Positions 1-64,000 of a stretch of DNA of 64,000 bases are shown here, piece by piece. The position numbers were made by a program, and so were the translations under genes. Every line of letters begins with the position of its first letter. Within the stretch, counting starts at the first letter, position 1. This DNA comes from a virus: positions 57,728 through 121,727 of IMG/VR virus record IMGVR_UViG_3300010965_000427, one strand, 5' to 3'. Below the pieces are notes generated by a model that searched no databases, was not told the origin of the DNA, and saw only the letters and a program-made list of their open reading frames with translations.

Positions 1-183
1 GAAGCCAGACTAATCGAAGAAAGAGAATGCCCAAAATTGCATTCGGTAGTAAAACAATTTTATGAAAATAAACAAAATAGAGAATTAAGCACATCGTACG
101 ATACGTTAATAACTTTAGATAATAAGAAATACAAAATCTATTACGGCCATCTCGGAATCAATGCGTATCTCGTAAGCTGTTAA
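1..183 (+). CDS. 3' end of a hypothetical protein, truncated by the window edge
   Basis: Frame 1 is open from base 1 (EARLIEERECPK...) to TAA at 181-183 and is followed by a palindrome. Confidence 0.6.
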   Translation, partial: EARLIEERECPKLHSVVKQFYENKQNRELSTSYDTLITLDNKKYKIYYGHLGINAYLVSC

Positions 184-200
184 AGAAGCAGCCAGTGGCT

Positions 201-230
201 TTAAAGAGACTGGATATCCAGTCTCTTTAA
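201..230. repeat. 30-bp perfect palindrome, possibly a terminator or processing hairpin
   Basis: TTAAAGAGACTGGAT|ATCCAGTCTCTTTAA is its own reverse complement and is intergenic. Confidence 0.85.
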
Positions 231-258
231 TTAAAAACCCCCAGGAGAATTTCAAAAA

Positions 259-675
259 ATGATTGAAAATGTTGAAAATGAAAAACCAGTATCGAAAAGC
301 GTGCCGTTAACTCCTCTTGAATTATTTGACCGATTTTTTGACATCGAACTTTGTTCAGCTACTCAATTTCCATATGAAGTTATTAAATTAATTTGCTCAG
401 GAGTAAAAAATGAAAAAATTCATTTTGTAAATAACTTAAAAACTGGGCAATATTGTTTCTTAAATGAAGACGAAAATCCTTGTCTATTTATTAAAGATTC
501 AGTTCAAAGAGGTCTGTTTATTAGAATTCCGTCGTCCGACGATTCTCCAGATAAAATTTTAATGTACTATTATTCTCCAAATAAAGTAATATCGGTATAT
601 CCCACAATAAAAGCTATGGCAGAAATTTTGGGCGCGCTCTGTCTATGTGAACAAGAAGTTATGATTAAAGAATAA
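259..675 (+). CDS. hypothetical protein (138 aa)
   Basis: ORF with AGGAG Shine-Dalgarno upstream and a terminator downstream; no recognised motif. Confidence 0.75.
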   Translation: MIENVENEKPVSKSVPLTPLELFDRFFDIELCSATQFPYEVIKLICSGVKNEKIHFVNNLKTGQYCFLNEDENPCLFIKDSVQRGLFIRIPSSDDSPDKILMYYYSPNKVISVYPTIKAMAEILGALCLCEQEVMIKE

Positions 676-702
676 ATCTATTTTTTGCTAATCGAAATAC
701 GC

Positions 703-752
703 ACATTAGACGACTACCTAACCAGTAGTCGTCTAATGTAACTTTTTTTTTT
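703..752 (+). terminator. intrinsic terminator between convergent genes
   Basis: 15-bp stem ACATTAGACGACTAC/GTAGTCGTCTAATGT with a 7-nt loop, followed by a T run. Confidence 0.85.
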
Positions 753-767
753 AAAATAATTTACTAT

Positions 768-3476
768 TTATTTTTTTTCAGAACTATTTGGTTCTTTATT
801 TTTTTCTTGATCTTTTTCAGGTGTTTCGGATTCTTCCTTAGACGCCTCTGGCTCCTCTTCAGGCATCTCCGGCTCTTCCTCAGGAACCTCTGGCTCCTCT
901 TCCATATTGAAATTGTCTTCTTCAGTTCCGTCATTTTCAGAAGGACTTTCAGAACCTGGCTCCGTTCCAAGCCTTTCTAAATCAGTATTAGCAGCTTGCT
1001 CTGCTGGTTTTAAACTTTTAATAAATTCAATAGAGCTTAAAACAACCCCTTCGTTATGTTCTTTCATTATTTCATATAAATTAATAGTGGCTTTCCCATT
1101 TTCATCTGGAGTGACTATATCTGAAAGTTCTAACATAAACCCATTGTCGGCTTGCCATCTTCTTAAAAAGAACGCCTTAAATGTATTTTTAATAGCATCT
1201 ATATTAGATCCTAATTCACCAATTAATTCGGTAGTCATGAAATCAGAGTTTAACCATGCGTCTATTGTTTTTTCTAATGTTTCCGCATATTCATCGTATG
1301 CTTCTATTTGGCTTTTTATAGTAGTTACATCTGGTTTTGGCAAAGACAAATCTACGTTATCAACAAATTTATCGTACATATATAAATAATAACTATCTTC
1401 GTTTTCTTTAAATAATTCTTTTTCTTCATCTGTTGCTGTTCTATCTAGTAAGCCTGTATTGCTTTTCATTAAGTCAATTATTTTATTTCTTATAATGGAG
1501 TCATTACGTGCTATTATTTGTGTGAAATTTGTTAATTGAGGAGTAAATTCATCTTGAATGATGGTTACTCTTTTTGATAATAAAACATTATTTGCTAATA
1601 CAGTTGTTGCAAAATCAGCTTGGAATCCTGAATCTACAGTTTCTGGAGTTAGCCCAATAGCCATTAGCATCTGCTTTCTTAATAATTCGTCCAGATCGCT
1701 GTCTGGAACTGTATGCTGCATATTTCTTGTTTCAAATTCAAACTTAGTTTGTGGTAAAGCAGGATGCCCTTCGAACGTTAATTCTAACCCTGCTCTCTGC
1801 ACCCAATCTACTAAATCTACGGGGGCGTTAATTCCTAATGGAAAATATTGTTGACGCATTTTTGTAAGTTCATGCATAGCAATTTCAATTGTTCTTTGAG
1901 GATCTGGATCGCTCGGATCTAAAATCATATTAACATGTGTTAACGCAATAGAATTTTTTGTTAATGCCATAACCTTGGCAAATAGCAATATCCCTCTGAG
2001 ACTAGTTAATATTTTTAAATCATCTAATAATGTTTTACCTATTCCGCTATCGTGGTATTTTAATGCAAAATAAGTTACTAATTCTGACGGAACATAAATC
2101 ATTCTTGTATATTGGTTTGCTAATGCTCTGGCTAACATTATTCGATACAGTTCATTATTTTGGCCAATTTCCGTTTTTCTTCCATATGCGCCATTTTTTA
2201 ATCTTTGAATTAAGTCAGACTCAATAATACTTGCATAAATTTGAGTGGCCTGAGGTATAGTAAGACTTAAATTATCTTTTCCTGCTAAGTTTCTTTTTGC
2301 TCTTTGTAATAAGAACGTGGATAGTTCTCCTCTTGGATTTCCAAGCTGGAGTTGAATGTCTCCTAAATATTTTTTATTAGTAAGATGAGATACTGGATTT
2401 CCTTCTTCGTCAATAATTACAAAATATCCTACATGCTCTCTTTTATTTCCAGGTACACAAACAGGAATTACGGATTCTGAAGGAAATTTTAAAACTAATG
2501 GACGCCCGATCGATTTACGTTTTGTTTGCCCGCTATTTGGAACGCTGACTAATGGCACTGCTTGGTTGGGTGGACTTTTGTATAGCAGTTTTTCTATTTT
2601 ACTAGCTGATAATGACTCAGTCGAAATTCTTCTTGGCGATATTACTGATCTTACTTTATTTTTTGCATTCGTTGTAATAAGTTCCGGAAGTTTTAAAAAG
2701 TGGTAATTATCGGAGACTTCTATCATAAAACTAGGAAGCCTCGTAACTTCTCCATTATTAATTTCACAAATACAAGGAGCGATTGGGTCTCTTTGTGCAG
2801 TATAAAAATTTCTTTCAAACGATTCTAATCCAATTTTAGCATTAGAAGGTTTTTTAGTTTGAAAACTTTCTCCCAGTATTCCTAAAGAAACGGCTTCTCC
2901 AGCAGGAGACACAATCGATCCTAAAGATTCTACGGAAATAGTTCTAGACCCATTAATAAGTTCGTCAACTGCATTTTCTGGCAATACAGCAAACACATAT
3001 GAGCCAGTTTCAAAAAGTATTTCTCTTAATATTTGTGGAAGAAGTTTAGTAACAGTATAGGCTGTATCACATTGATTTTTAAATTCTTTTAACAAGGTGG
3101 AAGTAAGCTCGCTGCAAAAAACAGGGCTCTTCATTTTATATAAAATTTCTGATGTTACCATATCTTTTGGTGACAATATAGAACTTACAAGAATTTGAGC
3201 AGCTAATTCTAAATCTGGAAATAACTGCTGAGCATTGCGAGAATCTTCGATGTTGCTTTGAATTTTTTCACTTAACGAAGTAAATGACGATTCGCTAAGA
3301 TTGTAATAGGAATTGGGGTTATTTATATCTGTTTTTCTCGGATCTTTATTTACTACCAATTTGCTAATAATGGCCGCCAGCTCTGGTTTTCCATTAATAA
3401 TTCCAATAGCTGGATATTTTTTCTTTGAATTAACTAGACGCACAATTTCGTCAATTGAGCTTTCTTTAGTGGGCAT
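768..3476 (-). CDS. portal protein, phiKZ gp129-like (902 aa)
   Basis: Motifs LFPDLELAAQILVSSILSPKDM, GRPLVLKFPSESVIPV and HVGYFVIIDEEGNP, an acidic C-tail, and divergent placement next to a gp128-like gene match phiKZ-type portals as recalled. Confidence 0.8.
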   Translation of the reverse strand: MPTKESSIDEIVRLVNSKKKYPAIGIINGKPELAAIISKLVVNKDPRKTDINNPNSYYNLSESSFTSLSEKIQSNIEDSRNAQQLFPDLELAAQILVSSILSPKDMVTSEILYKMKSPVFCSELTSTLLKEFKNQCDTAYTVTKLLPQILREILFETGSYVFAVLPENAVDELINGSRTISVESLGSIVSPAGEAVSLGILGESFQTKKPSNAKIGLESFERNFYTAQRDPIAPCICEINNGEVTRLPSFMIEVSDNYHFLKLPELITTNAKNKVRSVISPRRISTESLSASKIEKLLYKSPPNQAVPLVSVPNSGQTKRKSIGRPLVLKFPSESVIPVCVPGNKREHVGYFVIIDEEGNPVSHLTNKKYLGDIQLQLGNPRGELSTFLLQRAKRNLAGKDNLSLTIPQATQIYASIIESDLIQRLKNGAYGRKTEIGQNNELYRIMLARALANQYTRMIYVPSELVTYFALKYHDSGIGKTLLDDLKILTSLRGILLFAKVMALTKNSIALTHVNMILDPSDPDPQRTIEIAMHELTKMRQQYFPLGINAPVDLVDWVQRAGLELTFEGHPALPQTKFEFETRNMQHTVPDSDLDELLRKQMLMAIGLTPETVDSGFQADFATTVLANNVLLSKRVTIIQDEFTPQLTNFTQIIARNDSIIRNKIIDLMKSNTGLLDRTATDEEKELFKENEDSYYLYMYDKFVDNVDLSLPKPDVTTIKSQIEAYDEYAETLEKTIDAWLNSDFMTTELIGELGSNIDAIKNTFKAFFLRRWQADNGFMLELSDIVTPDENGKATINLYEIMKEHNEGVVLSSIEFIKSLKPAEQAANTDLERLGTEPGSESPSENDGTEEDNFNMEEEPEVPEEEPEMPEEEPEASKEESETPEKDQEKNKEPNSSEKK
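846..902 (-). repeat. 21-bp tandem repeat encoding EEEPE[VM]P in the portal C-tail
   Basis: ctctggctcctcttcaggcat / ctccggctcttcctcaggaac / ctctggctcctcttc. Confidence 0.85.
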
Positions 3477-3519
3477 GAGGTATCTCTGTGTTAAAAACGA
3501 TTATTTTAAGGGATTTTAA

Positions 3520-5709
3520 ATGAGCAGTGATTCAACCCGGCTCTATTTAAAAGAATGTTTTATGCTTTGTAAAACATTGAAAATAAAATCTGAAGATTCA
3601 ATTAAAAAAATTAATGACGATCTGATTCTTCGTTACGGGCAAAATAGCGTTGATATTTATAGAAAAGAAACATGGAAATACTATCTGAATAGCTGTGGGC
3701 AATATCATGCAACTGATTTAGTAATGACAGTCAGTTCGTTAGACACATTAGAGGAAATAAGGTTTACTAGAGAAGTATTGAATTTACACCCCACAACATT
3801 TTTAAACTACCAATATGGAACAACCTATTATAACGGACTGCTGACAAAATATCCAGAGCAAGAACAATTAATTCTTGGAATTCTTTATCCGGCAATAATG
3901 AATGAAGCGATTGCTGCTAAAGACGGAGCAATATTAGCCTATGATATCAGATATATAGAGCCACAAGAAACTACCTTACTAAATGAACTCGAAGGCTGGA
4001 TTCAGGCTTTTTTAAAACGATGGCATGTAAGGGCTTTTGGGTTAAGCGATACTTTATATCCTACATCCCAACACGCAATAATGTATTTGCAATTAATTCC
4101 CACTCTTTTAAATCTTAGACTTAAACGCTGTAAAACGTCAGAAGCCCATACATTTCACATCTCATCTTATTTAGCTAGCCACGGTTATTTAGATAAATAC
4201 ATTGACTACCTTACATTAAAACAAAAACTATTTCTATATAAAAATATAGCTTATATTGAAAGACATCCTGGAAATGCCGATACTTTTAATTGGCTAATTC
4301 AAAAATTACTTACTGACAGATACATCCCAATAGCAGATTATTCAATTAAGTTTATAGATGAATTTACAGACACTGGAGAACCAAGTTATCATTTTCTAAA
4401 GAATCCAATAAATACAGAATACAATACAACAGATAAAGATATTTATACTTTAAATGAAATTTTTATAAAAGAGCAAAATTTAGTAAAAGGGAATAAGGAC
4501 TATTCAGACGCTAATGGATTATTAATTAATGCCACGATACAAGAATCTCCAAGTAGCGTTATTAAAACAAAACTATTAGAGTCAAGCATTGCTGATTACG
4601 GAAATTCAGAACCAATGTCTATTGATTCTATTTTGCTAAATCATTGGGGTTTTTATGCATCCAAAGAACTATATACCGCTCCAGTTTATTTTTTAAATCC
4701 AAAAACAAACGAAACACATGTTTTATTTGCAGATGCGGCTTTTAATTATTTACTTTATTTTTTATTATGCTCCAGAGGCGTTGTTCCACTGCGCATCCCA
4801 GATTTTTTTGCAAATCGTGTTCGACGAATTGCAAAACCAACAGCGCAGACAATGATGCAAGTTGTAGATAGAAACTCAATTCGTAATACATTATTAGCTA
4901 ATTGGCTTTTATCTCAACAACCTAATTCTTCATTAATGCAGTCCACTAGTAGTTTTTTTACATTTTGCAATGCAATTCACGAAGCCGGTTTAAAAGAATG
5001 GTATTTGATATCTAATGTGCATGATTACATAGAACGCGGTTTTTCAGATAATATGATAAATACACTATATGCAGATGGAAAAGCCACATTAGAGGATGCC
5101 GGAACACTCTACTCCGATTGGTTTGTTGCACATAATATTATTCCAGTAGAATATACCAGAGAAGAAGCAACTTTAGCTTATCAAAGACTTTTTATCGCAG
5201 CCACTGGCTATGAATTAGATGAAACAAAAACACTAGCATCTATTCAAAAAGCAGGAATAGATATTTTAACACAATTGAGTAGTTACTCTATTCAATTTGT
5301 AAAATCAATAAATAAAACACCTTATATATCTATTAATTGGCCAGCTATTCGGGCTGGAAAATTAACAGCAATGCAATACGGATACGCATTTATTCCTAGT
5401 GTTATAGATGTTCTTTTTTCTTTATTTTCTAGCAGGAGGCTGTTAGAAATTGAGATTACTCCGTTTGTTTCAACAATATCGGTCAGTGGCAGTCAATCAT
5501 GTCAAATTAATATTTCTACAGACGCATATGTGGTTGAACACATCGTGCCAGAATTATATGTAAATATTGTTTTTCAAGCTCCTGTTATCTCATTTGAATA
5601 CAATGGATTAGATTTAGATATTTTTTCAAAATATGGAGGAATTGGTTTTGAGGGCTACGAGGCTTTAACAGAAGCTCAAAAATTATCTATTGTTGATATT
5701 TACCATTAG
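3520..5709 (+). CDS. virion structural protein, phiKZ gp128-like (putative baseplate/neck component)
   Basis: 729-aa ORF with TWKYYLN and RCKTSEAHTFHI motifs typical of this family; synteny with the portal. Confidence 0.7.
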   Translation: MSSDSTRLYLKECFMLCKTLKIKSEDSIKKINDDLILRYGQNSVDIYRKETWKYYLNSCGQYHATDLVMTVSSLDTLEEIRFTREVLNLHPTTFLNYQYGTTYYNGLLTKYPEQEQLILGILYPAIMNEAIAAKDGAILAYDIRYIEPQETTLLNELEGWIQAFLKRWHVRAFGLSDTLYPTSQHAIMYLQLIPTLLNLRLKRCKTSEAHTFHISSYLASHGYLDKYIDYLTLKQKLFLYKNIAYIERHPGNADTFNWLIQKLLTDRYIPIADYSIKFIDEFTDTGEPSYHFLKNPINTEYNTTDKDIYTLNEIFIKEQNLVKGNKDYSDANGLLINATIQESPSSVIKTKLLESSIADYGNSEPMSIDSILLNHWGFYASKELYTAPVYFLNPKTNETHVLFADAAFNYLLYFLLCSRGVVPLRIPDFFANRVRRIAKPTAQTMMQVVDRNSIRNTLLANWLLSQQPNSSLMQSTSSFFTFCNAIHEAGLKEWYLISNVHDYIERGFSDNMINTLYADGKATLEDAGTLYSDWFVAHNIIPVEYTREEATLAYQRLFIAATGYELDETKTLASIQKAGIDILTQLSSYSIQFVKSINKTPYISINWPAIRAGKLTAMQYGYAFIPSVIDVLFSLFSSRRLLEIEITPFVSTISVSGSQSCQINISTDAYVVEHIVPELYVNIVFQAPVISFEYNGLDLDIFSKYGGIGFEGYEALTEAQKLSIVDIYH

Positions 5710-5732
5710 TTTTTCAACTCAGGAATAAAGAG

Positions 5733-6584
5733 ATGCAGTCTACTGTTAGAACAGTTTATGGAGCGTATCTTCAAACGTGCCATTATTTAAAGGTGCCGTT
5801 TACAGTAGTAAACCACACTACATTAAATGAAAAGCTCAACATTTTTTCAGACCTAGTTCTTGCGCAAGGCGAAGTTCCATCCACAGCCTATTTTTGCATA
5901 GGAAACGGTGGGCACAGGGCCGCTATAGGGGCAGACGGAGTTGCGCTAATAGAAGTTGTGCAACATACTCCGCGACATGCAGGATTGTATAATCAATTGC
6001 CTTTTGTATTAAGGAGGCCCGCCAATGATCTTACACAAGCAGAAAGAGCAAAATATAGATTAAGGCGCATAGAATATCATGACTCAGTTCAATACGTTGC
6101 ATATTATGCTCGCGTACTTGACTTGACTTCTTCAATACCACAAATGGAACATGTGACAATTATAGATGGAGTAAAGGAAACTACTCCGTTTATTCCTACC
6201 ACCTCAGATCTCAACCCAGTGCCTCCGGCAATTCCAAATACAGGAGCCGTAGTTGTAACAGGGGATTATTTATTCTGTAGCGCCAGAATACCAATGATAT
6301 TAAATAGCCAGGATGTAACTGAATTTTTAAATGTAGCAAATATCATTTACGGTTCTGAAAATTATGCAACAATCAGCGAAATTGCTTTATGCTCTGGCAT
6401 TGATCGTATAGTATCCGGTATATTTAATGGCGTCACAGCTACATATACGGACGCCATTGCCGTGCAAATAGTTAACTTTATTTCTGCATTCTATTCAATG
6501 CCATTCAATAACGAAGGATTAAGTATTCACACCAGCGTGGGATCTGTTGAGCCGCTATTATCGACTGTCCCAGTCATCCAATAA
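5733..6584 (+). CDS. virion structural protein, phiKZ gp127-like
   Basis: TTLNEK, YFCIGNGGH and LPFVLR...NDL...R.KYRLR motifs; synteny. Confidence 0.7.
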   Translation: MQSTVRTVYGAYLQTCHYLKVPFTVVNHTTLNEKLNIFSDLVLAQGEVPSTAYFCIGNGGHRAAIGADGVALIEVVQHTPRHAGLYNQLPFVLRRPANDLTQAERAKYRLRRIEYHDSVQYVAYYARVLDLTSSIPQMEHVTIIDGVKETTPFIPTTSDLNPVPPAIPNTGAVVVTGDYLFCSARIPMILNSQDVTEFLNVANIIYGSENYATISEIALCSGIDRIVSGIFNGVTATYTDAIAVQIVNFISAFYSMPFNNEGLSIHTSVGSVEPLLSTVPVIQ

Positions 6585-6590
6585 GCACGA

Positions 6591-7178
6591 ATGCTTAGAT
6601 TTCCACAAAAGGGCTCGACTTCTGTTTGTTTTTGCGGAATTGATCCAGGAACTAACTATCTTGGATTTTCTGTATTTACATTCGAAGTCGTTTCCCTTTC
6701 AATTTTATCAATAGACGCAGTTACATTTGAATCTGAAAAACTTGTTAAAGGGTATAGTAATATTTTTGAATCCCATTCTGAACGCACTGCCAAAATCATT
6801 GCACAAAAAGACAATCTTGTTTCACAATTTCGTTTTAATAAACCAGCTTTTGTTTGCTGTGAGAGCCCTTTCTATAATAGATTAAGGCCAAGTGCTTACG
6901 GGCCATTGGTGGAAATGATATTTGCAATTAAAACAGCGTGCATTGAGTATGATAAAACAATGCCATTTTACTTATATGACCCATCAAGCATTAAAAAAAC
7001 AATTGGAGCTAATGCCATTGGCGATAAAAAAAATGTATATAATGCGCTTTGTAAACATGAAGAAATTTTAGCAAAATTAAAGCATCCGATCGACAAATAC
7101 GACGAACATTCAATTGATTCCATTGCAATTGCATATTCTCATTTTTGTTATTTAAAATCTTCGTTTTTTTTGTTATGA
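6591..7178 (+). CDS. ruvC: RuvC-like Holliday junction resolvase
   Basis: GIDPG motif, catalytic E in CCESPF, PSSIKK motif and C-terminal HSIDSIAIA. Confidence 0.88.
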   Translation: MLRFPQKGSTSVCFCGIDPGTNYLGFSVFTFEVVSLSILSIDAVTFESEKLVKGYSNIFESHSERTAKIIAQKDNLVSQFRFNKPAFVCCESPFYNRLRPSAYGPLVEMIFAIKTACIEYDKTMPFYLYDPSSIKKTIGANAIGDKKNVYNALCKHEEILAKLKHPIDKYDEHSIDSIAIAYSHFCYLKSSFFLL

Positions 7179-7195
7179 GTAGAAGGGCTTTTTAA

Positions 7196-7756
7196 ATGGA
7201 AACTATACTGGGCATTCCAAAATCTTTACTGGCCGTTTTTCGATTCTTTTTTTCACATCGTTTTTTAGTTTCTAGATACAATGCTATTCTTGTGTCGTTA
7301 GTTATTTTATTTCTCATTTTTGTTTCTGTAAGAACAGCAATAAATTTTTATACAAAAGATAACATAGTAGAAGCAGATGCTGTTACTCAAAACTCCATTT
7401 TTATAAAAGGATTAAATGAAGGGTTATTTACCAACGATAATAGTTTAATATATACCAATCTTAGTAAGAATGAACCATTACTTCCTATAGTTATTGCTTT
7501 TGAGAACCGACATGAAGTTCCGTGTTCTGTTAAAAGCATAGATAAAAAATCAAAAAAAATTACTCATGCCGTAAAAAAATACAAAAAGATTTATAAAAAG
7601 AATCACTATGTAAAAAAGCTATCGAAAAAACCTAATAAATATTTAGCTCAAAAAACTAAATATAAAAAAGCAATCAAAATAACAGGTAAATCGTGCTTTA
7701 AAGAAAAATCAAAAACAAATTGTTGGAAAACGACTAACTTTTTAAATAATAGTTAA
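7196..7756 (+). CDS. hypothetical membrane-anchored protein with a Lys-rich C-terminus
   Basis: Hydrophobic ILVSLVILFLIFVSV segment; the last ~70 aa are very Lys-rich. Confidence 0.6.
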   Translation: METILGIPKSLLAVFRFFFSHRFLVSRYNAILVSLVILFLIFVSVRTAINFYTKDNIVEADAVTQNSIFIKGLNEGLFTNDNSLIYTNLSKNEPLLPIVIAFENRHEVPCSVKSIDKKSKKITHAVKKYKKIYKKNHYVKKLSKKPNKYLAQKTKYKKAIKITGKSCFKEKSKTNCWKTTNFLNNS

Positions 7757-7942
7757 GCAAAATAGATTAGTAGATTAAGCTTTAATATGCCACTATAAGC
7801 CCTCAGCGCCTTATAGAGGGCGTTTCGTGTCTTAGCTGGCGTCATCTTAACCCTAAACTAAACGGGCTTGCAAAGCCGTTATTTTACAAATAATAAAATC
7901 AGGTTTTAAAAAAACGAATGCAACTAAAAGAGATCTATAAGA

Positions 7943-8599
7943 ATGTCTGAAAAAGCAACTGAAACCGAAATTGAGATTTATTCAAGAATTACCAATTTTA
8001 AAGGATTAATGCAAGCTGACAAAAAAGAAACGCACATACAAGCAAATTTTCGTTTTTCTGAAACTGCTTCTTTAAGAGTTAGAAAGACAATAAACGGAAA
8101 TGAAACAATTTACGAAGAGACAATTAAAATAGATAAACCAATTGCTAATACTGCATCTTCTAAAGAAGAAACTACAATACTAATATCTCAACTTTTTTTC
8201 GATGAATTTTTACAAGGAACGGAACACTATATGCATAAAGACAGGTACATTTTTATTTCTAAAGATCAAGCTTTAACATTAGAATTAAATGAAAAAACAA
8301 TCACCATAGTTGTTCCGGAAGTTATATATGAATGCGATGTATTTATAAAAGACGGCGGCGGTTACTACGATTGGTGTAAAATAGATGTAGAAATTGATAA
8401 TTTACTGGACTATTTGGGAGAATACCATGATGGTCTTGATATAAAAAAAATAATTGTAAAAGTAAAACAATTGCCATTTAAGCCAATCGATTCATTTGTA
8501 AAGACGTCAGCTACCGATGAACAAAAGACTTTTCTAGATAAACTCTATACAGATTACTTTATAAAAAAAACTTCAGATTTTAAAAGAGATATAACATGA
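7943..8599 (+). CDS. CYTH-like (triphosphate tunnel) domain protein
   Basis: N-terminal EIE, LRVRK, ETIK, K.RY and C-terminal IDVEID fit the CYTH pattern. Confidence 0.6.
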   Translation: MSEKATETEIEIYSRITNFKGLMQADKKETHIQANFRFSETASLRVRKTINGNETIYEETIKIDKPIANTASSKEETTILISQLFFDEFLQGTEHYMHKDRYIFISKDQALTLELNEKTITIVVPEVIYECDVFIKDGGGYYDWCKIDVEIDNLLDYLGEYHDGLDIKKIIVKVKQLPFKPIDSFVKTSATDEQKTFLDKLYTDYFIKKTSDFKRDIT

Positions 8600-8973
8600 G
8601 GCTTGCGTTTTTTTATAATTTTGCAAAATCCACAATAAATGAAATTTGTTCTAATAGAATTCGTAAAATAGATGTTAGTGAGTTGCAAGCGTCTCTTTTA
8701 GAGTCATTTGATAGCTTATCCGCCGAAGATAAACTAGAATTAATAACAAAAATTGTATCTGCCGACACCGACGATGCAATTTTAAAAACAGAAAATAAAC
8801 TACAACTTATCAGACTTAAAATATGGGTAATAAAAGCTTTATTTTTATCAATTTTGATAGTTATTTTATTAATCACAATAGTATTTATTTTCTTTGATGT
8901 ATCTAATACCGATTCAAAAATCGCCAGCTTCCTTTTTCAAGTAAAAAATATGTTTCACTTTATTTTTTCATAG
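8596..8973 (+). CDS. hypothetical membrane protein
   Basis: ATGA overlap with the upstream gene; long hydrophobic helix ALFLSILIVILLITIVFIFF. Confidence 0.7.
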   Translation: MRLAFFYNFAKSTINEICSNRIRKIDVSELQASLLESFDSLSAEDKLELITKIVSADTDDAILKTENKLQLIRLKIWVIKALFLSILIVILLITIVFIFFDVSNTDSKIASFLFQVKNMFHFIFS

Positions 8974-8998
8974 GTCTTTAACAATTTGGCTAACAGCA

Positions 8999-9032
8999 TT
9001 AGTTGCTGCCGAGCATGCTCGGCAGCAACTAA
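8999..9032. terminator. 34-bp perfect palindrome between convergent genes, probable bidirectional terminator
   Basis: TTAGTTGCTGCCGAGCA|TGCTCGGCAGCAACTAA. Confidence 0.8.
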
Positions 9033-9066
9033 CTGACTTTTATGTTTTTTTATTAACTAAATCTAT

Positions 9067-9690
9067 TTATGACGAAACAGATTCGCCTGGCCAAATAGGC
9101 GTGGGCCACTCTTTCTTAATTGAATTCCAATCTGAGGAAATAGTTTTTTCACCAGATTCAACAGCCGCCATGTATACTTCAAATGCTAGCCATGTGGAGT
9201 CTCGTAAATTACGGCAGTATTTTCCTTCGGCTGCATACTTTGGAACTTCTGAATTTCCAAAATCGCAGGCGCTTTTAAAATTGCTATAACCTCTGGTTGC
9301 AGCAAAAATATTTAAATCATTTTCAATTTGATTCGGAATTAATTCTTTAATCTTATTAATAAGTTCCGGAGAAGGCTGGGGATTTTGTGTTGGAGATATC
9401 AATGTAGGTAAATTTAGTTCATCTGTTTTTTCAGCAGGTAGCCGTGCTAATAGCTGATTTAAATCGTAAGCATTAACTGTATATGTAACGTGTATGCTCT
9501 GTCTATCTATTGAAATGGATCGATGTTCTTCTAAATAGCTGAATTCATCAACAGTTGGCTTAACCCCAAATAAACAAGGTGTATAAAAATCATATGGATG
9601 CCCTCTGTTTTCAATATGCAGGGCGTATACTGGATATTCAATAATCCGGTCATCTTCAATTCGACCATAAACCTTTAAATTGTCTAACAT
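9067..9690 (-). CDS. tail-fibre-associated protein or assembly chaperone
   Basis: C-terminal A.TRGY...SAC.F..S..PKYAAEG......RD.TW...WP pattern seen in small proteins downstream of fibre genes; last gene of the fibre operon. Confidence 0.6.
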   Translation of the reverse strand: MLDNLKVYGRIEDDRIIEYPVYALHIENRGHPYDFYTPCLFGVKPTVDEFSYLEEHRSISIDRQSIHVTYTVNAYDLNQLLARLPAEKTDELNLPTLISPTQNPQPSPELINKIKELIPNQIENDLNIFAATRGYSNFKSACDFGNSEVPKYAAEGKYCRNLRDSTWLAFEVYMAAVESGEKTISSDWNSIKKEWPTPIWPGESVSS

Positions 9691-9784
9691 GAAAAACTGC
9701 CCTTAAAAACTGTGGAAAACCGTTTGTTTATATGTAGTAAAATAATTTACAATGGTTATTATTTCCTTATTTTAATAGTAGGTA

Positions 9785-11890
9785 TTACCCGTATACCCAA
9801 GCGTGGCCATAGAGATTTAAAGGAGTCATCGCAGCTCCAGCATTATAAAGTTGCGAAGGCCCGCCGATTATCAGAGTTTCTCCATTAGCTGAAACTCCTA
9901 TAGAAGTGCCAACGGCGGAGTTTATCACCGCTTGAGACGGAATTAACGTCGTGTTATATACCCAAGCAGAATCTATTTTTGTAAATACATACACAGCTCC
10001 TGACTCCCTGCCTTTGCCTCCGGAAACAAGATCGTCGTGCAATTGTGAGCCAATGAATAATGAATTTGAATCGGCAGTCATAGCTAATGAACTACCAAAG
10101 TGTTCATTTGACGAAACATTGGTAACTTCTGGAGCCATTATTTTGGCTACTTGTGGCCAAGTTACAGTCTGCCCAGAGACGGTTCTCCTGAAAACATAAA
10201 CAGCCCCGCCCCTAGTCCATGTTCTTCCTGGATTTGTTTTTTGAGCTAAAATGGCTCCAACATATAACTCAGTTCCGTCTTCGTTAAATAACAACGAATA
10301 ACCAAAATTATCTCCTACCAAGGCGTCAGAAGCAAATACAGGACCAGCTTCAAGAGTGACCGCGGTTCCATTAAATGCGTAAATATAAACAGAACCTGTG
10401 TCCATTCCTTTAGCGGTATTTGCTAGTCTTTTACTAGATGCAATTACTGTTACGTCAGAATTACAAGCAACTTCCCATCCAAACAAATCGCTCGCTGCCG
10501 CATTTGGAGTTGGTATATAAACAACAGCCTGCCATACACTTCCCCCTGGTGCTCTGGTAAAAATATGCGTAGACCCGCCGTCTAATACAGTTGTATCATG
10601 GCCTTGAGCCCCAACTATTAAAGTATTTCCGTCATTGGATAATTTTATTCCTCTGCCAAACCAGTCGTATGTATTTGGAGCCGGCATCGAAATCATTGAT
10701 TGCTTTACCCAAATAGCTCCAGGAGTTGTTCCTGTAGCTGTAAATATATAAACGGCTCCATTATTCAAATTTCCTGGCGGTAATTTATGCCCAGGGGCAG
10801 ACGCGGCTAATGTTGTGCCATCGGCATTTAACGAAACTTTATATCCAAACCATTCAACTGCGATTCCAGGAGTCGCTACTTCTATATTAGCAGTAAGTAT
10901 TTGTTCTAAGTCCCATGTGCCAAGCCCATTTTTTCTATATAAATAAACTTTGCCAGCTTGAGCAATTTTTCTTGTAGTTGTGGTCACTACAAATGCGCCC
11001 ATGTAAGGGGCCCCGATTGCAATTACCCGCCCGTCCCTACTGATGCTGACTGACCATCCAAACCAATCTCCCAATGTCGCCGGATTGAGAGGAGGAAGAA
11101 CCGGGTTGGTTAACATGGCTTTATTAACCACTGGCAAATAAGAAGATCTTGTTTTAAATGTGCTTATTATGCTCCATGCGGAATCGCCCATTGTATTTCC
11201 AGTGTGGCGAACTCGAACATAGTAATTTGTATTTGGCACTAAACCAGATACACTCCATGTAGTTTTATTTGCAACTGAATGACTTAATTGGGAGATTATG
11301 GTTGTAAATAATGGATCTGTTGCAAGATCCCACGAGGAATCTTTATGTGTATCCCCAGGCCCTCCAGTTGTGGCAAACGCTGAAGAAGTTATGCTAACTG
11401 TTGAATTTAAATTAGTAGCATCGTTAATTGGAGACGTAATTGTTGGAGAAACAATTCCCCCGCCAGTTATTTGAATGCTGTATCTTTTGTTATTTACAAT
11501 AAAAACGCCTGTGCCTGCCGATCCAGGAGCTGTATAACTGATTGTATCTCCATTTCTAGAAATAACTCCATTTAAACAAGACACAGTATATACTTTAGAC
11601 ATGCTAAAGTTGGTAATTTTGTAAGAACCAGTTGCTGAAGCAATAAGCGTTCTTGGCCCAGATATTGACAAAGTCAATTCAATGAGATGGCTAGGTATAT
11701 ATGCCAAAGGAATTATATTGTTAGTTATTGGTATTGGTCCGTCTTCGGTTCCTTTTTCCTCAATTGAAACCGCTCCAAAGTTTGCAATAGCCCCAGCAAT
11801 AGTGGTTGCAGATGTTCCACCAAGGGCAATTGGTAAAATGGATGGAGTTAATTCGTTATCTATACTTGGTCCAATTACAGTGTTTGGCAT
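9785..11890 (-). CDS. putative tail adhesin: Ig-like + FN3 + seven-bladed FG-GAP beta-propeller (701 aa)
   Basis: FN3 motif (WDLATD...LVPNTNYYVRVRH...SAWS) and seven FG.SV...DG..L.IGA...GAVY repeats. Confidence 0.75.
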   Translation of the reverse strand: MPNTVIGPSIDNELTPSILPIALGGTSATTIAGAIANFGAVSIEEKGTEDGPIPITNNIIPLAYIPSHLIELTLSISGPRTLIASATGSYKITNFSMSKVYTVSCLNGVISRNGDTISYTAPGSAGTGVFIVNNKRYSIQITGGGIVSPTITSPINDATNLNSTVSITSSAFATTGGPGDTHKDSSWDLATDPLFTTIISQLSHSVANKTTWSVSGLVPNTNYYVRVRHTGNTMGDSAWSIISTFKTRSSYLPVVNKAMLTNPVLPPLNPATLGDWFGWSVSISRDGRVIAIGAPYMGAFVVTTTTRKIAQAGKVYLYRKNGLGTWDLEQILTANIEVATPGIAVEWFGYKVSLNADGTTLAASAPGHKLPPGNLNNGAVYIFTATGTTPGAIWVKQSMISMPAPNTYDWFGRGIKLSNDGNTLIVGAQGHDTTVLDGGSTHIFTRAPGGSVWQAVVYIPTPNAAASDLFGWEVACNSDVTVIASSKRLANTAKGMDTGSVYIYAFNGTAVTLEAGPVFASDALVGDNFGYSLLFNEDGTELYVGAILAQKTNPGRTWTRGGAVYVFRRTVSGQTVTWPQVAKIMAPEVTNVSSNEHFGSSLAMTADSNSLFIGSQLHDDLVSGGKGRESGAVYVFTKIDSAWVYNTTLIPSQAVINSAVGTSIGVSANGETLIIGGPSQLYNAGAAMTPLNLYGHAWVYG

Positions 11891-11901
11891 GATCTAATTC
11901 C

Positions 11902-12225
11902 TTATAAATTTTTACAAATTCCGTTAACCCTTACAGCGACGCTAGCGCTGGAGGATCTGATCGATATTATTTCTCCTGGAGAACCAATTAGCGCAGTTCT
12001 TTCATATGTTCCTCCGTTTGCAGGTATTTTACATCCGTACTCTATATAGTCGGCCGGCTCTGGTGCCGAAACGGGAGACATTGTGAGAAAGAAATCGGCT
12101 TCTTCAGCGCCTTCATTAACGGCTAATATATTGAAAGTAGCATATTGAACTGTTGCTGGAATTGTATACACCGGCACAAGCGAGCCAGCAGATGACATAA
12201 CCTTAGCAAAGAGACCGTCGGGCAT
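11902..12225 (-). CDS. small beta-rich protein in the tail-fibre operon (107 aa)
   Basis: ATG at 12225 with GGTG upstream; VYTIPA and VAVRVNG pattern of small beta-sandwich phage proteins. Confidence 0.65.
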   Translation of the reverse strand: MPDGLFAKVMSSAGSLVPVYTIPATVQYATFNILAVNEGAEEADFFLTMSPVSAPEPADYIEYGCKIPANGGTYERTALIGSPGEIISIRSSSASVAVRVNGICKNL

Positions 12226-12289
12226 GTTTATCACCAAAAGACTAGAGTAAACTTAGTTGAGATTTTGTTATAAATTTTGAGAACTAAAA

Positions 12290-15200
12290 TTATTTAAAAA
12301 TATGGACAACGCCACAATTTGTTTCTGACTGCGCTGCGTAATCAGAAGCAATGCCTATGGCTAAAGTTGATCCGTCTTCGGAAAGATAATCGCTATATTG
12401 ATTTTCAGAATAATTTAAAAAATTAGCTGTTAATAAGCGTTTAAAAGACCATGAATTATTTTTAAACACATACACTTTTGCTGACGTAGAATTGTTTTTT
12501 ATAATAACTACATTTCCGGCTGAATTTATTCTTGCTATATCAGATCCTGGAAAAACGGCTTCTTGTTCCCAAGTTGTTCCAGATGCTCTATAAATATATG
12601 TTTCATAAGAGATTCCGTTATATTTTGAAGCAATAAATAAATTTCCATTGCTATTAAAACCTAGCGGGATAAAAACGTCTCCAATTTGGTCTGTGGGAGA
12701 ATTTAAAAAAGAATGAAAAGCCCAATTAGCTCCTGTTAATTTGTAAAAGTATATTCTACCAATTCCAAACGGAACGTGTGTAGAGGTTGCTAATGTAATT
12801 CCGTCTTTACTAATTTTTGTAGATATTCCAAAAAAGTTATGAGCTACTGGATTTTGGGCACTAATTTGCCCTTGCTGGGCCCAAGTTCCATTAGTGTTTT
12901 TATAAATAATGATAAAACCGCTATCTTCTATTCCAAGAACATCTGCTCCAGGAATTCCTATAATAATAGTCAATCCATCTTCTAATATCGATAAAGAAAC
13001 TTTCGAACTGTAATTTCCCAAATTTGAAGAAAGCTCAATTCTAGCTTGTTTTGACCATGAATTGGATGCTTTTACAAATACATGTAATAAATGAGGTTCA
13101 GCAGTAATAACGGCTAAGGTTAAACCGTTCCCGCTTAATGCAATGCATTCCCCAAATCTGTCATAAGTTGAAAAAGTCTCTTCATTAAACTCTATACGAG
13201 CCTCATTTATCCAAGAATGTTGATTTTCTGTTATGAAGATGTGAACACACCCAGACAATTTACCATTAGTATTTAAATCCATAGGAGAACCAATTGCTAT
13301 AGTTTGTTTATTGCTACTAAATGAAATGCTGTCCCCAAATAATTGCCCGGCTATTGGGTTAGTTGGTTGGATAATGGCAATTTCTTGCATTGGATAAATT
13401 TCAGTTGCAGTAGCAAAAGAAACAACGTTGCTCCATGGGCTATCCCCGCTTGTTTCTCCAGTGTACTTAACTCTAATATAGTAGACATGAGAAAGCAATA
13501 AATTAGCCACCGGCCATGTTGTTTTATTTATAGTGCTATTTTCACTAAAATCTACAAGAGTCATAAAATCAACACTTGTGGATAGTTGCCAAGTCGAGCT
13601 TCTATGAGTATCTGTTTTTTGGACAGTATCAAAAACAGAACTGGTAATTGTTAAAGATTTTGGAAAATCAATTGATCCATTAACTGGATAATTAATTGTT
13701 GGTTTAATAACAGATCTTTCCTCTTCTGTGAATAAAATAGCGTTACTCCATTCGCTTTCATCGTAAGATATTCCAAAATATTTTACACGTAAGTAATAAA
13801 CCTGTTTAGATACAAGATCCGTTATCACCCATGTTGTTTTATTACTTTGGCTATTATCTATTCTTTGAAATATATTTTGAAAATTCTGATCAGTAGCTAA
13901 TTCCCATGTAGAAGAAAAATGAGCGTCCCCGCCATCGTTAGTGGAAAACGCAGAAGACTGGCAAGTTATTGTTTTTGGCTGAGATACTGAATTATTTAAA
14001 GGGTTTAAAATAGAAGGAGCTAAAATGTGGCTGCCTGTTATTGAAAATTGAGCAATATCGCTCCAATCGCTATAAACTAAATCTAATGATTTATATCTAA
14101 CTCTTAAAAAATAATCAGCATTTTTAAGAAGAGAATCTATTGGCCATCTGTTTTTATTTATAATATCATCAGGATTATTTATAATTAAAGTTAAAAAATC
14201 TGGATCTGTGGAAAGTTGCCAATCTGAACTAAGGTGGGTTCCGTCGGCATTATTTATTGAAAAATTTGATGCCAAAACAATTAAACTTTGTGGCTGATTA
14301 GTTGCTCCGTATAACGGAAATATTATAGTTGGTTTATTAACTATTATTGGAATTTCTAATGTAGTAACAGAAGCTGCAATGCTCCAATTGCTTAATCTGC
14401 CAGAGACTGCCCTATAACAAACTCTAGCGTAATAAACAGTGAGGCCACGTTGGTTTGAAAATGCAATGCTTGTTAAAAAATCTCTATTATTTAATACTTC
14501 GTGAGTAATATGACTAAAATTTATATCGGTTGATAATTGCCAATTTGAACTATAATGACTATCAACGCAGTTGGTAGTTTCAAAAATTGAACTTGTTAAA
14601 GTTATTTCTGATATTCCATTGCTAATAGAACTTACACACGATGTAATAGTAGGAACGTTTACAAAAGGAACACGTCCAGATACAATTGACGAAGCTTGCC
14701 GGTATGTAATTAATTTTGGAGTTGGTAAACCGGCCTCTATTTCATTTGGTGTTGCTACGCTGTAGCCTAATGACTCAAGAGTAACTCGATGAGGGTTATT
14801 CGGAAATTCTAAATGAGGCGTATTAGTAGGTATTGTATTTCTTAAAGGAAAATCATTAGCCATTGAATTTATTTTATTGACTAAATCTAGCTCTCTAAAT
14901 CTTGCTTGTTCATTTTCGTTACGAATTATTTCTGGAAACAGTGGCAATGACTCAAACAGCCCATCCCATAATGTTAATTTTGCATTTAATCTACGAGAAT
15001 TTATTTTTTCTAAAGCAGCATTCCTATATGTGGTCCATGTTCCACCAACACTTCTATATTGAATAAATAAAGTTCCTTGTAATAGACAAGATACCATGGA
15101 GCACGCTCCATATAGCAATTTTCCGGAAGACTCACTTCCGTCAAGATAGTATAAACTAAGTACAAAGTCAGTTCCTTCTTGCAAAATTTTTTGCACTGGA

Positions 15201-15367
15201 CCGACACTAAGCTTTAGTATAAAATCATCAACAAAAAATGGAGCATAAATTGGCATTACTACAACGCCACGTTGATTAATTGACGGAGTTAAAATAAATT
15301 CTTCATTTGTTATTAAATTTGCAGGGTTTACTCCATAAGGGTCAAACGGTAATAATAATTCTGGCAT
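12290..15367 (-). CDS. gp131-family tail/baseplate fibre with 4 FN3 domains and a degenerate FG-GAP propeller
   Basis: Start re-called at ATG 15367 (GGAG SD, just past the upstream stop); N-terminal PFDPYG.NPANLI.NE...YAPFF; H...NPH motif; four FN3 repeats. Confidence 0.78.
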   Translation of the reverse strand: MPELLLPFDPYGVNPANLITNEEFILTPSINQRGVVVMPIYAPFFVDDFILKLSVGPVQKILQEGTDFVLSLYYLDGSESSGKLLYGACSMVSCLLQGTLFIQYRSVGGTWTTYRNAALEKINSRRLNAKLTLWDGLFESLPLFPEIIRNENEQARFRELDLVNKINSMANDFPLRNTIPTNTPHLEFPNNPHRVTLESLGYSVATPNEIEAGLPTPKLITYRQASSIVSGRVPFVNVPTITSCVSSISNGISEITLTSSIFETTNCVDSHYSSNWQLSTDINFSHITHEVLNNRDFLTSIAFSNQRGLTVYYARVCYRAVSGRLSNWSIAASVTTLEIPIIVNKPTIIFPLYGATNQPQSLIVLASNFSINNADGTHLSSDWQLSTDPDFLTLIINNPDDIINKNRWPIDSLLKNADYFLRVRYKSLDLVYSDWSDIAQFSITGSHILAPSILNPLNNSVSQPKTITCQSSAFSTNDGGDAHFSSTWELATDQNFQNIFQRIDNSQSNKTTWVITDLVSKQVYYLRVKYFGISYDESEWSNAILFTEEERSVIKPTINYPVNGSIDFPKSLTITSSVFDTVQKTDTHRSSTWQLSTSVDFMTLVDFSENSTINKTTWPVANLLLSHVYYIRVKYTGETSGDSPWSNVVSFATATEIYPMQEIAIIQPTNPIAGQLFGDSISFSSNKQTIAIGSPMDLNTNGKLSGCVHIFITENQHSWINEARIEFNEETFSTYDRFGECIALSGNGLTLAVITAEPHLLHVFVKASNSWSKQARIELSSNLGNYSSKVSLSILEDGLTIIIGIPGADVLGIEDSGFIIIYKNTNGTWAQQGQISAQNPVAHNFFGISTKISKDGITLATSTHVPFGIGRIYFYKLTGANWAFHSFLNSPTDQIGDVFIPLGFNSNGNLFIASKYNGISYETYIYRASGTTWEQEAVFPGSDIARINSAGNVVIIKNNSTSAKVYVFKNNSWSFKRLLTANFLNYSENQYSDYLSEDGSTLAIGIASDYAAQSETNCGVVHIFK

Positions 15368-15368
15368 T

Positions 15369-18300
15369 TTATACTCCAAGTTTAAAATCAAAACTAAATG
15401 TATAAATAATGTATTCAAAGTCATTAGGCGTAGCATACTGGTTTTTATGATTTCCTATATATAAATGAGTTCCATTTGAATTTATAGCCATTTTTTCACC
15501 AATTTCTTCATAAGCAAGTTTGTTTCCCGGTGTGTTAAGTTTTTGCTTAAGTTCCCAAACGTCGTTTACTTTAGTAAATATGTTAATACTATTGCCATCG
15601 TGAAGACGTCTAAGCACTATTTTGGTGCCATTGTCGTCCATTAGTATTCTTGGAGTAAGTGTGTATGCATTTAAAATGTACTCGTCATGTAAAATAATTC
15701 TTTGTTTTTCAACCCAAACATTATTTACAATGCCGTAAATGCATAAAGTTTCATTTTTAGAAAAAAACCCTGCAAGCACAGAGCCGTTTTTATTTAAGGC
15801 GAATGAAGCACCAACGGCAGTTTCTTGATTTAAAGGTTCGTTGTTAAAAAATTCAGATAAATTTATTACGCAAATTTTTTTCCAAACTCCACTTATTTTT
15901 CGAAAACAATGCAGATTTTTTAAAGTGCTGGCAAATAGCTGGTCTCCTTCGTGACTTATTTTAACAAAAAATGGACCATGGTAGAAAGAAGTTGTTCCAT
16001 TAATGTGTTCGATATAGCTATTATTTTCGTATTCGAGATGTAAAAGCGCTTCTTGCTGCCAAATTCCTCCTACAAAGGCAAAAATATAAACTGCTCGTTT
16101 TTCATAGTAGCCGTAGAGCGTGACTAAATTGTAAAGGTCTGGAACTCTATCTATGGCCGCTCCTACAGCAATTCTGCTTGCGTGGCCGTCGATAGATAAT
16201 GATCGGCCAAAAGAAGTAAACCGTCTTTTTTTAGAAATTATAACTCCATTGGAATAAGTAAAATTATAACTATTTTCATCTTCTAATGGTTCTAAAATTG
16301 AATGTAATTCCCAATTTAAATTATTTCTAACATATACTGTAGGTTTTAAGGAATCGGGAATTATATATTGTTCTTCGTCGTTATCTAATATATCAACACA
16401 ACTTACAAGCACTGAACAATAATCGTTTGTAGCTATTTGGTCAGGTAAAGATCCGTCATATTTAAAAATGGTATTTGAATTTATTACTGTTCTAACAAAG
16501 GGATAAGAAAATCTTTCATCCACATCGCTGTTTTGTGAATATAAATCAGTGCTGCCCACTATTAGATGGCTTTCGTCTTTACTTAATAAAAAATTAGATT
16601 TATATGCCACTTCTTCGCACAGTGCGTCGCTTATAGATATTTCCCGCATAAAATTAACAAAAGCAGGGCTCCATTCACTATCCCCATAGTTTTCTCCGGT
16701 ATACTTTACATATATATAGTAGTATTGCCCTGGCTCTAAATCGTAAAAAGTAACGGTTGTTAAAGGTTCTTCTAAACAAACCACTTCATTACTAACTATT
16801 GGATTAGTTGTCATAATAGCAATTTGCCATGTTGACTTTATAAATACATCCGGCGAATTAGTATTAATGCTAAAAGGGGTAGCCGCACAAGTAATAGACA
16901 TCGATCCTTCGCTATATGAAGAATTATACGATAAAATCTCAGGAGTATTAACAGACGAGGTTAAATCCTCGTATGAGTCACAGCATAACCATTGAGTTTT
17001 TCCACTTAGACTTCCCTTTTGCCTGACTCTAAAATACAATTCGCAATTGGACGGTAAATCGTTGGCAACGCATTCAGTAATAGCTGACAGTTCCGATGCA
17101 TTTTTGCTTATTGATAAAAACCCAGGATCAATAGAAACTTGCCAGTCGCTTATTTCACAAACATCTCCTTCTTCCTGAGGGATAAATATAGGAAGGTTAA
17201 ATTTAATTATTCTGGAGGGAAGTAAAATGCTGTTTGCTAAAATTAAAAAATTTCTAACAGTGAACGACACAGGAGTGCTCCACTCGCTACTTCCAAATTG
17301 CTCGCCTGTATACAAAACGCGAACATAATATTTCTGATTAGAAAGCAGCCCCGATAATTCCCAAGTTATTTTTTGAATTGCGTTATTTGTAGTTGAAGCA
17401 ACTATTAAAGAAAATTGTTCATCGTAGGCTAGTTGCCATGTTGAATATACATGCAAATCCGTTGCATTATTCATAATAAAATTTGACGATGAAATAATAA
17501 TCGTTTCTGGCTGATCTACCGATTCTGTTATAGGGAAGACTATTATAGGAGTATTTATATTTTGAACTAAACAATTAAAAACTACAGTGTCGCTCCATTC
17601 GCTAACAATTAATAGCTCCCCGATGTATCTTACACGTAGATAATACCTATTTCCATATATTAGTTCTGCCGGTTGCCATTGTGTTTTGTTAACAACATCA
17701 TTTAAACTTTGTTCGATTATTGTTAAGAAATTCTCATCAGACGACAATTGCCAACTTGATGAATAATGAGCTCCAAAACCCAAATTTGTTTCAAAATTTG
17801 AAGAACTAGCTGAAAGGTTAACCGGTTGCCCTTCTGAATTATTTAAAGGGTTTAAAATTATGGGTTTTAATATAATTGTTCCAGCTACATCTATGACTGA
17901 CTGTGTTCCAAATAGTGTTAATAATTGTGCATGTGTAACAAATGATGCCGGGCCAGAATGATTTTGCAAATCGGCTTCGGTAGCAACCCTGAAGCCTAAT
18001 AATTCCAATGTTGTGCCATGGGGGTCTGATGGAGCTGTTAAATGCTCGACTATTAATTTCTCACTAGGACGATTAGCGATTACTGTGGAAAGGGATATAA
18101 TTGAACTAACTACTTCATTTTGCCCTTTTAAATAAGCTGGGTCTCCTTCGCCAGGACCCGTTGGAAAACACAATGGATTTGGAATAAGTATATCGTATAA
18201 TGTAATTTCTGGATTATACGACACCATGCTAAAGTGATTAAGAACATGTTGCCTAGTATCGGCCCATGCTCCTCCAAATGTTTGATATGTTAAAGTAATA

Positions 18301-18596
18301 ACGCCATTTGTATCTAATCTGTCAAGTATAATTCCGCCATTAACTTGTAAATTTGTTTCTAGCGAGCCTCCTTTGAAAGGCAATGCAAGTAAATAATCCG
18401 TTCCTAATGTTAATCTCCTAGTAACATTGTTTAATGTAAAGTTAATAATGAAACTGGATGCAAAAAATGGAGAATAATTTGGAATTATAAAAAACAAATT
18501 GCTCTTTATTGTTTCATCTACTCTATGAACTTCTTCTATGATTAAATTTGCAGGAGAGCTTCCTGTTGGATCGTATTCAAACGTAGGAGCAGTCAT
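15369..18596 (-). CDS. gp131-family tail/baseplate fibre with 4 FN3 domains and a highly diverged propeller
   Basis: N-terminal YDPTG.SPANLI.EE.H...YSPFF, YQTFGG, HL...DPH; four FN3 repeats; remnant blades such as SFGRSLSIDGHASRIAVGA. Confidence 0.78.
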   Translation of the reverse strand: MTAPTFEYDPTGSSPANLIIEEVHRVDETIKSNLFFIIPNYSPFFASSFIINFTLNNVTRRLTLGTDYLLALPFKGGSLETNLQVNGGIILDRLDTNGVITLTYQTFGGAWADTRQHVLNHFSMVSYNPEITLYDILIPNPLCFPTGPGEGDPAYLKGQNEVVSSIISLSTVIANRPSEKLIVEHLTAPSDPHGTTLELLGFRVATEADLQNHSGPASFVTHAQLLTLFGTQSVIDVAGTIILKPIILNPLNNSEGQPVNLSASSSNFETNLGFGAHYSSSWQLSSDENFLTIIEQSLNDVVNKTQWQPAELIYGNRYYLRVRYIGELLIVSEWSDTVVFNCLVQNINTPIIVFPITESVDQPETIIISSSNFIMNNATDLHVYSTWQLAYDEQFSLIVASTTNNAIQKITWELSGLLSNQKYYVRVLYTGEQFGSSEWSTPVSFTVRNFLILANSILLPSRIIKFNLPIFIPQEEGDVCEISDWQVSIDPGFLSISKNASELSAITECVANDLPSNCELYFRVRQKGSLSGKTQWLCCDSYEDLTSSVNTPEILSYNSSYSEGSMSITCAATPFSINTNSPDVFIKSTWQIAIMTTNPIVSNEVVCLEEPLTTVTFYDLEPGQYYYIYVKYTGENYGDSEWSPAFVNFMREISISDALCEEVAYKSNFLLSKDESHLIVGSTDLYSQNSDVDERFSYPFVRTVINSNTIFKYDGSLPDQIATNDYCSVLVSCVDILDNDEEQYIIPDSLKPTVYVRNNLNWELHSILEPLEDENSYNFTYSNGVIISKKRRFTSFGRSLSIDGHASRIAVGAAIDRVPDLYNLVTLYGYYEKRAVYIFAFVGGIWQQEALLHLEYENNSYIEHINGTTSFYHGPFFVKISHEGDQLFASTLKNLHCFRKISGVWKKICVINLSEFFNNEPLNQETAVGASFALNKNGSVLAGFFSKNETLCIYGIVNNVWVEKQRIILHDEYILNAYTLTPRILMDDNGTKIVLRRLHDGNSINIFTKVNDVWELKQKLNTPGNKLAYEEIGEKMAINSNGTHLYIGNHKNQYATPNDFEYIIYTFSFDFKLGV

Positions 18597-18671
18597 AAAA
18601 AACCCATTTAAAGTCTGGTTGCTTTAGCCATTAAGAGAAGAAAAGAACGCGATAGTTTTTTTTAAATAAAT

Positions 18672-18710
18672 TAATTAGCAAAGCCCCCTATAGGAGGCTA
18701 AAGCTAATTA
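18672..18710. terminator. imperfect hairpin between fibre paralogs
   Basis: TAATTAGC..AGCC-CCTATAGG-A-GGCT..GCTAATTA; the A run just left of it plus the T run at 18655-18663 make the direction unclear. Confidence 0.45.
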
Positions 18711-18751
18711 GCGCAAATGTTTCTTATGTTTAAATTTTTAAGTTTTATTTT

Positions 18752-21700
18752 TTAAAACATTAGTTGATCGAAAATGTAAGCCGATCCAACAGCGAGTGTA
18801 TTTTCATATGTTTCACGAGCACCTATTACTACAAAAGATCCATCGTAAGATAGTTGTGCCGAGTTAGCAAAATGAGCATATCCATTTGAATTTCCTGGAA
18901 CTAAACTGCCTTTTTCGTTCCATGAATTTCCTGTTCTTGTAAAAACAAAAGCATCTCCGACTTGTGTTCCTCTGGAATTAGTATCGTAACAAGCCCCAAT
19001 GACTGCAACTTGCCCAACCTGGTCAATAGTCACAACTGATCCAGCATAGGATTTTACTCCAATGGTATCAGGAATTAGTTTCTGTTGCAGAGTCCAGTCG
19101 TTTCCGGAATTAATAAAAATATAAGCTGCGCCAGCTTCTGATCCTTTTGCATTTGTATTTTTTGGCGCCCCAATTAAAGCAAATAGTCCGTTTTTTGATA
19201 AAGCTACAGACGATCCAAACCAGTCATACGAAGCTCCGTCGCTAGCAATTAATTTTTTTTCTTGACTCCATGTCGATTGAGTTTTTCTAAATATATATGC
19301 GCTCCCACAATCAGACCCTCTTTCATTATTGTCTAACTTGGCACCAATAAGAATTAAGTTTCCATCAGAAGACATTGAAATAGAATTTCCAAAGCGGTCT
19401 GTAGATGCTTTGTCGCTTGCTAAAAGCTTAGCCTCTTGAGACCAAGATAGCCCTGAATTTATAAAAACGTAAACGGCTCCGTGAGAAGTTATTGATGGAT
19501 TGTTTGTGTCATAATAGTTAATAGAGCTTACTGCCAGCGTATTTCCATCAGAAGACATTGCTAATGAATAACCAAAATTATCATTATTCCAAATATTTTC
19601 AGAAATAAGTTTAACTTGCTGAGACCATACGTTATTTATTTGTTTAAATATGTATACGGCTCCTGAATTTGCTCCTGAACTATTATCATTACTATAACTT
19701 CCAATTGCAACTACGCTTCCGTCTCCACTCATTGCTACGGAAAATCCAAAACAATCTAATGTTATTCCGTCGCTTGCTATTAGCTTGGCTTGTTCACTCC
19801 AAGTGCTTCCATCTTTTTTGAATATATACGCTGCGCCTACATTTAGTTTTCCGCTGTTTGAATTGGAATAGGCTCCCATTATCATAAAAATTCCATCATC
19901 GCTTATTGCGATTGGAGAACCAAATGAAATGCTACTGCCACTATAATTAGATGCAAAACAGTCATAGCCGCACCAATCTGACGCCACAAGTTTAAGCACT
20001 TCGTTTTTTGGGTATGTCTGCTGCATTGTAGTAAATAATATTGGAACAGACCATTCGCTTGTTCCTCTTATTGCTCCTGTATGGCAAACTCTAATATAGT
20101 ATGTTGTATTAAAAAGTAATCCGCTAATTGGCCAGGATGTAAGATTTACCGTATTGTATAAACTCTGTGATATAATGGTAGAAAAAGAAGGGTCGTTAGA
20201 TAATTGCCAATTTGACGATAAATGTGTGTCTGTTCCGTAATTCACACCAAATGCGCTGCTATCGGCTATCAGGATAACAGGTTGCTTAATAGCTTCGTTA
20301 ACTGGGAATGCAGTGGTGGGTTTTTCTACATGAATTGTTAATACTGTAAAGGAAACTACATTGCTCCATTGGCTATCTCCGTATAAATTGGATGTGTGTT
20401 TTACTCTAACAAAATAAGTTTGCCCAGAAACTAAATTAGCAAAATCTAATTGAGTTTTATTTATTTGATTGTCAATGCTTTGTTGCGTTACACTTGAAAA
20501 GTTTTCATCTGTCGACACTTGCCAGCTAGACGATATATGTTCATCGATGCCATAATTTAAAGACATCTCAGAACTGATCATTGCAGTGTTTGGATAAACA
20601 TTATTTTGTAGATTTGTTGGATTTAAAATAATAGGCTGATTAACGGATATGCTTATTCCCGAAAATGCCACTAGATAGCTCCAGTCGCTTTTTCCATGAT
20701 TCTGACTTTTGTAACGAACACGAACGTAGTAAGTTCTTCCTGGTTGTACTTCATTTATAGTCCAAGTTATTTTATTAACAACATCCGCAACACTTTCTTG
20801 TGTTATATTTAGGAAATTTATATCGGTTGCAACTTGCCAATCTGTAGACTCATGTTTATCAGATCCGTATGACATTATTAGTCTTGAACTAGATACTTGA
20901 AGCGGGGCTTCATGACTAGCCGATTCATTTGCCGGATAAAATATAAATGGTCTATTTACCTGAATAATTAGTTCTGAAACAGTTAAAGTTAAACTCCATA
21001 AACTGTTTCCATGGCTATGGCCTTTATGCATAACCCTAACATAATAAATTTCGCCAGGAGTAAGATTGCTAACAGACCATTCTGTTTTATTAACAGTATC
21101 ATTCAAAGTTTGCTGAACAATATTAGTGAAAGAACTATCTGTGGATAATTGCCAGCTTGAAGATAAATGAGTGTCGACTTCGCTAATTGTAGAAAATGCG
21201 CTACTGTTAAAATTCATATAAGTCGAAGAAGAAACGATTGGTGAATTTGGAACAACAATTATTGGAGTTTTTATCTTGATTTGATTTAAACCATAGCCGT
21301 GCCCACCAACGCCACTTAGTATTAAGTATGCTCCGTCTAGAGTTAAAATTCCGTCATTGATCTGACCAGACATAATGTCTTCAATTAAACATGGAAAATA
21401 GCCAATAGATTGAATAGTTAATTGGTGTGGATTTTGTAAATTTCCTAAATGACGATCAATATCGCGATTAGTAGCAGTTTGAGCTATTATATTTTTAAAA
21501 TTTTCTATGCTATCAATAAGTCTATCTTGTCCGTAAAATGCACCAGCGTCTTGCTGATGTCTGGTCGAAGGAAAGCAGTTGGGAATATTAAAAATGGTTT
21601 CCCAAGTAATAGTTCTGTTATTATAAATGGCTTCAGCAAATGTTCTTAATATAAAAGCCCTATTGTAAGACCAAGGCCCTCCGAGTGTTTGGTAATTAAT

Positions 21701-22000
21701 AGATATTGTTCCTATATACCCTGGATTGATTAAAGAAATAGCTCCATACAAATATTGATTTGCAGCCCGAGATGCGCCGATAAAAGGCACCGCCATCGAA
21801 TAATCTATTCCGCGTATTAACTGCCTAGTTTCTTGCCCTGCTAAAAAATTAATTGTTAAAGAATTCGCAAAAAACGGAGTGAATATAGGAACAATAAATT
21901 GATAATGGCGATCATTGACAGCAGTTATTGTATGGAGTTCGTTTACAATGGCGTTTGTCTCTAATAGACCAGTTAAATCAAGTGGGTACGTAATTAACAT
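18752..22000 (-). CDS. gp131-family tail/baseplate fibre with 4 FN3 domains and a canonical seven-bladed FG-GAP propeller
   Basis: Start re-called at ATG 22000 (GGAGG at 22013-22009); YPLDLTG...N.I.NE.H, FTPFF, YQTLGG, HL....NPH; repeats like KLIASDG...D.FG.SVA.S.DG...IGA...GAAYIF. Confidence 0.82.
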   Translation of the reverse strand: MLITYPLDLTGLLETNAIVNELHTITAVNDRHYQFIVPIFTPFFANSLTINFLAGQETRQLIRGIDYSMAVPFIGASRAANQYLYGAISLINPGYIGTISINYQTLGGPWSYNRAFILRTFAEAIYNNRTITWETIFNIPNCFPSTRHQQDAGAFYGQDRLIDSIENFKNIIAQTATNRDIDRHLGNLQNPHQLTIQSIGYFPCLIEDIMSGQINDGILTLDGAYLILSGVGGHGYGLNQIKIKTPIIVVPNSPIVSSSTYMNFNSSAFSTISEVDTHLSSSWQLSTDSSFTNIVQQTLNDTVNKTEWSVSNLTPGEIYYVRVMHKGHSHGNSLWSLTLTVSELIIQVNRPFIFYPANESASHEAPLQVSSSRLIMSYGSDKHESTDWQVATDINFLNITQESVADVVNKITWTINEVQPGRTYYVRVRYKSQNHGKSDWSYLVAFSGISISVNQPIILNPTNLQNNVYPNTAMISSEMSLNYGIDEHISSSWQVSTDENFSSVTQQSIDNQINKTQLDFANLVSGQTYFVRVKHTSNLYGDSQWSNVVSFTVLTIHVEKPTTAFPVNEAIKQPVILIADSSAFGVNYGTDTHLSSNWQLSNDPSFSTIISQSLYNTVNLTSWPISGLLFNTTYYIRVCHTGAIRGTSEWSVPILFTTMQQTYPKNEVLKLVASDWCGYDCFASNYSGSSISFGSPIAISDDGIFMIMGAYSNSNSGKLNVGAAYIFKKDGSTWSEQAKLIASDGITLDCFGFSVAMSGDGSVVAIGSYSNDNSSGANSGAVYIFKQINNVWSQQVKLISENIWNNDNFGYSLAMSSDGNTLAVSSINYYDTNNPSITSHGAVYVFINSGLSWSQEAKLLASDKASTDRFGNSISMSSDGNLILIGAKLDNNERGSDCGSAYIFRKTQSTWSQEKKLIASDGASYDWFGSSVALSKNGLFALIGAPKNTNAKGSEAGAAYIFINSGNDWTLQQKLIPDTIGVKSYAGSVVTIDQVGQVAVIGACYDTNSRGTQVGDAFVFTRTGNSWNEKGSLVPGNSNGYAHFANSAQLSYDGSFVVIGARETYENTLAVGSAYIFDQLMF

Positions 22001-22089
22001 TGTTGAAACCTCCAAACATTAAGTTAATTTAGTTTTCTAGTCTCAAAAGATCTAGTTTGTTTTAAAAAGCAATCAAAAGGAAATCAGCT

Positions 22090-23337
22090 ATGTATGTTTA
22101 CGTTGGTGCAACTTGCCTTGGAAGATCCACAGGATCTCAATGGAGTTTAGTAGATTTAAGGCAAATGGAAATGAGGGACATATTTAATAAATTTCGCAGT
22201 TGTTTTTTAGAACTTTCAAATCCTGTTTTACCAAATAATGTTTACGTTGATGCATGGCAATTTAAAGACGAAGCCTCTTATTCTCAAAGAACATTAACTC
22301 AATTTTTAATAGATGTTGGTAACAGAACCCTTGCCACAGTTCCTTCGTTACCGTCCTCAAGAATTTCCTATGCTAGATACTCAGATGCTATAAGGGCGGG
22401 ATACAAAATTAATCCAACCACAATAGGAAATCCAGAAGAAGATATAACAGTAAATAGCCCAGATTTAAAAATTACAAAAGTTTTTCCAGAAACAGATTTA
22501 AGATTAATTCATACACACTGTTTAATTACAGTTAATGGTTATTATCATCAGACGGACGCTAATGTGACAGGCACTGCTGCATATGTTTTAAAAGGAGCTG
22601 AATCTATGCGAAAATGCAGAATGAATCAATTAGGCATTTTGAGTTTTTTAGATATTGGCCGAGTTTCAAAGGTGCAAATTACTAATAACTTAATCAATGG
22701 GTTGCCGTCTGACAATGGTTTAAAAAATCGAGCTTATTTAACATTAAATCAGGACACAACTAATAAAACAGTGCTATTATCATTAGGAGGATATTTAATA
22801 TTTCAAGAAGCAAATGTTTTCTGGCAGTCTGGGGCTAATGTATTTACATTAAATTTACAAGCGATGCCTTATATTGAACGTTTTTATGAATCTAATCTTT
22901 ATTTAGATTTTAGTGCATTGGGGTTAACTATTAATGCTGAGGACCCCAGTCATTTAATCCTTTCTGAATTTTTAAGTGATGCGATAATTAAAAAATTCCT
23001 TACACTTCCCCAAACATTTTTTATAGTTATAGACACTCCTTCATTAATTACTAACAAATATTTTTTACATCAAGCTAATATGCCAGGTATGTTAACAGCT
23101 TACCAAGAACCAGTTCATCCATTGATTGTAAATTATGGAAAAGTTGCTGATTATTGGAGAACAAAAGAAGACGGATTTTGGTCAATTACTGTTACAGACG
23201 ATTATTTTAGAAATTTTGTACTATCTTTTCAAAATAAGTTATACACTCCAAATTTAACAAACAAACTAATACCTGGAAAAAGATATTTTCAAAGCAGAGG
23301 TCATTTTTTAGAAATAGGAGCATATGACCAAATTTAA
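22090..23337 (+). CDS. virion structural protein, phiKZ gp130-like
   Basis: 415 aa; CLITVNGYYH and VLLSLGGYL motifs; divergent from the gp131-like genes. Confidence 0.6.
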   Translation: MYVYVGATCLGRSTGSQWSLVDLRQMEMRDIFNKFRSCFLELSNPVLPNNVYVDAWQFKDEASYSQRTLTQFLIDVGNRTLATVPSLPSSRISYARYSDAIRAGYKINPTTIGNPEEDITVNSPDLKITKVFPETDLRLIHTHCLITVNGYYHQTDANVTGTAAYVLKGAESMRKCRMNQLGILSFLDIGRVSKVQITNNLINGLPSDNGLKNRAYLTLNQDTTNKTVLLSLGGYLIFQEANVFWQSGANVFTLNLQAMPYIERFYESNLYLDFSALGLTINAEDPSHLILSEFLSDAIIKKFLTLPQTFFIVIDTPSLITNKYFLHQANMPGMLTAYQEPVHPLIVNYGKVADYWRTKEDGFWSITVTDDYFRNFVLSFQNKLYTPNLTNKLIPGKRYFQSRGHFLEIGAYDQI

Positions 23338-23342
23338 ATTAA

Positions 23343-24332
23343 TTAAGGAACTGGCCTTGGATTGGTTTCTGTTATTGTTTCTGCTACGATGTCTTTTGCT
23401 TTTAATCCATTGCCAACCTCAAGGCTATTGTCTATTTTAAAACCAGAAGGAGTTGTAGACATTCCTGGCATCGTCATTGGCCCAGTTACTGTCATTCCAT
23501 TTTGCATATTTGTAACTCCCTGAACAGTGGCTGTGCTCTGCAAGGTAGTTGCTCCTTTAACATTTATAGTGTTGTCTAATGTAGCCGCGCCCTTGACGCC
23601 AACGGTATCGTCCATGGTTACGGCCCCTTTAACGGCAGCCTTTGCCTCCATTTTAACATCTCCTTTTGTTGTAGATCTATTGCTTATATTAACATCTGGA
23701 GCCGTGAGATTAATTGATTTAATAGCAGTTAAAGATATTGTTCCTTCCTTGCTATCGAGTTTAAATATATTTCCAACATCATCTTTCATTTCAATATAAC
23801 CTTCTTTGGTATCAATTTTAACATCGTAAGAATAAGGCTCTTCGTCTGATCTAGATGTATGAATTTTAATATGTTTATCGTGCGTGCTAATTTCTGCCCA
23901 ATACGAAGACTCCTTATCCCACTCTTCTAATGGTTTTTTCTTATCCCCACACATAAAGCATACGGTTTCTAAACGCCTTATTCCTGGCTCGTTAAAAATA
24001 GGGGTCCAAAAATACTCATCATTATCCCCGTATTTAAATATCATCACTGTTTCATTAGCGCAGCAATCCGGGGCGGTGCCTCGGTTGCTGCCGCCTAATG
24101 GAATCCATTTTGCTGTGATAGTGGCCTTCCCTTCGGTGGAAGACGATGACGTGGCGCCAGAGCTGTCGGGAAGAGAATTAGAAAAAGATAATTTATAATC
24201 ATTAATTGGGCCGTGCGTTAATGGAAGATCTTCAACCGGAAAAACTATTAATTCAGTGCTCGTTCGTTCCTTATCTTTAGCTACTATTCCTAGCGAATAG
24301 AATCTAAAGCTACTGGTATCGTTTTTTACCAT
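23343..24332 (-). CDS. baseplate central spike, phiKZ gp164 / gp5-gpV-like
   Basis: OB-fold-like N-terminus (YSLGIVA, ITAKWIP...SNR.TAPD...NETV.IF.Y) followed by 12-residue beta-helix repeats (VKGA.T.D.T..). Confidence 0.72.
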   Translation of the reverse strand: MVKNDTSSFRFYSLGIVAKDKERTSTELIVFPVEDLPLTHGPINDYKLSFSNSLPDSSGATSSSSTEGKATITAKWIPLGGSNRGTAPDCCANETVMIFKYGDNDEYFWTPIFNEPGIRRLETVCFMCGDKKKPLEEWDKESSYWAEISTHDKHIKIHTSRSDEEPYSYDVKIDTKEGYIEMKDDVGNIFKLDSKEGTISLTAIKSINLTAPDVNISNRSTTKGDVKMEAKAAVKGAVTMDDTVGVKGAATLDNTINVKGATTLQSTATVQGVTNMQNGMTVTGPMTMPGMSTTPSGFKIDNSLEVGNGLKAKDIVAETITETNPRPVP

Positions 24333-24375
24333 ACGTTTCTCAGAACAACTTGATTGTTAAAAGAGGGTTTTAATC

Positions 24376-25020
24376 GTGAATGAATATCAACGTGTTTTTT
24401 TGCATTATTTAATAAACATTGGCGTGTTAAAGTTTGGTGACTTTCAACTCAAATCTGGAAGGCAAAGCCCTTATTTTATTAACACTGGATTATTTAATAC
24501 TGGATTACGTTTAATGCATTTAGCTGGAGCATACGTTAATTGCATATTAAATAATAATATTAATTTTGATGTACTATATGGACCGGCTTATAAAGGAATC
24601 CCATTAGTATCTGCGATTAGCATGATGTTTTTAATTAAACATGAAAGAGAAGTTCCTTATGCATTTAATAGAAAAGAATACGAAGATCGTAAAAAAAATG
24701 AAGTAATAATTGGACACCCGCTATATGGAAATGTATTAATTATTGATGATGTGATAACAGCCGGGACTTCAATAAAGCAATCAGAAAAAATTATTACGGA
24801 TAACGGAGCAAAACCTATAGGGGCCGTAACTATGCTAGATAGACAAGAGGTTGGGACTGCTAATGTTTCAGCAACTGAAGAAATAGAACATTTACTTAAT
24901 ATCCAAGTATTTTCTATTGTAACATTTCAGCAACTGGTAGATTGCTTAGATGAATTCACAATGGATAAAAATATAATAAAATCAATGACAGATTATAGAA
25001 ATATGTATGGAGTAAAATAA
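24376..25020 (+). CDS. pyrE: orotate phosphoribosyltransferase-like protein (auxiliary metabolic gene)
   Basis: LKFG.F.LKSGR.SPYF, GPAYKGIP, FNRKE, PRPP motif VLIIDDVITAGTS, LDRQE; GTG start with GAGGG SD. Confidence 0.93.
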   Translation: MNEYQRVFLHYLINIGVLKFGDFQLKSGRQSPYFINTGLFNTGLRLMHLAGAYVNCILNNNINFDVLYGPAYKGIPLVSAISMMFLIKHEREVPYAFNRKEYEDRKKNEVIIGHPLYGNVLIIDDVITAGTSIKQSEKIITDNGAKPIGAVTMLDRQEVGTANVSATEEIEHLLNIQVFSIVTFQQLVDCLDEFTMDKNIIKSMTDYRNMYGVK

Positions 25021-25045
25021 AAAGTATATATTCCAATACTAAACA

Positions 25046-25065
25046 ACTACATATACTCAATATAA
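25046..25065 (+). promoter_or_regulatory. putative early promoter motif (ACATATA...AAT)
   Basis: ACTACATATACTCAATATAA; the same motif recurs upstream of other small genes. Confidence 0.5.
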
Positions 25066-25088
25066 TATAACCTAAAGGTAAATCTGGC

Positions 25089-25361
25089 ATGAATGGATCA
25101 GAATCTTCTCCTGCTGATGAATATGAAATAATGACTGCTATTTCGACTCTAAATGAGAACGCAACCGAAGAAAGAATTAACGAATTTTTAAATACCATTT
25201 CAAATTCTAGAGTTTCATATATCTTAACCGTTTTGGAAATGAGAGGTTTTATAAAATCTAATTTTGAAAGAAATGTTAAAAAGCCAATTTTTGAAATAAC
25301 AGATCTTGGAAGGTCATCTCTAGACTTTATAAAAAACCTATTTTTCAATAATAAATATTAA
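25089..25361 (+). CDS. small winged-helix protein
   Basis: SRVSYILTVLEMRGFI...FEITDLGR matches a wHTH recognition helix plus wing. Confidence 0.65.
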   Translation: MNGSESSPADEYEIMTAISTLNENATEERINEFLNTISNSRVSYILTVLEMRGFIKSNFERNVKKPIFEITDLGRSSLDFIKNLFFNNKY

Positions 25362-25392
25362 ACAATTTTAAAACATTATTTGGAGCTAAAAA

Positions 25393-25698
25393 ATGAATGA
25401 AAATAAAACGCTGTTTGTAATGACAAACAGCGAAGGCTTGGGAACTGCGTCGTTTCCAAAATACAAAGGGCTACGGGTTATTCACACCCATTACTCTATC
25501 GATGTACATTTAGACAACGCAGCGTTATTTATTGATGCAAAAAATGGTCTATGTAGATATAATTCCGACATTTCTCCACGCGCATTGGGATATGACGAAA
25601 ATAGCGAAAAATGGGAAGACCGCGGGTCTGACGAATTAAGAAAAATGGCAAGGGAAGCTCGGGCATCCGAAATGGAGATAGTGGATTATAAAGAATAA
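25393..25698 (+). CDS. hypothetical protein (101 aa)
   Basis: GGAG SD; no motif recognised. Confidence 0.75.
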   Translation: MNENKTLFVMTNSEGLGTASFPKYKGLRVIHTHYSIDVHLDNAALFIDAKNGLCRYNSDISPRALGYDENSEKWEDRGSDELRKMAREARASEMEIVDYKE

Positions 25699-25716
25699 CC
25701 TCTGCCAGAAAATCTA

Positions 25717-25756
25717 TATTAGTTAATGCATTTAGTAATTAATGCATTAACTAATA
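25717..25756. promoter_or_regulatory. AT-rich inverted repeat upstream of the PadR gene (operator or terminator)
   Basis: TATTAGTTAATGCATT-N8-AATGCATTAACTAATA with perfect 16-bp arms. Confidence 0.55.
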
Positions 25757-25792
25757 AAACCTAAACGAATCTAAACTAAAAAAGGCAACTCA

Positions 25793-26083
25793 ATGAACGA
25801 TTCTACTTCCAGAAACAGCGATCTATCGAAAACTCAACTGACAGCTTTAAAAATAATTTCAGAATTAGGGGATAATGCATATGGAGTAACAGTCCAAGAA
25901 AAACTTTTTTTGAAAACAGGAATAGAGCATTCGACAGGAGAAGTCTATGTATTATTGCGCAGCCTCGAAGATCAGGAATTAACTGCATCGGCTCTTGGAG
26001 ACGCTACAGAAGAACGCGGCGGAAAAAGAAAGCGTTTATACAAGTTGACAGAGAAAGGGGAAAATGAAATAAAAGACTGTTAA
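25793..26083 (+). CDS. PadR-family winged-helix transcriptional regulator
   Basis: AYG..V...L, S.GEVY.LL..LE...L and ERGGKRKRLYKLTEKG are PadR signatures. Confidence 0.85.
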   Translation: MNDSTSRNSDLSKTQLTALKIISELGDNAYGVTVQEKLFLKTGIEHSTGEVYVLLRSLEDQELTASALGDATEERGGKRKRLYKLTEKGENEIKDC

Positions 26084-26142
26084 AAAATTTTAAAATAAGT
26101 TAAAAACTCGTCAAATCTAAAACAATCTAAAGGCAAAACAAA

Positions 26143-26427
26143 ATGAAAAGTCAAAACATTTCCATTGATGATAACAAAATCAATTTTAATACACCAGTAA
26201 TAAATGTTTATTTTAACGGAATAAGTATTGTAGCCGAATGGAATGAGCTTGATTTAAAAACAGTGCTATCAAAATCTTCTATGGAAGACAGGATCTTAGC
26301 ACGTAAAAACCAAAGATTAAATACTGAAACAGAAGAACAAGCGTTACGACTAATTAAAGTGTATGAAAAAACTCATCCAGAACAAGCAGAAATCACCATT
26401 GTTAACAAAAAAATACATAACTTATAA
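26143..26427 (+). CDS. hypothetical protein (94 aa)
   Basis: AAGG SD; co-oriented within the island. Confidence 0.7.
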   Translation: MKSQNISIDDNKINFNTPVINVYFNGISIVAEWNELDLKTVLSKSSMEDRILARKNQRLNTETEEQALRLIKVYEKTHPEQAEITIVNKKIHNL

Positions 26428-26446
26428 TAAATAAAGAAATATTACA

Positions 26447-26737
26447 ATGCTATTTATAACAGACAGACTAGATTCTTTAAACTACCGGAAGTGTAAACGT
26501 CTAGTAGATATTACAAAAATAGAAGCACAGTGCTTTGTTGCAAATGCCTTGGTTTTTTACCCACATGTAAAAGATTATGACGTTGCTAGACTTTTTACAG
26601 ATGAACTTGGAGTTGAAATATTAACAAACACAATTGATGTTAATGTTACTGATGTTGATGCAATTTTAATTGGAACAATAAATCCTGAAAATTGCGAAGT
26701 GTCTTGGAGATACGCCAACCATACAAGAACAAGTTGA
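26447..26737 (+). CDS. DUF1874 (STIV B116 / AcrIII-1 ring-nuclease)-like protein, divergent
   Basis: IT..EA..F and DVA.LF...LGVEI..N.I.V.V...D.ILIG resemble the family pattern IS.EEA..L and DTA.VF...LG..V..NR..V.L..GD.LLVG; the GH motif is not conserved. Confidence 0.55.
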   Translation: MLFITDRLDSLNYRKCKRLVDITKIEAQCFVANALVFYPHVKDYDVARLFTDELGVEILTNTIDVNVTDVDAILIGTINPENCEVSWRYANHTRTS

Positions 26738-26774
26738 AAAAAATATGTAAAATTAATCTAAAATAAAATCACTA

Positions 26775-26824
26775 TTTATCTACCCTAGCCCAAGTAGGCT
26801 AGGGTAGATAAAGAATTTTTTTTT
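26775..26824 (+). terminator. intrinsic terminator closing the accessory island
   Basis: 16-bp stem TTTATCTACCCTAGCC/GGCTAGGGTAGATAAA with a 6-nt loop and a T run. Confidence 0.85.
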
Positions 26825-26875
26825 AGTTTTTCGTTTGATTTATTGACTAGCGACTCTTTTACATATAGGTATTTC

Positions 26876-29365
26876 ATGCACTATTGTTCGATAGAGCTCT
26901 TTAAGTATAAAAGATTTTCATTAAACGGAATAAATCGTTTTAAGGCAACATTTACTCAAAGACTCCAGCTTATATTAGGAAGCAATGGTAGTGGAAAAAC
27001 GTCGTTACTTAGAGAATTAACGGCCCTTCCAGCCAGCCAAGTCGATTATTATAAAGACGGTTATAAGAAAATCTCCATTATAAGCAATGAGCAACAGTTT
27101 GATTTAATGTCTGATTTTGGTAAAACAAAACCTCATAGTTTTAAAATTAACGGCGAAGAAAAAAACGACGGAGGAACAGCAGCTATACAAAAAGAGTTAG
27201 TATGGCAATATTTTAAAATAACTTCAGAAATACACGAGCTTTTATTGGGCTCTGTAAAATTTCATTCAATGGGCCCAGCTGAGCGTGGAAAATGGTTTTC
27301 TAAAATTTCTAAAACGGATTATCAATATGCAATTGGTGTTTATCAAAAATTAAAAGAAAAACACCGAGATGTGATTGGAGGAGTTAAGCTTACGTCGTCC
27401 AGAATAGTCCAAGAAAATAAGTCTTTATTGACTGCCGAAAAGGAAGAGATTATTAAACAAGAAATCATTGAATTAAAATCACACATCGATTCTTTACTTC
27501 AATTAAAATCGCCTTTAGCTTATGAAGTCCCAAAGCATAAAGAGGCTATAGGTCTTATCGATGAGAAATTAAAACAAGACACAGCCTTCCTATATGAATC
27601 AATTCGTAAACTTCGTATATATATGCCTTTTACATCTTATAAACAAATTGAAGAAGCAATTATTCATAGCCGAGCCACCGCTCAAGCATTGTCAAAAACA
27701 ATTCAAACATTATCTGAGGAGATTGAATCTGAGCAACATCTTCTTTCTTTACTCACAAAAACAAATCTTACTAGCATATCGGAATTAGAACAGCAAAAGA
27801 AAAAATTATCAGATTGTATTTTTTTAGCTGAAAAAAAACGAAAATATGATTTTAAATTCAATAATTGCGAAACAGCTTTTCAGGCTTTTGAAGCAGTAAA
27901 CGAATCCCTTATAACTATATTTACTACGTTGCCACAAAATACAGATCGCCGTTATTGTAGAAAAAAATACGAAGAAGAACAAGCAAATTTACAAAAATTA
28001 CAATTGCAAAAAGAATTGCTATATAAAACACATCTTGAATTACTTCATCAGAAAGCTATGCTAGATGACGATTTTAAAAACCATCCCATTTCTTGCCCAA
28101 AATGCAAACATCAATGGCATAAAGCTTATACTCCGTTGCGATATTCTAACATAGTTGAAAATATTAAACATCATTCGGAAATGTCTGAAAATATTGAAGA
28201 TCAAATAAAAGAAACAATTCAATGCATTGAAGAAAATAGACAATATTCAACGACTTATAAGACATGGATTGAAATTAAACAAAATTGGGTTATTTTAAAA
28301 CCCTTGTGGGACTCAATAGACGAAACTGGTTTATTATTACAAAATCCAAAAGCACTGATTCAATATCTTTTAGACGTAGAAATTGATTTTGAAATACTAA
28401 TAGAAATACATCATCTAACAACGCAATATCAAGAGCTTATTCAATTATTTAATAAATTGAAAAAAGACGAAGAAACATCAATTAATCAATTAACAGAAAA
28501 ATTTTTAAAAGATCAGGAAAAACTGCACACACTGACCTGCGAGTTAAATATAACAAATAAAAAAACAGACGTATATGAAATAGACAAAAAACAATGGATT
28601 GTTATAGAAAACTTAACTTCCAATTTAGAAAATCTTCTTAAAGAACGTCACGGCCTTACAGAAAAAATAAAGCTAGCGCTAAATAAACAAGCTGTTAATG
28701 AAATGCTTCAATTTGCTTATATTGCTTTATCCAAAAGAGAGCAGCAATTATCCGAGATTATAGTTCAACAAGGAATTATAATTGATCTAAAAAAACAATT
28801 AGAAACTTATGAAAAAAAACAAATTATTTATTTTGACTTATTATCAGAGCTATCCCCGACGGATGGCCTTATTGCCCGTGGCTTATTAGGTTTTATAAAT
28901 CACGTAATTGATCAAATGAATGAACTTATTAAAAAAGTTTGGTTTTATCCGCTTACAATAATGCACTGTAAATATAATGAAATTGATGGAATAGATTTGG
29001 ATTATAAATTTCCAGTGTGCGTTAATGACGGCAGCATTACTCCCGATATAAATAAAACATCCTCGGCTATGCGGGAAATTATTGATTTGGCTTTTAAAGT
29101 GGTTTGTATGAATTATTTAAATATATCTAATACTCCCCTCTATCTAGACGAATTTGCGGCAATGATGGACGATGCTCATAGAACATCTGCTTTTAAGATG
29201 ATAGGGGAGCTGGCAGCATCTAGCGAGTTTTCTCAAATTTTTGTGGTAAGTCATTATCAACATCTTTACGGCAGTTTAGCAAATGCCCAAATAACTGTGT
29301 TATGCGATGCTAATATTCAGTTGCAAGACACAGCCGTTTTTAATAAACACGTTGAAATTGATTAA
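26876..29365 (+). CDS. sbcC: SbcC/Rad50-like SMC ATPase, phiKZ gp165-like
   Basis: Walker A GSNGSGKT, long coiled coil with CPKC zinc hook, signature-like TSSAM, Walker B LYLDE, VSH; start re-called at ATG 26876 (AGGT SD). Confidence 0.9.
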   Translation: MHYCSIELFKYKRFSLNGINRFKATFTQRLQLILGSNGSGKTSLLRELTALPASQVDYYKDGYKKISIISNEQQFDLMSDFGKTKPHSFKINGEEKNDGGTAAIQKELVWQYFKITSEIHELLLGSVKFHSMGPAERGKWFSKISKTDYQYAIGVYQKLKEKHRDVIGGVKLTSSRIVQENKSLLTAEKEEIIKQEIIELKSHIDSLLQLKSPLAYEVPKHKEAIGLIDEKLKQDTAFLYESIRKLRIYMPFTSYKQIEEAIIHSRATAQALSKTIQTLSEEIESEQHLLSLLTKTNLTSISELEQQKKKLSDCIFLAEKKRKYDFKFNNCETAFQAFEAVNESLITIFTTLPQNTDRRYCRKKYEEEQANLQKLQLQKELLYKTHLELLHQKAMLDDDFKNHPISCPKCKHQWHKAYTPLRYSNIVENIKHHSEMSENIEDQIKETIQCIEENRQYSTTYKTWIEIKQNWVILKPLWDSIDETGLLLQNPKALIQYLLDVEIDFEILIEIHHLTTQYQELIQLFNKLKKDEETSINQLTEKFLKDQEKLHTLTCELNITNKKTDVYEIDKKQWIVIENLTSNLENLLKERHGLTEKIKLALNKQAVNEMLQFAYIALSKREQQLSEIIVQQGIIIDLKKQLETYEKKQIIYFDLLSELSPTDGLIARGLLGFINHVIDQMNELIKKVWFYPLTIMHCKYNEIDGIDLDYKFPVCVNDGSITPDINKTSSAMREIIDLAFKVVCMNYLNISNTPLYLDEFAAMMDDAHRTSAFKMIGELAASSEFSQIFVVSHYQHLYGSLANAQITVLCDANIQLQDTAVFNKHVEID

Positions 29366-29375
29366 AAAATTAAGA

Positions 29376-29411
29376 GTTACATATATTTAATATAGTTCTT
29401 TAAATGGAACT
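29376..29411 (+). promoter_or_regulatory. putative early promoter motif plus hairpin
   Basis: GTTACATATATTTAAT followed by AGTTC...GAACT. Confidence 0.55.
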
Positions 29412-29447
29412 AAATCTTTTTCTTTTAACTGCCTAAATAGGTGCACA

Positions 29448-29975
29448 ATGGCTATTGCAAATAAATCCGGATTAGTTTCTTTTAATCAATTTCAAGTTTG
29501 TGAAAATGGCGAAATATTAAAAAGAATGGAGGAAAATGAAGTAATTTTTGAAAAAGCTTCGAATATTGCGGAAAGATCTATCGTCTCTTCAATGGATAAT
29601 CCAGTTTTTATTGGAAACCCGTTTATTTATTGCAGGCCATTAATGGCAAACGTGCCTTCTGTTTATTTTGTAGCTGAAATTCCGGGCGTTTGTTTAGATT
29701 CTAAACTTCACGATATTGATTTTACATCAAGTGCATCATTAATTTTTGAAATTAAAATTGACTACAGATTAATTACAGTGCACATTTCATCGTTTATATA
29801 TAAAAAACAAATAATTGTATTTACAATGCCTAAAGAGTGTTTAGATATAATTTCCAATTTAGACATAATTCAATCAAATCATGGAATCCAGCAAGAACCT
29901 CAAATATGGGAAACATTGCAAAAAATATTTAATACATTAGCATTCTTGAAAAACGATGCGCTAACCATGTCATAA
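29448..29975 (+). CDS. hypothetical protein (175 aa)
   Basis: AGGTG SD; has its own promoter-like motif and terminator. Confidence 0.7.
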   Translation: MAIANKSGLVSFNQFQVCENGEILKRMEENEVIFEKASNIAERSIVSSMDNPVFIGNPFIYCRPLMANVPSVYFVAEIPGVCLDSKLHDIDFTSSASLIFEIKIDYRLITVHISSFIYKKQIIVFTMPKECLDIISNLDIIQSNHGIQQEPQIWETLQKIFNTLAFLKNDALTMS

Positions 29976-30005
29976 TGGCTCAATAGTTAAAAACGCTAGC
30001 TTTAT

Positions 30006-30052
30006 GATTTTGCCCAATAGCTTTATGGCTATTGGGCAAAATCTGCTTTTTT
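30006..30052. terminator. terminator between convergent genes
   Basis: 16-bp stem GATTTTGCCCAATAGC/GCTATTGGGCAAAATC followed by T runs. Confidence 0.85.
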
Positions 30053-30075
30053 AAATTTTTTAATTATAGCTCACA

Positions 30076-30693
30076 TTACATTTCGCCCAAATGGCCAATG
30101 ATAAAATTTTCTAGTTCTGTTAATTTAGACTGTAGATGTTGATTAGTAATTTGCAATTGTCGGTATTTTAAAGCAATCGAATATTGATCTGTTATTCTAG
30201 AGTTCCTAGCTGTAATTAAAGCCTGGTGTTCTTCTTGAGTAAGTAATTGTTCTTTTGAAACAACTACCTCTTTAATAACTGGCCTTATCCCTAAGTGCTT
30301 ATAAACTACTTCAGATATATCCTGAGTGACCGCTGTGAGATTTGTGGTAACAGCGTGAGATCCTATGCTTACCCCTAATACGTTTGCTGTATAAATCACT
30401 CCATCTGCCGACGGAGACCCAATAATGTAATTAGTTGGAACGTAAAGCCACTGCCCAACTTCACTTTGCAAAGAAGCAATTAATTGATTGGCCGAAATAG
30501 CTGTATTAAAATCAGATTGTGTTAATTGGTTTTTTAAATATACAGAAGCTAAAGGGTCTTGATCTGAATCCAGCCATTCATTAATTGTTCTTAAAGCTTG
30601 AATTGTATATATTACAGTGCTAGTTTGAAATGGAGTTATTAGTTGAAACCTACCTTTCATTCCAACAGTTAAAACGGCAGTTATACTTGGCAT
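30076..30693 (-). CDS. conserved phiKZ-like hypothetical protein (205 aa)
   Basis: G.F.L..PF, YT..ALRTI and LYVP..YI...P motifs; C-terminal coiled coil. Confidence 0.7.
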   Translation of the reverse strand: MPSITAVLTVGMKGRFQLITPFQTSTVIYTIQALRTINEWLDSDQDPLASVYLKNQLTQSDFNTAISANQLIASLQSEVGQWLYVPTNYIIGSPSADGVIYTANVLGVSIGSHAVTTNLTAVTQDISEVVYKHLGIRPVIKEVVVSKEQLLTQEEHQALITARNSRITDQYSIALKYRQLQITNQHLQSKLTELENFIIGHLGEM

Positions 30694-30706
30694 AATTTTG
30701 CTCTAT

Positions 30707-31999
30707 TTAAACGCTGGTGACTTCAAATTTTGCCAACATAATATAACTTATGTTATCAAAAACGCACGACACGTATACTTTATTATCTCTAATCACTCTG
30801 CGAAACTGAGTGGGTAAATTTCCTAAAGGAGTCAATTGTTCAGAACTAATTATTAATTGCTCTATCAAAATAAGCCACTCTCTGGTTTTTTGCGTCATTC
30901 TATTAAAGTCTAATGAAGTAGATGGAATTGGAATATAGTCAGGAAATAAAGTGCGAAAAACAGTGTTTCCTGTGGTATTATTTAATCCATTAATTATAAT
31001 AATGCAAAGCGCTTTATAATCAAATGGAATAATTGTCATATTATTCTGTATAAATAAATCGTTATAAAAGTCTACTTTGTCTTTAGCAAACGTGGTGTAT
31101 TCGACCGGATCAATTAAAGACGAATAAATTCCTCCTTGAGTTGTAAGATTCGGAATAGCGTATTTATCCCATCTGGGTAGTAAAACAAATTCATTTCTTT
31201 TAAAAATATCTGGAAATATAGCTTCCCATTCAGAAACTGTGTGAGTTGAATTTTGAAGAATGTATTGTACTAAAAAGTCTCTAATGGTATCAAAATCGTC
31301 CCCGGCTATCCCGTATATTAGAAAAAACCAATTTGTTGTTATTGGCACTTGGCCCGCTGGTTTATATTCAAATGTCATTGTTCTAAGAATTGTTTCCGGA
31401 ATATCCTGCCTAGCTTCTTGAGATAAATCTATCATCTGAATTAAAGTTCTTTCAGATAATTTTTGAATAACTAATTGACGAGACAAAAAGAAATCGTCCA
31501 ATCTAGCTAATGGAGTAATTGGAGTTATCGAATACTCATCGTACCATGTTTCAAAAGATGCGTTGGAATACCAAAGTTTTACTAATGTAGAAGTCGTTGA
31601 AATGTTCGTCCAAGAAATCCATTCAGGCAACCACAGCGTTCCGTCTGTTACAAAAGTGCCAAGTTCTATTGTAGATATTTGTGTTGGAAATGTGTTTAAT
31701 AGCATAGCAATAACGGCATTCTTATCGTAAGGTGCTAAATTGCTTTGTGTATAAGCAATGCATGCTTTTGTTACAAGAATGCATTGAAGTATAAGGCTTG
31801 CAGAAGCGACTGTGGCGCCAGAAGGACTAGCGCTTTTAAAAGCATTTATCGTAAAGCCCGGATGATTGTCGTTAGTATATATTCCAAGCTCCTTTGTATA
31901 TGTTCTAGATATAGGAGAAAGTTCTCCTAAGGGAGCAACAACTGATACTTCATTTCTGATTAATGACGAAATAGTTAAAAAACCTTTTAAAGAATTCAT
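30707..31999 (-). CDS. virion structural protein, phiKZ gp157-like
   Basis: MNSLKGF, PLGELS..S.TY, W..IFPDIFK.NEF...PRWD, S.DFNRM; synteny with RNase H. Confidence 0.65.
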   Translation of the reverse strand: MNSLKGFLTISSLIRNEVSVVAPLGELSPISRTYTKELGIYTNDNHPGFTINAFKSASPSGATVASASLILQCILVTKACIAYTQSNLAPYDKNAVIAMLLNTFPTQISTIELGTFVTDGTLWLPEWISWTNISTTSTLVKLWYSNASFETWYDEYSITPITPLARLDDFFLSRQLVIQKLSERTLIQMIDLSQEARQDIPETILRTMTFEYKPAGQVPITTNWFFLIYGIAGDDFDTIRDFLVQYILQNSTHTVSEWEAIFPDIFKRNEFVLLPRWDKYAIPNLTTQGGIYSSLIDPVEYTTFAKDKVDFYNDLFIQNNMTIIPFDYKALCIIIINGLNNTTGNTVFRTLFPDYIPIPSTSLDFNRMTQKTREWLILIEQLIISSEQLTPLGNLPTQFRRVIRDNKVYVSCVFDNISYIMLAKFEVTSV

Positions 32000-32055
32000 T
32001 TTTTCACAACTCCAAGCGGAAGCTTACAACAAACGACTGAAACGCGAGATTAACA

Positions 32056-32373
32056 ATGTGGCGTGGTCTTTTTTCACTTATATCGTTTTTACAAGAAGTA
32101 TTTAATGAAAGAAAAGAAGAAAGAAGTTTTAATCACGAATCCTTCAATATATATCGTTTTATTTTTTATTTAATTTTTGCTATTTTAATAATAACAAATG
32201 TTTCTAGCATTTTTATTCTTAATCGCTTAACAAATAAATACATTTCTATTGAACTTCTATACGATAAGCTCATGCATTCTTGTTTAAAAGACAATGAATT
32301 AATTGAAAGACACAATCAATTAAATGACCAAGATTTAACAACAGGCATAGTGCCAGGCAATCCTAGAAAATAA
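32056..32373 (+). CDS. small membrane protein
   Basis: One TM helix FIFYLIFAILIITNVSSIFIL followed by a helical tail. Confidence 0.65.
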   Translation: MWRGLFSLISFLQEVFNERKEERSFNHESFNIYRFIFYLIFAILIITNVSSIFILNRLTNKYISIELLYDKLMHSCLKDNELIERHNQLNDQDLTTGIVPGNPRK

Positions 32374-32428
32374 AAAATGAATATTCTAATTTTCTAGACA
32401 CGATAATAAAAAGCCAGGAGTTTTCAGT

Positions 32429-33907
32429 ATGACACATTCGGCTATTATTTACACAGACGGGGGCGCGCGCCCAAATCCTGGTTTTGCAGGCTGGGGGGCG
32501 CATGGTTATTTATATATAAATGAAAAATCACAAGCTGTTAAAATAAATGGACATCAGTTAACAACAACAGGCTATAAATTAATAAAAGATGTTTTAAATA
32601 ACGAAGATCCACTAACCGTCACTGATTATTTTGACTTTTTTGGTTCTCTGTTAGTAGAAACAACAAATAATGCTGCTGAGATATTAGCTTTTATAGAAAC
32701 GCTCAATCGCCTATTAACCGTAGAAGAAATAATAGATAACATTATTATTTATACAGATAGCGATTATGTTAAAAAAGGAATCAAAATAGGATTGCCAATA
32801 TGGAATAAAAGAAATTGGATAAAAAGCGATGGTAACCCGGTGGCAAACAGCAACCATTGGAAACAACTTGAGTCTATATTAAATATATACAAAGAAAGAA
32901 ATATTCCAATAGATGTCCATTGGGTAAAAGGACATAATTCTAATTTTGGAAATCAAACAGCAGATCTTCTTGCTACCATTGCAATATCTTATTCTAAAGA
33001 TAAAATTTTATTTCAAAATTTTGCAATAACTACAGCAAAAAATTATTGGAAAAAAGTAATAATAAAACATCCTTTTATTACCCACAGAAGACTTTATTTT
33101 AATAGCCTTTTCGAATACCATAAACCTGGTCAATATTTTTTGGCAGATCCTGGAGATAGCAAAGATTCTTCAATTGGGCGAAGAATGCCAGATACAGCAT
33201 ATTCTTTAATTAGATTGGCTGAACCAGACACCATTATTGAAACTGTGCTTGAGCATCAAGCCGTTGTATCAAAAAATATTAATTCAATATTAATGCTCCG
33301 TATAGACAAACTATACAGACCAGATATTTATTCTTATTTAGATAAATATAAAGGGCAGGCATTAACGCTTAATAGTTCGTCCGGCATTAGTTTAAACTTT
33401 GTGGACAATACATCTATAACTGTAGAACAAAATCCCCCTGGTTTATGCCTAAGGGCAATTGAACATTCAGCGCTATTAGAAGAATTATTAGAATGTTTTT
33501 TGATTGATAACGGACAGCCTTCTTCTGCACGCACTTCTATAAAAAATCAAACATATCACGATATAACAAACTACTTTTATTCAATTAATACTGCCGATGT
33601 AAAAGAAACAGCTAATAAAAAATATTTATTAAAGCCAGAAATAACTACAGCAATTAAAAACATATCTGTCGCCATTACAATAAATATTTCAAAAGAGCAT
33701 ATTTTGCTTAATTCAAACATTTCTTTATTATTTGGAATAGACATTCCTTCTAGAAATTCATTAAAAAAAATAGAAGATTTAAATCCGCAGATTTTTATTA
33801 TGACATGGCAAGAAAGTGATAACAGTTTTCGTTATTGTAGCATTATTGTAATAAAAGATGCAATCGGTATATGGTCAAACTTCTTTTCTAATCAGGTGTT
33901 TTTCTAA
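32429..33907 (+). CDS. rnhA: RNase HI with a long C-terminal extension, phiKZ gp155-like
   Basis: YTDGG.RPNPG..GWG, TNN.AE, YTDS.YV, WVKGH...GN..AD.LA. Confidence 0.9.
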   Translation: MTHSAIIYTDGGARPNPGFAGWGAHGYLYINEKSQAVKINGHQLTTTGYKLIKDVLNNEDPLTVTDYFDFFGSLLVETTNNAAEILAFIETLNRLLTVEEIIDNIIIYTDSDYVKKGIKIGLPIWNKRNWIKSDGNPVANSNHWKQLESILNIYKERNIPIDVHWVKGHNSNFGNQTADLLATIAISYSKDKILFQNFAITTAKNYWKKVIIKHPFITHRRLYFNSLFEYHKPGQYFLADPGDSKDSSIGRRMPDTAYSLIRLAEPDTIIETVLEHQAVVSKNINSILMLRIDKLYRPDIYSYLDKYKGQALTLNSSSGISLNFVDNTSITVEQNPPGLCLRAIEHSALLEELLECFLIDNGQPSSARTSIKNQTYHDITNYFYSINTADVKETANKKYLLKPEITTAIKNISVAITINISKEHILLNSNISLLFGIDIPSRNSLKKIEDLNPQIFIMTWQESDNSFRYCSIIVIKDAIGIWSNFFSNQVFF

Positions 33908-33938
33908 GTGAAAAGTATTAAAAGACTAGAGAAAATAA

Positions 33939-34337
33939 ATGCCATCGCTTCTTAGTTTAATAGAAAGATATATACAAAAAGGGCTTAAAATTCTGTTACC
34001 AATTAAAATTCGAAGAATGATTGTATTATCGTCTATAACAGCTTTAATCGAACAAAAGCCTCCCACTTATGAGATTACAGAACAACTTAATAGAATATTA
34101 AATTTATGTAACAATCCAAAAGCGATTGAATTTCCAATGATAATAAAAAGCATAATTTGGAAAAAAGCAATGGAAAAAAATTCGGCTAAATTAAATAATT
34201 TAAAAACCAGCAGCACTAATGAATTAATTACTTTCTTTTTGGAAAATATTCCAGAATATTTAATTTATGGAGAACCCAGCGATATAAAAGAAGATTTTAT
34301 AAAATTATTTAATGTTATTCATTGTTCTTCTAAATAA
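33939..34337 (+). CDS. hypothetical protein (132 aa)
   Basis: Co-oriented ORF after RNase H, ending before a terminator. Confidence 0.65.
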   Translation: MPSLLSLIERYIQKGLKILLPIKIRRMIVLSSITALIEQKPPTYEITEQLNRILNLCNNPKAIEFPMIIKSIIWKKAMEKNSAKLNNLKTSSTNELITFFLENIPEYLIYGEPSDIKEDFIKLFNVIHCSSK

Positions 34338-34361
34338 ATTATGCAATATAGGTCTAATATT

Positions 34362-34397
34362 TGATATGCACTAGGCAAACTGGCCTAGTGCATATCA
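34362..34397. terminator. bidirectional terminator hairpin
   Basis: TGATATGCACTAGGC/GCCTAGTGCATATCA 15-bp stem between convergent genes. Confidence 0.82.
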
Positions 34398-34422
34398 GAA
34401 ATTAATCTTAATTTTTAAACTA

Positions 34423-35385
34423 CTAAATATTAATTATTGTTTCTGCTAAACGCATAATTGAATTAGTAAAAACTAAAGTATCAAAATAAACCATTGCGGT
34501 AAGTTCTACGTGCCTACCAACTTCTCTAGCCCCGGTCGATATATCCTTTGCCGTTTCTGGAGATATGTTTAATTTATTAGATTTTGCAGAATCGACAAAC
34601 ATGTCCAATAAATCAGAAAATGCTTTTACTTCGTCTTTGATTTTTTCTAATTCATTTTTTGTCTGAACGGCTTGCAATTTTGTAGCATTTTCAAATAAAG
34701 GAGTTAAATCGCTTAATCTTCCTATTACTGATTTAAAATTTGTTTTACTTATATTTGTTGACTTTGGGAAGTAAGGCTTTAGTGTACTTACAATATGCAA
34801 ATTATCTTTTTCTAATTTTTTAAATATTGAGCTGTTGTCTTTTACAGAAATGCTTTCTCCTTTATTTGTAACTAATGTAGATAGCATTGTGTGATAAAAT
34901 GGAAATAGTTCAATTCTGGACTCCCTGATTTTTGTGGAAATATAGATAAGGTCACTGGAATAGTCCAAAAAAGCCCCTTTAAAACTTTCCGGTTGAGAAA
35001 TAAGCAACGGCATTAAATTTAAATAGCCTAACGAATTTGCTTTTTTTATAGCAGATTTATAAATTTTTAATAAACCTTCAGAGTTATTTTCTGCTAAAAG
35101 ATGACCAATTAACTGAAGTTTTGTATTAAAAAATTCTTTTAATTTAGGAGCACTATTAATAAATATGGAAGCTGCATTGGAAATAAAACCAGATTCAAGT
35201 GCGTATCTTTTAATAGACGGATCAATAGTTGTATAACGGCTTATTGCATGTTCGTTTCTAAAAAATGAAAAATTGTTATTTAAGCCAAAGTGAGAATTAT
35301 TTATTTCGAGTTCTAAATCATTATCGCGTTTATCTATTTCTTCTATAGAAATTTCTCCAAAACCCTTCCAATTTAAATTACGCAT
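34423..35385 (-). CDS. putative head/virion protein, phiKZ gp153-like
   Basis: 320-aa helical protein with an A-L-E-S maturation-type motif near residue 60; divergent from UvsX. Confidence 0.55.
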   Translation of the reverse strand: MRNLNWKGFGEISIEEIDKRDNDLELEINNSHFGLNNNFSFFRNEHAISRYTTIDPSIKRYALESGFISNAASIFINSAPKLKEFFNTKLQLIGHLLAENNSEGLLKIYKSAIKKANSLGYLNLMPLLISQPESFKGAFLDYSSDLIYISTKIRESRIELFPFYHTMLSTLVTNKGESISVKDNSSIFKKLEKDNLHIVSTLKPYFPKSTNISKTNFKSVIGRLSDLTPLFENATKLQAVQTKNELEKIKDEVKAFSDLLDMFVDSAKSNKLNISPETAKDISTGAREVGRHVELTAMVYFDTLVFTNSIMRLAETIINI

Positions 35386-35480
35386 GGCGTTAAAACCTTC
35401 CTATTAAAAAAAACAACACAAAGATATAATATAGCCTAAGGAGACCTAACTTACTTTTCACTCTGAAAATTGAGAAAACA

Positions 35481-36959
35481 ATGCTTTTAAGACCAGAATT
35501 TAGACCTTCGCCAAGTGTAAAAATTTTAATAAACATAGGAAGTTTGTTAGATATTCCTACTGGCTCATATCTAAAAGGAAAATATGGAGAAAGCATTTTA
35601 AATGGAGGGCTAGGCAGCATGACGGCCATTGTAGGAATAGGTAATAATTTTAAAAGCACTCTCTTACACTATATGATGTTAAGTGCTGCTTCCAGAATAC
35701 AATATTCTCACGAAACATCGATGTCAACTTACGATACAGAAATAAATATACACGAAGATCATTTAAGAAAGTTTATCAAAAGATTCCCAATTTTTTCAGA
35801 AATTGACATTATAGAAACAGGGCAGTGGATTATTACTGATAAAACAATATACTTAGCGAATGAATGGTTTGAGATTTTGAAAAAGTTTTTAAAGTCTAAA
35901 CAAGAACATTCAAAAAGTTTATTACTAAATAGTCCGTTTCTTGAAAGAGATAGAAAAACACTTATGCCGATTCTTGTTCCTACATTTAGTGAAGTTGATT
36001 CGTTGACTGAATTTGAAACATCCGATGTTGCTAAGATTAGAGACGATAACGAATTGGGAGATTCCGGAGCAAACACAGTCCACATGAGGCAAGGACTGGC
36101 CAAGATGCGTTTTCTTATGGAGATACCGGCTCTTATTGGAAGCACAAATCATTTTGTTTTAATGACAGCGCATATTGGAAAAGATATACAAATGGCGTCT
36201 GGGCCGTTTTCTCCTCCAGCTACTAAGGTTTTACAATATTTAAAAAATGGAGATAAAATTAAGGGAGTTAGTGGAAAATTTGGTTATCTATTATCGTCAT
36301 GTTGGCACGCCTATAACTCAACGGCTCTCATTAACCAAAGCACCAAGGGCCCGGAATATCCACGAAATCCTACCGATAATATGCCGGGGGACACAGATCT
36401 TAATCTAGTTAGTTGCCGCCAATTAAGAAGTAAGTCCGGGCCGTCCGGTTGTGTTTTGGAAATTGTCGTTTCACAAAGCGAAGGTGTCCTTCCAGAATTA
36501 ACTGAATTTCATTATATAAAATCTCAAGAACGTTTTGGAATTTCAGGAACACAGCAACATTATTCTTTAGATTTGTTGCCAGATGAAAAACTGTCTCGCA
36601 CTACTATTCGTTCAAAGATTGACGCAAATCCTTTACTTAGACGTGCTTTAAATATTACTTCTGAATTATGTCAAATACATCAATTATGGAGGCACATGGA
36701 CCCAAAATTTTTATGCACTCCAAAAGAACTTTATGATAACCTTTTAAAACAAGGCTACGACTGGACTACATTATTAAATACAAGAGGCTGGTGGAGTTTA
36801 GAAAATGATAAAAATCCAATTCCGTTTTTAAGCACTATGGATTTGCTTAGGATGGCTTCAAAAACCCGTGAATTAACAATAGAGGATAGTTCTTATTTTC
36901 CATATTGGATGAATGAAGATAAATCGTTAAAAGAACCTTGGGCTAGTCAAAATAAATAA
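35481..36959 (+). CDS. uvsX: UvsX/RecA-like recombinase, phiKZ gp152-like
   Basis: NIG.LLDIPTG, Walker A variant GIGNNFKST, YDTE, VDSLTEF, MTAH, LRSKSGPSG. Confidence 0.82.
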   Translation: MLLRPEFRPSPSVKILINIGSLLDIPTGSYLKGKYGESILNGGLGSMTAIVGIGNNFKSTLLHYMMLSAASRIQYSHETSMSTYDTEINIHEDHLRKFIKRFPIFSEIDIIETGQWIITDKTIYLANEWFEILKKFLKSKQEHSKSLLLNSPFLERDRKTLMPILVPTFSEVDSLTEFETSDVAKIRDDNELGDSGANTVHMRQGLAKMRFLMEIPALIGSTNHFVLMTAHIGKDIQMASGPFSPPATKVLQYLKNGDKIKGVSGKFGYLLSSCWHAYNSTALINQSTKGPEYPRNPTDNMPGDTDLNLVSCRQLRSKSGPSGCVLEIVVSQSEGVLPELTEFHYIKSQERFGISGTQQHYSLDLLPDEKLSRTTIRSKIDANPLLRRALNITSELCQIHQLWRHMDPKFLCTPKELYDNLLKQGYDWTTLLNTRGWWSLENDKNPIPFLSTMDLLRMASKTRELTIEDSSYFPYWMNEDKSLKEPWASQNK

Positions 36960-36992
36960 TTTGTTTCTTTTTTGCGTTGTTTGAGAAGTATT

Positions 36993-37316
36993 ATGGATAC
37001 TGGCGAAGACCTTAATCTAGTAGAAGCTGTGTTAATGTTACTAAAGTCTGCTGGGTTATCTGATCAAAAAATTTATATTTATAGTAGTAATCGAGAACTA
37101 ATTACAATCTATAATTCAACATCTGAAATTCAAAGAAGATTTCTAAATAGATTTTGGGATCTTCAATTGTTATCTTCAAGATCAAATTCATCAAATGAAA
37201 GATTTGCATTAATTCCAGACGGAACAATATCGGACTGGTTGCGTAATTTTGAAACAGCAGTTCTTCCTTTTATCATAACAAACAATTTACCTATTTTAAT
37301 AGGGAATAAAGTCTAA
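36993..37316 (+). CDS. conserved hypothetical protein
   Basis: Likely ATG start at 36993; its stop overlaps the RNAP subunit start (TAATG). Confidence 0.65.
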   Translation: MDTGEDLNLVEAVLMLLKSAGLSDQKIYIYSSNRELITIYNSTSEIQRRFLNRFWDLQLLSSRSNSSNERFALIPDGTISDWLRNFETAVLPFIITNNLPILIGNKV

Positions 37317-38005
37317 TGAATGCTCCGCAAAAAAACAATCAGCGAGAAATTACACAAAATTATATTATAGAAATGCTTGATAGATTAGCACCAGGAGGCC
37401 CGACTTCAGGCATTTATAAAGATTTTTTTAGTAAAATGGACGATTTTGAATTTGATAGCTATATGACAAAAATCAAAAATGAAGAAATAAGATTAATTTT
37501 CTATGCTCCAAATTTTGCTAAGCCGGCTCTTTCAGTTAAAAGAAATATTGAAATTGCAAAAACATTAGGGCATTCATTTTTCCAAAGATTGTGGATAAAA
37601 GGAAATTCGGAAGTTCCCACTTATTTAACGCCAGTTCCATATTTAATTGTTGAGCTACCTCTTAGAAGAGCATCGCAGATGCTTGTAAAAAAAATGAAGC
37701 TTCCTCAAGACAGCAATACAGTAGATACATTAACTGGCCAAGTTACTGGGCCATCAAAGGGAACTAGAGTTTCATTTGAAGAAATGCGATTAATGGCCGC
37801 CATGGGGCTTGATAATTCCACTGTAGAATTTATGAAATATAGAGGGGGCGATATAAAAGGGGGCCAAGCACTTAACGCAATGATTACTAAGTATGGAAAC
37901 GCAAGATTAGAAACTTTAAAACACTATGCCTCTGGAGTAGAGAGCACAAAAACATTTTCAACATTTTTAAAAGCAATGCACCTTTCGTCTACTCTTAAAT
38001 TTTAA
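37316..38005 (+). CDS. virion RNA polymerase beta subunit C-terminal part, phiKZ gp149-like
   Basis: LTGQVTGPSKGTRVSFEEMRLMAAMG corresponds to the RpoB C-terminal TQQP..G...GGQRFGEME..AL.AYG region; KYRGGD. Confidence 0.8.
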   Translation: MNAPQKNNQREITQNYIIEMLDRLAPGGPTSGIYKDFFSKMDDFEFDSYMTKIKNEEIRLIFYAPNFAKPALSVKRNIEIAKTLGHSFFQRLWIKGNSEVPTYLTPVPYLIVELPLRRASQMLVKKMKLPQDSNTVDTLTGQVTGPSKGTRVSFEEMRLMAAMGLDNSTVEFMKYRGGDIKGGQALNAMITKYGNARLETLKHYASGVESTKTFSTFLKAMHLSSTLKF

Positions 38006-38008
38006 AAA

Positions 38009-38719
38009 ATGGAAACGCCCGTATATTCAACTTTATTCGTTGAGTTAGATGCTTTGCTCGATACGCGTTTAGCAATATTAACGTCTTTTGGCGAAGAAGC
38101 ATTAAAGTTTAATTTAACAAAAAACTATTTCTCAAGAAAACACGATTTTTTTATTGGGATTAATCAAGAAGAGTATAAAATAAAATATTTGAATAGAGAT
38201 AAATCAATTTTGAAAAATTCTTTATCTACTGAGTTAAGAAATGTTATTAATCAATTTATTCAAAAAACATTATTAAATAGAACAACAACTCCTTATCAGT
38301 TTTTACCAAAAATAATTGTTAATTTGTACCCTTATCAATTAGAGGAAAAAGAAAAACAAATTATTCTTTCATCTATTATTGCAATGACTCACGATCTTGC
38401 GCCTATAGAAATTGTTTATTTACCTTATTTAGAAATAACTCCAATGTATGTCAAAAAAAATCTTTCAGTATTAATTCTTTATAATTATTTGGAATGGCTA
38501 GAACTTCAATCTAAATTAAATAATTTTCCTAAAACTATTTGCCCAGAAGTTACTCTGCTAGGCCCGTGTATTTATTTTATATTACCAAACAACCATACAA
38601 ACACATCCGAAAATCCGTTTGGAGCCATTGAGCATATTGCTTCTCCTTTAATCTCATTAAAGCTATTGCCAATACATGTGTTCTCAATTGCAATTGATCA
38701 AAACGTGGTGCCAAATTAA
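38009..38719 (+). CDS. conserved hypothetical protein with a HAD-like N-terminal motif, gp147-like
   Basis: LFVELDALLDTR resembles hhhDxDxxL; VNLYPY.L motif. Confidence 0.6.
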   Translation: METPVYSTLFVELDALLDTRLAILTSFGEEALKFNLTKNYFSRKHDFFIGINQEEYKIKYLNRDKSILKNSLSTELRNVINQFIQKTLLNRTTTPYQFLPKIIVNLYPYQLEEKEKQIILSSIIAMTHDLAPIEIVYLPYLEITPMYVKKNLSVLILYNYLEWLELQSKLNNFPKTICPEVTLLGPCIYFILPNNHTNTSENPFGAIEHIASPLISLKLLPIHVFSIAIDQNVVPN

Positions 38720-39108
38720 TGTTCAAAGTTTTCTAAATCAAGAATCTGAATTCCAATGTCAGTTTCCCCTGGTTTTATATCTTCGCATCTGTGATTGGAA
38801 GATAATGACACAGCGCCAGTTCTATTTGGCAAAGCATTTAAATTTCTTTTTGAATTTAATAAAAGCTCGCCGACATAATTAATAATCTCATCACGTTCTT
38901 CATTTGTGTGCTGCTGCACTCTTATTTTTGCTCTATTAAGAACAACATTATCAATTCCAGAGATTGCTGATAATATAGTTTTTTGATCTTCTGGAACTTT
39001 TGGTATTTTATTCTTGGGCATCAAACCACGAATAAGTTTCCTCCTTAATTCGATTCCTTCTTCTAAAAGGTTATTGTCTTCTTGAGTAAATACATTCTGA
39101 TTAGCCAT
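38716..39108 (-). CDS. conserved hypothetical helical protein (130 aa)
   Basis: GGTGG SD; stop overlaps the stop of the convergent gene. Confidence 0.7.
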   Translation of the reverse strand: MANQNVFTQEDNNLLEEGIELRRKLIRGLMPKNKIPKVPEDQKTILSAISGIDNVVLNRAKIRVQQHTNEERDEIINYVGELLLNSKRNLNALPNRTGAVSLSSNHRCEDIKPGETDIGIQILDLENFEH

Positions 39109-39132
39109 TTTATGCCACCTTGTGAACTTAAT

Positions 39133-39684
39133 ATGTTTATTCTTTTAAAGAGATTTCAAAACTTACACAACTTTTTAATAAAGCCGCATAAAATAAAACT
39201 ACAGCCTAAACTTCTTTTTAAAAAAGAAATTTGTAAGAAAGACCCTTTGTGCGAAGAAATTTTATTAAAATTATTAGAACTTAATCCAGAAAGATTTTTT
39301 AATGTTCATTCAGCTGAATTAAGTTTGTTTTTTTTAAAACCTTTTATTTGCCCAATTGTTGCTTACAACGAAGCGATTAATCGAGTTAATGAATTTCTTA
39401 TTGAAGGTAAACTATTTCCTACATCCTTATATTTTAGTGAGCCTACAGAAATTTTTATTTCGGATTTTTTTATAAACGCCGATAAATCTTATTGCGATGA
39501 AGAAATCGTTTTAACTAGATTTATAAAATGTTCCACAGAATTTATTAATATGTATAAAATATATAATAATAAATTTACAGACGATAGTGAAAAAACAATT
39601 CAAACATTTGCAATGAATAGATTATTACAAAATTTATTTTATGTAACAACCGCGTTTAACGAAGTTCAAAAACTTTTTAAATGA
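39133..39684 (+). CDS. hypothetical protein
   Basis: Start moved to ATG 39133 to avoid overlap with the divergent gene. Confidence 0.6.
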   Translation: MFILLKRFQNLHNFLIKPHKIKLQPKLLFKKEICKKDPLCEEILLKLLELNPERFFNVHSAELSLFFLKPFICPIVAYNEAINRVNEFLIEGKLFPTSLYFSEPTEIFISDFFINADKSYCDEEIVLTRFIKCSTEFINMYKIYNNKFTDDSEKTIQTFAMNRLLQNLFYVTTAFNEVQKLFK

Positions 39685-39731
39685 TTCTATTAAAAAAAGA
39701 GCACATATACTATTTATACAATATATAACGC

Positions 39732-40424
39732 ATGGCCAATAAAGGCATGAAAAAAAAATCTTTTTCATATGCGCAATTACCAAAACAAGGAGACGTTGAT
39801 GTTGTTCTTGCTTTCTTATTTCAAAAAATACTGCAAGTTCATTGTTCCAACCATCAACGTTTTGATTATTTAATGCTAAGGTATTTGGCGGATGAAAAAA
39901 ATCATTTTCCGCAAAACATAAGAGATAAAACAAGCATAAGAGGAAATCTCAGAAAAGAACTTTTAAAAACAACAATGTCCTGGAAAGTATTTTGCAAAGG
40001 ATTGTGTTTTTTAGAAATTCATTCAATAAATATAAACACAGTGCTTTTACACCCTGGGCAAAAAACCACTAGTCATTTATCTGAAATTATATATCTTAAT
40101 AATTCTAAAAGTTCTAATTGCGTTTTAGCAACTATGTATCACAGAATACTAAACGAATTAGGACTTAATAGCAATAATTTATTAGAATTTTTTAATAAAC
40201 AACTTGTAAATGCAGATCCAGCCTTTAGAGGAAATTTAAAAAAAGAGCTTTTAAAACCAATAATGACTTGGAAAGTATTTTGCAAAGGAATTTGGTTTCT
40301 TAATTGTGAGAAAATAAATTTTTATGTTAATATTATTGAGCCAAAGATGCCCATATCATCACATGGAATTGTAATGAGATCTCCTTCTTTTCCTGTTCTG
40401 TTAAACCTACCAACCGGCAATTAA
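39732..40424 (+). CDS. hypothetical protein with an internally duplicated domain
   Basis: RGNL.KELLK..M.WKVFCKG..FL occurs twice; CACATATA motif upstream at ~39702. Confidence 0.75.
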   Translation: MANKGMKKKSFSYAQLPKQGDVDVVLAFLFQKILQVHCSNHQRFDYLMLRYLADEKNHFPQNIRDKTSIRGNLRKELLKTTMSWKVFCKGLCFLEIHSININTVLLHPGQKTTSHLSEIIYLNNSKSSNCVLATMYHRILNELGLNSNNLLEFFNKQLVNADPAFRGNLKKELLKPIMTWKVFCKGIWFLNCEKINFYVNIIEPKMPISSHGIVMRSPSFPVLLNLPTGN

Positions 40425-40429
40425 TTCAG

Positions 40430-40942
40430 ATGGATCAAAATCAAAATGATTTATTCACCCCATTTGATAAAGCGGTTTATCTTTTTATAAGAGCGTTAGA
40501 TGAACAAATTACTATAGAAAAATTAAGAAAAAAAGATAATAAATTAGGTATTTTTCTTTTTGAAATTTACTTAGAAAAGGACATTTATAGATTTTTTAGA
40601 CCTAGCGAAATATTGAATACAACTAGCAAATTATTTGAAAATATTGAAAATAGAACATTTATTCTTGAGGTAGCTGACAGACTTTCCATATATTTCATGT
40701 CTGAACCAGCTTTATACAAAAATTTCATAGACTCCATTGTATTAGGAATTTGTAATACGCATTTAAAAAAAGAAACAGATAATTTAATTCCTGCTCAAAT
40801 TTTTCTATCTATAGAAGTTACTTCCATAGAAGAAATTACTTCATTATTATTTAACAATATTTGGTTATTAGTTATTTTTCTTATAAAAATGTTCTACGAT
40901 CAATCAAATTATTTTAAACATGAACTGAAGTCTCCAACATGA
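40430..40942 (+). CDS. hypothetical protein (170 aa)
   Basis: Tightly coupled to the previous ORF. Confidence 0.65.
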   Translation: MDQNQNDLFTPFDKAVYLFIRALDEQITIEKLRKKDNKLGIFLFEIYLEKDIYRFFRPSEILNTTSKLFENIENRTFILEVADRLSIYFMSEPALYKNFIDSIVLGICNTHLKKETDNLIPAQIFLSIEVTSIEEITSLLFNNIWLLVIFLIKMFYDQSNYFKHELKSPT

Positions 40943-41034
40943 GCTGAAAGTTTTAATGTTAGTTTAACAACTAGCATAAAACCGAGGCTTAATCTCCGCC
41001 CCGACCAACGCTGATAAATCATTGAGGCAATGAC

Positions 41035-42231
41035 ATGTACAACCAAAAGCCCACTCGCCGCTTCTCCACCCAACGGCCTTTCGAGGACTTGGAAGGTTTT
41101 TCCAAGAGAGCCGTTCCGAGTTCCTTGTTTCGGCTTCTACCAAGAGCCGATAATATTGGGGAAGACGGCGAAGGCCACATTAACACCTGGGATACTGGAA
41201 CAACCAAGCTTGGAAAAAGGCTGGCCCACTCCTCCCACACTCCGTGGCGGCACAAGTATTTCGGCCAATTTTCGACGTTAAAGGGATTTTGGTATTACAT
41301 TAAGTCGGATAATCGCGATGACCGCTTTCGCACTCTTACCGGGCCACGATTGGAAAGCCTGAAAAGAGAATTCGAAGGAATGGATCAATTTACGGTGGAA
41401 GTGCCGAATTTTAGGGCGTTAATTCTCGACGCCACATATCAGAAAATCCAACAATTTTCCGACACCGAAGCTCTCATGAGGGAGTCAGACCTCCCGTTTG
41501 ATTGCTACTTCTACAACAGAAGCCAAGACGGAGAGCAGGGCGCCCGAATTCGTCTTAAGTTTGCTGTGTGGCTATTGGACGGATTGGAAGAAATCCGAAA
41601 TGCGCTGAAGGAAGACAGAGAACCGGATTTTACAAAATACTATGACCCTGAGCACCTCGATCTGGATCTCTACACCGGCAAGGCAAAAAAGGTGAAGCCG
41701 CCTGTTGTAAGAGAAGAAGCCGCGTTGACAACGCAGCCAGTTGAAAAAGGCGACGAAGGTGTTGAAATTGCGGCTACCGACGAAGCGGAGCAAGAACAAA
41801 CGAACGATCAAAACAACAAAATTGACGATTTGCTGGAGATGCTGAAACCGGAAGAAAAGCTGCAATCCCAGGCATTTGAAGATAATGCAGTCGATGTTCT
41901 GTTTGGAGATCCTAATGAAGCGCCAACTGGGATTGCATCTGACGGCGTTGTTGTCGATTTGTTATTTCCAGAAGAAAATCCAACAGAAACAACTTCCGAT
42001 GACGGCGAGCAATATGCGGACACCATCTTGCTGCCAGAAATCATCAAAAACCCAATTCCGACAGTACAACCAAAACCTACCAATGACGACGAAAGTGGTA
42101 AGGAGGTATTGTTAAACAACAAAAATAGCAAGGATGCGCTGATTCTTAACCAACCGGCTGAAGAACAGGAAGAAATATTGCCTGGGTTCAGGAGTCTCCG
42201 TGAAGCCGAAAATCCGGAAGACGAAGAATAA
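41035..42231 (+). CDS. NADAR / T4 gp30.3-like domain protein with a long acidic tail
   Basis: DG..HIN....G.T.LG..L.....TP....FG.F.T..GFW.Y pattern; GAGG SD 7 nt before ATG; last ~180 aa rich in E/D/P. Confidence 0.65.
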   Translation: MYNQKPTRRFSTQRPFEDLEGFSKRAVPSSLFRLLPRADNIGEDGEGHINTWDTGTTKLGKRLAHSSHTPWRHKYFGQFSTLKGFWYYIKSDNRDDRFRTLTGPRLESLKREFEGMDQFTVEVPNFRALILDATYQKIQQFSDTEALMRESDLPFDCYFYNRSQDGEQGARIRLKFAVWLLDGLEEIRNALKEDREPDFTKYYDPEHLDLDLYTGKAKKVKPPVVREEAALTTQPVEKGDEGVEIAATDEAEQEQTNDQNNKIDDLLEMLKPEEKLQSQAFEDNAVDVLFGDPNEAPTGIASDGVVVDLLFPEENPTETTSDDGEQYADTILLPEIIKNPIPTVQPKPTNDDESGKEVLLNNKNSKDALILNQPAEEQEEILPGFRSLREAENPEDEE

Positions 42232-42271
42232 AGCGGCGGCGGTAATGTAATAAGCCCTGCTTTAGAATGAT

Positions 42272-42322
42272 TCACACCGCGCGCTGCCGAATAAGCGCGC
42301 GGTGTGATAACGGTCTTTTTTT
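42272..42322 (+). terminator. GC-rich intrinsic terminator
   Basis: TCACACCGCGCGCT/AGCGCGCGGTGTGA 14-bp stem, followed shortly by a T run. Confidence 0.8.
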
Positions 42323-42331
42323 GAGAGAAAA

Positions 42332-43192
42332 ATGCCTATTACTCCAACTAGATTTGAAATTTCTGATAAAGAAACTAACATTGTTGTTAAAGATTTCAGG
42401 TCTTTAGATACATCAAATATTCTTAATTCTGCAATGAAGGGGCTTGCTACTTTAACGGAGGCGGTTAAAACAATATCGTCGCTAGCCCAAGGTAAAAATT
42501 TACAAAACGCCTTAAAAGGAATAGCAGCAAATGCTGCCAGCGGAATTATCGGAAAAGTAGTCAGTAGCGCAGAGGGATATGTTGGAAAGGCAATCAGCAG
42601 TGCAGAAGGATATGTTTCTCGCATAGCGAAAGACGGAATTTCATCTGTAAATACATTGGTTAGCAGCGCGGCAAACGTAATAGACAAAGTAGCTTCGCCT
42701 TTACTAGCTGGAATGGATTCTGTTAAATCTATCATTAGACAAGTAGATGCAACCGGCTATGCTCAAATACTTAGTAATGCCGTAAATGTTGTAAGCACTT
42801 CTTCTTTATTAAGCCAAAATGGAACAGTTAGAAAAATAGCAGCAGAGTATAATCAAGCCACTCAATATGTTGGATTGGTTAATAGTTTATGTGATAATAA
42901 ATATACAGGAAAAATTTTAAATCCCTCTGTAACCGAACGAGTAGTCTCGTCGGTTACAAAGCAAACATCGTCTATTGGATTAGTTGGAGTTTTCAACGCA
43001 TTTGAACAATCGGTGACAGATCCAAAAGGGCTAGTAAGAGCTGGGGTTAATCTTATAAATTACGCTAGCGAACAAAAAGATTCTAATTTAGTTTTAGAAA
43101 TAGCAAATAGCACAATTGCGTCTTCTTTGTTAAGAAACAACCCAACAATTGCGGCTACTATAACAAACGGCATTAAGTTAAGCAGTATGTAA
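42332..43192 (+). CDS. putative virion (tail/baseplate) protein, gp139-like N-terminal part
   Basis: S/A/G-rich protein with 11-aa repeats; convergent on the gp182-like gene. Confidence 0.55.
   Translation: MPITPTRFEISDKETNIVVKDFRSLDTSNILNSAMKGLATLTEAVKTISSLAQGKNLQNALKGIAANAASGIIGKVVSSAEGYVGKAISSAEGYVSRIAKDGISSVNTLVSSAANVIDKVASPLLAGMDSVKSIIRQVDATGYAQILSNAVNVVSTSSLLSQNGTVRKIAAEYNQATQYVGLVNSLCDNKYTGKILNPSVTERVVSSVTKQTSSIGLVGVFNAFEQSVTDPKGLVRAGVNLINYASEQKDSNLVLEIANSTIASSLLRNNPTIAATITNGIKLSSM
42551..42616 (+). repeat. 33-bp tandem duplication (GKVVSSAEGYV/GKAISSAEGYV)
   Basis: Two adjacent 33-nt units starting GGAAA and ending GGATATGTT. Confidence 0.8.
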
Positions 43193-43208
43193 AAAAGGTG
43201 TTGTTTTT

Positions 43209-43484
43209 ATGAAACAGGCTAATTACGTAGACGCATGGGTAAATTTAGCAGGGGCGCTTACAAAAGTTGATGCTAACTGGAATAAATATCGATATGACAA
43301 TCAAATTAAACTTTCAACAACTTCAATAGAAGTTACAAATGTCGATGTAATCACTTTATTAAAAGCTAATGTTCTGTCAAAAGAATATTTGATTGGCCCA
43401 GAAGAAAATGTCTCAGCTATAGATGACGCAGCCTTTTTATTAACAGCATTGGTAACTCCGTTTAAATTATGCGATCGTGTTTAG
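43209..43484 (+). CDS. hypothetical protein (91 aa), possibly the separated C-terminal part of the upstream protein
   Basis: AAGGTG SD 8 nt upstream; L...L.K.D.NW motif. Confidence 0.6.
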   Translation: MKQANYVDAWVNLAGALTKVDANWNKYRYDNQIKLSTTSIEVTNVDVITLLKANVLSKEYLIGPEENVSAIDDAAFLLTALVTPFKLCDRV

Positions 43485-43497
43485 ATTCGATTGTTTT

Positions 43498-43533
43498 ACT
43501 TTGTGGCAGCAGGTCGCCTTGCTGCCACAAAGT
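43498..43533. terminator. bidirectional terminator hairpin
   Basis: ACTTTGTGGCAGCA/TGCTGCCACAAAGT between convergent genes. Confidence 0.8.
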
Positions 43534-43539
43534 GGCAAT

Positions 43540-45690
43540 TTATCTAGTAACCAAAGAACTACCCCCAAGAAGATTTTCAATAGTCTTCCCAGGAATAATA
43601 TAATTTAACATTCCTGTTGTCGTGGATGAATGTACAAAACTAGCCCAATATGCAGGAGAAAGTAATTGCGCTTTACTAAATACTTGCTTAGCAAAATTCA
43701 ATTTAGCTTTCGGTAAAGGATATATTTGACTATACATATCCTGCCCTGCTAGGACAGCTAAATAGTCAGTCAATATATTATCTCCATCTAGTGTTTCATT
43801 TGTTCCAAAAAATGTTCCATTTGAAATAGGCATATGTAAAATTGTCGATAAATCCATAACGCTAAATGTTACATCTACCGCTAAAGGCACTCCTCTATTA
43901 GTAAATGCCAAATGGCTAGTTCCTCTTGAAATCGATAAACTCTCTATCAAACCTAATTGGATCTGACACCTACCTCTATCAAATATCTGTACTAAAAACG
44001 GGCTAGTATACGATTGATTTCCGGTAGATAAAGGAAGGGCTCCTGCTAATATCATACTTAAAGGAATATAAATATTTTGCATCCTGGATATAACATTTCC
44101 ATATGGGCTAATCAATTGCATTGAATAAGAAGCCCTAGGCAACGAAGCGGTAGAACTTTGCCAATGTCTTGGTATATCTATAAAACCAGAGCCGGCTAAC
44201 CCAGCTAAATTACCAGCTAAACCAAATGTTACCGAATCTAAAGCTCCCAATGCTACATCCCCAACTGCTTTCAAAGAACTTGAAAGCGCATTAGCTATTG
44301 GGTTGTCTCCTAAATTTCCGTTAGCAAATGTAAATCTAGCTTCTCTAGCAGAAGACGATGTGCTGTTGAATTTACTTTGAAGATCTGATTCTACTGCTGA
44401 ACTAGTAAATGATTCTTGCGTTGCCCCAGTGTTATCAACTTTAAAAATAGCAAATTGGCTACCTTGCCTCATTTCTGCGTCAAAATATTCTCTAAACCCG
44501 GCCGGAGGCTGCTTTACGTCCTCCATAGTTTCTGTATTTATTTTTGGAGATCCTTCTGCTGCATTTGCCGTTTTATCATCTCCGGTATAATATGCAAATG
44601 TGCAATGTTGTCTAATAAAATTCCAAAGAGTTGTTCCGCCAGTGGGCGTATTTAGTCCTTCTGAATATGATTTCTTTAATATTCCAGTATAATCAGTTGC
44701 CGATCCTTCATTAAACTTTTGAAAGTCTTGCGCCTCTTGCCAGTTAGCAATTCTTTGTGCTTTAGTGGCTATTGCAAATATATCAAAACCAAAATTTTCT
44801 GTAAATGCATCTGGCATTAAATCAGATAATTTTGATAAAAATGTATCATCTAAATTATAAGGGCTATTTAATTTTTGATCAACATTATTACTCCCAACAA
44901 AACCAGGAAATACTCTTGGCATTACCCCGCTATTTACAGCGATAGCATTTACAAGATCACTTACAGCTGACCAATACAAATGCATTGTTGGTTTCATTGT
45001 AAAAAATTTACTGGAACTTTTTCCAAAAAATAAATCTATCATCCAACTGCCTAATACGTTTCCTAAAATAATTGCTCCTGCCGCTGGAAAAGCTACAGCG
45101 ACTCCTACAGCTCCGGCTATTCTACCAGCTTCGTACCAAGCGCTTAGCCCGCGCCCTGTTCTAGCTAAGGATGTAAGATTAGCATCAAATGACCTAGTTA
45201 AAAATGTACCCAATGAACTAAATTGAGGAACACCAAATCGTAAATATATAGTTTGTTGATTATCGTCAATAGCCTCGCTATAGTAGCGCCCCATGCCGTA
45301 ATTTCCATCTGTCATTCCAACAGTTAAATCGTCTCGGCCAGCATTTCTGCCTTTAACTGGCAAATCACTGTAGGGAGTAAATTGTGGCCTGGGGTTTATT
45401 CCTAAATTTCCGCCCATTCTGGTATCTGTAAATTTAATATTAGCAGAAGTCCAATATGTCTTTTTTTGATCTTCGGCTTCATCAAATTCTGCTTCAGTAA
45501 TTAAAAACGCTACTTTGGCCCAATCTGCATCTAGAGTGGAATCTATAGAAGTGCCGCCATCAATTACTGAATTAACTCCGTCAAAATAAGCGGAAGCTCC
45601 TTGAGAAGAACCGTCTACAGTTCCGTCTTCTTTAACAACAGAAACTCCTGCTCTATATGGTCGTATAATGGACGTAGAAGGAATAGCCAT
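43540..45690 (-). CDS. tail tip/baseplate hub protein, phiKZ gp182-like
   Basis: KFTDT.MGGN..INP.PQFT.Y.D, GMGRYYSEAIDD, FGVPQF, L.SPYG; directly downstream of the gp181-like gene. Confidence 0.75.
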   Translation of the reverse strand: MAIPSTSIIRPYRAGVSVVKEDGTVDGSSQGASAYFDGVNSVIDGGTSIDSTLDADWAKVAFLITEAEFDEAEDQKKTYWTSANIKFTDTRMGGNLGINPRPQFTPYSDLPVKGRNAGRDDLTVGMTDGNYGMGRYYSEAIDDNQQTIYLRFGVPQFSSLGTFLTRSFDANLTSLARTGRGLSAWYEAGRIAGAVGVAVAFPAAGAIILGNVLGSWMIDLFFGKSSSKFFTMKPTMHLYWSAVSDLVNAIAVNSGVMPRVFPGFVGSNNVDQKLNSPYNLDDTFLSKLSDLMPDAFTENFGFDIFAIATKAQRIANWQEAQDFQKFNEGSATDYTGILKKSYSEGLNTPTGGTTLWNFIRQHCTFAYYTGDDKTANAAEGSPKINTETMEDVKQPPAGFREYFDAEMRQGSQFAIFKVDNTGATQESFTSSAVESDLQSKFNSTSSSAREARFTFANGNLGDNPIANALSSSLKAVGDVALGALDSVTFGLAGNLAGLAGSGFIDIPRHWQSSTASLPRASYSMQLISPYGNVISRMQNIYIPLSMILAGALPLSTGNQSYTSPFLVQIFDRGRCQIQLGLIESLSISRGTSHLAFTNRGVPLAVDVTFSVMDLSTILHMPISNGTFFGTNETLDGDNILTDYLAVLAGQDMYSQIYPLPKAKLNFAKQVFSKAQLLSPAYWASFVHSSTTTGMLNYIIPGKTIENLLGGSSLVTR

Positions 45691-45710
45691 AAAAAACCTC
45701 CGATTGAAAA

Positions 45711-45738
45711 TGCATTGAGCAGCATGCTGCTCAATGCA
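45711..45738. repeat. 28-bp perfect palindrome between co-oriented tail genes
   Basis: TGCATTGAGCAGCA|TGCTGCTCAATGCA. Confidence 0.85.
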
Positions 45739-45750
45739 CGTGACAGTTAC

Positions 45751-48700
45751 CTATGCTAAAATTGATCTAGTCAAATCAACTCCTCCTCTTGGGGCCGTCT
45801 TGGCAGGAGATGTTGTATTTACAGCGGAAGGTTCTGGATTTTTTGATGAACTACCTAATTTATTTATAATATCTATAAGGCGCTCTGGTTCAATTTTAGT
45901 TAATATTTGTTGTAAAGTTGTTAGCATTTGTGTTTGAATGTCAATCGATTTTATTAATGTTTTATCTAAATTCGCTATACCGTCATTTAATCCTAACGAT
46001 CCTAAAGAAGCCCCTCGGTCTATTGGAGCAGAGATTTGCGGAGGCACATTAACTGCTTGATTTGTTTCAATGCCAGTTGGCACTTGTAGCCCGCCTGTAG
46101 CCCCAGCTGCGGCTGGCTGCGGGCCCAACCCAGGGGTTACACCTAACTGCTCAGGCAATTGCCCTGCTGGGCTTGCAGGGCCGTTTTGAGGCGTAGGTGC
46201 AGAATTAATTGTAGTTTGATTCGTCTGTTGACTTTTAGCTATTTGAGGCAATGAAGTAGAGGGCGATGCGCCTAATGGAATGTTCCATTGCTTTGCCCTT
46301 TTTTGCATAACGTCATTAGCCCATTGAATAATTCCTCCAACTGTTCTATTATTGCCGAATATAGTTGGATTAGCAAAAGCGGCAGCCGGAAAGTGTTTTG
46401 CAGCAATTTCTCCTGGAGGCAAAGAAAAAAGCTTTTTTGCTCCTCCGGCGCCCATAAAGTGAGCTAAATATAGATCTCCTGCGCCAGGATTTGGCCTAAC
46501 CCCACTAAGCGCCCTGGCATTTTCTTTAATAAACTCCATTCCCATTAATGCGTTTGCATTATCATCCATTGGAGATGTATTTGGAGAAAGATTATATTTG
46601 CCTCCGTAATCTTTAAGAACTTTCGCCCAAGTGCCTTTAATAAATTGAAATATTCCTCTAGCACTAGACGATTTTGCTGCTTTATTTTGCCCCATGCCAG
46701 ATTCAACGGCTGCCATTGTAAGAGCTATTGCGGGATCAACTCCCACTCTTTGAGCTGCATCTACTATAATTTTTTTGATATTAGATTGTTTTCCAGATGT
46801 ATCTATAGGACTAGATGGCTGCGGGGCTTGGCTTTGAGCGGCATTTATTTGCATTCCTCTGTCGATTCCGCCAGCGGATGATGCGGCATTTGCAGATTCA
46901 GCCTGCCCTCCAATGGTAGCCGGCCCAGCGTTTTGTACTCCCTGAGCTATTCCGCCTTGCGACGATGGCGTTGTTCCTCCTTGGGTTTCGATGCCAGACA
47001 TTCCTGGCTTTGGAATGGCTCCAGAACCGGAAGCCATATTTACATCTCCCCCAGGAACTACCCCAAGTTCCTCACTGGTGGGCATTACCCCAGCAGCGCC
47101 GCCTGAAAATACAGCTCCAGAAGTTTTATCGTCTCGGCCTTTTGGCCTAGCGCCAGGGGTTAACCCATAGCCGCCGCCGCCCCTGCCTAATGATGCTGCT
47201 ATTTGTTGTTCTGCATATTTTGAATCTAATTTAGATTTTGCTACAGATTGAAGAGACGCTGCTACTCCAGATGGCTCTATGTGCCAGTCTTCGGCTCCAA
47301 TTGGTCTTGTAAATCCATACTTTTTCATTAAACCTAAAGATTCTAATTCATTTGCATTAGCCGATGAAATATCCATAGCTAATCCAAATTCATGAGCAGA
47401 ATAGCCAGGAGTTGCAGCTAATCTAGGGCTGTTTTTTTTAGCTCTAACCTGGTCTTCATATGTTCTAAATGCGCTTGTAATAACTATTTTCTTTTTAGTT
47501 TTCTTACCATATTCGGCAGCCATTGCGCGAAAATTTCTCATAAAGCCAGGCATCATGCCTGTGCGTTTTGGCCCGCCAGAATCCACGCCTATTTTTCCTA
47601 TTGCGTGCCCTATTGGCTGAATAAACGCATCTCCAAATTTTGAGTCCACGGGAGCATTAGTTATAGATACTGAATTTGGAGTTTGCATAGGAGCATTAGG
47701 AGCAATTGCTCCTGGCTCTGGGCGAATTCCGCCAGCAATAGTTCCTGCTAATGTAGAAGTTTTTCCAGTCGGTACTTCGTTATTAGTTGGAGAAATTTCT
47801 GTCTGAGAATTTGCAGCTGTGATTCGTGGCCCGAAAGTATTTGGTTGAGGAGTTACAAATGTAGAAGTTCCCGAAGCCGAAGCTCCTGGCGTTGGATTAG
47901 CCGCGGTTGTTGCAGCAATTGATGCTTCTGCTTTTTTCTGAGAAACAGACTGTTCTGTTAATTTTTCTTTAGAAGCTCTAATTTGAAGATAGGCCATATT
48001 GTCCTTAATAATAGCCGAATTAGTTCCCAAGACTATTCCTATCCAAGGACTGGCGCCAATTGTCCAAACATCGGATACCCCAGATATTTTCAAACCTATT
48101 TCGTATTGGTCTCCTTCTTTTAAAGACTCCTCTATATCAAATGAATCTAGCTTATTTGTTTTTAAATAGCCAATTCCTGTATATGTTAAATAAATAGGAA
48201 GAAATCTAAATTTAAACCACATTAACCATTGAGCAGCATTTTTATCATTTATAGAAGATAAGCTAAATTCTCCGCCAACCTCTTTAATAATAATTGCAGC
48301 GTCGCCATCAAAGGTCGCAACGCCGTCTCTAGTTACTCTAATTTTAGAAGCTAAGCATTCTTCTAATCTTCTAATAGCTGAAACTTTAATTCTATCTAAA
48401 TATACTAAACCGTAAGATTTAAATCTAACTGCTTCCAAAGCCGATACTGATAAACCAAAGCGTTTAATTGCTCTGGATGAAATAGATAATAATAATTTGG
48501 TATCTTCTTTAACAGCTGAAATAAATGACAATCCGGTTGTTTTTAGATTATCGTAAGTCGAAGTAGCAATTGTAGTTAATTCCGTTTTTCCCCAGGTTTC
48601 TAATTTTTTTAGCATTGCCGCCCCGCCAGGAACTTCTTGTTCTTTTTTATCGGCATTCGATGCAACGGTGGCAGAAATAGACCCAGGTTCAACTGCTTTT

Positions 48701-51700
48701 TTTATTTTGCTGTCTTTTAAATCAGCTAAGGCAGCTGCATATGCAGCTTCTACATCAGATTTTTTTATTGTCAAGATTAATTTTTTTTCCAATGGACATT
48801 CTGTGTATTGATAAGGGCCGTCGCTAAATTTGCAAGCATTTAAATAAGATCTTTTTTCTTTATCTTCAAGATTATTTGCTTCTTCTAATTTTGTTTTTTT
48901 ATTTATTACATATAAAGCTGTTAAGTGAGTAAGAAAAACAGCCTTAAATCTTTTGGCAAACCAAGTAAGGAATCTTTTTTTATGATCTAAATTGTCTGGT
49001 AATACATCAAAAATAGAAAATAATTCATCAGGAATTATTTTAGAATCATTAAGAAAAGCTACTTTATTATTATAAATTATTTTTCCATCTTGAAGATAAT
49101 CTTCCAATGCAAATAAACGATAATAATCTTCACTTTCATTTGAGCTAAATCCATATTGGGTAAATCGAGCAACATCTATTAATGAAGCTTTATTTCTAGT
49201 AAATCTTTTGTAAAGCAAATAGCTTCCATAGCCAGCCAAAGCAACAGCGCCTACGCCTAAAACTACTGGCCAGGAAATAAAAGACATGGCGGCAGTAGCG
49301 GCGGCCGCGGCAGTTCCACCTATTGCTTCAAGCGCAATGCCGGCTCCTGTGGCTCCAAGAGCTGCTTCTGCAATTCCTCCAACTAATGCTCTGCCTCCGA
49401 TTGCTAACCCGCCCCTCGCAATAGCGCTAGCCCCTCTAGCAACACCAGCATTTCCAGCAATGTTTCTTCCAGCTCTTTCTGCTCCCTGAGCTAACCTTCC
49501 TAATCTAGATCTGGCTGGAGTTCTTCCGCTTTGCCTTTGGCCCCTTCCACGGCGCCTTCTGGGATTTTGTTCTCTATTGCCACCTTGGTTTCCTTCATTT
49601 CCTCCGCTGGCCTCAGAAGCACTATCCATCATGTCTTTTAGACTAGATAATCCTTCGCTAATAGTGTCATAGGCTCCTCCAGCTTTTTCTATTATTGTAT
49701 CTAAAATATTTGTACCAGAACGATATCTCATTCCTGATTCAGAATTTTGACCTTTTTTTTCGGCTCGCCTGGCTTCGTCTCTCTTTTTAGAATCTTCTAA
49801 TTTACTTTGCCAGCTTCCGGGTCTTCCAGCCGATTCAGGTTGATTATTTCTAGAAGTTGTTAATTTTTTCCATAGCCCACTTAAAATACTGAACCCTCCT
49901 TGAGCTGCATTTGATAGACGCTGTTTTCCTGAAGATAAATAATCAGAGCCGTAAGATAAAATATTTCCACCAATTTGACCTATTAAATTTTTTCCTGCTA
50001 AAAATCGTGTTTTTATTTTTTTACCAAATTGGTTGTATATTCCTCTTAAAAATTGCTCAGTTGTTAATAATACTTCACCAGCTGCATTAATAACGGCCCC
50101 TCGAATTTCATCTGGGCTTAATATTACTTTTCCTGTCAATTGGTCAAAATAAGCTCCGGCTTTAAATAAAGCAGCCTGCAATAAAGGAGAAGCCTGGCCT
50201 TTGATATAAACGTCATAAGGACGCTTAGCGGCGTGAGTTAGCTTATCTCTTCCATAAGACAATATTTTAAAAAGTTGCTGAGAGCCTTTTGGCAATTGGT
50301 TAGAAATAACATCTTTGATAGTTTCCGAGCCTCTAGAAAAAGCCCATCCTAATAAATCGCTACTGTTGTTATAAATATCTCTGGCTAAGTTTGATATTTT
50401 ATTAGAGCTTCCTGCTCTAGATGTATCTGCGTCTTGTCTTTGATCGGATAAATTATTTTCGCTTGCATTTTCAAACAAAGAATCGGTTTCTGATATTATA
50501 CTTTCTGTTCTTTGAACAATTCTTTCTTCTGAATTTAAGCGATTACGGCTTTTTTTATTTTTTTGTTTTCTTGATTCATTGTTATCAATTTTCCATCCTT
50601 GTAATAAATCTAAAATTGATTGATTAGACTCTTGTATTGCTAATAATGGATTAGCAACATGTAACTCTATACATTCACAAGGATCAATCGAACTGTTATT
50701 CGACGGCGAAGGAGGAGCTATTCTATTGCGTCTTGTTATGCGATTAGACGGGGACCTTCTCCTGCCTTTGGGGGGGCGGCCAGGTCTATTTCCAGGGCCA
50801 TTATCGTCAGATGAGCCGGATGAATCGTTTGAGTCGTCTAGTAAAAATGTTTTATATTTTTCATAATTAATGGAATAACCCCCTTCTTTTTTCAGAGATA
50901 TTAAACCCAATTCAACTAATTGATCGCTATATCCGGCGTTAACAAACGCCTGTATATCCCCTCTGATGTCTTTAACTGAATGCCTGGCGTTATTTGCAAT
51001 TTGACTAATAATATTGTTTTTTTCTTCTAGATGTGTTTCGCCTCTATCTGCATCATGCAATTGAGATTGAATCATTGCTCTAATTTCTTCAGCTTCTATT
51101 GGGTCGATATCTTTATAAAATTCTGGTTTTAAAAGTGTGTCTTTATTATACAGTGTTTGAGAATGCACCATTCTAGATAGTTGTTTTTTAAATGTTTCAG
51201 CCGCTCCTTTAGATAATGTCGCGTCCCCTCTAATGTTGGAAGATAATAAGTCAATTCTTTTTGAAAAGTCACCTTTATCTAATTGAGATTTTAAATAGTC
51301 GCTAGTTGATTTAATAGAATGGCTACGTTGCAAAAATGTGTCTTTTGTTGAATCAAATACAGTGAGTTCTTGCCTCTCGTCCCCTGTTCGAAATACTTGA
51401 ATCTCACGAAGAATTCTGGATAAATACCCAGGTATGACTGTTACCAGGCTTTTTCTGCTGGCTTGGTCATAGCCAATTGTTGCCCCAGATAACCCAAAAA
51501 TTCCATTTCCAGTGTTTAAATCCATATCTATTTTATTATTAGAGAAAGAACTAAGACCGGCTGAAGTTATGCTTCTTAAAATATTTTTTATTCCACCGAG
51601 CCTTCCATAATCGTCTTCTGTGTTATGTCTTTCTCTAAGAAAATCGGATTTTTTTAAATCAGAAATTGCCCCAGGTAAATTATTAGAATATTGACTAAGT

Positions 51701-52857
51701 CTGTGGCCAAATTTTTCAAATTTAGAACCTTTTCTAGAAAGTCTTTTTTTGATTTTTGATCCAGCTTTTCTTGCAATCTTCGATCCAGCCCATTCTCCGG
51801 CTAAATTTCCCGCTTCTTCAACATTGTCAACATCAATACCAGAATCCCTAGCTGTCTCTTGAGCTTCAAGAGCGTCTTCTCCAATAGTGATGCCTTGCTC
51901 AAATGCGTCCTTAATAACGCCAATTTGAGATAATAGAGTTTTTCTTAAGTTAGAAAATCCTTCTTTTAAAAAATTGCCTTGGCCAAACAAACCTTCTCTG
52001 GCTGTATCAAAGAATTTGGTTCTAGCTAAATCCTTAAATTTTTCTGCTTGGGTTATTTTTACATATTCTGGCAAAGCGGTGTTTTTAATAATTGCTTCAT
52101 TTTGTATACGAAGTGTTTCATGTTGAGCTTTTACTGCATTTAAAAAATCCGCTTGTACAAAATAACTGCGATATTGTAGTTCTAAAGATTTTTTCTGATA
52201 TGCAGCGTTTATTCTCTCATTATAGGAATGTAAACTACTTACACTGGTAGCAATTGTATTAAGTAATTGATGTTCTGAAATGTATCGATCTGATTCTAAC
52301 TTTGTTTTTAAAAGACTTTCTGCTTTTCTTGATGCCTCCGTTTCAGCATCTGCTTGCGCTTGTATTTCAAATACAGAACGAATAGTTTGCTCTAGCCCTT
52401 CTTCGCGTTGTCTTTCTGGCGAAGAAGCAGATGATTTGTACTCTGTAGATTCAAGTTTTTTCTTTAATCTATTAAAAATAGCATGGGTTCTTTTATATTG
52501 CGCCGGTATTAATCTGTCTACAAACTTTGCAGCTTTTTCAGCTACTGGCTTTATTTCCTTTGTTGCTTCATTGTATAGGGAGCCAATGTTGCCAGCAACT
52601 TCATCTGAAACATCAATAAAACTGCCATATTCATTTGGTAAAGATTCTTTTAATAGTTGTTGTAAAAAAATTGTATCTTTTGATTTGCTTTTTAATCCTT
52701 TAATCGCCCCTTTAAACGCACTATTAACTGGGTTTCTTTTTTTGCTCTTAGTGTCGTCACTCGACAATGCATCAATGTCATCAAAGTTAAATTCATCAAA
52801 ATCAAGACTCATGTCTACGTCAGATGAATCAATCTTTAGGTCTTTTTTCTTTGCCAT
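45751..52857 (-). CDS. tail-associated muralytic / tape-measure-like protein, phiKZ gp181-like, with an M15 Zn-peptidase and an SLT lytic transglycosylase
   Basis: YQKKSLELQYR and NTALPEYVK N-terminal motifs; SAFRT..Q...ATPG.SAHEFGLAMD...EDWH (M15); AVESG...SSARGIFQF...TW...LYLAHF.G.GG (SLT). Confidence 0.85.
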   Translation of the reverse strand: MAKKKDLKIDSSDVDMSLDFDEFNFDDIDALSSDDTKSKKRNPVNSAFKGAIKGLKSKSKDTIFLQQLLKESLPNEYGSFIDVSDEVAGNIGSLYNEATKEIKPVAEKAAKFVDRLIPAQYKRTHAIFNRLKKKLESTEYKSSASSPERQREEGLEQTIRSVFEIQAQADAETEASRKAESLLKTKLESDRYISEHQLLNTIATSVSSLHSYNERINAAYQKKSLELQYRSYFVQADFLNAVKAQHETLRIQNEAIIKNTALPEYVKITQAEKFKDLARTKFFDTAREGLFGQGNFLKEGFSNLRKTLLSQIGVIKDAFEQGITIGEDALEAQETARDSGIDVDNVEEAGNLAGEWAGSKIARKAGSKIKKRLSRKGSKFEKFGHRLSQYSNNLPGAISDLKKSDFLRERHNTEDDYGRLGGIKNILRSITSAGLSSFSNNKIDMDLNTGNGIFGLSGATIGYDQASRKSLVTVIPGYLSRILREIQVFRTGDERQELTVFDSTKDTFLQRSHSIKSTSDYLKSQLDKGDFSKRIDLLSSNIRGDATLSKGAAETFKKQLSRMVHSQTLYNKDTLLKPEFYKDIDPIEAEEIRAMIQSQLHDADRGETHLEEKNNIISQIANNARHSVKDIRGDIQAFVNAGYSDQLVELGLISLKKEGGYSINYEKYKTFLLDDSNDSSGSSDDNGPGNRPGRPPKGRRRSPSNRITRRNRIAPPSPSNNSSIDPCECIELHVANPLLAIQESNQSILDLLQGWKIDNNESRKQKNKKSRNRLNSEERIVQRTESIISETDSLFENASENNLSDQRQDADTSRAGSSNKISNLARDIYNNSSDLLGWAFSRGSETIKDVISNQLPKGSQQLFKILSYGRDKLTHAAKRPYDVYIKGQASPLLQAALFKAGAYFDQLTGKVILSPDEIRGAVINAAGEVLLTTEQFLRGIYNQFGKKIKTRFLAGKNLIGQIGGNILSYGSDYLSSGKQRLSNAAQGGFSILSGLWKKLTTSRNNQPESAGRPGSWQSKLEDSKKRDEARRAEKKGQNSESGMRYRSGTNILDTIIEKAGGAYDTISEGLSSLKDMMDSASEASGGNEGNQGGNREQNPRRRRGRGQRQSGRTPARSRLGRLAQGAERAGRNIAGNAGVARGASAIARGGLAIGGRALVGGIAEAALGATGAGIALEAIGGTAAAAATAAMSFISWPVVLGVGAVALAGYGSYLLYKRFTRNKASLIDVARFTQYGFSSNESEDYYRLFALEDYLQDGKIIYNNKVAFLNDSKIIPDELFSIFDVLPDNLDHKKRFLTWFAKRFKAVFLTHLTALYVINKKTKLEEANNLEDKEKRSYLNACKFSDGPYQYTECPLEKKLILTIKKSDVEAAYAAALADLKDSKIKKAVEPGSISATVASNADKKEQEVPGGAAMLKKLETWGKTELTTIATSTYDNLKTTGLSFISAVKEDTKLLLSISSRAIKRFGLSVSALEAVRFKSYGLVYLDRIKVSAIRRLEECLASKIRVTRDGVATFDGDAAIIIKEVGGEFSLSSINDKNAAQWLMWFKFRFLPIYLTYTGIGYLKTNKLDSFDIEESLKEGDQYEIGLKISGVSDVWTIGASPWIGIVLGTNSAIIKDNMAYLQIRASKEKLTEQSVSQKKAEASIAATTAANPTPGASASGTSTFVTPQPNTFGPRITAANSQTEISPTNNEVPTGKTSTLAGTIAGGIRPEPGAIAPNAPMQTPNSVSITNAPVDSKFGDAFIQPIGHAIGKIGVDSGGPKRTGMMPGFMRNFRAMAAEYGKKTKKKIVITSAFRTYEDQVRAKKNSPRLAATPGYSAHEFGLAMDISSANANELESLGLMKKYGFTRPIGAEDWHIEPSGVAASLQSVAKSKLDSKYAEQQIAASLGRGGGGYGLTPGARPKGRDDKTSGAVFSGGAAGVMPTSEELGVVPGGDVNMASGSGAIPKPGMSGIETQGGTTPSSQGGIAQGVQNAGPATIGGQAESANAASSAGGIDRGMQINAAQSQAPQPSSPIDTSGKQSNIKKIIVDAAQRVGVDPAIALTMAAVESGMGQNKAAKSSSARGIFQFIKGTWAKVLKDYGGKYNLSPNTSPMDDNANALMGMEFIKENARALSGVRPNPGAGDLYLAHFMGAGGAKKLFSLPPGEIAAKHFPAAAFANPTIFGNNRTVGGIIQWANDVMQKRAKQWNIPLGASPSTSLPQIAKSQQTNQTTINSAPTPQNGPASPAGQLPEQLGVTPGLGPQPAAAGATGGLQVPTGIETNQAVNVPPQISAPIDRGASLGSLGLNDGIANLDKTLIKSIDIQTQMLTTLQQILTKIEPERLIDIINKLGSSSKNPEPSAVNTTSPAKTAPRGGVDLTRSILA

Positions 52858-52907
52858 GTGAATTTCTCCTTAGATTAACTTTTTGCTTTTCCGCAGGGTA
52901 TAAAAAA

Positions 52908-54518
52908 ATGAATCCTTTACCATTTAATATTGATTTACTTTTGCCAACCCCTGAAATGGTAAAATATTTAATGCCAATAACCGCTCTTGATACCATGGAC
53001 GGGAAAACAAAAAACTTTCATTCAAAAGGATTGTTTAGTGTAGAAATATTTGGAAAATCTGGAGAGGAAAGAAGAAGTAGATCTTTTTCTTATATTGATT
53101 TAAAATTACCAATTTTTCATCCAATAATATACAAATCACTAGGCGATATAAAGGCTTTATATGCAGCTATTATTTCTGGACAAGGATGGGCAAAATGGGA
53201 CGAGGACTTAAAGGATTTTGTGAAATCAACGGCAATAGATGGCTACACTGGTTATGCTTTCTTTATGGAGCATTATAAAGAAATAGTGTTTGAAGAAAGA
53301 CCTAGCTTTAAGAGAGAGGCCAATATAGCCGTTATTAATAAATATAGAAATAATAGCACTACTCGATATCTATTAATATTGCCAGCTGGGCTACGAGACT
53401 TCCAATACGATAAAACAGGAAAACCGTCTCAGGATGAAGTAAATCAGTTATATAGAAGCGCATTATCAATAAGCAATATGGCTACTGAGGAATTACTTAG
53501 TAGAAATCCAGAATCTCTCAATGAATTAAGATACAGATTACAATTGGTGTTAAATGAAATATACGATCATTTTAAATCTCTTTTGGAAGGAAAAAAGAAA
53601 TTAGTCTTAGGAAAATGGGCGTCTCGAAGGATTGAAAATGGGACTAGAAATGTTATAACATCAATGAATATGGATGTAAACTATTTAGGGGATGCCAGAA
53701 CTATCGGAGTTAATCAAACTGTCATTGGCTTATACCAATTTATGAAAGCAGCTTTGCCGTTATCAGTTTATAATATAAAAAACGGTTTCTTACAAAATGT
53801 TTTTCCGGAATCAAATGCAAGTGCTTTATTGGTTAATAAAAAAACATTAAAAAAAGAAATAGTTAATTTAGATCCAAAAAACTATGATCAATGGATGACT
53901 AATGAAGGTCTAGAACAAACCATTACTAGCTTTGCAATGGAGGAAGGAAGATTTAGCCCGCTAGAAACTCAAAACCATTATTTCGGCCTTATTTACAGAG
54001 GGCCAGATAATACATATAGGTTATTTCAAGATATAGACGATTTACCAAAAAATTTAAATAAAGAAGATGTATCCCCAATTACCATTTGTCAACTATTTTA
54101 CCTATCGGTATTTGAAATTGCTAATAAACTTCCGCTATATGTGACACGTTATCCTGTTATAAATTACGGCAGCACATATCCAAGTTTTGTTTATTTAAAA
54201 ACTACAGTTAAAACGGAAACCAGAACGGCTCTTGATTCAAATTGGAACAAAACTGAAACAATTGCTTACCAATTTCCAATAGATGGGGAACAATTTGTTG
54301 ACTCTATGTCTCCACACCCGACAAAACTTGGAAGATTAGGGGCAGATTTTGACGGAGACATGATTTCTGCCAACATCGTTTATACAGAAGAAGCGATCGA
54401 AGAAGTTAAGAAATTATTACTTAGCCCAAAATTTTATATTGGTCCGAATGGGAAAATGTATTTTAGTGCTAGCACGGATATACTAAATCACACATTAAAT
54501 TACATGACATCTGATTAA
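52908..54518 (+). CDS. virion RNA polymerase beta' subunit, catalytic part, phiKZ gp180-like
   Basis: GLFS.EIFG, LPAGLRD, GKKKL..GKWASR, TRYP and catalytic GADFDGD; start re-called at ATG 52908. Confidence 0.9.
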   Translation: MNPLPFNIDLLLPTPEMVKYLMPITALDTMDGKTKNFHSKGLFSVEIFGKSGEERRSRSFSYIDLKLPIFHPIIYKSLGDIKALYAAIISGQGWAKWDEDLKDFVKSTAIDGYTGYAFFMEHYKEIVFEERPSFKREANIAVINKYRNNSTTRYLLILPAGLRDFQYDKTGKPSQDEVNQLYRSALSISNMATEELLSRNPESLNELRYRLQLVLNEIYDHFKSLLEGKKKLVLGKWASRRIENGTRNVITSMNMDVNYLGDARTIGVNQTVIGLYQFMKAALPLSVYNIKNGFLQNVFPESNASALLVNKKTLKKEIVNLDPKNYDQWMTNEGLEQTITSFAMEEGRFSPLETQNHYFGLIYRGPDNTYRLFQDIDDLPKNLNKEDVSPITICQLFYLSVFEIANKLPLYVTRYPVINYGSTYPSFVYLKTTVKTETRTALDSNWNKTETIAYQFPIDGEQFVDSMSPHPTKLGRLGADFDGDMISANIVYTEEAIEEVKKLLLSPKFYIGPNGKMYFSASTDILNHTLNYMTSD

Positions 54519-54536
54519 CAGTTTCGGAGTATCTTA

Positions 54537-57500
54537 ATGCAAGAGTACAAGCAGTGGTATAATAGGTTTGGGGTTAGGTTACAACAGCAATTAATAACTC
54601 CAAGAATTTTTCCATTTGAGTTGTTTTATTTTCCAAAAAATGCAATTTGGCATTTTACAGAGGCTGGCCCTACGCAATTTGGGCCTTCCTCTAGCATTCC
54701 TTTCTTATCTGTATATGGAAAAAGGCTCCCAATACAACACATAATTGAATTAAATGAAATCTCAATTGGAGGACGCCGCCTGAGCCATCCACCAATGGAT
54801 TATATTAAGAGATTCGCTAATGCTGAAAAAGGATTTAAATACACAATTGACGCAGTTAAATTAATCAATGATCCTCAAATTCCCATTGTTTGCAATTATG
54901 GAATTATTCCTCATCTGTATTACTATCAAGATAACTATTTAAAAGCCTATCATGAATGGCTAGATATTAGAAAAACAGCATGTAAAACTTGTGCTGAAAT
55001 TACGAAATATTCAAATCGACAACATTTCTTTTTTATAACAATTCCTTCTATATTGCCAGGTTATAATGCACTAAGAACGCTAGAAGAAAAAGTCAATCAA
55101 TCCTTTTTTCGAATATTTGATACCCCAGAAAAATGGGAGTTAATGGAGTTTTATAAATGGTTAGAAAATTCTGATATCAGAAAAAGCATTTTTTCAATTT
55201 TACCAACAGAATCTTTTTCTAAAATAACGTGTGTGTTTTTTTACCAGTCCTATTGGTTTGCAATAAATCTGAATTATTTAAAAGAATGGACAGTTGGAGA
55301 AGAAAATCCTAATAATAAAGCTTATCAACAATTTAAACCTGATCATTTGCAAAAATTATTTTTAAAAAGCTGTTTAACTTTGCAATCTTCTTCAAGCGTT
55401 ATAATTTCCCCAGCAGAGCAAACAGCTTCTAATTTAGATCAATTAGAATTAGCAAAAGATTCCAGTGTTATAAAAACTCCCACTGTATCTTCTGTTAATT
55501 TTCTTAAGTCTAAAGTCGAGACTTCATATGATTCGGCAGATCAGCAAACATTTTTAAAGGACGACGATCGAGAATTTGATTTTTCAAAAGTATTTGAAGA
55601 CGCCGATGAAGATGCAAAAGCCATTGATCATATTGATTCTTTAAGAAAAATCACAGATTATAGACATTTTAAAAAACCAAATACTTCTTTAGATTTGGTA
55701 GAAAGCGATGATGAAATAAATTCTATTTCTTTAAAAATGACACGTGAAGAAATAGCTAATCAAGTTTTATCAGAACTAGATTCTAATAGAATTTTGATTA
55801 ATGACATTGAAGCTCATGCCGAACTTCGTGTAATTGATATAGCAAGCTATCGTTTATTACTAAATCAAGCTAAAGCGGCCGGGAAACAGCCAAGTCCTTA
55901 TGATAGCAAAAAGACAATTAACGAATACTGCGATATTAAAAAAGAAGATTTATCAATTAATGAAAAGAAATTTAATTCATTAGGTTACGTTCCAGATCAA
56001 TCAATGCATTCATCGACATTGACAGAGTTTGATTCAAGTTATGTTGAATCAATTATGCCAAAAGACATTGTTGGAATGACAGCCGGAATTCAAAAAGCTG
56101 GCATAATATTGCGTAGACATTCTATAGAAAAAGTGTCAAGTATACTAGGGGATTTTGAAGCACACACCATTGAACTTAGACCAATTGACGGAGCGCCATC
56201 GACCCTTCGTTTTAAACTTCCTATAGTGACAGACATAGGAGAGTTTATGGTAAATGGAAAAAAAATGCATATGAGAAAGCAGCGAGGAGAGCTGCCAATT
56301 AGAAAAATAAATGCAACCACGGTTTCTTTAACTAGTTATTATGGAAAAGTATTTGTTAAACGGAGTGATAAAAAGGTTAATGATTCAGAAGAATGGCTAA
56401 GCACAAGGCTTATTAGGGATGGTCTTAGTGGCAGTGGTGAAATTATAAAAAATGTAATATTAGGAAATGTGTTTATTGCATCTTTGCATGCTCCCAAAAT
56501 ATACTCCGGGATGGCGCAAAAATTTAAAAGAATAGATTTCTATAATTGTTCTTTATTCTTTGAATATAATAAACGAATTGATCTATTTGGAATCGATCGT
56601 TGTAACGAAATAGAATCCCAGGGAGGAATCCTTGTTGGCAAAACTAATAATGATGAACCTATTATAGTCACTGATGATAATATTTTCTATGCAATAAATG
56701 ATGGCAATAAAGTTCGTTTGGGAAGTTTATCTAATTTAGCTGGACTTGACGAAACAAATATGCCAGTCGACTATGCCGTTTTAAAGGTTTATAGAAAAGA
56801 AATTCCCCTTGGAATGGTTTTATGTTACTATATGGGAATTGACAATGTATTAACGTGGCTTAATTGTTCTCCAAAAATATTAAATTCCAAAGAGCGAATT
56901 TCATTAAACTCTGACGAATGGGCATTAGTGTTCCAAGATAAAAAACTTATTTTTAGCAGAAATGACCAATTAGCTAGTTTATTATTTGCTGGATTTAATG
57001 AATACTCTTCTTCTATTCGAAATTATTTTTATGAAGCTTTTAATCAAAATAATGTTTACTTAAATGTATTTGAAAAAAAAGAAATTACAGTGCGCTATTT
57101 AAGAGAACTTGATCTTATGGATCGTTTATTTATTGACCCCATTACTTTAGGTTTATTAAAAGAAAGAAATGAGCCGGTAACATTTATCGGGCTTCTTTTT
57201 CTGGCAAACGAACTTATTAATACAGATTATCATTCAAGTCAGTACGCAATGACTGAAATGAGAATTAAAGGATATGAAAGATTTTCTGGAGCTATATACC
57301 AGGAGCTCGTAACCTCTATTAGAAATTATAGATCCAGAAATCTTCGAGGAAAAGCAAAAATAGAAATGAGCCCATATGCTGTTTGGAGAAGAATTACTCA
57401 AGATCCGTCTAATATGTTAGTGGCAGATATTAATCCAATTGAAACATTAAAACAATCTGAAGCAGTAACATATTTAGGCGAAGGTGGCCGAACAAAAGAA

Positions 57501-58850
57501 TCAATGAATAAAAAATCAAGAACATTTGATGTTACAGATATCGGAGTAATTTCAGAATCTACTCCAGATAGCGGAAATGTTGGAATTAATACATTTACTA
57601 CAGCTAGTCCTTTATTCACATCTTTACGCGGGACAACAGAGCCATATGACCCAACTAAACACGGCGGGGCAAATATGCTGTCAACAAGCGCCGTTGTCTC
57701 CGTGGGGGCTGATAGAGATGACCCAAAGAGGGTTAATTTTATATCAATACAGCAGGCGCATTCAATAAGCTGCATAGGAAATACTCAGCCGATAATTAGA
57801 ACAGGGTACGAAGAAGTAATTGCTCATAGAACATCTGACATTTTTGCCTATATGGCAAAAACAGATGGAAAAGTAATAAGTATATCAGAAAAAGGAATTA
57901 TCATTGAAGGAACAGATAATAAACAAATCGGAATAGAATTAGGGCGAAGATACGGTTTAGCAGAAGGAAATGTATATGCTCACGATATAGTAACAACATT
58001 AAAGGAAAACGATAATTATAAGGCCGGAGACCCCGTTGCGTATAATTCTGGATTTTTTGAACCAGATGTAATGAATCCAAGAAAAATTATTTGGAAATGT
58101 AGTCAATTAGTTACAACTGCTTTATGTGAAACTACGCAAACACATGAAGACTCAAGTGCTATATCTAGAGATTTAGCAAATAAATTAGAAACTGTGTCGG
58201 TATTTGTTAGGTCATTTGTGGTTAATTTTGATCAAAGCGTTCAGCGCATAGTAAAAATTGGAAGCCACGTTGAACCAACTGATATTTTACTTATAATTGA
58301 AGACGAAGTTACTGCTTCTACAGCAATTTTTGATGAAGAAACAATTCAAACATTACAGATGCTATCCAATAAAGCTCCAAAAGCAAAAAAAAGAGGCATA
58401 ATAGATAAAATAGAAGTTTTTTATCATGGAGATAAAAACGATATGTCTCCTTCATTGAAAAAAATAACAAATAATAGCGATCAGATGTTATTAAAATATT
58501 GCTCTTCTGTAGGAAAAAAACCAGTGACAGGAGAAGTCACTAGCGATTACAGAGTGGAAGGAGACGCAATGGAACTGGACACAGCGGAAATTAAGTTTTA
58601 TATTTCATCCAATATCGGAGCCGGGGTTGGGGATAAGGGTGTATTTGCTAATCAATTAAAAACAACTTTCTGCGAAGTATTGCCAGAGCCCATTGTTACT
58701 GAGAGTGGAGAAACTGTAGACGCTATTTTTGGCAGGCGATCGGTGCAAGCTCGCATTGTATTATCTTCAGATATAATTGGAACTACAAATGTGTTACTTA
58801 AACTAATAGGGAAAGAAGCAGCAAAGCTTTATTTTCATTCAAAAAACTAA
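54537..58850 (+). CDS. virion RNA polymerase beta subunit, phiKZ gp178-like
   Basis: V.LTSYYGK, G.GGR, G.ISE.TPDSG.VG, DD.KR.NF..IQ..H, T.EDSS.IS, GDK.VF.NQ.K. Confidence 0.9.
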   Translation: MQEYKQWYNRFGVRLQQQLITPRIFPFELFYFPKNAIWHFTEAGPTQFGPSSSIPFLSVYGKRLPIQHIIELNEISIGGRRLSHPPMDYIKRFANAEKGFKYTIDAVKLINDPQIPIVCNYGIIPHLYYYQDNYLKAYHEWLDIRKTACKTCAEITKYSNRQHFFFITIPSILPGYNALRTLEEKVNQSFFRIFDTPEKWELMEFYKWLENSDIRKSIFSILPTESFSKITCVFFYQSYWFAINLNYLKEWTVGEENPNNKAYQQFKPDHLQKLFLKSCLTLQSSSSVIISPAEQTASNLDQLELAKDSSVIKTPTVSSVNFLKSKVETSYDSADQQTFLKDDDREFDFSKVFEDADEDAKAIDHIDSLRKITDYRHFKKPNTSLDLVESDDEINSISLKMTREEIANQVLSELDSNRILINDIEAHAELRVIDIASYRLLLNQAKAAGKQPSPYDSKKTINEYCDIKKEDLSINEKKFNSLGYVPDQSMHSSTLTEFDSSYVESIMPKDIVGMTAGIQKAGIILRRHSIEKVSSILGDFEAHTIELRPIDGAPSTLRFKLPIVTDIGEFMVNGKKMHMRKQRGELPIRKINATTVSLTSYYGKVFVKRSDKKVNDSEEWLSTRLIRDGLSGSGEIIKNVILGNVFIASLHAPKIYSGMAQKFKRIDFYNCSLFFEYNKRIDLFGIDRCNEIESQGGILVGKTNNDEPIIVTDDNIFYAINDGNKVRLGSLSNLAGLDETNMPVDYAVLKVYRKEIPLGMVLCYYMGIDNVLTWLNCSPKILNSKERISLNSDEWALVFQDKKLIFSRNDQLASLLFAGFNEYSSSIRNYFYEAFNQNNVYLNVFEKKEITVRYLRELDLMDRLFIDPITLGLLKERNEPVTFIGLLFLANELINTDYHSSQYAMTEMRIKGYERFSGAIYQELVTSIRNYRSRNLRGKAKIEMSPYAVWRRITQDPSNMLVADINPIETLKQSEAVTYLGEGGRTKESMNKKSRTFDVTDIGVISESTPDSGNVGINTFTTASPLFTSLRGTTEPYDPTKHGGANMLSTSAVVSVGADRDDPKRVNFISIQQAHSISCIGNTQPIIRTGYEEVIAHRTSDIFAYMAKTDGKVISISEKGIIIEGTDNKQIGIELGRRYGLAEGNVYAHDIVTTLKENDNYKAGDPVAYNSGFFEPDVMNPRKIIWKCSQLVTTALCETTQTHEDSSAISRDLANKLETVSVFVRSFVVNFDQSVQRIVKIGSHVEPTDILLIIEDEVTASTAIFDEETIQTLQMLSNKAPKAKKRGIIDKIEVFYHGDKNDMSPSLKKITNNSDQMLLKYCSSVGKKPVTGEVTSDYRVEGDAMELDTAEIKFYISSNIGAGVGDKGVFANQLKTTFCEVLPEPIVTESGETVDAIFGRRSVQARIVLSSDIIGTTNVLLKLIGKEAAKLYFHSKN

Positions 58851-58875
58851 ACAATTGAGAAAAGAGTAAAAGAAC

Positions 58876-59094
58876 ATGTCGGTAGTTTTGGACCCTCAAG
58901 CGCCTGTAACTCCTAAACAACTGCAATGCCAAAGAAATGCTGTTGTTATTGGAAACGCTATTACACTTGCATCTGAAGTCATAATTAAAACAATGGGAAA
59001 TGACATTTCAAATACATTAGCTGGCTCTCCTGTGAAATTAGATTTACTTTATTTGACATTAATTTCCAGAATCAGACAGAATCTAACCGTTTAA
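58876..59094 (+). CDS. small hypothetical protein (72 aa)
   Basis: Fills the gap in the operon; purine-rich upstream region. Confidence 0.6.
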   Translation: MSVVLDPQAPVTPKQLQCQRNAVVIGNAITLASEVIIKTMGNDISNTLAGSPVKLDLLYLTLISRIRQNLTV

Positions 59095-59112
59095 TTGTAA
59101 GGAGCTAACGTC

Positions 59113-60570
59113 ATGATAAAAGAAAACGCAATAACTGCTTCAATGAATTATGCCGGTTATTTATCCTCCAATAATAAAGCAATTCAGCCCATATCCAATA
59201 CTCCTATGGCAGAACTTGTCAGATTATCAAATTTATCTACAATTGAAAGTTTAGTATTAGATGAAAAAGAATTTGGACATTATGTCGAAACAGCCACAAC
59301 TAATAGAGGGGTTTTAATTGACGAATCCCGACCATCTATGCATGATTGTTATATGAATTCAATTATTAATGACATTAGCAAAGCTACATTAACTCACATT
59401 AGTTTTGCAAAAAACGTAGCTGTTCCAATTATAGAGGCTTATTCAACAGCAGTTTCTTCTGCATTGGAAAGTATTAAAAATTCTAGTCCGACATCTTTAT
59501 TTTCCATAGAGTTAATTGACATTCCAGATCTTTTTGGAGACAGAAGCTTTACTGCGTTATTTGATCGCTACAATTCAAAAACGCCGGTTATTCCAAATTT
59601 TTCGGTCGAAATTGCAACAGAATATTTGCCAGAAAAAATGATTGAAATGATGCATTTTGGGGAAAGCGGATTAGATCATTTAATAGATACATGGTACGCT
59701 AGTAAGCCGCCTTCTTTATTTGCTGAAATTTGGAATACATTTTTCGGTTTTTCACATGAAATGAATCTTTTAAATAAATTGGAAACATCTGGAGTTCGTT
59801 TTTATGAAAAAATAGACATAGGGCTGGCGCTATATTTATTAGGTAGAAAATTGTATGATCAGCCAGAAGCAACTCGCAATGCAATACCGCTCAGCAATTA
59901 CAGAGAGAAAGTGTCGGCCGTTCGTGATTTCGGAGGAGCGCTTGTTTCTAGTAATCTACTCCAATATAAATTAATAGAAAAAGGATCTTTTTTAGTTATA
60001 GATATAAATGAAAAAGCCAAAAGTTGCACCGTGGCTGGCCCAATATACCGGGACTGGTTAAGTAAAAACGGAGCACCGGAAATATTATTTGGTTTAATTA
60101 TTTCTGGAAATTATTATAGAACTATCGAAAAAATAGATGATAATAGAGACGCGCTATTAAGCCAATGGGCCACATATTCCGGCATTTCAAAAGCTACTGA
60201 AATCAATCTGCAATTTAAAATATTTGTATCGGTTTTAGAAACTGAGTTTCTAAGGCTAATGTCGGCATTAACAGATGAAGAAAAAACTTATGAAATGAAA
60301 TACCCTAATTATAGAACACTAGTCAAAACCTATTTAGAGGAAGAATTAAAAAACACTACCAAACAAGACATGGTTTGTATTTATAAAACTGCCAAGAGAA
60401 TAATTTGCAAAGCCAGATTATACTATACTGGATCTAATGAAATTCTTTCTAGCATTGAAGATTCGGAATTCAATAATCCGTCCATTTCTCCAAGAGAAGC
60501 CGCTTTGATTGCTACCATCTATTATATTGCCGACTATATAACGCAACAATTAGTTATTGAACAGTTCTAA
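59113..60570 (+). CDS. conserved protein, phiKZ gp177-like
   Basis: AAGGAG SD; H...A.N...P and Y..WL..G..PE.L.G motifs; synteny. Confidence 0.65.
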   Translation: MIKENAITASMNYAGYLSSNNKAIQPISNTPMAELVRLSNLSTIESLVLDEKEFGHYVETATTNRGVLIDESRPSMHDCYMNSIINDISKATLTHISFAKNVAVPIIEAYSTAVSSALESIKNSSPTSLFSIELIDIPDLFGDRSFTALFDRYNSKTPVIPNFSVEIATEYLPEKMIEMMHFGESGLDHLIDTWYASKPPSLFAEIWNTFFGFSHEMNLLNKLETSGVRFYEKIDIGLALYLLGRKLYDQPEATRNAIPLSNYREKVSAVRDFGGALVSSNLLQYKLIEKGSFLVIDINEKAKSCTVAGPIYRDWLSKNGAPEILFGLIISGNYYRTIEKIDDNRDALLSQWATYSGISKATEINLQFKIFVSVLETEFLRLMSALTDEEKTYEMKYPNYRTLVKTYLEEELKNTTKQDMVCIYKTAKRIICKARLYYTGSNEILSSIEDSEFNNPSISPREAALIATIYYIADYITQQLVIEQF

Positions 60571-60571
60571 A

Positions 60572-61291
60572 ATGTTGCCGAGTTATCGGCGCGACGCGGC
60601 CTTCGTACGTTCAAAACTTAAGGAAGTTCCTGAATCTACGATGGTCGCTATTTCGCCTTGCCATATTCATTTACCAAAAAGATTTGTCAATTGTGGGTTA
60701 GCGTCCATAGATGATGAAATATTTATACACGGGACATATGCTCTTATCGTAGAAGAATGTTATGCTGTTTCAAATGTTACGGCAATGGTTAATATATGCC
60801 CAACTCGAATTCTAGATTTGGTTATTGATGAAGTAGATTATTACGATTTCTGGTTTGAACCCGGAGATAAAGTCATTGGAAATCTTAATGTGATTAAGAG
60901 AGATTCTCTTATTTTTACACTATTGGAAGAATTAATTATTAAAGCAAACATTCCCTGGTATATGTCTTACGATGACCTAGGAAAATTATTTGATTTAGCA
61001 AAAGACTACGCTGCATCAAATGTTGGAGAATTATCAGAAATCATTGAATTTATTGTTTCGTTAGTGAGCAGAAAACCAAATGACAGAATTCATTATTATA
61101 GAACATTAAAACCTGAGCTAATGAAAGAAAAAAGTATTCTTCCAGAATATATCCCACTAACAAATGTTTTTTATGCAGCTACAAATACTGTAAATAAATT
61201 AGCTGGAAACTATTTTAATAACGGAATTATAAGTTCATTAATTACTAAAACAAATCAAATTGAACACTTAGAATCTCTTTTAACAGCCTAA
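60572..61291 (+). CDS. conserved virion protein, phiKZ gp176-like (candidate vRNAP-associated)
   Basis: RDA..V...L, IPWYM.Y.D..KLF..A..YA, NKLAG.YF..G; synteny between the gp177-like gene and the protease. Confidence 0.65.
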   Translation: MLPSYRRDAAFVRSKLKEVPESTMVAISPCHIHLPKRFVNCGLASIDDEIFIHGTYALIVEECYAVSNVTAMVNICPTRILDLVIDEVDYYDFWFEPGDKVIGNLNVIKRDSLIFTLLEELIIKANIPWYMSYDDLGKLFDLAKDYAASNVGELSEIIEFIVSLVSRKPNDRIHYYRTLKPELMKEKSILPEYIPLTNVFYAATNTVNKLAGNYFNNGIISSLITKTNQIEHLESLLTA

Positions 61292-61313
61292 TGAAAACCT
61301 TGAGGCATAAGAA

Positions 61314-62072
61314 ATGGATAAGGTAAAATTTACTGCAACGGCTTTGTTAGGAGGGAAAACAGGAATATTGCCAAAAGATTCAGACGGTTATTATACATTG
61401 CCAGTTGGAGGGTTAAATGTATATAATAATTTAGGAGAATTTTACACTCTTGAGGGAGCAAAAGAGCTATTTACCGATTCTAGTTATTTCATGAGACGTG
61501 TGTCTTCTAGATGTCTAAAGGCCGAGGTTGGACATCCAAAACAAACCATCGGAATGACTATAAAAGATTATATTAGAAGAATATTAACAATCGATCCAAA
61601 TAATGTTTGCGGGCATTTTAAAGAAGTTTGGTTAGATACGGAGTTTGGCAAGAAACAGTCTGATCCAAAACATAATGCAACTGTAGCAATAATGGCTAAG
61701 GTAAAGCCAGCTGGAGAAAAATCGCTTGTATTAGAATCGGCATTAAATGACCCGCATGAAAATGTGTGTTTTTCAATTAGAGCATTAACAAACGATTATT
61801 TTAAAGCGGCGCAAAAATTCAGAGTTCTTGACACCATAGTAACTTTTGATTATGTTATTGAGCCGGGAATATCCTATGCAACCAAATACAATTCCCCTTC
61901 TTTGGAAAGTCGAGAAGAGCAGATTTTATTAATAGAACAGTTGGAAAGTCTATATGAAGAAAAATTAAATTGCCCCGTTTCTTTAGAATCAAAAGAACTA
62001 ATAGACGATATTGTAAAAAATATAAATTCTAGAAAAATAAAAACAAAAAAACCTGTTTATACAAGTTGGTAA
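61314..62072 (+). CDS. prohead (head maturation) protease, phiKZ gp175-like
   Basis: AEVGHP (catalytic His), FSIRA (catalytic Ser), TFD.V.EPGI; C-terminal SLES self-cleavage-type motifs. Confidence 0.87.
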   Translation: MDKVKFTATALLGGKTGILPKDSDGYYTLPVGGLNVYNNLGEFYTLEGAKELFTDSSYFMRRVSSRCLKAEVGHPKQTIGMTIKDYIRRILTIDPNNVCGHFKEVWLDTEFGKKQSDPKHNATVAIMAKVKPAGEKSLVLESALNDPHENVCFSIRALTNDYFKAAQKFRVLDTIVTFDYVIEPGISYATKYNSPSLESREEQILLIEQLESLYEEKLNCPVSLESKELIDDIVKNINSRKIKTKKPVYTSW

Positions 62073-62095
62073 TATTGGAAAAAAATAGAATGTTA

Positions 62096-62135
62096 CTAAA
62101 GCGCTTTGAGCTATTTATAGCTCAAAGCGCTTTAG
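62096..62135 (+). terminator. terminator hairpin after the vRNAP/protease operon
   Basis: 18-bp stem CTAAAGCGCTTTGAGCTA/TAGCTCAAAGCGCTTTAG. Confidence 0.8.
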
Positions 62136-62173
62136 CCAGAAGTAATAATATTTTTTTTAAAAAAAAAATAAAT

Positions 62174-62210
62174 AAACATATATATTTAATACGGCTATTT
62201 AAATAAAGCC
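62174..62210 (+). promoter_or_regulatory. putative early promoter motif plus hairpin
   Basis: AAACATATATATTTAAT followed by GGCT...AGCC. Confidence 0.55.
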
Positions 62211-62245
62211 AAAATTTCTTTTAAACGACTCGGAGAAAACATATC

Positions 62246-62596
62246 ATGAATGCAGTTACAAATAAAGAACCTTTGGTTCATTGGACAAAAAGCGGCCTAG
62301 TTTATTTTGGCCAATTAACTAAATACGACAGTGAAACTGACAATGTGATCGTTTATGCCATCCTAGCCATCCGTGAAAAAATACTGTCAAGATCGGAAGA
62401 CAATGTTATATCTAAGGAAGGAAAAAACGAAATTGTAAGAAATTCGGAAATGTTTATCCGAGGGGCAATGTTTTCCGCATTAAAGACAAACCCTATTTTG
62501 TCAGATTTTAATAGGCTGGGAAACATTTATTGGAGATTTCTCCCAAAGCATTGGGAGATCAAAGATTCCTATCAGACAACTGTGATTGTTATCTAG
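62246..62596 (+). CDS. hypothetical protein (116 aa), single-gene cassette
   Basis: GGAG SD; flanked by a promoter-like motif and a terminator. Confidence 0.75.
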   Translation: MNAVTNKEPLVHWTKSGLVYFGQLTKYDSETDNVIVYAILAIREKILSRSEDNVISKEGKNEIVRNSEMFIRGAMFSALKTNPILSDFNRLGNIYWRFLPKHWEIKDSYQTTVIVI

Positions 62597-62602
62597 CGAA
62601 TA

Positions 62603-62656
62603 CAAAGCACGTTTGCTGTTTCGGCAAATGTGCTTTGAACAATTTTATTTTTTTTG
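62603..62656 (+). terminator. intrinsic terminator
   Basis: CAAAGCACGTTTGC/GCAAATGTGCTTTG stem with one G:U pair, followed by a T run. Confidence 0.8.
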
Positions 62657-62681
62657 GTTAAATCCGTATTCGAAAATAAAA

Positions 62682-62724
62682 TAGTCACATATAAATAAAT
62701 CGAACTATTGTCATTCAGTGTTTC
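62682..62724 (+). promoter_or_regulatory. putative early promoter motif
   Basis: AGTCACATATAAATAAAT is nearly identical to the copies at 63402 and 63934. Confidence 0.65.
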
Positions 62725-62760
62725 AACATTGAAAGCCATCAACTTATTCGGAGAGCTGCC

Positions 62761-63306
62761 GTGCATACTTCACCGATTTTCATTTTTAATGATCTTCGAG
62801 CAATAAAAACCGACGCACCATTTCCAGTGTTTGTAACCGAAGATAAACAATTACTCAGGTTAACTGGCGGCGGGCTCACCTGCGTGTTTAACGAAGAACC
62901 AGCAATCGTTTTGCATAAAAAAATGCTTGGAAAAGGAGCAAAGTTCAGGGAAGCAGTGTTATGGCACGAAGCCGGCCATTTACTTCTCAAGCATGAGCAA
63001 ACCGCCAATGTATTTAAAGAGTGTGTGCGAGAAGCTAACGCTGACTTAGTAGCGACTTCTAAAGTCGGGCTATGGGCAGTTGTAGTTCTTGTGCTAACAG
63101 TAACTGTGTGGGCGTTTAAAAACTCCGTCAAAAGCTTTGACGATACTCTTATGGAAATAACCAAAGACAACCTAGCGCTGGGAATTGCGGTCGCGTTTCC
63201 ATCTGGAGTTGAACTATTATCAAGGTCTGTAAGAATAGCCGCCGTGCTGAGTCTCAGACTTTTGTCTTTGTTTCTGTTATTTTCCATGAAAAAAATCAAA
63301 AGCTAA
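62761..63306 (+). CDS. putative membrane-anchored zincin metallopeptidase
   Basis: HEAGH motif with a downstream E..AD third-ligand motif; hydrophobic C-terminal helices; GTG start with GGAG SD. Confidence 0.65.
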   Translation: MHTSPIFIFNDLRAIKTDAPFPVFVTEDKQLLRLTGGGLTCVFNEEPAIVLHKKMLGKGAKFREAVLWHEAGHLLLKHEQTANVFKECVREANADLVATSKVGLWAVVVLVLTVTVWAFKNSVKSFDDTLMEITKDNLALGIAVAFPSGVELLSRSVRIAAVLSLRLLSLFLLFSMKKIKS

Positions 63307-63401
63307 ACTAACTCAGTTAAAAACTAAAAAAATAGTTTTCATTTCAGCTCTTGTGCTTAAGGTGAAAATTATTTTTTTTAGCTAATGTTGAAAAATAAAA
63401 C

Positions 63402-63468
63402 AGTCACATATAAACAAATAGACATAACCTTACTATGATTGTAAGAGTGTCTCAATTTGACCGGAGAG
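63402..63468 (+). repeat. 67-bp leader (promoter motif, hairpin, RBS), copy 1
   Basis: 63 of 67 positions identical to 63934-64000. Confidence 0.9.
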
Positions 63469-63472
63469 CAAC

Positions 63473-63868
63473 ATGACTAAATTACCGAAAGCCATTTTTG
63501 GCAAAAACCGTCCGATGGCAATGGCAATATTGCTATGGTTGAGTATAAACGTGCTGTCCTGTTTCATTATGGGCTTTATGATTTTCTGGCTATCAGAAGT
63601 CACTCTCATAAACGGAATAGCCGCAACAATGGCTGCCCACATCGCAACGGATCTCTGGCTACAGGCCAGAAGCTGTTCAGGCGAAGACTACCTGGAAATG
63701 ACGGTGTCGGAAAAAAGAAAAATGTTAATGGAACTAGGAGTCGTGGTAGCGGTCGTTATGGCAACTGCAATAGGGGCTCCTGGCTTGGTGACCGCTGGAC
63801 TATTTACGGCGCTTCTGATTGTACTCGCTCTTCCGTCATATTCAAGAAACGAGGTCTCATCGTTCTAA
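63473..63868 (+). CDS. small multi-pass membrane protein (131 aa)
   Basis: GGAG SD; about four hydrophobic helices. Confidence 0.75.
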   Translation: MTKLPKAIFGKNRPMAMAILLWLSINVLSCFIMGFMIFWLSEVTLINGIAATMAAHIATDLWLQARSCSGEDYLEMTVSEKRKMLMELGVVVAVVMATAIGAPGLVTAGLFTALLIVLALPSYSRNEVSSF

Positions 63869-63871
63869 GCC

Positions 63872-63921
63872 GCGTCTGGACGCCATTACTGGCGTCCAGA
63901 TGCCAATATTGTTTTTTTTTT
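63872..63921 (+). terminator. intrinsic terminator
   Basis: TCTGGACGCCA/TGGCGTCCAGA stem with a T run downstream. Confidence 0.8.
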
Positions 63922-63933
63922 GCAAAAAAAAAT

Positions 63934-64000
63934 AGTCACATATAAACAAATAGACATAACCTTATCATAATGGTAAGAGTGTCTCAATTTGACCGGAGAG
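63934..64000 (+). repeat. 67-bp leader, copy 2 (its gene lies beyond the window)
   Basis: Ends in the GGAGAG RBS at the window edge. Confidence 0.9.

What the first reader, a model, noticed from the sequence alone, without database searches (positions are those of the whole stretch)
9785..22000. Array of four integrin-alpha-like tail adhesins (FN3 stalk plus FG-GAP propeller), three on a phiKZ gp131-type anchor
Seen: three ~1025-1080-aa paralogs share one architecture. Each has an N-terminal D.TG...N.I..E.H...PFF...YQT.GG domain, an H...[ND]PH motif, exactly four ~100-aa FN3 repeats (P.I..P...H.SS.WQ...D..F...K..W...L....YY.RV.Y...S.WS) and seven propeller blades. A fourth gene lacks the anchor and has Ig + one FN3 + seven blades. 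Known: the N-terminal domain is the gp131-type baseplate anchor as I recall it, and FG-GAP repeats build the integrin-alpha propeller. Inference: the phage displays long bead-on-string adhesins with propeller heads rather than the usual beta-helix or fibre tips. These may bind S-layer, glycan or biofilm targets. I do not know this architecture from characterised Chimalliviridae.
Basis: partly seen in the sequence, partly recalled or inferred. Interest (0 to 1): 0.8.

Follow-up and report, generated by a model that had tools for sequence, protein, structure and literature searches.

The report
Propeller-tipped baseplate fibres of a giant phage
A phiKZ-like giant phage encodes three long tail-fibre proteins that carry a seven-bladed, integrin-type propeller on a stalk of four fibronectin-like beads, plus propeller proteins with no anchor; this is a new variant of the propeller-tipped fibre already known from phiKZ, probably for gripping the host surface.

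Summary
Four minus-strand genes lie between 9785 and 22000. A (1082 aa), B (1075 aa) and C (1025 aa) each combine a phiKZ gp131-type N-terminal domain, four FN3-like repeats and a C-terminal beta-propeller. BLASTP to gp131 gave E 2e-22, 1e-15 and 9e-19. D (701 aa) lacks that anchor and has one FN3 plus seven FG-GAP blades.

The anchor assignment is right and the gp130 homologue lies next door. But gp131 itself already ends in a seven-bladed propeller (PDB 4GBF), so a propeller head is this family's known design. The new parts are the FN3 stalk and the FG-GAP_2 type of propeller. No record of 50,697 phage genomes has the full architecture. A few metagenomic proteins have shorter versions, and this scan noted similar arrays on other DNA.

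The array is larger than reported: a fourth anchor protein (E) and a second D-like protein (F) lie upstream of the window. Virion location and binding are untested.

Verdict: new variant of a known kind, moderate interest.

The parts
18752..22000 (-). Gene A, 1082 aa. gp131-type N-domain plus helical neck (about residues 1-245; 21266-22000), four FN3-like repeats (20006-21265), seven-bladed FG-GAP_2 propeller (18755-20005).
15369..18596 (-). Gene B, 1075 aa. gp131-type N-domain, four FN3-like repeats (the third and fourth strongly diverged), and a diverged C-terminal head modelled as a propeller.
12290..15367 (-). Gene C, 1025 aa. gp131-type N-domain, four FN3-like repeats, degenerate FG-GAP propeller of about seven blades.
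   Evidence: FG-GAP_2 1.8e-8; gp131 9e-19; RBS and start.
11902..12225 (-). Small gene, 107 aa from ATG 12225 (P0005). It belongs to a conserved viral family of ~100-aa proteins of unknown function that sits between gp131-N genes and GGT-motif head genes. It occupies the position of phiKZ gp132 but is not detectably related to it.
   Evidence: no family; hhalign probability 0.3 to gp132.
9785..11890 (-). Gene D, 701 aa. No gp131 anchor. It has an N-terminal GGT-motif segment, an Ig-like segment, one FN3-like repeat and seven FG-GAP_2 blades.
   Evidence: FG-GAP_2 1e-38, 6 stretches; GC 0.435 in the propeller part.
22090..23337 (+). Homologue of phiKZ gp130 (415 aa). In phiKZ this is the baseplate protein beneath which the fibres attach. 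It is divergently transcribed from gene A.
   Evidence: phrog_3337; gp130 1.6e-40; passages of PMC13250141.

Best explanation
A, B and C are paralogous subunits of the peripheral baseplate fibres of a phiKZ-like jumbo phage. They are the counterparts of phiKZ gp131, gp133, gp134 and gp135.

Proposed mechanism:
1. The ~200-aa N-terminal domain and the helical neck after it plug into the outer baseplate under the gp130 homologue. They probably form a mixed oligomer with the paralogues and with E, a fourth anchor protein encoded upstream of the window.
2. Four FN3-like beta-sandwiches form a stalk of the same bead count in all three proteins.
3. A seven-bladed propeller at the tip, clearly of the FG-GAP_2 (integrin alpha) type in A and C, binds a component of the host surface for the first, reversible step of adsorption. 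Three diverged heads would give three specificities.
4. D, and its paralogue F outside the window, carry the same FN3-plus-propeller module on a different N-terminus. They are probably mounted in trans on the virion, possibly through the conserved cassette of anchor gene, small ~107-aa gene and head gene.

Shown here: homology of the anchor, domain order, synteny with gp129 and gp130 homologues, and the propeller fold of A.
Inferred: virion location, oligomer, adhesin function, and how D is mounted.
For: Anchor. BLASTP to phiKZ gp131 residues ~8-207 gave E 2e-22 (A), 1.3e-15 (B) and 9e-19 (C). The family profile hits gp131, gp135, gp134 and gp133 at 1.6e-58 to 3.7e-16. PHROG tail and virion-structural families match the same N-termini.

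Synteny. gp129 and gp130 homologues flank the locus, and the gene order mirrors phiKZ gp130-gp135.

phiKZ framework. Passages of PMC13250141 describe twelve peripheral fibres attached beneath gp130. Each site holds six gp131-like N-domains and a six-helix bundle, with the gp131 propeller at the distal end. The model of A has a beta-rich domain (residues 17-105) followed by helices (114-229).

Stalk. Four FN3 repeats are present in each of A, B and C. Foldseek matches include four-domain FN3 fragments 6tpw and 3t1w.

Module sharing. The FN3 next to the propeller in A and C is closest to the single FN3 of D and F (43-47% identity).

Cassette. P0005-like ORFs occur in 8 of 54 IMG/VR loci. 7 of the 8 are preceded by a gp131-N ORF and 7 of the 8 are followed by a GGT-motif ORF.
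Against: - There is no virion proteomics, imaging or binding data, and the host is unknown. The nearest cultured relatives share only 33-37% identity in the large virion RNA polymerase subunit.
- B has no Pfam FG-GAP_2 hit, and its first blades are low confidence in the model.
- A's integrin matches stand only about 3 Z units above generic WD40 propellers, so 'integrin-like' is a statement about fold and repeat type, not function.
- No integrin-type calcium-loop motif (pattern recalled from memory) occurs in any of the six proteins.
- The gp131 C-domain 4GBF was not among the listed structural matches. My blade and FN3 profiles hit nothing in phiKZ gp129-gp146. The heads are therefore not shown to be homologous to the gp131 head.
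- The passages of the phiKZ papers note that a receptor-binding role of the gp131 propeller is itself unproven.
Confidence: 0.7

Rival explanations
1. The propellers are enzymes, for example depolymerases or lyases for surface polysaccharide, that clear a path to the cell. They would not be passive adhesins.
Against: Pfam finds only FG-GAP_2 and FN3-like families and no catalytic family. The best and longest structural alignments are to integrin alpha propellers, which are ligand-binding. Three to five diverged heads in one genome fit receptor diversity better than one enzymatic task.
Confidence: 0.13
2. Some or all of these proteins, D and F above all, are virion decorations. They would stick the phage to non-host material such as biofilm matrix, mucus or particles, rather than act as primary receptor-binding proteins.
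For: D and F lack the baseplate anchor. Their GC content (0.41-0.435 against 0.34 for the genome) hints at a separate origin. FG-GAP propellers occur on many unrelated viruses, including giant viruses and cyanophages. That Ig- and FN3-like domains on phage surfaces are often accessory is recalled knowledge, not a call.
Against: D-like genes sit directly after gp131-N genes in the window and in several IMG/VR loci. This ties them to the fibre module. A, B and C carry the baseplate anchor itself.
Confidence: 0.12
3. The genes are not virion components at all. They would be surface or secreted proteins made during infection, for example for superinfection exclusion or host-cell aggregation.
For: None beyond the lack of direct virion data.
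Against: The N-domain is that of phiKZ virion fibre proteins. PHROG families hit at the N-termini are annotated tail or virion structural. The locus lies among structural genes.
Confidence: 0.03

Closest known systems
phiKZ peripheral tail fibres gp131, gp133, gp134 and gp135 (gp131 C-domain crystal structure 4GBF; cryo-EM atlas PMC13250141)
   Same: Homologous N-terminal domain at the extreme N-terminus, followed by helices. Several paralogues sit in a row next to the gp130 homologue. There are four anchor-bearing paralogues in each phage (A, B, C, E against gp131, gp133, gp134, gp135). gp131 has a seven-bladed propeller at the distal end.
   Different: Here four FN3-like domains lie between neck and head. 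All three long paralogues carry a propeller. The propeller is of the FG-GAP_2 type, whereas gp131 gives no FG-GAP_2 hit and no hit to my blade profile. phiKZ gp133-135 are about 460 aa. Extra anchor-less propeller proteins (D, F) are present. The small gene in the gp132 position is unrelated to gp132.
Integrin alpha-subunit beta-propeller and bacterial FG-GAP_2 (PF14312) repeat proteins
   Different: No integrin-type calcium-loop motif (motif recalled; 0 matches). No beta-subunit partner, thigh or calf domains. The setting is a phage fibre.
Propeller-containing receptor-binding proteins of other phages: phi11 Gp45 (five-bladed platform), PRD1 P2
   Same: A beta-propeller displayed on a baseplate or vertex protein and proposed to hold the receptor-binding pocket (passages of PMC4901313).
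   Different: Five blades, a different family, a trimeric helical stem instead of FN3 beads, and Gram-positive or tectivirus systems.
Metagenomic gp131-N proteins with FG-GAP heads (P0126, P0206, P0140, P0148), GGT-motif FN3 + FG-GAP fibre proteins (P0007, P0009, P0018, P0024), and the earlier scan findings e1-5382359 and e1-5355082
   Same: Same modules. P0126 has the anchor, 2 FN3 and about 7 blades, with 47% N-domain identity. P0206 has the anchor, 1 FN3 and 7 blades. D-like architecture occurs with up to about 12 FN3.
   Different: None of those examined has the anchor, four FN3 and seven blades in one protein. All are uncharacterised database or scan entries, not described systems.

Membership tests
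phiKZ gp131-family fibre proteins (gp131/133/134/135) | N-terminal ~200-aa domain homologous to gp131-N | tested here: met
   BLASTP gave A 2e-22, B 1.3e-15, C 9e-19. The profile hits gp131 at 1.6e-58, gp135 at 4.1e-33, gp134 at 3.8e-24 and gp133 at 3.7e-16. D is not a member, with no N-domain match.
phiKZ gp131-family fibre proteins (gp131/133/134/135) | Helical segment after the N-domain that could contribute to the six-helix bundle | tested here: inconclusive
   Helices are predicted at 114-229 in A and 115-230 in B, partly at pLDDT 50-75. Bundle formation was not modelled.
phiKZ gp131-family fibre proteins (gp131/133/134/135) | Encoded in a paralogue row beside the gp130 homologue | tested here: met
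   The gp130 homologue at 22090-23337 scores 1.6e-40. The gp129 homologue at 768-3476 scores 1.6e-113.
phiKZ gp131-family fibre proteins (gp131/133/134/135) | [quoted passage not shown] | not testable with these tools
   Needs virion proteomics or cryo-EM.
phiKZ gp131-family fibre proteins (gp131/133/134/135) | C-terminal head related to the gp131 propeller (4GBF) | tested here: inconclusive
   Both are seven-bladed propellers. 4gbf is absent from the listed matches and there is no sequence similarity. No direct pairwise superposition was possible.
FG-GAP_2 (PF14312), integrin-alpha-type beta-propeller | Pfam FG-GAP_2 above the gathering score of 23 bits | tested here: met
   A 253.4, D 131.7 and C 34.9 bits; F 169.5 bits. 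Not met for B, which has no hit.
FG-GAP_2 (PF14312), integrin-alpha-type beta-propeller | Seven blades closing into one propeller that resembles integrin alpha | tested here: met
Integrin alpha subunit proper | Calcium-binding DxDxDGxxD-type loops in the later blades (motif recalled, not from a call) | tested here: not met
   0 matches in A, B, C, D, E and F. The proteins are FG-GAP propellers, not integrins.
Fibronectin type III (PF00041 and FN3-like families) | About 100-aa beta-sandwich repeats recognised by FN3-type profiles | tested here: met
   A: fn3 37.3 bits (cut-off 25), Pur_ac_phosph_N 51.6, PhoD_N 48.5. B and C: Ig_Rha78A_N 41.1 (cut-off 27.4). fn3 itself is below cut-off in B (21.5) and D (23.4). 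Beta-sandwiches appear in both models. Foldseek matches FN3 arrays.
Chimalliviridae (nucleus-forming phiKZ-like phages) | Chimallin (phiKZ gp54) and PhuZ (gp39) homologues | tested here: inconclusive
   No tblastn hit at E <= 1e-3 in the 121,727-bp record, but the record is estimated at 45% complete. Virion and non-virion RNA polymerase subunits and many phiKZ-type structural genes are present.

The most novel reading that the evidence does not exclude
The phage may build multi-specific 'bouquet' fibres. At each baseplate site the gp131-type N-domains of A, B, C and E would co-assemble, as proposed for the phiKZ hetero-hexamer. Three different propellers would then sit at the same height, because all three stalks have exactly four FN3 beads. 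Further propeller heads (D, F) would be clipped on in trans through a conserved three-gene cassette of anchor, ~107-aa adaptor and GGT-motif head. That would be a modular, exchangeable host-recognition kit not described for any phage.
Probability: 0.2. Interest if true: 0.65.

Novelty: new variant of a known kind. Interest (0 to 1): 0.45.

Why it matters
Host recognition by phiKZ-like jumbo phages is poorly understood. Even for phiKZ, the role of the gp131 propeller is inferred rather than shown (passages).

This locus shows that the gp131 anchor is a general socket. 2463 representative clusters carry it at the N-terminus, on proteins of 178 to 3740 aa. Very different heads can therefore be mounted on it, here an FN3 stalk with integrin-type propellers.

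If the heads are receptor-binding, they would be compact monomeric domains. Such domains could be expressed alone to identify receptors of uncultured jumbo phages and to predict hosts. The conserved anchor / small protein / head cassette offers a testable model for how anchor-less heads are attached.

Tried and rejected
- Complex prediction of D (701 aa, alignment A5) with the small protein P0005 (alignment A4). The verdict was no answer (score 0.00, mark 0.32). This is neither support nor evidence against binding.
- P0005 family against phiKZ gp132 (hhalign probability 0.3) and against the N-terminus of P0021 (probability 0.1; BLASTP E 1.1). No relation was shown, so I dropped both the idea that P0005 is a gp132 homologue and the idea that it occurs fused to FN3 fibres.
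- Sequence search of A against solved structures. Nothing scored better than E 0.22.
- 4GBF did not appear among the listed Foldseek or VIA-align matches of the A or B models. The models are over 1000 residues and only 50 rows are shown, so this says nothing about fold difference.
- IMG/VR scan with A alone found no relatives. A six-row alignment worked.
- The sigma-70 promoter and terminator scan was at the shuffle level (59 found against 58.3 expected). This is uninformative for a phage with its own RNA polymerases.
- Literature. There were 0 papers with 'FG-GAP' + 'bacteriophage' + 'receptor-binding protein'. 4 papers held 'FG-GAP' + 'phage' + 'virion', none on phage fibres by title or abstract. 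None of the 15 listed for 'FG-GAP' / 'jumbo phage' / 'tail fiber' contained FG-GAP.
- Earlier-findings look-up by sequence found nothing.
Full report
**What the window is.** The window is bases 57728-121727 of a 121,727-bp IMG/VR virus record estimated at 45% complete. PHROG scans of 32 ORFs give phiKZ-type genes. These include several RNA polymerase beta-like subunits, a 2368-aa gp181-like tail protein with lysozyme domains, a head protease and many 'virion structural' families. The large virion RNA polymerase subunit is only 33-37% identical to its best cultured relatives, which are Burkholderia, Ralstonia, Xanthomonas and Pseudomonas jumbo phages. GC content is 0.34. Chimallin and PhuZ were not found by tblastn. 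With a half-complete record that is inconclusive, so I call the phage phiKZ-like rather than a proven member of Chimalliviridae.

**The observation.** Between 9785 and 22015 the minus strand carries ORFs of 1087, 1075, 1048, 111 and 701 codons.
- Ribosome-binding sites point to ATG 22000 for the first ORF and ATG 15367 for the third. This gives A = 1082 aa, B = 1075 aa and C = 1025 aa.
The 14 repeats, including one from F, align almost without gaps.
- Pfam calls them FN3-like. In A, fn3 scores 37.3 bits, Pur_ac_phosph_N 51.6 and PhoD_N 48.5. In B and C, Ig_Rha78A_N scores 41.1.
- Pfam FG-GAP_2 gives E 1e-76 with seven stretches for A, 1e-38 with six for D, 1.8e-8 for C and nothing for B.
- I delimited seven blades each in A, D and F by eye and built a blade profile from them. 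It recovers those training blades, finds partial hits consistent with about seven degenerate blades in C, and finds only weak hits in B.

**Structure.**
- AlphaFold2 on a 45-row alignment gives A a mean pLDDT of 80.9. The model has a beta-rich N-domain (17-105), helices (114-229), four beta-sandwiches (261-658) and a propeller (664-1080).
- Foldseek on the whole model also lists FN3 arrays and FN3-plus-propeller receptors such as ROS1.
- B is therefore a propeller by model only, and not demonstrably of the FG-GAP type.
- No integrin-type calcium-loop motif (pattern recalled) occurs in any of the proteins.

**The anchor.**
- BLASTP of A, B and C against phiKZ proteins hits gp131 residues ~8-207 at 2e-22, 1.3e-15 and 9e-19.
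- A profile of the N-domain hits gp131, gp135, gp134 and gp133 at 1.6e-58 to 3.7e-16.
- The divergent neighbour at 22090-23337 is the gp130 homologue (1.6e-40) and the ORF at 768-3476 is the gp129 homologue. The gene order mirrors phiKZ gp130-gp135.
- From passages of the 2026 phiKZ structural atlas (PMC13250141): phiKZ has twelve peripheral fibres attached beneath gp130. Each site holds six gp131-like N-domains and a six-helix bundle, proposed to be gp131 x3 plus gp133, gp134 and gp135. The gp131 C-domain, a seven-bladed propeller (4GBF, confirmed by sequence), lies at the distal end.
- Passages of PMC4901313 say that a receptor-binding or enzymatic role for that propeller is speculation. I did not read Sycheva et al. 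2012 and know it only from these reference lists.

The anchor call is right. The propeller head, however, is not a departure from this family's design. It is the design. The differences are these:
- four FN3 beads lie between neck and head;
- the head is of the FG-GAP_2 type, whereas gp131 has no FG-GAP_2 hit and no hit to my blade or FN3 profiles;
- all three long paralogues carry a head;
- there are additional anchor-less head proteins.

**The array is larger than the window shows.** A search of the whole record finds two more genes upstream of the window. E (388 aa) has the gp131-type N-domain and a different small C-terminal domain. F (650 aa), directly after E, has D's architecture, with FG-GAP_2 at 1.6e-50. 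The phage thus has four anchor-bearing paralogues, as phiKZ does, and two anchor-less ones. All domains of the paralogues are 23-39% identical, so the duplications are old. The FN3 next to the propeller in A and C is closest to the single FN3 of D and F (43-47%). This suggests that FN3 plus propeller moves as one module. D and F have higher GC (0.41-0.435) than the genome (0.34).

**How common is it?**
- The N-domain alone finds 2463 representative clusters at E <= 1e-3. It is always at the N-terminus, on proteins of 178 to 3740 aa.
- Of the 149 best (only the best 150 are returned), my profiles find FN3 in 10, blades in 8 and both in 4.
- Pfam confirms FG-GAP_2 in 4 of those 8 blade-bearing proteins (P0126, P0140, P0206, P0148) and not in P0197, P0222, P0135 or P0136.
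- The closest, P0126 (856 aa), has the anchor, two FN3 and about seven blades.
- In 50,697 phage records, 265 match A, but none over 80% or more of its length.
- Only 17 records match the propeller, and none is phiKZ-like. They are Vibrio phage nt-1, cyanophages, Sinorhizobium phage Phosso, Phage C48C1 and one uncultured Caudovirales phage.
- Among 54 IMG/VR loci with the anchor, 11 have any FN3 or blade hit and none has the anchor, FN3 and blades in one ORF. Several of these loci are near-duplicates (L016/L017; L018/L019/L024).
- BFVD shows FG-GAP propellers in giant viruses, uncultured phages and Agrobacterium jumbo phage Atu_ph07.
- I found no paper describing FG-GAP fibre heads in phages.
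- This scan noted similar propeller-fibre arrays in two other phiKZ-like genomes (e1-5382359, e1-5355082). They are not sequence look-alikes of A.

**A conserved cassette.** In loci L013, L018/L019/L024 and L034 a short anchor-only ORF (247-249 codons) is followed by a ~110-codon ORF and then by a D-like ORF with the GGT motif. The small ORFs are homologous to the window's 107-aa gene P0005. A profile of them finds members in 8 of the 54 loci. 7 of the 8 have a gp131-N ORF upstream and 7 of the 8 have a GGT-motif ORF downstream. In the window the order is C, P0005, D. P0005 has no Pfam or PHROG family. It belongs to viral ~100-aa clusters of unknown function and is not detectably related to phiKZ gp132. 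The cassette suggests that anchor and head can be separate polypeptides and that the small protein is an adaptor or an assembly factor. This is inference only.

**Verdict.** The finding is a real and well-delimited locus. It most likely encodes peripheral baseplate fibres with FN3 stalks and integrin-type propeller heads (confidence 0.7). It is a new variant of the known gp131 fibre family rather than a new kind of system, and neither virion location nor binding has been shown.

Noticed in passing
G000:C1:35174-38346 (outside the window; L011 7175-10347): A second fibre cluster. E (388 aa) has the gp131-type N-domain plus a small non-FN3 C-terminal domain. It is followed 53 nt later by F (650 aa), which has D's architecture. 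After F come a 117-aa membrane-like protein and a 253-aa protein.
   Followed up: partly
window 11902-12225 (-); L012-L015, L018, L019, L024, L034: A conserved cassette: gp131-N gene, then one or two ~110-aa small ORFs (P0005 family), then a GGT-motif FN3 or propeller head gene. It occurs in 8 of 54 IMG/VR loci and in the window. In five of these loci (L013, L018, L019, L024, L034) the anchor gene encodes the N-domain only (247-249 codons).
   Followed up: partly
window 9788-11140; G000:C1:36394-38346: D and F are richer in GC (0.41-0.435; GC3 of the D propeller is 0.317) than the genome (0.34; GC3 about 0.20-0.27 in A, B and C). This hints that the anchor-less heads were acquired separately.
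   Followed up: no
L013 11626-19161 (+): A 2512-codon ORF in a 216,876-bp IMG/VR contig gives 30 hits of the blade profile, so it is a giant multi-propeller protein. It lies next to D-like genes and an anchor-only gene.
   Followed up: no
L011 5100-6209 and 12104-13192 (G000:C1:33099-34208 and 40103-41191): Two paralogous ~365-aa proteins are built from ~22-residue repeats of the type 'NTS.G.DFS.MF..C....FP'. A 241-aa repeat protein follows the first of them. They flank the E/F cluster. They were not searched against any family.
   Followed up: no
window 8999-9032: A 15-bp perfect hairpin with 8 GC pairs lies between the convergent genes that end at 8973 (+) and 9067 (-). It looks like a terminator.
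   Followed up: no
whole record G000: There is no tblastn match to phiKZ chimallin (gp54) or PhuZ (gp39) at E <= 1e-3 in the 121.7-kb record. The record is about 45% complete, so this may simply be the missing half.
   Followed up: partly
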